A stretch of 25,170 bases of DNA from an uncultured Nitrososphaerota archaeon (GTDB lineage Archaea; Korarchaeota; Korarchaeia; Korarchaeales; Korarchaeaceae): the NCBI GenBank assembly GCA_964480775.1, contig CAYZRF010000024.1:1-25170 (forward strand), read 5' to 3'. The position numbers were made by a program, and so were the translations under genes. The notes under the pieces were generated by a model, which was given only the letters and a program-made list of their open reading frames with translations, searched no databases and was not told the DNA's origin. Below are positions 1-25,170 of the stretch, piece after piece; the first letter of the stretch is position 1; every line of letters begins with the position of its first letter.

Positions 1-47
1 AGGTTAATATTAAATACCTTGGACCCATCTTTAATGAGGTATTACCC

Positions 48-401
48 ATGGTAGAAGTCAAGCACAGGGATCTTGGCGAGACCCTCTTAATCAAAATTTT
101 CGGGTACTCACCGAAGTTAAGGATACTCGACATTTTCCTAGATAACCCGTACTTCGACTTCACGAAAAGCGAGTTGGTAAGAGAATTGGGGATGAGTAAG
201 CAAACCCTATACAAGAACTTCAGGGACTTAGAAGAGTTGGGTATAGTGGCTGTCTCAAGGAAGATAGGGAGAGCAACCCTTTACAGGTTGAACAGGGAAA
301 ACCCACTCGTTGAGTTGCTGGATCAGATAGTAACAGAAGCGTCGCTTCAAATAGCTAAGAAAGAAGCTAAAAAACAAGCTAGGGCCGTTCCGATTAAGTA
401 A
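48..401 (+). CDS. Winged-helix DNA-binding protein (ArsR/MarR-like small archaeal regulator, possible antitoxin)
   Basis: 117-aa ORF. The ATG is preceded by GAGGT 7 nt upstream. The segment FTKSELVRELGMSKQTLYKNFRDLEELGIVAVSRKIGRATLYRLN has an HTH-plus-wing pattern, and the tail is basic and K/A-rich. Confidence 0.6.
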   Translation: MVEVKHRDLGETLLIKIFGYSPKLRILDIFLDNPYFDFTKSELVRELGMSKQTLYKNFRDLEELGIVAVSRKIGRATLYRLNRENPLVELLDQIVTEASLQIAKKEAKKQARAVPIK

Positions 402-471
402 TCATTTTTCTTCTTTATGTTAAACCTTAGTTCATGAATCAGGTATCTCCCATCCCAGCTTTTTTCGATGA

Positions 472-651
472 AGATCTAAGGTCTTTCTTCATAAGATCGC
501 TTTTGCTCCAGTAAAATCTTATCCCAAGCAAAAGGGCAAGGCGGATGTCTTCATAACTAGGAACAAGAAGGACTACGAAGGCGTTAAGGATGAAATCGAA
601 GTACTAATGCCCGAGGAGTTCTTGGTTAAGTATAGTTCTAGCTTTCATTAA
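472..651 (+). pseudogene. C-terminal remnant of a PIN-domain (VapC/PIN_3-like) nuclease
   Basis: The frame is open from 472 to TAA 649-651 with no ATG/GTG/TTG start. The translation ...KGKADVFITRNKKDYEGVKDEIEVLMPEEFLVKY matches the typical C-terminal end of PIN toxins (xDxxITxDxDF/Y ... IxVxTPxEFL). Only about 60 aa remain. A separate 26-codon ATG ORF (434-514) lies in another frame. Confidence 0.3.
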
Positions 652-761
652 GAATTAAGGGGATCGCGTTTAATTCAATGACAACGCTGATTGGAAGTTC
701 AGTCCACTTCTGCACATCCACGTGGTTCGAAAGAGAGATCTTAAGGGTACTTTGAATGAAT

Positions 762-2021
762 TCATCTCAGGTAGCCCTCGAGACCATCTACCCTCTTCTT
801 ATCGGTCTTAGCTTCTCCAAAAAAGACTGGTTTGCCATAAACCCCATCATAGCCCGGCTCAATTTCAACCTTTCCCTCTCTAATCAAGAGGATAGAATTA
901 GCGATGCTATCTCCGACGACGGAAGAGATCTCGTCAAGGGGAACCTCCATCAAAATCTTAAGTTCATTACCAAAGCGATTTATCAACTCATTGTAGATCT
1001 TGAGCATTCTCTTGGAGTACTTCTCCCCAGATCCCAGGCTAAATGAGATTACCTCATACAGGGGCAACAGATCCTTGTAAGGCAAAGCTCCGGTGGGCAT
1101 ATAACCCTCAGGTCTATCTGCTAGCTCCTCAACTCTGTGTAAAACACCAATGGTTAACCTCTTCCCGCAAACAGGACATCTGTTCCCTAGCTTCATGGCC
1201 TCTTTAGGATGAAGACTGACCCCGCATTTAGAATGCCCGTCATAGTGATATTTCCCGTAAGCTGGATTTGTCTCCACAGTAAATAAGAATTCTGAGGGGG
1301 ATTTGCTCCTAATAGCCCCTATCAATGTCCTGTAGCTGGGTTCCTTCAAATCAAAAACGTTAAGCTCTCTACCAATCCTCCAACTCCAAGGAGAATGGGC
1401 ATCAGAAGAGCTTACAAGAGCATACCTGTCTAGACTGCTGAGCCTCCAATTCATTGAAGGATCTGATGACAATCCGGTCTCTAATGCATGAATGTGAATC
1501 GAAGCATCCTCAAATGCCTCTTCAACGCTATCAAAACCGCTATTTGAACCAAACAAAGAGAACCAGGGGGTCCAAATGTGGGCTGGAATGACCTCAAGGT
1601 CCTGACCAACTTCTAATACAGAATCCACTAATTCAGCTGGTGTCATACGTAGAGAAGGCCGTCCGTCCGATATCAGATCCCCTCTCCCTTCCAAAATTGC
1701 GTTTAAAGATTCTACAGCTTCAAAATCAGGAGCCAAGATGAGATGATGTATCCTGTGGATTCTTTCTCCTCTTTCGAACACCGTATTGACCTCTGCTGTT
1801 AAGATAAAGAAGGTTCCATTGTAGATATAGAAACCCTCAAACTCAGAGGGTCTGAGGAGGGCTTTAAGTTCTTTTAACCAGAGTGGATGGGTAAAATCTC
1901 CTGTTCCCAAAAGGTTTAATCCCTTTTTCTCAGCCCAGTAGGCTAGATTAGGAACGCTCATTTCCTTGCTTGTAGCCCTGCTATAGCGGGAATGTATGTG
2001 AAAATCAGCGTATATCCTCAT
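762..2021 (-). CDS. endoQ: Endonuclease Q-like PHP-domain nuclease with Zn ribbon
   Basis: 419 aa. N-terminal PHP signature YADFHIHSRYSRATSKEM...GLNLLGTGDFTHPLW, later PAHIWTPW, SSSDAHSPWSWRIGRELN, GKYHYDGH and the Zn ribbon CPVCGKRLTIGVLHRVEELADR. The C-terminal PGYDGVYG matches the remembered EndoQ architecture. The ATG overlaps the upstream stop (ATGA at 2018-2021). Confidence 0.65.
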   Translation of the reverse strand: MRIYADFHIHSRYSRATSKEMSVPNLAYWAEKKGLNLLGTGDFTHPLWLKELKALLRPSEFEGFYIYNGTFFILTAEVNTVFERGERIHRIHHLILAPDFEAVESLNAILEGRGDLISDGRPSLRMTPAELVDSVLEVGQDLEVIPAHIWTPWFSLFGSNSGFDSVEEAFEDASIHIHALETGLSSDPSMNWRLSSLDRYALVSSSDAHSPWSWRIGRELNVFDLKEPSYRTLIGAIRSKSPSEFLFTVETNPAYGKYHYDGHSKCGVSLHPKEAMKLGNRCPVCGKRLTIGVLHRVEELADRPEGYMPTGALPYKDLLPLYEVISFSLGSGEKYSKRMLKIYNELINRFGNELKILMEVPLDEISSVVGDSIANSILLIREGKVEIEPGYDGVYGKPVFFGEAKTDKKRVDGLEGYLR

Positions 2022-2845
2022 CTAACCTCGCCGTGATCATTAGTACTCGGTTGCTTTGGATTCTTTTCTCTAAGAGCCATTTCAACCGGTATTGAGGCCA
2101 ACCACTTGGATTCTAAGTATTGAGCTAAAGGATCAATAATTGACGCTTCCAGAACGACAACCATTAAGGGGGAATCTCTCTTTCTTCCAACCAAAGCAAC
2201 GCGTCTTTTATCGATTAGAATCCCCGAAGTTTTGGATTTTGAGATCCTCATCTCAAAATTCCTAAAGTTGGCAGATAGCTTAGATAACCAATCAGCAGAT
2301 GGGAGCACCATTCTTACATTAGAAATGCAAGTGTTTGGGAGAATGGACAGTACTTCAGCGAATAACCAACTATCAGCCTCCGAAAAAACAGCTAAAAGGT
2401 CACTTTCTGCAGCTTTTAGAAGATCTCTTAACAAGCCCAAGAACAAGCACTCCTCTCTAAGGACAAGGAGATCTTCCTTCATCCATTGAGATACTGAGAC
2501 AAGGTCAGAAATAAGACCCATACATTCAAACAGCTTTTTAAAACGTTCTTCTATCTCTAACGATTTTCTAACATAGAAATTCTTAATGGCTAGCTCAGGA
2601 GATATTGGAGAATAACGTATCGGCCTAGAACCCTCATATCTAACCAAGCCTAGCTCATGAAGTTGCTCAAACGTTTTATATATTCTCTCAACAGGAATTC
2701 CTGTTTCTATGCTTGTTTTCTTGGCGTTTGAGGCCCCCTCCTTCAAGAGAAATGCGTATACCTTCGCCTGCGTTTCCGTGAGGCCTATCTCTCTTAATGT
2801 TTCAATTAGCGCAAACGACTTTCCCTTATTATCCTTCAACCTCAA
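2018..2845 (-). CDS. TrmB-family transcriptional regulator
   Basis: 275 aa. The N-terminal TrmB-type wHTH is IGLTETQAKVYAFLLKEGASNAKKTSIETGIPVERIYKTFEQLHELGLVRYEGSRPIRYSP, followed by a coiled linker and a C-terminal effector-like domain. TTG start in a TTGA overlap with the glycerate kinase stop. Confidence 0.7.
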   Translation of the reverse strand: MRLKDNKGKSFALIETLREIGLTETQAKVYAFLLKEGASNAKKTSIETGIPVERIYKTFEQLHELGLVRYEGSRPIRYSPISPELAIKNFYVRKSLEIEERFKKLFECMGLISDLVSVSQWMKEDLLVLREECLFLGLLRDLLKAAESDLLAVFSEADSWLFAEVLSILPNTCISNVRMVLPSADWLSKLSANFRNFEMRISKSKTSGILIDKRRVALVGRKRDSPLMVVVLEASIIDPLAQYLESKWLASIPVEMALREKNPKQPSTNDHGEVR

Positions 2846-4215
2846 AGGATAACAGCCCCCAGCACATCCATCACGTTTGTGAGGGTCGGTCCCGTGAAAA
2901 TCAAGTCGTTTAGGGCGAGGAAGAAGGAGTAGGAATCATTTCTGTTGAGGAAAGTCGACGGTTTCAAGCCCAAACTTAGAGCTCTGTTAAGAGTTTTCCC
3001 ATCAGCAATTGCTCCAGCAGCATCTGTCACTCCATCAACCCCATCGGTTCCCACAGAAGCTATGCACAGTCCCTCTTCTTCAGCTATCTTTTCTACGGAT
3101 CCAAGAACTACTTCTTGGTTCCTTCCACCCTTACCAGAGCCCATAACTCTAACTGTCGTTTCGCCTCCAGCTAAAACTACTGCAGGCGGGCTTATAGGAA
3201 TGCTCTGATGCTTTATTCCTTGGGCGATACCTGCCAAAGCCTGTCCTACATGCCTAGCCTCTCCTTCAATAAAAGATCCTAAGACTAGCGTATTCAGACC
3301 AAAGGCCCGGGCACGATCAGAGGCAGCATTAAGAGCCTTTTCATTGTTTGCGATTATGAAGTTATGCACCCGTTCAAAGATGGGGTCTCCAGGCTTCGGC
3401 GTGTCTTGGATTTCACCCCTGATCCCCTTTTTGAGGGTGTCCACTATGCTTTCGGGCATCTTCTCCAAAATATCGTACTTCTCTAACACTTCCCACGCAT
3501 CTTGAAAGGTCGTAGTATCCGGAGCTGTGGGTCCAGAGGCTATGGCATCAAGAGGATCTCCTATAACGTCTGATATAATTAGAGAGATAACTGTTGCAGG
3601 ATAACAAAGTCTGGCCAGTCTTCCACCCTTTATCCGCGAGATATGCTTCCTAATTGAGTTTATCTCTTGGATCCTAGCTCCACATTCCAAAAGAACCTTA
3701 GTTGCTCTGTTGAGATCCTCTAGAGTTATTCCAGGCATGGGCATTTCCATTAGAGCGGAGCCACCACCGGAAATTAGGGTTATAACGACGTCAGACTCAT
3801 CCAGTCCTCTTACAAGCTCAACTATCTTACGCGTTCCCTCCAATGTATTGAGATCTGGAATTGGATGCCCAGCGGGAAAAGTCAAGACCTTGTTGAGGCT
3901 GAAGAGACTCTCCGTTCCTTTCAGCACATTCACGCAACCCGCATAGATTTTATCTGAAAGAGCGTATTCAAGCCCCTCAGCCATCTTACCGCTTGCCTTT
4001 CCAGCACCTATCACAAGTACTTTGCCCTTCAGGAGAATCTCCAGATCTTTAACGGAAAAACACTCATCCTTTAACGAAACAGAAGAAATTACGCTTTTTT
4101 TACCGTCAGCAGTCTCTATAGCTGACTCTAGGGTCCTAAGCATGATCTCTCTAGCTCTCTTATTCTTACCAATACCATTCGATATTATTTCCGAAGAGTT
4201 TTTGATGATACTCAA
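2842..4215 (-). CDS. gck: Glycerate 2-kinase (DUF4147/MOFRL family)
   Basis: 457 aa. Motifs typical of MOFRL glycerate kinases: VLVIGAGKASGKMA, LISGGGSALME, SIRKHISRIKGG, ISDVIGD, TAPD, VLAGGETTV, GKGGRNQE, GTDGVDG, FTGPTLTNVMD. TTG start (TTGA overlap with the clp1-like stop). An internal ATG at codon 25 is an alternative start. Confidence 0.85.
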   Translation of the reverse strand: MSIIKNSSEIISNGIGKNKRAREIMLRTLESAIETADGKKSVISSVSLKDECFSVKDLEILLKGKVLVIGAGKASGKMAEGLEYALSDKIYAGCVNVLKGTESLFSLNKVLTFPAGHPIPDLNTLEGTRKIVELVRGLDESDVVITLISGGGSALMEMPMPGITLEDLNRATKVLLECGARIQEINSIRKHISRIKGGRLARLCYPATVISLIISDVIGDPLDAIASGPTAPDTTTFQDAWEVLEKYDILEKMPESIVDTLKKGIRGEIQDTPKPGDPIFERVHNFIIANNEKALNAASDRARAFGLNTLVLGSFIEGEARHVGQALAGIAQGIKHQSIPISPPAVVLAGGETTVRVMGSGKGGRNQEVVLGSVEKIAEEEGLCIASVGTDGVDGVTDAAGAIADGKTLNRALSLGLKPSTFLNRNDSYSFFLALNDLIFTGPTLTNVMDVLGAVIL

Positions 4216-5480
4216 GGCTCTGTCAGACCCCTCCTTCCAATTTGTGTGCCATCTCTATTGAACTTTAGGTACCCAAAATCTATATACTCAAAGTCGCCCG
4301 AGAATTTAGTGAGGATTTCTAAAAATCCTTGATCTGGTCTGAAGCTCTTGATTATTCCAACCCCACTACAAAAACCGAGGCAATCTAAGAAACCAACATA
4401 CAAACCCTCATATCCCCTTATGGTAGCTACCCTTAGAGGCTTCCCCTTAATCATCAATCCCTTCTGCACTCCAAATGAATTCAAAAGACAAACTATTACA
4501 TCTGGAGCTTCTTCAGCGTATACTACTGGCCTTCTAAGCAATTTTTCGATCTCTCGACTGAGTTCAGGACTGGTTGAACCCGAAGAAAACAGCGTATCTA
4601 GGAGCTTGGTTTCACTTATGCCGATCCTCACACTTTTAGCTCCATTTAAGTATCTCTTTATGTTGTTTTGTCTGAAAAGAGCCCTGTATGAGCGGTCTTT
4701 TTTCCTTATACTCCTTGCAACAGGAATTTTAATGAGTTCGGAAGATTTTGGGATTAGTTTTTCTATGTGCCGTGCTTCATCTCCTCTTTGCAGAATTACA
4801 ACCTTGCTAGGTTCCGTTGCTAAGATTTTAAACCTCTTAAGAGCTCTTGCAGGACCAGAGTGAATATAACCAGTGGTGTTTATCAATATGACATCTGCTC
4901 CTTTATCTCTTGCCGCGTCTAGGAGCTTCTTAGTCCCTACTACCATGGGTAAGAGATGTCCTCTTGGAGTGTTGTCTCCGACAAAGAAGAGGAGGTTCGG
5001 ACAGGTTAGTGATGGATGAATGATCCTTTCTTCTATGAGCGATAAACCAATTGTTCCCACGGGGCCTATATCAGATTGCCCGATATCTGCGTCTATAAGC
5101 CCTACTTTTAGATCATTAGACACCAACTTATTTGCGAGGAACGAGAACAACCCGCTCTTACCTACATCTACGCCTCCAAGTAGCATTATTGTATCTCCTG
5201 ATACAATTTTTGTGGTTAATTCCTCCCATTCCCTTGGAACTATTTCAGGAGTCTCTATGGGCTTAGAAGCGGCCCATACCTCCAAATCACTAGTCTCTAA
5301 AGCCCTTATTAGAACAGGGATTCCCCTTCCCCTTACCTCTATGGAATCAGTTTCTGAGCCCCAACACTCAACTCTTCCTTTCCTCACAGTTAGCTTCAAA
5401 GGGCTTAGGAGCAAAAATCCGTAACGTGATTTTAGTGTGCATTCGAATTTGTGTAAGCCAATCGCGATGTCATGTGCCAT
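4212..5480 (-). CDS. Clp1/Grc3-family polynucleotide 5'-hydroxyl kinase
   Basis: 422 aa. Walker A MLLGGVDVGKSGL, then the Clp1-type DADIGQSDIGPVGTIGL motif and NTTGYI. N-terminal beta-rich and C-terminal domains are laid out as in archaeal Clp1. Confidence 0.65.
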   Translation of the reverse strand: MAHDIAIGLHKFECTLKSRYGFLLLSPLKLTVRKGRVECWGSETDSIEVRGRGIPVLIRALETSDLEVWAASKPIETPEIVPREWEELTTKIVSGDTIMLLGGVDVGKSGLFSFLANKLVSNDLKVGLIDADIGQSDIGPVGTIGLSLIEERIIHPSLTCPNLLFFVGDNTPRGHLLPMVVGTKKLLDAARDKGADVILINTTGYIHSGPARALKRFKILATEPSKVVILQRGDEARHIEKLIPKSSELIKIPVARSIRKKDRSYRALFRQNNIKRYLNGAKSVRIGISETKLLDTLFSSGSTSPELSREIEKLLRRPVVYAEEAPDVIVCLLNSFGVQKGLMIKGKPLRVATIRGYEGLYVGFLDCLGFCSGVGIIKSFRPDQGFLEILTKFSGDFEYIDFGYLKFNRDGTQIGRRGLTEP

Positions 5481-5611
5481 TCAGGGGATTTCTCAACCGA
5501 TATCTTAAATTATTACATATACCAGATCAAATCGAATGGGATGGAAGGAATCCATTTTTCCCTAACTTTTAATTGGTAATTGTGAAAGAAGGCTAAAGAG
5601 AGGTTTTTATC
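5481..5611. promoter_or_regulatory. Divergent promoter region between the clp1 operon and the RuBisCO-like gene
   Basis: 131-bp AT-rich spacer. It carries TATA-like elements (CTTAAATTATTACATATA about 5503-5521, TTTTAATTGG about 5569-5578) and GAGAGG 8 nt upstream of TTG 5612. Confidence 0.3.
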
Positions 5612-6826
5612 TTGGGGAAAGTTAAACGAGGATCCACAACATCTTCAGGGACTGAAAACTTGGAAGTAATTTATCGAATAAGAGGCGAGGTTTCTGTCAG
5701 TAAAATTGCTGATTTCATTTCATCAATGAAAGAAACAGCAGAAAGTAAGCAAATAGGGGGCTTAATATCGAAAATAAGGATATCTACCGTGGATGAAGAG
5801 AACTCCTTGCTAGGAATAGAATATCCCAACGACCTTTTTGACATAGAGTCCAACGGCATCCCTCAACTTATCTCAACCATCACAACGAATTTCTTTGAGG
5901 TAGTTAAGGTTGGTGAAATTGAATTAATGGACATACGGCTTCCTAAGGACTTTCTATCCTATTTTTCAGGCCCTAAGTTTGGGACTGAGGGAATTAAAAG
6001 GATGCTGGCATCCAAGGGTCCACTTCTTGGAGTTGTTATGAGGACAAGTCCCGATATCCTTCCAGCCACTCAAGCTAGGATATTTTACGATATTGCTATC
6101 TCTGGCATTGACGTCGGGGTTGATCCTCCGTACTTAACAAACCAGAATTTCAGCCCAATAGAGGCCAGAGCTTCGCATTTTGCGGATATGATCGATAGGG
6201 TGAGGGGGGAAACAGGTAGGAAGATAATGTACGCCATTAACATAACCTCGGGATGTGATAAGATACTGGAATTTGCTGAGAAAGCCGTTGAGAACGGTGC
6301 AACTGCATTAGAGGTAGATATTTCTAGTACTGGACTTTTTGTATTAGAAATGTTAGTTAAGGGAGGGCTTGAGGTCCCAATTTATGTAGTTGGTACATAC
6401 GAACCGTCCTTCATAGCTTCAAATGGATCTCTTTCAGGAAGAGCAATAGCCTTCATGGCAAGGCTATTGGGTGGAGATCTTGTCGCCAGAGGAGCTATTT
6501 CAAGAGGAAAATATGAGTTAGAGGAGTTAAAAGAAATTGATGGTGTCTTGAGGAGAAAGCTGGATAATATACTCCCAGCAATGCCAACAGCATATGGAGG
6601 GGTCTTTCCTGGGAGTTTAGAGGCAAACATACTTACGTTTGGTCAAGATCAGGTCCTGATGGCGGATGAAGCCATTTTCTTCCATCCTTGGGGAATTCAA
6701 GCGGGTGCTAGGGCTTTAAGGGAGGCCATGGATGCTATAATGCGAGGGGAGGGAGTTTTAATGGCAGCTCAAACTCATGACGAACTCAAACAAGCAATTG
6801 AGAAATGGGGATACGGCCCGGCTTAA
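5612..6826 (+). CDS. RuBisCO large-subunit-like protein, form III-derived, catalytic residues not conserved (non-carboxylating RLP)
   Basis: 404 aa. Collinear with archaeal form III RbcL (TNFF, GPKFGTEGIKRML, GETGRKIMYAINIT, YGG, HPWG, AGARALREAMDAIMRG...THDELKQAIEKWG). The KPK, KDDE, HxHRAMH and GGG motifs are replaced (see findings). TTG start with GAGAGG 8 nt upstream. The first in-frame ATG (codon 39) would delete aligned N-terminal sequence. Confidence 0.8.
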   Translation: MGKVKRGSTTSSGTENLEVIYRIRGEVSVSKIADFISSMKETAESKQIGGLISKIRISTVDEENSLLGIEYPNDLFDIESNGIPQLISTITTNFFEVVKVGEIELMDIRLPKDFLSYFSGPKFGTEGIKRMLASKGPLLGVVMRTSPDILPATQARIFYDIAISGIDVGVDPPYLTNQNFSPIEARASHFADMIDRVRGETGRKIMYAINITSGCDKILEFAEKAVENGATALEVDISSTGLFVLEMLVKGGLEVPIYVVGTYEPSFIASNGSLSGRAIAFMARLLGGDLVARGAISRGKYELEELKEIDGVLRRKLDNILPAMPTAYGGVFPGSLEANILTFGQDQVLMADEAIFFHPWGIQAGARALREAMDAIMRGEGVLMAAQTHDELKQAIEKWGYGPA

Positions 6827-6848
6827 CGCTAATTCAGGCCGTTTAGGT

Positions 6849-7874
<1,026 letters not shown>

Positions 7875-7912
7875 CTAAAAAGGACTTTTAACCTTATTGT
7901 AGATGTTATCCC

Positions 7913-9175
7913 TCAGAAAAAGTACCATCCTTCCATCTGTCTCCAGTCCCATTTGTAATCTTCTGCAAGATAATAGCCGTATACTATGGCCCCCCTCCAG
8001 ACGCTAAACTGAGGATCACTCACCATTTTTGGCTCTGATGTTATTCCAATCCTCTCTAAAAGCAGTTTTATCTTTGTAGGCGAGTCAACTGCTATGTTCT
8101 CAAGCTCAGAAGGAACTTTCCAATAAAAGGCCCCGCCCGACAGTATCACACTCCTTAGAAGCTGTGGCTGTATTTCAACTGGCGTCTTTGAGACAGAAAC
8201 ACGTATTGCCTCGCCTAAATCAACATCTCCTCTAATTACCTCGCCTGCAACCAACGTGTCTTTAGGAGGGGAAAAACCACGGGAGTAATAGCTCTCAAAG
8301 ATTTCATGCCTAGGATTAAAGTAAAACTCACCTATAAGAAACCTTAGCCAGCCCTTGTCTTCCATCTCTATCTTCACTGCGGTTTGAGGTATCTGGAAGC
8401 TTGAGACCAAAGCGCTTGGATTCTCCTTGGCCCAAGAGATTGCCTTGTCCAAATCCCTTGGCACGAGACCGGCTGCCTCTTTGAACAATCTGACAAATTT
8501 CTCCTCCTTGGCCAGATCTGAGTACCCCAGATCCTTGAGGATTTGAGCAGAAATTCTATCAGAATCAGATCCCCCTCTATTGAGTGGGATTAAGGCCCCA
8601 CTAATTACATCCTTACTTATCGGAGTGATTTGCGTGTTTCCATGGCCAGCCTCTAGTACTGTGCATACCGTAGCCTTTTCAGCAATTGCAACTGCCAGAG
8701 GCTGAGGTATGATAGTTAGAGCTTTGACTAAACGTCCTTCCTCCTTGTTTATCTCCTCATGAAGCTGAAAGAATTTTTCATACATGTAGGTTGGGGCTTG
8801 AGCTGCCAAGGCGGTGACAGCATAGAAACCATCAAAGCCACCTGATTTCTCTGGTATGTATCTAAGAAGAGAATATCTTAGAAGCTCTTTTGCTGCACGC
8901 CATCCTCGTTCATCTCTTCTCTCTATGACTCCATTTCTCATGGGATAAACAAGCCTGCTCAAGTCTGCCTTAGATTCAAGATATTCAACTACCTCTGGAC
9001 CAACCACTACCTCTTTGGCGACATACCCTCTTATCCTCTCTACCGCCTTCGATATCTTTGGAAAATACGCCCTATTTTCGATCATATCAGGAGTCTTCCC
9101 TATCCAAATGGGACCAAACTTGTAAAAAGCGGTCCCAAAATCTTCCCCAAAGACAGGGCGTCCTATTTCCTCCAA
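7913..9175 (-). CDS. cren-1: Crenactin (archaeal actin homolog)
   Basis: 420 aa. Actin-fold motifs FGEDFGTAFYKFGP (phosphate 1), VLEAGHGNTQITP (phosphate 2) and ILSGGAFYWKVP (adenosine), plus LNRGG, ILKDLGYSD, GLVPR, DPQFSVWRGAIVYGY. These track the Pyrobaculum crenactin sequence almost block for block. TTG start with GAGGGG 5 nt upstream. Confidence 0.85.
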   Translation of the reverse strand: MEEIGRPVFGEDFGTAFYKFGPIWIGKTPDMIENRAYFPKISKAVERIRGYVAKEVVVGPEVVEYLESKADLSRLVYPMRNGVIERRDERGWRAAKELLRYSLLRYIPEKSGGFDGFYAVTALAAQAPTYMYEKFFQLHEEINKEEGRLVKALTIIPQPLAVAIAEKATVCTVLEAGHGNTQITPISKDVISGALIPLNRGGSDSDRISAQILKDLGYSDLAKEEKFVRLFKEAAGLVPRDLDKAISWAKENPSALVSSFQIPQTAVKIEMEDKGWLRFLIGEFYFNPRHEIFESYYSRGFSPPKDTLVAGEVIRGDVDLGEAIRVSVSKTPVEIQPQLLRSVILSGGAFYWKVPSELENIAVDSPTKIKLLLERIGITSEPKMVSDPQFSVWRGAIVYGYYLAEDYKWDWRQMEGWYFF

Positions 9176-9186
9176 AACAACCCCTC

Positions 9187-9804
9187 CTATACTAAAACCC
9201 GAAGAGGAACGATCTTTAGCAGATCTTCATATTCTAGAACATCAGAGGGTGAGATCTTCCCAGTTTCTATATCTATATCTACACCCTCTCTTAAGAGGAG
9301 ATTGCCCTTTATTAGCTGACCGTATGAATAGCCACCTAATGTCAGGTCGCTTTTAATCACTCGATGGCAAGGGATTATCAATGGAAAGGGATTCGAGGCT
9401 ATATAGCCCCCTACCGCTCGAGGATGCATTTTAAGTAGGGTTCCAAGGGCTCGGTACGTAGTTACTTTACCCCTCGGGATATTTCTAATGGCTTTCAGGA
9501 GTAAGCCCTTTCTACCAGAAACAGGATACAGCCTTACAATATCACTTGTCATGGGGAATTTACCCTCAAAGAGATCAACTATAATGTGCGAGATTTCAAG
9601 ATCTCCTTGTTCTACATCGTAGTCAAGACGTAGAACGACTCTTCCTCTACTCTTCAAACAAGTTTCATGAAGATCAGCAAGTGCAAACCTCCTAGTTTTA
9701 AGCGGTATGGTATTACAAAGCAAGGACTCTCCGATATACGCGAGACCTACATGATAATTGTCGACTTCAACTATTGTTGCCCTAGCAATAACGTCTCCTT
9801 TCAA
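9187..9804 (-). CDS. ogt: Methylated-DNA--protein-cysteine methyltransferase (Ogt/MGMT)
   Basis: C-terminal domain IPRGKVTTYRALG...HPRAVGGYIASNPFPLIIPCHRVIKSDLTLGGY with the PCHRV active site. The maximal ORF runs to ATG 9882 but would overlap the rtcA start head-to-head. TTG at 9804-9802 has GAGGAAGG upstream and matches where MGMT N-domains begin. The start is uncertain. Confidence 0.8.
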   Translation of the reverse strand: MKGDVIARATIVEVDNYHVGLAYIGESLLCNTIPLKTRRFALADLHETCLKSRGRVVLRLDYDVEQGDLEISHIIVDLFEGKFPMTSDIVRLYPVSGRKGLLLKAIRNIPRGKVTTYRALGTLLKMHPRAVGGYIASNPFPLIIPCHRVIKSDLTLGGYSYGQLIKGNLLLREGVDIDIETGKISPSDVLEYEDLLKIVPLRVLV

Positions 9805-9835
9805 GGTACCTTCCTCAAGGGAAACTAAGAGATCA

Positions 9836-9843
9836 TATTTAAA
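9836..9843 (+). promoter_or_regulatory. TATA-box-like element upstream of rtcA
   Basis: TATTTAAA is centred about 32 nt upstream of ATG 9872. No SD precedes that ATG, which fits a leaderless or very short-leader transcript. Confidence 0.3.
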
Positions 9844-9871
9844 GTGAATTCTCAATAAACCTTGAACGACT

Positions 9872-10921
9872 ATGAAAGCCATCGTAATAGACGGAAGCTA
9901 CGGAGAAGGAGGAGGATCGATTTTCCGCTATGCTTTGGCCTTATCCTCTGTTACTTTAAAGCCTATCGAGATCATCAAGATAAGGGCAAAGAGAAGCAAC
10001 CCGGGGTTAAGGCCACAACACTTAACAGCTGCTAAGATATTGGCTGAAATGACTGAAGCAAAATTTGAGGGATTGAGGGTAGGATCCACCAGAGTACGTT
10101 TTGAACCAAAAAAGAGGAAAGGAGGAAAATTCACATTTGATGTGGGAACTGCTGGAAGCATATCGCTGATAATACAAGCTGTTCTTCCAGTTGCATTGTT
10201 TGCAGATAGAGAATCCACCGTGGAAATTAGAGGAGGTACGGACGTGAGGTTTGCACCACCAATAGACTACATGAAGAACGTATTTATCAGAAATCTATCT
10301 CTTATAGGTGTTGAGCAGATAGAGATAATTGTGAATAGAAGGGGACACTACCCAAGAGGCGGAGGCTTGGTCACCTTGAAGGTAACGCCTGTTGATAAAA
10401 TATCAACGCTTAACATTGAACTAAGAGGACACGTCTCAAGGATCCTCGGCATAGCACATGCTGTAAAACTTCCAAAGCATGTTGTAGAGCGCATTGCGTC
10501 ATCCGCAAAAGAAGTGCTACATCATTACGGATACAAAGAAGTTGAAATAACTGAGGAGTGGTCATCCAACGGTCATATGGGACCGGGAGCTGGAATAACA
10601 TTATTCGCTGAAGCTAAAACGATCTTAGGGGCAGATTCTCTGGGAGAAAGGGGAAAACGGAGCGAGAAGGTTGGCAAAGAAGCTGCAGAAAGGCTAATCC
10701 ATGAGTTGAAGACGAAAATGGCCTTTGACGCACATATGGGAGACATGGTGGTTCCGTATCTGGCCTTGGCTGGGGGTTCGTCCCTAATAGGGGTCAGTAA
10801 ATATACCCTTCACACAGAGTCTAATCTCTGGCTGACTAAGCAGATATTGAATGCTGGTTATGAAGTAATCAAAAATGAAGATGGCTCCGCTAAAATTTCT
10901 GTTAGAGGAGTTGGAATCTGA
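9872..10921 (+). CDS. rtcA: RNA 3'-terminal phosphate cyclase
   Basis: 349 aa. N-terminus IDGSYGEGGGSIFRYALALS, PGLRPQHL, GTAGSISLIIQAVLP, GGTDVRFAPPIDY, and the C-terminal FDAHMGDMVVPYLALAGG holding the nucleotidylated His. Confidence 0.9.
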   Translation: MKAIVIDGSYGEGGGSIFRYALALSSVTLKPIEIIKIRAKRSNPGLRPQHLTAAKILAEMTEAKFEGLRVGSTRVRFEPKKRKGGKFTFDVGTAGSISLIIQAVLPVALFADRESTVEIRGGTDVRFAPPIDYMKNVFIRNLSLIGVEQIEIIVNRRGHYPRGGGLVTLKVTPVDKISTLNIELRGHVSRILGIAHAVKLPKHVVERIASSAKEVLHHYGYKEVEITEEWSSNGHMGPGAGITLFAEAKTILGADSLGERGKRSEKVGKEAAERLIHELKTKMAFDAHMGDMVVPYLALAGGSSLIGVSKYTLHTESNLWLTKQILNAGYEVIKNEDGSAKISVRGVGI

Positions 10922-10932
10922 GGGGTTTCCTG

Positions 10933-12660
10933 TTGTATAGCGAGGACGTCGAGAGAGGAATAGAGCGCCTCGCCCAGAAAACTGGGCTAAGTCCAGAGGA
11001 AATTAGGTCCAGGATGATGAAGAAGATGGAAGAGATGCAAGGTCTTCTAAAGCCGGATGGCGCACTTTACATCGTTGCAGCTGAGTTGGGAGCAGAAATA
11101 GAATCTTCTTTTGTCGAAGAAGAGGGTGAAATCACGATAGAAAAGCTCGTCCCAGGCATGCGCCACGTTCACATAAGAGGAAGGATAATCAGGATGTATG
11201 GTCCAATACTCTACAAGAGAAGGGACGGAACTAGGGGTGAAAGAGCGGAGTTCAAACTTTCAGATGGAACTGGAGTTATAGATGTTGTAATCTGGAGCGA
11301 GAGCCTCATTAACCTGATAAAAGAGGGAAAGATAAAGGAGGGGGACGTTATTGAGATAGATGGGGCAAGGACAGCCCTTCGCTTAGGAAGGCTTGCCCTG
11401 AACCTAGATTCCTCGAGAGGTACCATAAAGGTAATTGAAGGAACTTTCCCCGAATTTCCTGAACCTGAATTCGAAGTTTTTGAGGTTTCGGATTTAAGCC
11501 CCGAATTTAATGAAGTTGATGTTCGTGGAGTAGTTTCCAGGATCTTTCCTGTTAGAGAGTTCTCTAGAGAGGATGGAACTAAAGGACAAATGAGTGGTAT
11601 TATACTCAAAGACAGGAATACTGACGACGAGATAAGAGTTGTATTGTGGGGATCTCTCTCAAGCATGGTTAACGATATTAATACAGGAGATTCGCTCCTT
11701 ATCAAGGCTGCACGCGTAAGACCAAGCAGAGATGGCTGGATTGAGCTTCATTTAGATAATAGAAGCAGGATAATAGTGGAAAAAAGGTCTCAAGAAATAA
11801 CATCCGTTTCGGAAGAGTTAGTAGGAAGAATTTTGTATGCTTTCAAGCCAGTTTACTACAAGTCCAAGGACGGTTTAGTAACTCTGAGAGACTGCATAAT
11901 AGAAGTAGATGGAAAGCTAAGCCTGTGCAGATTATGGGAGCCAAGGTCAAAAGAGATAGAAGGAATAAAGTTACCAGCCCTGGTTAAACTTGAATATCCC
12001 TACATTAGAAGAGAGGGTTTTAGGGACATAATTAACGTGGGAAAGTTAGGAAAATGCGTTGTTCTTGAGGAAAATTCGGGAGAGATCCCTAAGGATATTG
12101 AAAAAATCGCAAGAAGGGTGAAATATCCAAGGGTTTGGCTAGATGAATCTGGCGAAGGCTTTAGAGAGGTTAGAGGAACTGTAATTAGAATAGATCCTTC
12201 AGCAACAATCTCTTGGTGGTGCAAGAGCTGCGGACGAAGGGTTTCTAAGGAATTTGGTAGATTTATATGCGAAACTTGTGGAGAAATAAGGGAAGCTGAG
12301 CCTGTTTTGGCGTTTTCAATTTATGTAGACGACAGCACAGGGATACTGAGGGCTACTTTCTTCAGAGAGGTTGCCGAGAAGATCATAGGAAAAAATGTTC
12401 AGGAAATAATGGAAGAGATAGAGGAAAAGGGGTATGAGGAAGACACATACATGTTAGAGGAGCTTGAATCAAGGCTACTTGGAAGGGCTGTTATACTTAG
12501 GGGAAGGATATCTTACGTTGAGGAGAGAGGCTTTTGGAGAATGGTTGTTGATGAAATGGAGTTTGCAGATCCCTTGGAAGAAGCTACTTTTCTGGAGGAC
12601 GAGTTAGAATCTAAGTACTTATCAGAAATCAAGAAAAAATTGGAAGATCATTCTCTTTAA
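10933..12660 (+). CDS. rpa: Replication protein A (multi-OB-fold ssDNA-binding protein with C4 zinc ribbon)
   Basis: 575 aa. N-terminal RPA-type helical domain (LSPEEIRSRMMKKMEEMQGLLKPDGALYIVAAELG). Repeated OB-fold blocks (I.GRI.R...R.F.R.DG..G....F.L.D.TG.I.VV.W). CxxC-x11-CxxC zinc ribbon at nt about 12220-12279 (CKSCGRRVSKEFGRFICETCG). TTG start with GAGGGG 7 nt upstream. Confidence 0.75.
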   Translation: MYSEDVERGIERLAQKTGLSPEEIRSRMMKKMEEMQGLLKPDGALYIVAAELGAEIESSFVEEEGEITIEKLVPGMRHVHIRGRIIRMYGPILYKRRDGTRGERAEFKLSDGTGVIDVVIWSESLINLIKEGKIKEGDVIEIDGARTALRLGRLALNLDSSRGTIKVIEGTFPEFPEPEFEVFEVSDLSPEFNEVDVRGVVSRIFPVREFSREDGTKGQMSGIILKDRNTDDEIRVVLWGSLSSMVNDINTGDSLLIKAARVRPSRDGWIELHLDNRSRIIVEKRSQEITSVSEELVGRILYAFKPVYYKSKDGLVTLRDCIIEVDGKLSLCRLWEPRSKEIEGIKLPALVKLEYPYIRREGFRDIINVGKLGKCVVLEENSGEIPKDIEKIARRVKYPRVWLDESGEGFREVRGTVIRIDPSATISWWCKSCGRRVSKEFGRFICETCGEIREAEPVLAFSIYVDDSTGILRATFFREVAEKIIGKNVQEIMEEIEEKGYEEDTYMLEELESRLLGRAVILRGRISYVEERGFWRMVVDEMEFADPLEEATFLEDELESKYLSEIKKKLEDHSL

Positions 12661-13949
12661 GGAATTGTTCTAGTCGGCGTTCTTGGAAAACCAATCGCAT
12701 CTTTAATATGCCTGATCCCAGCGATCCAAGCCACTGTCCTTTCAACGCCCAGTCCAAATCCGGAGTGGGGCACGGAACCGTACTTGCGTAGATCCAAGTA
12801 CCAAGTGTACCTACTGGGATCAAGACCAAATTCTCTTATCCTTTCAAGAAGTAAGTTATAATCGTGAATTCTTTGACCCCCTCCAACTATCTCTCCTTTT
12901 CCCTCTGGTGCGAGCAAGTCCGCACATAACAAGACTTCTGGCCGTTTAGGATCTGGCATGTGGTAAAATGCCCTAGCTTGTCTGGGATATCTATGAACGA
13001 AGAAGGGAGTCTCGAATTCCAACGATATCATTCTCTCCGATGGTGTGTCAAGGTCATCACCCCATTTTAGCTTAGAACCCTTCTTTTGAGCGATCTCAAG
13101 GGCTTCGTCATATGATATTCTTGGAAACATTCCCTCTGGAGGCTCAAATTTCCTCTTTAGATATTCTAACTCCTCAGACCTGCGCTCTACAACCTTCTCA
13201 GCTACATACTTTACCAATCCTTCAACAACATCCATCATATCGTCAAGGTCAGCCCAAGCCATCTCTGCTTCAGCATGCCAAAATTCCGTTAGATGACGCC
13301 ATGTCCTGGATTTCTCCGCTCTAAAGCTTGGTTGTATCGTGTAAACTTTCTCAAAAGCCGTTATAAATGCCTCCAAGTAAAGCTGGGAGCTTTGAGTGAG
13401 ATAGACTTTCTTTCCAAAATAGTTCAGCTCAAACAGCGTTGCTCCTCCCTCTACTACTTGCTCTATTATTGTTGGTGCCTCTGTTTCGATGAAGCCATTG
13501 TCGTAAAACCATTCATGCATGGATTTTATTGCCTCGGCCCTTATTTTTAGGACTGCTTGAAGTTTCCTGCTTCTGAGATAAAGGTGCCTGTGATCTAGGA
13601 GGAACTCCGGGCCCTCTTTTCCCTTGATGGGGAAATCTTCAGAGGGTCCTATAACTTCTAACTCCTCAAGTACTAACTCTACTCCTCCAGGAGCTCTTGG
13701 ATCTTGTCTAACAATTCCTTTGGCCCTTAGAGAAGATTCTATCCCTGCCCTCTTCGCAGCTTGAAGGGTTGCCTCGCTGCACTCTCCTTCCTTTGCGACC
13801 ATTTGAAGGATGCCTGTAGAATCTCTCAAGACTATAAACTGTACAGATCCGAGATCTCTTTTTCTATAAACCCATCCAGCGACCACAACTTCCTGACCCT
13901 GGAGTTCTGGGGTTATTTCCGAGATGTAGTGGGTCTTCCCGAACTTCAA
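12657..13949 (-). CDS. asnS: Asparaginyl-tRNA synthetase
   Basis: 430 aa class IIb aaRS. VAGWVYRKRDLGSVQFIVLRDSTG (OB anticodon domain), FRAEKSRTWRHLTEFWHAEAEMAW (motif 2), YTWYLDLRKYGSVPHSGFGLGVER (motif 3, AsnRS-type PHSGFGLG) and FPRTPTR. TTG start with AGAGGG 6 nt upstream. Confidence 0.88.
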   Translation of the reverse strand: MKFGKTHYISEITPELQGQEVVVAGWVYRKRDLGSVQFIVLRDSTGILQMVAKEGECSEATLQAAKRAGIESSLRAKGIVRQDPRAPGGVELVLEELEVIGPSEDFPIKGKEGPEFLLDHRHLYLRSRKLQAVLKIRAEAIKSMHEWFYDNGFIETEAPTIIEQVVEGGATLFELNYFGKKVYLTQSSQLYLEAFITAFEKVYTIQPSFRAEKSRTWRHLTEFWHAEAEMAWADLDDMMDVVEGLVKYVAEKVVERRSEELEYLKRKFEPPEGMFPRISYDEALEIAQKKGSKLKWGDDLDTPSERMISLEFETPFFVHRYPRQARAFYHMPDPKRPEVLLCADLLAPEGKGEIVGGGQRIHDYNLLLERIREFGLDPSRYTWYLDLRKYGSVPHSGFGLGVERTVAWIAGIRHIKDAIGFPRTPTRTIP

Positions 13950-14055
13950 GTCAATCCCTCTTTAATTCATTTATGACTTCGAACTCTAATGGACATCAAG
14001 TAGGGATTTAATTTTTCAGTAAAAATTTACATCCTTGATTTGGGAGGACCACAAA

Positions 14056-15417
14056 ATGCAGAATTTCAGAGACGTTCTTGAAATCCTAGAACAAAAAGGA
14101 CTGCTGTTGAACATAAAAGAGCCTAGATCCGTAATATACGAGATAGCTCGGGAATTAAAAGAAGAGGATGGTAATAAAGCAGTTCTCTTTGAGAAACCTT
14201 TGTTAAGCGATGGGCGTCAGAGCCCTATAAGAGTTTCTGGAGGAGTTTGTAGCAACATTAGGTTTATTCTGGAGGTTTTAGAGGTAAATACGCGTAAAGA
14301 ACTGAGGGAACTACTCAGAAAAGCCATAAACAAACCAATCCTACCAGTAGAAACAGAAATCGCTCCAGTTAAGGAGATTGGTATGGAAGAGTTCGATTTG
14401 AGAAAGGACATACCCATATTGAAGCACTATTCGGGAGAACCGGGTCCATACATTACCACTGGCATAGTAATAGTCAAGGATGAGAAGGGAAAGTTCTCGG
14501 CATCTTATCACAGAATGACCCCTATATCAAAGGATAGGTTGGTTTTAAGGGCAGTTGAAGGGAGAAAGCTTCATAGGCTTATAACTAAAGCGGATCGCGA
14601 AGGAAAGGAGCTTGATGTGGCAGTAGCCATCGGTGTTGGTATGAATTTACTCATAGCTGGTGCTATACCAGCAGAAGACAGGGATAAACTTGGCATTGCA
14701 GGCGCGATCTCAGGAAGCCCTGTTGAACTTACTGACTGCGAGACAGTAGAAGCTAAGATGCCAGCAAATGCGGAGATAGTCTTTGAAGGTAAAATACTTC
14801 CTAGAATCAGGGAACAGGAGGGACCATTCTACGAGATTCTTGGAAAGGACATAGTGCGTAAACAGCCAGTTCTAGAAATTTCAAAGATTTGGATGAGAAG
14901 GGATGCAATATATCAGGCTCTTCTTCCTGCTGGAAAGGAACATGAGATACTCATGGGGCTTCCTGTTGAAGCTCTGCTAGAGGAATCTGTATCAAAAGTG
15001 GCCGAGGTCAGAAACCTGTGCATGACCCCCGCCGGAGGCATGTGGGTTGAGGTGGCTATCAGCATCAAGAAGGAAAGGGATGGGCAACCGATGCTCGTTG
15101 CACTAAACGCGATAGTTGCTCACAAAAGCTTGAAAAGGGTAATAATTGTGGACGAGGATGTGGATGTGGAGAACTATGAGGAATTAATGAAAGCCGTGAT
15201 TCAAAGGGCAGATCCATCTAAAGACTACAAGGTGATAGCTGATATCTTAGGATCAAGCCTGGATCACAGCAACATAAGATTTTTAGAGGTCAAAGGGGAG
15301 AGGTTACCCATCAATTTTCCACAATCGAAAATTATAATAGACGCTACCATTAAAGGACCGAAAGAACTATTCGAAAGGCCGGAGATACCGCAATCCGGAC
15401 GAAAATCGGAGGAGTGA
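14056..15417 (+). CDS. UbiD-family (prenyl-FMN-dependent) decarboxylase
   Basis: The ORF opens at TTG 14035, but ATG 14056 has GGGAGG 7 nt upstream. The N-terminus FRDVLEILEQKGLLLNIKEP, YITTGIVIVKD, SYHRM, GPFYEILG and the overall length of about 450 aa fit the UbiD family. Confidence 0.8.
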   Translation: MQNFRDVLEILEQKGLLLNIKEPRSVIYEIARELKEEDGNKAVLFEKPLLSDGRQSPIRVSGGVCSNIRFILEVLEVNTRKELRELLRKAINKPILPVETEIAPVKEIGMEEFDLRKDIPILKHYSGEPGPYITTGIVIVKDEKGKFSASYHRMTPISKDRLVLRAVEGRKLHRLITKADREGKELDVAVAIGVGMNLLIAGAIPAEDRDKLGIAGAISGSPVELTDCETVEAKMPANAEIVFEGKILPRIREQEGPFYEILGKDIVRKQPVLEISKIWMRRDAIYQALLPAGKEHEILMGLPVEALLEESVSKVAEVRNLCMTPAGGMWVEVAISIKKERDGQPMLVALNAIVAHKSLKRVIIVDEDVDVENYEELMKAVIQRADPSKDYKVIADILGSSLDHSNIRFLEVKGERLPINFPQSKIIIDATIKGPKELFERPEIPQSGRKSEE

Positions 15418-15419
15418 AA

Positions 15420-16538
15420 GTGACTAAGAAAGTTGTAACTGGCATGCTGAAGACAAATGTTCACGATCACTGGCTCTACAAAGTCAGGATGCAAGAGCTG
15501 GAAAACTTGCTTTTAGCCTTGGGTTACAGCCCAGTTTATAGGGTGATTCAGACAAGAAAAACGCCAACTACTGCACATCTCTTCGGACTTGGGAAAGTTG
15601 ATGAGATAAAGAGAAAGCTTGAAGCGTATGACGCAGACCTCTTCGCCGTTTACAACATCCTAACGAGCAAACAAAAGTGGAACCTTGAGAGAACTCTAGA
15701 TGTAGAGGTCTTAGATAGGTACGAGATCACGCTAAAAATATTCGAGCAAGAGGCAAAAGACGTACTTTCAAACCTTCAGGTAAAACTCGCAATACTCCAG
15801 AAATCGTTTCCTTACATTAAGTACAGGGCATCAGTTAGGTACAAGAGGATGAGAGCAGGCTTCAGGGGGGGAGGAGAATACGCATATCATAAAGTCCTGA
15901 GAGCCGTTCAAAAGAGGATAAAGAAGACCAAAACCAAGATAGAAAGGCTCATGGAGCTAAAAGAGGAGAGAATCTTGAGGAGAAAAGAAGAAGGAAGTAT
16001 TGTCGTTCTCTCTGGCTACTACAACGCAGGAAAAACGTCCTTGTTCAATGCCTTGACTGGTTTGGACAAACCGGTAAGTGATGCCCCATTTACGACGCTA
16101 TCTAGCAAGTACTCTTCCATAATGGAAGGAAGAGTCTTTTTAGTCGACACGATAGGGTTTGTGTTGGACTTAGATCCAAGGTTGTTCCACTCCTTTAAGC
16201 TCAACCTGCTAGATCTGAAATATGCGGATGCTGTTATACTAGTTTTAGATGTTTCAGAAAAGGTAGAGCTGATAACATTGAAACTTAAGGAAGGTCTCTC
16301 TCTTATAAGAAGCCTCAGGGGAGAGACAGACTCTATTTTTCTAGCACTCAATAAAATTGATAAACTAAGCGAAGAGGAGTTATCCAGCAGAATTGAGAGC
16401 CTGGAAGATGATTTGGGAGATATACCATATTCTAAGGTCTCTGCCCTGACAGGAGAGGGCTTGGACGATCTTCTTAAGAAACTAGATAAGTTTCTGACTG
16501 CTACAAAAAGCAGAGCGCTTGTCTTTGAGGAATTATAA
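15420..16538 (+). CDS. hflX: GTPase HflX
   Basis: HflX N-domain (GLGKVDEIK, LTSKQKWNLERTLDVEVLDRYEITLKIFEQEAKD..LQVKLAILQ). G domain G1 LSGYYNAGKTSLFNALTG, G3 DTIGF, G4 NKID. The ORF opens at GTG 15414 (GTGA overlap with the UbiD stop). GTG 15420 lies 7 nt after GGAGG and is the more likely start. Confidence 0.85.
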   Translation: MTKKVVTGMLKTNVHDHWLYKVRMQELENLLLALGYSPVYRVIQTRKTPTTAHLFGLGKVDEIKRKLEAYDADLFAVYNILTSKQKWNLERTLDVEVLDRYEITLKIFEQEAKDVLSNLQVKLAILQKSFPYIKYRASVRYKRMRAGFRGGGEYAYHKVLRAVQKRIKKTKTKIERLMELKEERILRRKEEGSIVVLSGYYNAGKTSLFNALTGLDKPVSDAPFTTLSSKYSSIMEGRVFLVDTIGFVLDLDPRLFHSFKLNLLDLKYADAVILVLDVSEKVELITLKLKEGLSLIRSLRGETDSIFLALNKIDKLSEEELSSRIESLEDDLGDIPYSKVSALTGEGLDDLLKKLDKFLTATKSRALVFEEL

Positions 16539-16836
16539 TGCCTGTTTGTGGCCAGAAATTTAAACTCCTGTTCATTTCCTATCGAATAAAAAGGTAAGGG
16601 CAAATATTGAAAGAAAACATCAATTCAGGGTGTTGTAGGCATAGAGCTTTATGAATCCGCCGGTCCTACGCTTCTAGGATTGGGTTCCAAAATTAGATAA
16701 TTTTTTAACCTTTCAATTTTCGGAACAGGCACAGCAAAAAATATAGGTTCGTATCAAAAATGAAACTCACAATCTGCGAAGGAGTAAGGATGGTTTGCCT
16801 AAGCTTCCGTTTTGTTCAGGAGAAAAGGTGACCGAA

Positions 16837-17469
16837 ATGGAGAATAAGAGCATGTTTACCGCTCAAGTAGCGGTTTTCGGCGCGATGGCAGGTATGTTGT
16901 CCCTAATAAAGGCTGAAATTCCCTTTCCTCTCCTTCCCTACCTGAAATTTGACCTGGCCGAGATACCCGACATTCTAGCCTTCATGATCATGGGACCCGT
17001 TGGAGGAATGGTCACTTCCACGATTCACTGGCTAATCCTGACCTTCAGGGCCGGCTTTATTCTTGGACCTTTTTTGAAGTACGCTGCGGTAGCCTCGACA
17101 ATTCTAGGTTTCTGGGCTGGCATAGCCCTCAGGCGCAGGCTACCAGGAAACCCTTCGCTAAAATCATTCATGGCTTTGGGTATGCTTTTTGGGGGAGTTC
17201 TGAGGATAATAGCCATGTCCATTGCTAATTTTCTCGTTCTTTACGTTTTCTTCCCCGAGTGGATGTCCTTCGCAAAGAGCTGCCTTCAGACCATAGGACT
17301 AGATGCGTCAAGCGATTTCTCTGCACTACTCTGGACTTTACTGTTAACAGCCGTATTCAACGCAATTCACATATTCGTCTCGGTGATTCCTTCCTACACT
17401 CTGATCAAAACGATATTGAGGCTCAAGACTACTTTAGGCAAGGCTTGGATAGACGAGATCATGGAATGA
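16837..17469 (+). CDS. Polytopic membrane protein, ECF-transporter S-component-like
   Basis: About 210 aa with 5-6 hydrophobic helices. The KFDLAEIPDILAFMIMGPVGG segment resembles the substrate-capture S components (RibU-like) of ECF transporters. ATG 16837 has AGGTGA 6 nt upstream, and the TTG at 16795 is unlikely. No EcfA/EcfT genes are nearby. Confidence 0.45.
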   Translation: MENKSMFTAQVAVFGAMAGMLSLIKAEIPFPLLPYLKFDLAEIPDILAFMIMGPVGGMVTSTIHWLILTFRAGFILGPFLKYAAVASTILGFWAGIALRRRLPGNPSLKSFMALGMLFGGVLRIIAMSIANFLVLYVFFPEWMSFAKSCLQTIGLDASSDFSALLWTLLLTAVFNAIHIFVSVIPSYTLIKTILRLKTTLGKAWIDEIME

Positions 17470-17568
17470 AACAAAAGGAATTATCTAAGCAAAACACACA
17501 GGATCTAATTATTAAACAGCTAAAGGAATACAAATACCTCAACAATAATTCAATTCGCCAAATCAACT

Positions 17569-18450
17569 TTATTGGAAGAGAGTCAAATATCCGATTGATT
17601 TGTAAATCAGCTTAGCCAAAAGATAAGCAGCGTCTTTCCTATTTACCACAGGACTGAACTCGACGAAATCCATCCCCACAATTCTTCTTGAAGATATGAC
17701 TTTTCTAAGTAGCTTTGTAGTGGTATACCAATCAAAACCCCCGGGCTCGGGGGTTCCAGTACAAGGCATTATCGAAGGATCCAAGAAATCGACATCGAAA
17801 CTTAAATAAACAGGAACTCCCTGAAATTTCTCCAAAACTTCTGTCAATTTCCCTTCAGGATCTTTTCTCGCTTCCAAAGCCGTTACCACGACGATATTCT
17901 CCTCTTTCCTGATAAAATCTACTTCCTCTTCCCCTAAAGATCTGACTCCAAAAACAATCGCTTTTCCTGTAATTTCATAACATCTCCTTATCGTGCAAGC
18001 ATGGCTGTACTTGCTCCCCTCGTATTCATCGTATAAATCAGCATGCGCATCGAGGAAAAGACATAACAAGTCCTCATATTTCTGCTTGAAAGCCTCTACG
18101 CTTCCAACCGTTATAGTGTGATCTCCACCCAATATTATTGGAAACTTTCCCTCTGAGATTATCCAGCCTATAGTTTCTCTTATCCTCCATAATGTTTTTT
18201 CTGCCGAGGCTCTGACTGGTTCAATCTCTTCCATAGTCCAGATGTCACCAAAAGTTCTCTTCGATTCGATATCATAATGTTCAAGATATTTTGAGGCATC
18301 CATTACCTCTGAAGGGCCGAACCTGGCTCCTGGAAGCCATGTAGTTGATGAATCATATGGGATGGGAACAACCACGAATCTTGACTCCTCAAAAGAGGAA
18401 TTTATTCCAGCAAATAGGCGGCTTGATCTTACAGGAACACGCGAACCCAT
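17569..18450 (-). CDS. speB: Agmatinase (arginase/ureohydrolase family)
   Basis: 293 aa with the Mn-binding signatures ILGGDHTIT, FLDAHADL and LSFDVDFLDPSIMPCTGTPEPGG. Confidence 0.85.
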   Translation of the reverse strand: MGSRVPVRSSRLFAGINSSFEESRFVVVPIPYDSSTTWLPGARFGPSEVMDASKYLEHYDIESKRTFGDIWTMEEIEPVRASAEKTLWRIRETIGWIISEGKFPIILGGDHTITVGSVEAFKQKYEDLLCLFLDAHADLYDEYEGSKYSHACTIRRCYEITGKAIVFGVRSLGEEEVDFIRKEENIVVVTALEARKDPEGKLTEVLEKFQGVPVYLSFDVDFLDPSIMPCTGTPEPGGFDWYTTTKLLRKVISSRRIVGMDFVEFSPVVNRKDAAYLLAKLIYKSIGYLTLFQ

Positions 18451-18653
18451 GACTTCAATCCACCCCTTGAGCGTTTATTAAGGATTAAACTTGATATTTT
18501 AAGTATCCTGATGTCTGTCTAGAAACAAGAAGGGGCAATAGATCACTTAAAGCCTTTCTAAAGTACAAATTGCCTAAAGTGGTAAAGTTTTAAATTACTT
18601 CCAGAGAAGGAAGTTGGGCTCCAGTACTTAGCCCATGAACGAGGTGAAACGAA

Positions 18654-18890
18654 ATGTCAGCCGGTCGTGTAGGAGTTCCCATGACAGATAGAATCCTAGA
18701 ATTTCTAGAGGAGCGAAATCCAGGCTTTAAGGCAGCCGTATGGCGCATATTCTATCCAATGAGAGAAGACGAGCCTATAGAGGTCGCAGTTAAGCCGGGT
18801 ACTCTCTCAGGAGAGGTACTCGAATTAACATTCGATGACAGGGCCATTGTTGTGAAAGAAGAGCCAAAACCAACCAGAAGAGGCGAGTGA
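18654..18890 (+). CDS. Small hypothetical protein (78 aa)
   Basis: ATG with GAGGTGA 7 nt upstream. Codon usage is similar to its neighbours. I recognised no family. Confidence 0.4.
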   Translation: MSAGRVGVPMTDRILEFLEERNPGFKAAVWRIFYPMREDEPIEVAVKPGTLSGEVLELTFDDRAIVVKEEPKPTRRGE

Positions 18891-18930
18891 GCACAAAGCT
18901 CCTAACGCCGGAGCCCTCGCTCCTCTTCTC

Positions 18931-18942
18931 TTTTTGATTTTT
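18931..18942 (+). terminator. Oligo-T tract (TTTTTGATTTTT) downstream of the small ORF, overlapping a TATA-like element for the por operon
   Basis: Two T5 runs lie 40-50 nt after the stop at 18890, which is archaeal intrinsic-terminator-like. TTTTTAGAA sits about 23-28 nt upstream of the SD-less porD ATG 18966, so it may double as a promoter for a leaderless transcript. Confidence 0.3.
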
Positions 18943-18965
18943 AGAATTAGTTAAAAATATTAAAC

Positions 18966-19283
18966 ATGTTTCGGATTGATACTTGGGTGTTTGCACTGAC
19001 AGAAGTATCGGAAGAGAAAGTTCCTATAGTTATTCCTGTCTCAAAACCATCAAAAGGAGCGGCAGGGAAGACAGGCTTATGGAGGGTATTCAAACCCATC
19101 ATAAACAAGGAAAAATGTACAAAATGCTTTATGTGCTGGCTTGTTTGCCCTGAGGAAGCCATTAAAGAGGGGAAGGATGGATTTCCAGAGATAGATTACA
19201 CTTACTGCAAGGGTTGTGGTGTTTGTTCAGATAATTGTCCTGTAGGAGCTATTTCAATGGTTGAAGAGGAGGAATCAGGATGA
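18966..19283 (+). CDS. porD: 2-oxoacid (pyruvate/2-ketoisovalerate):ferredoxin oxidoreductase, delta subunit
   Basis: 105 aa. KTGLWRVFKPIINKEKC, then two 4Fe-4S motifs: CTKCFMCWLVCP and CKGCGVCSDNCP. ATGA overlap with the next gene. Confidence 0.8.
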   Translation: MFRIDTWVFALTEVSEEKVPIVIPVSKPSKGAAGKTGLWRVFKPIINKEKCTKCFMCWLVCPEEAIKEGKDGFPEIDYTYCKGCGVCSDNCPVGAISMVEEEESG

Positions 19284-20500
19284 TTGCAAAAAGCAAAGAT
19301 GAGAGAAAAAAAGCTGGTGAATGGAAGATTCTTACAGGAAATCATGCTGTGTCATATGCAGCAAAACTGGCAAGAGTCCAGGTAGTTCCAGCATATCCTA
19401 TAACTCCTCAAACAACTATAGTGGAGCTTATTTCAGAGCTAATAGCTTCCGGGGAAATGAACGCTAGGATGATAAGAGTGGAAAGCGAGCACAGCGCAAT
19501 GGCAGCTGCCATAGGAGCTTCGGCTGTCGGTGCAAGAGTTTTTACCGCTACCGCGAGTCAAGGACTACTCCTAATGCATGAGATGCTCCACTGGGCTACT
19601 GGCTCAAGGACCCCTGTTGGAATGGCCGTAGTCAACAGGGCATTAGGACCCCCTTGGAACATACACGTTGACCACCAAGATGCGATCTCTCAGAGAGATA
19701 CAGGATGGATAATTTCTTTCGTCTCCTCTAATCAGGAGGCCCTAGATACAGTGATAACTCTCTATAAGGTTGCTGAGCATCCAGAGGTTCTCCTTCCCTT
19801 TATGGTCTGTCTCGATGGATTTGTGTTGAGCCACACCTATATGCCAGTTTACCTTCCTCCGCAAGATCAGGTCGATGAGTTCCTACCACCATATGATCCT
19901 CCGCATTGGAGGCTAGATCCGTCCAATCCAATCTCCTTCGGCCCTCTAGTACTTCCTAATCAGCCATACCAAGAAATGAGATGGTCTATACACAAATCCA
20001 TGGAAAAAGCATTGAATCTATTCGAAAAATATAGTAGGGAGTATGGAGAACTCTTTGACCTCAGACATGGAGGAGCTGTCAAAAGATACGAAACTGAAGA
20101 CGCTGATTACCTAATTATTACGGCTGGAACCCTGGCTTCAGAGGCAGAAGCTGCCGTGGATAAAATGAGAGATGACAGAATGAGAGTTGGACTCCTAAAA
20201 ATAAGGATGTACAGGCCGTTTCCATCGGAAGACATTAAGAAGGAGTTAGAGGGCAAAAGAGGCGCCATAGTTATAGATAGGAGCATTTCCTTCGGCTTTT
20301 CAGGACCCCTCTCAGAAGACGTTAGAGCCACTCTTCACTCCTTTGGTCTAGATGTTCCAGTCGTCTCTTACATAACTGGGCTAGGAGGCAGGGATGTAAC
20401 CTACTCTGACATTGAAAACATGGTTTCAAAGGGAGTTTCTTTGATCAACGAGGGGAAAACACCCCTGATCCTATGGCATAAAATGAGGGAGGGATTCTGA
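19280..20500 (+). CDS. porA: 2-oxoacid:ferredoxin oxidoreductase, alpha subunit
   Basis: 406 aa. LTGNHAVSYAAKLARVQVVPAYPITPQT, ESEHSAMAAAIGAS, GARVFTATASQGL, and a C-terminal domain III. POR versus VOR specificity cannot be decided from the sequence by eye. Confidence 0.85.
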   Translation: MIAKSKDERKKAGEWKILTGNHAVSYAAKLARVQVVPAYPITPQTTIVELISELIASGEMNARMIRVESEHSAMAAAIGASAVGARVFTATASQGLLLMHEMLHWATGSRTPVGMAVVNRALGPPWNIHVDHQDAISQRDTGWIISFVSSNQEALDTVITLYKVAEHPEVLLPFMVCLDGFVLSHTYMPVYLPPQDQVDEFLPPYDPPHWRLDPSNPISFGPLVLPNQPYQEMRWSIHKSMEKALNLFEKYSREYGELFDLRHGGAVKRYETEDADYLIITAGTLASEAEAAVDKMRDDRMRVGLLKIRMYRPFPSEDIKKELEGKRGAIVIDRSISFGFSGPLSEDVRATLHSFGLDVPVVSYITGLGGRDVTYSDIENMVSKGVSLINEGKTPLILWHKMREGF

Positions 20501-20502
20501 GG

Positions 20503-21396
20503 ATGGTGGTAAAGATAACTGACCTAAGGAGAGAGGGAGAATACCTTCTGCCTGGTTCAGCAGCTTGCCCGGGGTGTGGTCTAGCAATAGCTTTTAGAAT
20601 AGCGTCGAAGGTCCTTGGAAAAAACACCATATACTTCATACCAGCCTGCTGCACAAGCGTCATTCAAGCTCCTTATCCAAAAAGCGCCTTTAACGTTCCG
20701 GTATATAACGTTGCATTTATGGCCGCCGCCGCAGCCGCATCTGGTGCAGTTGAAGGATTGAGAGCATTGGGTAAAAAGGATATACAGGTAGTTGTGTGGG
20801 CTGGTGATGGAGGCACTGTTGACATAGGAATTCAAGCTCTCTCAGGAGCTTTTGAAAGGAATCACGATTTCATATACATATGTTATGATAATGAGGCTTA
20901 CATGAATACTGGCATTCAAAAATCTGGATCCACACCTTTTGGTGCATGGACAACAACCACACCCAAAGGAAGGATTGGAATGAAGAAGAACATGCCCTTT
21001 ATTGTGGCATCGCACGGTGCCCCCTACGTCGCAACTGCAAGTGTTGGTTATCCACTGGATCTAGCAAACAAGATTGAAAAAGCCAAGAGGATAAAGGGTC
21101 CAAAGTACATACATATACTCGCTCCATGCCCTCCGGGCTGGAGGTTTCCAATGGATAAGACTATAAAAGTAGGGAAACTAGCTGTAGATTCTTACATATG
21201 GCCTCTCTACGAGATAAAAAACGGAAAACTTCGAATAACCATGAAACCGAAGAGAGTTCCGATTGAAGAATACCTAAAGCTTCAGGGCAGGTTCAGGAAT
21301 ATTTCGACTGAAGAGATAGAAAAAATAAAGCAAATGGTAGAAGAACAGTGGGAAATATTGCAGAAGCTGGAGTCTATCGGAAAGATCTTTCTGTAA
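20503..21396 (+). CDS. porB: 2-oxoacid:ferredoxin oxidoreductase, beta (TPP/Fe-S) subunit
   Basis: 297 aa. PGSAACPGCG cluster-ligand cysteines, the GDGG..DIG TPP motif, YDNEAYMNTGIQKS, and ILAPCPPGW. Confidence 0.85.
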   Translation: MVVKITDLRREGEYLLPGSAACPGCGLAIAFRIASKVLGKNTIYFIPACCTSVIQAPYPKSAFNVPVYNVAFMAAAAAASGAVEGLRALGKKDIQVVVWAGDGGTVDIGIQALSGAFERNHDFIYICYDNEAYMNTGIQKSGSTPFGAWTTTTPKGRIGMKKNMPFIVASHGAPYVATASVGYPLDLANKIEKAKRIKGPKYIHILAPCPPGWRFPMDKTIKVGKLAVDSYIWPLYEIKNGKLRITMKPKRVPIEEYLKLQGRFRNISTEEIEKIKQMVEEQWEILQKLESIGKIFL

Positions 21397-21414
21397 GGTT
21401 GTTGGGTTTGAAGC

Positions 21415-23037
21415 TTAACCTATCTCTACACCCATTATGGAAGGCGGCCCGATATCCTCCTTTTTTCTCCTGAACTTTTTTGATAGAAGGTTTAGAGCAA
21501 AACCTGCAAAAACCGATAAGATTACGATCAGAAAAATCGGCTGGAACGTTAATAAGAACTCCGCATCATCAATGCACCTAGTAGCCTCGCTTACCCTGCC
21601 CTCTTTAAATAGATTCCTGGCTCTTTTTAGTTGAATCCCAGCCATCCAATTGAACGGGTTGTATCTAAAGCCTTTATTTATCCTAGCCTTTAACTCCAAT
21701 ATCCTAGTTTCGATTGAAGGTCTGATGTCAAATCCCCATTGTTTAAACATTGGACTTAGATCTTTACCAGCGGCTTGGCTTAAGTAAAGCACGAAAAGAT
21801 CCATAGTATCTATTTCAACGCCTTCTTCTGTAAAAGCCTCAAAGAACCTATCAAAAAGGCTTATCCCACCGTATTGCTCCCCTATTGTGTAGATCAGGTA
21901 TAGACTGGCAGCGTAGTATGGCCTAGGATCAGGAGGGGGGCCTCCACCACGCCAACCTACTAAAAAGCCAAAATCTTCAAGCTGTTCTCCTACTTGCTTG
22001 GCAGTCTCTATCTCATCCAAGCCAAGCTTAACTCCCTTCTCTTTGAGGAGTTCAATGGCTAAATAGTTCGCCAAGCCCTCATGAGCCCAACGTAGCTGGG
22101 TGGACAGCCCCGCCTGTCCCATATACTGATGAAATAGTTCGTGCAGAAGAGTTTCTTCTAACGTCCCCTCGGGCATCCTAATGACTATCATGTTAATGTA
22201 GACTCGTTGGGGCTCAAACCTTTCTTCAGCCTTTAATCTCTCTCTCAATCGGGTATAACCAAGGGTATATAGCTCCTCTACATCTTCTGGAACAAATAAC
22301 TCTAGAGTTATGTTTATTTCTGGTTGATTCGTGATGTCCATAATTCTTTGGATAAACATCTCATAAGCGGAAGTTATGTTTTCCGCCACATCGATGTACC
22401 TGCTCGGACACTTGATCTTAAGGCCACCCTCGGTTATTTCGACGAATTCGGCTGTTGGTACCTCGAATGAGATCAAAACCCTAACTAAGTGACCCTTATA
22501 ATCCTCAGAATCGAAGAAGAGCAGCCTTCTGTCGTCAATCACCTTTTCTTGACGGAAGCTATTTTCTTGTACCTCTTGTTCAGTTGAAAGGAAAATGTTC
22601 TCTATTTGATAGCTAGCGGACATGTTAACAATTATCTCGGTATGATACGCCGGAGAATAACAAATTGCCGTTGAGAAGAAGACCCCCTTAGGTTCTACTA
22701 TCAGAGCACCAAATCTATAACTCCAATTTATTTCTAAATAAGCGTTCGGGATGAAATCAAACGTAAAATTGTAGTAGAAGTAGTAAGTGGAATTCTGTAT
22801 AGATGTGTTGGAAATTCCGATTAGCTTGCTGTCGTAATCGTGGAATTTAGGCACAAGCAGCCACGCATGACCCGCTTCCTCCGAAGTGAAGTTGACGTAG
22901 ATGTCTATCCATCCATCTTCACGCACGGTAAAGAGATAAGTAAATCCACTTTTCTCCTGCTCCTTTGCTCTAATTGTCATAGTATTTGCTGTAACAATAA
23001 GCAAAATCAGGGCTAAAGTGATCAAAATCCTCCTCAT
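21415..23037 (-). CDS. Membrane-anchored extracellular gluzincin metallopeptidase (Peptidase_MA/M1-like catalytic domain)
   Basis: 540 aa. N-terminal signal/anchor MRRILITLALILLIVTANT. The HELFH zinc motif is followed 16 residues later by WAHEGLANY (third ligand Glu). C-terminal TM helix FQPIFLIVILSVFAGFALNLL plus a basic tail. There are at least 8 N-x-S/T sequons in the N-terminal half. Confidence 0.6.
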   Translation of the reverse strand: MRRILITLALILLIVTANTMTIRAKEQEKSGFTYLFTVREDGWIDIYVNFTSEEAGHAWLLVPKFHDYDSKLIGISNTSIQNSTYYFYYNFTFDFIPNAYLEINWSYRFGALIVEPKGVFFSTAICYSPAYHTEIIVNMSASYQIENIFLSTEQEVQENSFRQEKVIDDRRLLFFDSEDYKGHLVRVLISFEVPTAEFVEITEGGLKIKCPSRYIDVAENITSAYEMFIQRIMDITNQPEINITLELFVPEDVEELYTLGYTRLRERLKAEERFEPQRVYINMIVIRMPEGTLEETLLHELFHQYMGQAGLSTQLRWAHEGLANYLAIELLKEKGVKLGLDEIETAKQVGEQLEDFGFLVGWRGGGPPPDPRPYYAASLYLIYTIGEQYGGISLFDRFFEAFTEEGVEIDTMDLFVLYLSQAAGKDLSPMFKQWGFDIRPSIETRILELKARINKGFRYNPFNWMAGIQLKRARNLFKEGRVSEATRCIDDAEFLLTFQPIFLIVILSVFAGFALNLLSKKFRRKKEDIGPPSIMGVEIG

Positions 23038-23050
23038 ATATCGCTCTTGC

Positions 23051-23383
23051 TTAGATGGGATATTCGTTATTAAACTCTTTGGCTGGCGGAGATATTAGAT
23101 AAGCGTTGGCCATCTGTTCTCTCTGTAGCATCTCCCATATTGCTCTAGCGTATATCTCTGTCTTATCTTCTTCTGTGAGAATGGCCTTTCCAGCCATTAT
23201 CTGCTCCTTAAGGTACTTTGCGGGATCCTCTCCCCTTGCTCTTATTATCTCCCTCAATATGTCCTCAAGAGTTGCTTTAGGTTTGGGAAATATCCTTAGG
23301 TTTGCCGCTGCATAGATGGAGCGCAGGAACCCGATCCCTTTCATCCGAGCGTCGTGGTAAGTGCTCAGCTTATAATCCATCAT
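23051..23383 (-). CDS. Hypothetical protein (110 aa), start uncertain
   Basis: ORF with a tandem ATG ATG and no clear SD. The reading frame stays open 40 codons further upstream (to 23503) with no alternative start codon. I recognised no family. Confidence 0.35.
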   Translation of the reverse strand: MMDYKLSTYHDARMKGIGFLRSIYAAANLRIFPKPKATLEDILREIIRARGEDPAKYLKEQIMAGKAILTEEDKTEIYARAIWEMLQREQMANAYLISPPAKEFNNEYPI

Positions 23384-23483
23384 GTATTCATGTAGCGCGC
23401 GCTCTTTCTCAACCGACCGTAAGATGTCTATGTCCGCATTAGGAGAAACTTCTTTGATAGAAGGAGGTGGCAGATACTTGAGT

Positions 23484-23711
23484 TCAGTTTTTAATTTTAG
23501 GATTTATAAAACCGGATTCACTAAAGGTATGGAGCATTTCTAGATTTTTAAGTCCCTTTTTACAAAGAGAAGGCTTGTTGTCCTTTGCAAGGTTAATCTC
23601 ATACAATACAACATCCGGTATGATTATCCTAAAATGATAGATGCTTATACACTCTTCAAGGGAGACAATTATCTCATTAATAGATACACATGCATCTTTC
23701 CCGCCACACAA
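23484..23711 (-). CDS. Short AT-rich ORF (75 aa), possible gene fragment
   Basis: TTG start only. The segment IIIPDVVLYEINLAKDNKPSLCKKGLKNLEML is faintly PIN/ATPase-linker-like. It overlaps the open upstream frame of the next ORF by 20 nt. It may be non-coding or a fragment. Confidence 0.2.
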   Translation of the reverse strand: MCGGKDACVSINEIIVSLEECISIYHFRIIIPDVVLYEINLAKDNKPSLCKKGLKNLEMLHTFSESGFINPKIKN

Positions 23712-23837
23712 AAGAAAAAGTATAGATTTAGAATTTAAATGTTAAAATCAGACTAATCTAGGATTGAAATGAGTCCAAGATGTTCTGGAAATCTATTTGA
23801 TAGAGAGATGCCATAGTAATTTAGGAGAGTGTACCAA

Positions 23838-24968
23838 ATGTTAGAGAACATTAAAGAAGCAGTTTTCTACTGTACTGAATGTAAAGCCTGTATGGATGTA
23901 TGTTCTTTCTATCTTTCAAGCAAAGACGAAAACATAGGTCCTTGGGGTAAAATTAAAGCAGCCCAATTAGTTTTAAACGAAGAGAAAAATATTAGTGAGA
24001 TCGTTAAAGAGCTATATACATGTACTTGTTGTGAAACTTGTGAACTAGTCTGTCCCATGAATATTCCTATTTCAGATGTTATTCGGAGCCTTAGAAGTCT
24101 TGCAGTTGAGGAAGGAAAAGTTCCGGAGCCCATTACAAATATTTGCAAAAACATTGTAAGTAGCGGATCGATGACTGGTGAAGGCCCAGAATACTGGAAG
24201 AAATGGATTCCTGACGGCATTAAGTTTCCGGAAAAGGCCGAGTATGTTTACCTTGTTGGATGTATGGTTCCGTTTAGACTACATGAAATAGGACACGCAA
24301 CAGTAGATATTTTTAGTAAAGCTAATCTTGATTTTACGATTCTCGGCGAGCAGGAAAGATGTTGTGGACTTCTCCTTTTTGATCACGGATTTTTTGATAA
24401 GGCAAAAAAAGTAGCAGAAAGTAACATTGCAAAAATAGAGGAGAAAGGTATTGATAGGGTTGTGACGGCTTGCGCTGCATGTTATTACACATATAAGTAT
24501 ATATATCCACGTATATATGGAAAACCAGATTTCGAGGTTCTACATGTTGTCGAGGTTTTATCAGACCTTATTGACCAAGAAAAAATTAAATTTAAGCGAA
24601 TAGAGGAGAAATTTGTGTTTTTAGACCCTTGCCATTTCGCTAAGACATCGGAAAAATATGAGGAGCCTCGGAAAATCATTGAGAGTATTCCTGGAATAGA
24701 GCTTTTAGAATTTTCAAAGAACAGGAATGAAGGTTACTGTTGTGGGGCTCCGGGTGGAATTAGACTATTATTTAGGGATATATCGAATTCTGTGGCGATG
24801 ATGATAATAAGAGAAGCATTGGATCTTGGTGCTTCAAGAATTATAACGGCATGTCCACTGTGTATGTATCAACTTGCAAGCACGGTTAGAAAACAAGGAA
24901 TAAAAAGCCTAAAGGTAATGGACATACCCATGCTTCTTCACGAAGCATATAGATCATCGAACCTGTAG
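23838..24968 (+). CDS. Fe-S oxidoreductase with 2x[4Fe-4S] ferredoxin domain and two CCG domains (HdrD/GlcF/GlpC-like)
   Basis: CTECKACMDVC and CTCCETCELVCP cluster motifs. Two CCG cysteine-rich domains (VGCM..CCGLLL..TACAACY and LDPCHF..CCGAPGG..TACPLCMYQL). ATG 23838 is 8 nt after AGGAGAG, and the GTG at 23829 is unlikely. Confidence 0.75.
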   Translation: MLENIKEAVFYCTECKACMDVCSFYLSSKDENIGPWGKIKAAQLVLNEEKNISEIVKELYTCTCCETCELVCPMNIPISDVIRSLRSLAVEEGKVPEPITNICKNIVSSGSMTGEGPEYWKKWIPDGIKFPEKAEYVYLVGCMVPFRLHEIGHATVDIFSKANLDFTILGEQERCCGLLLFDHGFFDKAKKVAESNIAKIEEKGIDRVVTACAACYYTYKYIYPRIYGKPDFEVLHVVEVLSDLIDQEKIKFKRIEEKFVFLDPCHFAKTSEKYEEPRKIIESIPGIELLEFSKNRNEGYCCGAPGGIRLLFRDISNSVAMMIIREALDLGASRIITACPLCMYQLASTVRKQGIKSLKVMDIPMLLHEAYRSSNL

Positions 24969-25170
24969 GAACTATTTCTTTGAAAGAATTTGAAAAAGAG
25001 ATGAACCTTTCATTGAGACAAATGGGAATTACCGTGAACATCTAAGAATGCTACTATTCGCACAATTATAACTTATCAAAGAGGATCTAAAAAGCTTCAA
25101 AAGACGAAATTCCACTAACGTATTGCGGATAAAAGAAGTTGCCGAAGGCAATTTGGGCGAAGCGTAGCGA

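Follow-up and report, generated by a model that had tools for sequence, protein, structure and literature searches.

A RuBisCO large-subunit homolog of Korarchaeia with a replaced catalytic core and a convergent ribose-1,5-bisphosphate isomerase gene

INTRODUCTION

What becomes of a RuBisCO when nearly all the residues that made it a carboxylase have been exchanged, and yet the protein is kept? The question is raised by a 404-aa reading frame (5612..6826, + strand) in a 25,170-nucleotide stretch of DNA from an uncultured archaeon, hereafter the window. A sequence-only reading had taken the product for a RuBisCO large-subunit homolog of form III ancestry with a rebuilt catalytic core. The matter is of more than local interest, as reconstructions of Korarchaeia metabolism include a DeoA/e2b2/'Rubisco III' route to 3-phosphoglycerate (PMC10667645, PMC12787533). 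If the published RuBisCO call rests on this gene, the Rubisco step in those models is unsupported, and in TACK archaea any automated annotation of 'rbcL' by KO or Pfam then calls for an inspection of the catalytic residues.

THE GENE AND THE FOLD OF ITS PRODUCT

The gene starts with TTG, has no internal stops and is delimited by its reading frame, Pfam matches, AF2 model, Foldseek comparison and dN/dS. Its product is laid out as an N-domain (approximately residues 14-117), a TIM barrel (approximately 132-360) and C-terminal helices (362-399). Both Pfam domains are present, PF00016 (RuBisCO_large) over residues 132-399 at 97.5 bits (gathering score 30.1; 1.1e-27) and PF02788 (RuBisCO_large_N) at 32.8 bits (gathering score 20.7; 8.9e-8), which together with the N-domain/TIM-barrel fold places the protein in the RuBisCO large-chain superfamily. 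The AF2 model has a pLDDT of 84.3 and a pTM of 0.85; Foldseek aligns it with RLP (RuBisCO-like protein) and form III structures at TM 0.82-0.86, with 1TEL the top match, and it is with confidence that we take the complete RuBisCO fold to be retained in this predicted structure. Upstream, as read directly from the sequence, a 131-nt divergent intergenic region (5481..5611) separates the gene from a Clp1-like gene. It holds a GAGAGG Shine-Dalgarno-like box at 5598-5603, 8 nt 5' of the TTG, and an AT-rich box at about 5566-5576, and a putative promoter may be assigned to it.

REPLACEMENT OF THE CATALYTIC SITE

Any claim of lost residues depends on the alignment register. It was taken here from HMMER alignments to the T. 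kodakarensis, P. horikoshii and 8DHT form III chains and from a MAFFT alignment of about 150 homologs; the two agree with the register and the replacements first proposed, the codon coordinates stood up to rechecking, and a misregister at positions 201/203/204, the most damaging error that could have been made, is excluded, three independent methods giving one and the same register.

All the replacements that follow are on the + strand. At the end of strand beta1, R144-T145-S146 (6041..6049) stand for K175-P176-K177, with Arg at the K175 position in seven of nine divergent clade members and Lys in P0011, a member considered below. V170-D171-P172-P173 (6119..6130) occupy the place of K201-D202-D203-E204, so that the carbamate/Mg2+ site is abolished; across the clade position 201 is V/A/M/L/R/I, the D203 position P/T/I/G and the E204 position P/Q/E. 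Both HMMER and MAFFT underlie these assignments, as they do that of strand beta5 and loop 5, where Y258..E264 (6383..6403) replace H292-x-H294-R295-x-x-H298. Conservation of Y258 is specific to the clade; the remainder of this segment is indel-rich and the fastest-evolving part of the protein. The proposed exchange of H298 for E264 is borne out. Those of H294 for V260 and R295 for G261 hold by MAFFT but not by HMMER, which puts a two-residue gap there, the His and Arg being absent in either register. Further on, MAFFT and comparison within the clade show Ala for H327 followed by a clade-conserved Arg (A292-R293, 6485..6490). Y328-G329-G330, aligned with S379-G380-G381, open a segment extending through E337 and N339 (6593..6628), of which E337 is clade-invariant and N339 near-invariant, both at the start of helix alpha7. 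D352-E353 replace G403-G404 in the P1-phosphate loop (6665..6670), an acidic residue being found here clade-wide. The alignments confirm the earlier calls of S379 to Y328 and of G403/G404 to D352/E353. In the window protein K334 is matched by K300, and G380/G381 by G329/G330, but none of these matches is conserved among the orthologs.

In the N-domain there is, as had been noticed, no ESSTGTW loop: the GTW motif is missing, and the E60/T65/W66 region is shortened and poorly predicted (pLDDT 61). The position of N123 is matched, by N93, in close orthologs only. The shortening of the whole domain had been overestimated at 25-40 aa; against form III it is about 18-20 aa (GPKFG at 120 versus 138-140). 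The motifs said to be kept, GPKFGTEGIKRML, GETGRK..YAINIT and HPWG, are all there, and the C-terminus is indeed close to form III, its last 74 aa being 42-46% identical compared with 34-37% for the barrel.

The protein thus carries neither K201 with the Mg2+ ligands D203 and E204 that form III requires, nor the full set K175, K177, H294, R295, H298, H327, K334, S379, G381, G403 and G404, nor the N-domain loop E60/T65/W66 with N123. All orthologs, even at 33% identity, carry these same substitutions, so that the pattern is not one of chance, and the replaced core stands as a conserved property of orthologs of 33-82% identity. Since the carbamate-Mg2+ centre and the two phosphate sites cannot form, the homolog is predicted not to be a carboxylase; going by its residues, canonical carboxylation or enolisation of RuBP would be impossible for it.

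A CLADE OF ITS OWN AND ITS ANCESTRY

The proteins that share these features form a monophyletic clade in 100/100 neighbour-joining (NJ) bootstraps, distributed over Korarchaeia and one MAG lineage labelled Bathyarchaeota. Its hallmarks are K201 exchanged for Arg or a hydrophobic residue, H292 for Tyr/Phe/Leu, Arg after H327, an acidic G403/G404 pair, E337, a DA..RGE motif and e2b2 as convergent neighbour, and the window protein shows them as V170, Y258, R293, D352/E353, E337, R378-G379-E380 and its own e2b2 neighbour. The first C-terminal helix is followed by the clade-invariant R378-G379-E380 (6743..6751, + strand), which belong to the segment under the strongest constraint. The polar set conserved in the clade (R144, D171, Y258, R293, E337, N339, D352/E353 and H358) would, by homology to RuBisCO strand ends, ring the barrel mouth. 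Conserved and clade-specific on the surface of the outer helices are S188, H189, D192, M193, D195 and R196, again with R378-G379-E380.

Might the clade belong to a family already described? No placement within a characterised RLP clade was found, its fully supported (100%) branch lying outside the large RLP cluster. The NCBIfam scores say the same: 187.6 bits on TIGR03326 (rubisco_III; cut-off 497.45), on which none of the 13 clade members does better than an E-value of 2.8e-84; 116.9 versus 513.6 bits on TIGR03332 and 144.7 versus 409 on NF007095, the MtnW/YkrW models; and 101.2 versus 700 bits on NF042437 (OiaX). No equivalog cut-off is reached, and the homolog therefore lies outside every curated characterised RLP family, which suits the earlier suggestion of a new RLP clade. 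A literature search for a description of the clade, or of K201-less RLPs, found nothing specific. The survey of homologs agrees with the earlier statement that most RLPs keep K201/D203/E204; it also contains numerous further homologs, uncharacterised, in which K201 is missing, so this clade is not alone in having lost the site.

For form III ancestry there is a good deal to be said. The best matches outside the clade are Thermoproteota enzymes of bona fide form III type (L010 at 240 bits with the window protein as query and 354 bits with P0011), and the clade profile finds form III structures first in the PDB, at 201 bits, by a small margin over YkrW-type RLPs (184 bits, 2OEK). The motifs of P0011 and the linkage to e2b2 point the same way, but the clade joined the bona fide RuBisCOs in only 13/100 NJ bootstraps and is not nested inside form III. 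A form III origin is accordingly to be regarded as favoured but not proven.

P0011 is the least-decayed member. It keeps KPK, EESAGTW and R295, and already has V201, Y292, R328 and E/D at 403/404. The neighbouring e2b2 and actin proteins of its host are 74% identical to the window's, compared with about 65% for the hosts of P0007, P0017 and P0019, lineages more decayed than P0011; parallel decay is therefore implied.

SELECTION

Against three orthologs the dN/dS of the gene is 0.086, 0.094 and 0.072; e2b2 and actin stand at 0.03, Clp1 and TrmB at 0.10-0.18. Constraint is greatest over the C-terminal residues 353-403 (pN 0.017-0.042) and over alpha2, residues 153-202 (pN 0.026-0.064). Could the near-invariance of the C-terminus be a relic of recent gene conversion? 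Saturation of synonymous sites in that region (pS 0.73-0.83) rules this out, and the constraint therefore acts on the protein.

THE CONVERGENT R15P ISOMERASE GENE

Facing the homolog, on the - strand and with 22 nt from stop to stop, is e2b2 (6849..7871), a bona fide ribose-1,5-bisphosphate (R15P) isomerase gene by TIGR00511 and by alignment to 3A11. The product scores 424.5 bits on TIGR00511 (cut-off 314) and aligns near full-length with the T. kodakarensis R15P isomerase 3A11 (E = 1.3e-118), MTHCHS and GAD being kept.

The tail-to-tail pair is present in 15/15 distinct clade loci with downstream flank (L001, L003, L004, L005, L007, L009, L017-L019, L046-L050 and L054, same-contig duplicates counted once), with stop-to-stop distances of -6 to +29 nt. 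In Korarchaeia the whole block, with Clp1, actin, OGT, RtcA and RPA, is syntenic, so most of these pairings are phylogenetically non-independent. The sole independent context is the L049/L050 lineage, in which the pair is kept and all other flanking genes differ; a metagenome scan for further ones returned only the Korarchaeia-type syntenic L053 and L054 and unrelated RuBisCO/RLP loci. Of ten form III loci sampled, bona fide or nearly so, only one has e2b2 nearby. In L011 the order is e2b2→rbcL. Convergent genes are not co-transcribed.

WHAT MIGHT THE PROTEIN DO?

The biochemical role is best read as that of a neofunctionalised, non-carboxylating RuBisCO-like protein. More fully, and with about even confidence, we take it for a functional non-carboxylating descendant of a RuBisCO, probably form III, that is tied to a pentose-bisphosphate module and likely binds a ligand in a rebuilt pocket. 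The ancestor would have been an archaeal, probably form III, large subunit. Its founding changes would have been loss of the carbamylated-lysine/Mg2+ site (K201 to a hydrophobic residue, with D203 lost), H292 to Tyr, an Arg following the H327 position, and Asp/Glu for G403/G404, bringing acidic side chains into the P1-phosphate loop. K175, K177, the E60/T65/W66 loop, R295 and S379 would have gone later, in parallel across lineages. Because the pairing with a genuine R15P isomerase gene is invariant, we infer a functional tie: the homolog may still work with the pentose-bisphosphate (nucleoside/AMP-ribose) module, coupled in function to e2b2, and the rebuilt pocket would most likely be used for a different ligand, by a new enzyme or a sensor.

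The most serious rival, possible though rather doubtful, is a pure pseudoenzyme with a structural or protein-binding role, neither catalytic nor ligand-binding. Such a protein could serve as a homo-oligomeric scaffold, or as the regulatory partner of another protein, R15P isomerase or a different one, its old site perhaps plugged by salt bridges of R144 and R293 with D171, D352 and E353; a self-filled site of this kind would agree with the pairing of Arg with Asp/Glu among the replacements. The slowest segments being the outer helices, alpha2 and C-terminal, with their clade-specific surface residues, the catalytic-loop region of residues 253-302 evolving fastest (pN 0.23-0.30), and former catalytic positions differing between members all argue for it; the variability at position 201, the loop-5 indels and the constraint on the outer helices fit a non-catalytic scaffold equally well. 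However, E337, the acidic residue at 353, R144, Y258, R293 and N339, all situated at strand ends or close to them, are conserved across members of only about 35% identity, which exceeds the strict needs of a plug, several of the conserved outer-helix residues are common to catalytic RuBisCOs for reasons of fold, and no partner protein has been identified.

A narrower version of the ligand-binding reading is more tentative still: that the protein is the RuBP-handling part of a third variant of the archaeal pentose-bisphosphate pathway, its rebuilt pocket, free of the metal-carbamate centre, carrying out a new non-carboxylating conversion after the R15P isomerase step, or the protein serving as a regulatory or sensor subunit of that isomerase. 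Were it true, Korarchaeia would have taken a RuBisCO, descended from a carboxylase, out of carbon fixation and put it to another use.

It is improbable that the homolog is instead an accessory or hetero-oligomeric partner, modulating or assembling a bona fide form III RbcL whose gene lies elsewhere in the genome, with the series AMP phosphorylase → R15P isomerase → RuBisCO intact. The adjacent isomerase is under strong constraint, with a dN/dS of 0.03 and its catalytic Cys/Asp segments preserved, so that RuBP presumably is made and a consumer needed, and the form III-like C-terminal region would suit such a partner. Form III-b rbcL, deoA and e2b2 are moreover reported in several Korarchaeia clades (PMC12787533, PMC10667645), but these rbcL calls are KO-based and may partly be the present homolog. 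Neither the window nor any of the relative loci, of 16-25 kb each, contains a bona fide rbcL. A second RuBisCO-family gene in L001 encodes not a carboxylase but a form IV-type RLP (IKPC; KDDE and H294 kept, R295 lost). The best 120 relatives of L010, the nearest bona fide form III, include none labelled Korarchaeota, a weak negative. A heterodimer, moreover, would hold two dead active sites, since barrel and N-loop residues are both missing.

Very unlikely is a methionine-salvage pair as in Bacillus/Rhodospirillum, in which the neighbour would be MtnA, an eIF-2B-like MTR-1-P isomerase, and the RLP a DK-MTP-1-P enolase or MTRu-1-P isomerase. MtnA and e2b2 do belong to the same eIF-2B-related superfamily, and MtnW-type models come second for the homolog, both in NCBIfam (145 bits) and, with 2OEK, in the PDB profile search, but the R15P isomerase equivalog gives the neighbour 424 bits and the MtnA model TIGR00512 only 215 (under its cut-off of 279), and the neighbour's best solved-structure match is by far the T. 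kodakarensis R15P isomerase; on these two grounds the pair is rejected. The homolog misses all MtnW cut-offs by a factor of more than 2.5, and there are no methionine-salvage (mtn) genes in the window. Enolase and isomerase RLPs use K201, D203 and E204, which all PDB RLPs and most surveyed RLP representatives keep and the homolog lacks.

Scarcely credible, finally, is a decaying pseudogene or an artefact of register. Almost all catalytic residues are gone, it is true, and the gene has evolved faster than e2b2 and actin (72% identity to L001 versus 90-92%). But its rate resembles that of Clp1 and OGT nearby, at least 12 lineages have an intact ORF, dS is saturated and dN/dS comes to 0.07-0.09, the fold prediction is confident and three methods concur on the register, and replacements conserved in a monophyletic clade under purifying selection exclude both.

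COMPARISON WITH KNOWN SYSTEMS

For an R15P isomerase at work without a RuBisCO carboxylase there is a precedent in the non-carboxylating pentose bisphosphate pathway of halophilic archaea, its RuBP consumers being a HAD phosphatase and a FucA-type aldolase and not a RuBisCO homolog (Sato et al. 2022, PMC9700705). No genes for these two enzymes were seen adjoining the present locus. The pairing described here offers a testable handle on the fate of RuBP in archaea without a working carboxylase.

With form III (III-b) RbcL (T. kodakarensis 1GEH/3A12, P. horikoshii 2CWX, L010 and L011), source of its best sequence and profile matches, the homolog shares the two-domain fold (TM 0.84-0.85), the motifs GPxFG, LTNQxF...R, DRVRxETGRK, RLxGGD, HPxG and the C-terminal ...ELKQAIEKWGY, and, through L011, a genomic link to R15P isomerase. 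It differs in being without K175, K177, K201, D203, E204, H294, R295, H298, H327, S379, G403 and G404, as well as the E60/T65/W66 loop and some 18-20 aa of the N-domain. If the ancestor was, as is probable, a true form III carboxylase, the clade is a natural case of repurposing of the RuBisCO fold in the direction from carboxylase to RLP.

The form IV RLPs (C. tepidum 1TEL/1YKW; MtnW/YkrW 2OEK, 2ZVI and 4NAS; R. palustris RLP2 2QYG; OiaX) resemble the homolog in having the RuBisCO fold, substitutions at RuBP-specific residues and, as its residues would predict for it too, no CO2 fixation. However, those characterised and most of those surveyed keep K175, K201, D203 and E204, all four of which the window protein has lost. 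The carbamate-Mg2+ centre that characterised RLPs retain has thus disappeared here, and yet the gene has stayed under strong purifying selection; and where form IV genes have methionine-salvage or sugar-acid catabolic neighbours, those of this clade have R15P isomerase.

A RuBisCO homolog stripped of its catalytic residues

The uninterrupted ORF at 5612-6826 (+ strand), with a TTG start preceded at 8 nt by a GAGAGG box, is monocistronic and encodes a 404-aa protein whose family membership extends no further than the RuBisCO large-chain superfamily. Pfam places the catalytic domain (PF00016) at residues 132-399 with 1.1e-27 and also finds an N-terminal domain (PF02788) at 8.9e-8. The top NCBIfam model, type III RuBisCO, gives 187.6 bits, below its curated cut-off of 497, and the protein falls far short of the cut-offs of the MtnW, OiaX and form II models. 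With phmmer against the PDB, form III structures come on top (8DHT, P. horikoshii 2CWX and T. kodakarensis 1GEH/3A13, E about 1e-39), followed by form IV RuBisCO-like proteins (RLPs; E = 1e-33 to 1e-26).

In HMMER and MAFFT alignments (canonical residues in spinach numbering) K175 and K177 are replaced by R144 and S146, K201-D202-D203-E204 by V170-D171-P172-P173, H327 by A292, S379 by Y328, and G403 and G404 by D352 and E353. H294, R295 and H298 are absent (HMMER leaves a 2-residue gap, MAFFT places V/G/E there), as is the ESSxGTW loop; K300 falls opposite K334, and G329/G330 opposite G380/G381, but orthologs do not conserve these three. This register, with its codon coordinates, is that of the sequence-only reading, whose estimate of an N-domain 25-40 aa shorter has to be reduced to ~18-20 residues relative to form III. 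Its statement that most RLPs keep K201 and the metal ligands agrees with the surveyed representatives, which mostly keep K175, K201, D203 and E204.

Canonical RuBisCO chemistry would thus be excluded, on established mechanistic grounds, because there is neither a carbamylatable lysine nor a set of Mg2+ ligands, because Asp/Glu has been brought into the P1-phosphate loop, and because the P2-site R295, H298 and H327 have gone together with the partner-subunit loop. The characterised RLP enolase and isomerase chemistries use the K201/D203/E204 metal centre, so that the same losses would exclude these too. The sequence-only reading had argued against both, and the analysis supports it.

Fold and selection

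The protein is real, folded and under selection. Its AlphaFold2 model (11-sequence alignment; mean pLDDT 84.3, pTM 0.85) has an eight-stranded barrel and an N-domain sheet, with low confidence only at residues 1-13, in what was once the N-loop and in the loop that follows beta5. The top Foldseek matches in the PDB are RuBisCO and RLP structures only (TM 0.82-0.86), among them C. tepidum RLP 1TEL, P. horikoshii 2CWX/2D69 and T. kodakarensis 3A12. Nei-Gojobori dN/dS of the gene against three orthologous loci is 0.086, 0.094 and 0.072, compared with 0.03 for the neighbouring ribose-1,5-bisphosphate (R15P) isomerase and crenactin, 0.10-0.12 for a Clp1-like kinase and 0.14-0.18 for TrmB. Residues 153-202 and 353-403 are almost frozen (pN 0.02-0.06); the fastest-evolving segment, residues 253-302 (pN 0.23-0.30), is the one that in the ancestor held H294, R295, H298, H327 and K334. 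Synonymous sites are saturated throughout, the invariant C-terminus included, and therefore conservation is at the protein level, recent gene conversion being ruled out as the source of that C-terminus.

Distribution and ancestry

A word-indexed search of 5.8 billion proteins gave no more than seven orthologs, six of them close (70-82% identity) and one at 40%. HMMER, scanning 1.84 billion representatives exhaustively, brought in P0011 (43%) and P0013, P0017, P0019 and P0034 (33-39%), the next matches being ordinary form III enzymes at ~33%. All these orthologs have the degenerate signature, and in NJ bootstrapping together with 38 RLPs and 20 bona fide RuBisCOs the clade is monophyletic in 100/100 replicates. 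Genome-collection matches L007 and L009 are the MAGs B15_G15 (GC 43.6%, similar to the window) and B8_G17, classed as Thermoproteota; Korarchaeia; Korarchaeales; f_QMVU01 (PMC10667645 Table S1). Further members carry the labels Ca. Korarchaeota, Ca. Methanodesulfokora or 'Thermoproteota archaeon', and one lineage, that of P0034, the label Ca. Bathyarchaeota; in databases the proteins go by 'hypothetical protein' or 'RuBisCO large subunit C-terminal-like domain-containing protein'.

Where did the clade come from? Descent from form III, proposed in the sequence-only reading, is favoured, not demonstrated. For both the window protein and P0011, the best phmmer matches outside the clade are Thermoproteota enzymes with a complete catalytic set, from a Nitrososphaeria MAG (L010), Methanosuratincola (L011) and P0014; L010 scores 240 and 354 bits respectively, the best RLP 191 and 266. 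The clade profile also puts form III structures first, narrowly (2CWX 201 bits versus Geobacillus MtnW 184). The NJ tree leaves the attachment of the long-branched clade unresolved: it joins the bona fide RuBisCOs in only 13/100 replicates, and these are monophyletic alone in 81/100.

P0011 is an informative intermediate. It retains IKPKVG, EESAGTW, R295, G380/G381 and H383, and its positions 201, 203 and 292 already read V, G and Y, with R following 327 and E-D at 403/404. By neighbour proteins (e2b2, the R15P isomerase gene, and actin) its host is nearer the window organism (74%) than are those of P0007, P0017 and P0019 (~65%), yet K175, K177 and the N-loop are lost in the window lineage and in those three. 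On the simplest reading, the clade ancestor would have lost the carbamate/Mg2+ and P1-phosphate sites, and the remaining, now useless, catalytic residues would later have decayed in parallel.

Unrelated metagenomic homologs (P0031/P0032, P0101, P0124, P0128, P0135, P0156) also lack K201, with or without D203/E204, and some adjoin bona fide form III sequences in the tree. Their K201 losses are independent, and carbamate-site erosion among RuBisCO homologs appears recurrent and unstudied.

Genomic context

Downstream and convergent, 22 nt stop-to-stop, lies e2b2 (6849-7871, - strand; TIGR00511 424.5 bits, cut-off 314). Its best solved-structure match, almost full length, is T. kodakarensis 3A11 (E = 1.3e-118), and the segments carrying the catalytic Cys (MTHCHS) and Asp (GAD) are intact. 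All clade loci with enough flank have the tail-to-tail pair, spaced by -6 to +29 nt. Since the whole block is syntenic in Korarchaeia (crenactin, OGT, RtcA, RPA, AspRS), pairings there are non-independent observations. In L049/L050, loci of the P0034 lineage, the pair is kept (isomerase 420 bits by TIGR00511) though every other neighbour differs, CdvA being one. At L049:1581-9924 it adjoins a Bmp-type ABC transporter, pyrB, pyrC and a divergently transcribed metallophosphoesterase, a nucleoside/nucleotide-flavoured neighbourhood that may hint at the pathway served. Among ten fetched bona fide or near-bona-fide form III loci, e2b2 is nearby in one (L011).

Upstream and divergent, at 762-5480 (- strand), a Clp1-like P-loop kinase, MOFRL glycerate 2-kinase, TrmB and a TIGR00375-like ORF form an apparent operon joined by 4-nt overlaps (4212-4215, 2842-2845, 2018-2021); the set is conserved across Korarchaeia loci, and it is odd to find an RNA-kinase-type protein alongside a glycerate kinase. 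The crenactin-type actin homolog (7913-9175, - strand) is extremely conserved, at 92-95% identity among relatives, and was one of the genes by which the window could be assigned to Korarchaeia. Further on, the O6-methylguanine methyltransferase (9187-9882, -) and RNA 3'-phosphate cyclase (9872-10921, +) ORFs share 11 nt where their 5' ends meet; in one or both, the mechanically called start probably lies too far upstream. Between pyruvate:ferredoxin oxidoreductase genes (18966-21396) and an HdrD-like CCG-domain protein (23829-24968) sit a 540-aa ORF (21415-23037, -) with no Pfam or NCBIfam match and a 110-aa ORF (23051-23383, -) with no Pfam match. Locus L001 (relative MAG GCA_964618805.1) has, at 1-474 (-), ~10 kb upstream of the degenerate gene, a second RuBisCO-family gene with no window counterpart: a classical form IV-type RLP (IKPC, GGADFVKDDE, H294 kept, R295 lost). 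Its neighbours, a saccharopine-dehydrogenase-like gene and one for an FGGY sugar kinase, suggest that it serves a separate pathway for sugar acids or pentuloses.

Possible roles

Clade-specific conservation falls into two groups. One consists of polar residues at the ends of barrel strands or close to them (R144, D171, Y258, R293, E337, N339, D352/E353, alongside the superfamily-wide H358), the other of positions on the helix alpha2 surface (S188, H189, D192, M193, D195, R196) and a C-terminal motif, R378-G379-E380. Because of these we favour, at about an even chance, neofunctionalisation: the protein would use a rebuilt pocket and would still be functionally tied to R15P isomerase, in a pentose-bisphosphate module. 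The main rival, a purely structural or regulatory pseudoenzyme, seems possible if rather doubtful. Third, and improbable, is a role as accessory subunit to a bona fide RbcL that has escaped notice. The window and all relative loci lack both a bona fide rbcL and a gene for AMP phosphorylase. A carboxylase-free module is biologically plausible, since R15P isomerase can supply enzymes other than RuBisCO in the non-carboxylating pentose-bisphosphate pathway of halophiles (PMC9700705).

Comparison with known systems

Korarchaeia have been credited in two recent papers, from KO or HMM assignments, with a DeoA/R15P isomerase/'Rubisco III' route to 3-phosphoglycerate (PMC10667645, PMC12787533). If those 'Rubisco III' calls include this gene, the final step loses its support, and with it the fate assigned to RuBP in these archaea. 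Our literature search found no paper describing the clade. The novelty lies in features that occur together: a coherent clade spanning Korarchaeia, the loss of nearly all catalytic residues, a probable carboxylase ancestor, strong purifying selection and a pairing with R15P isomerase that is obligate. The protein would act in a manner unlike form III RuBisCO and unlike any characterised RLP.
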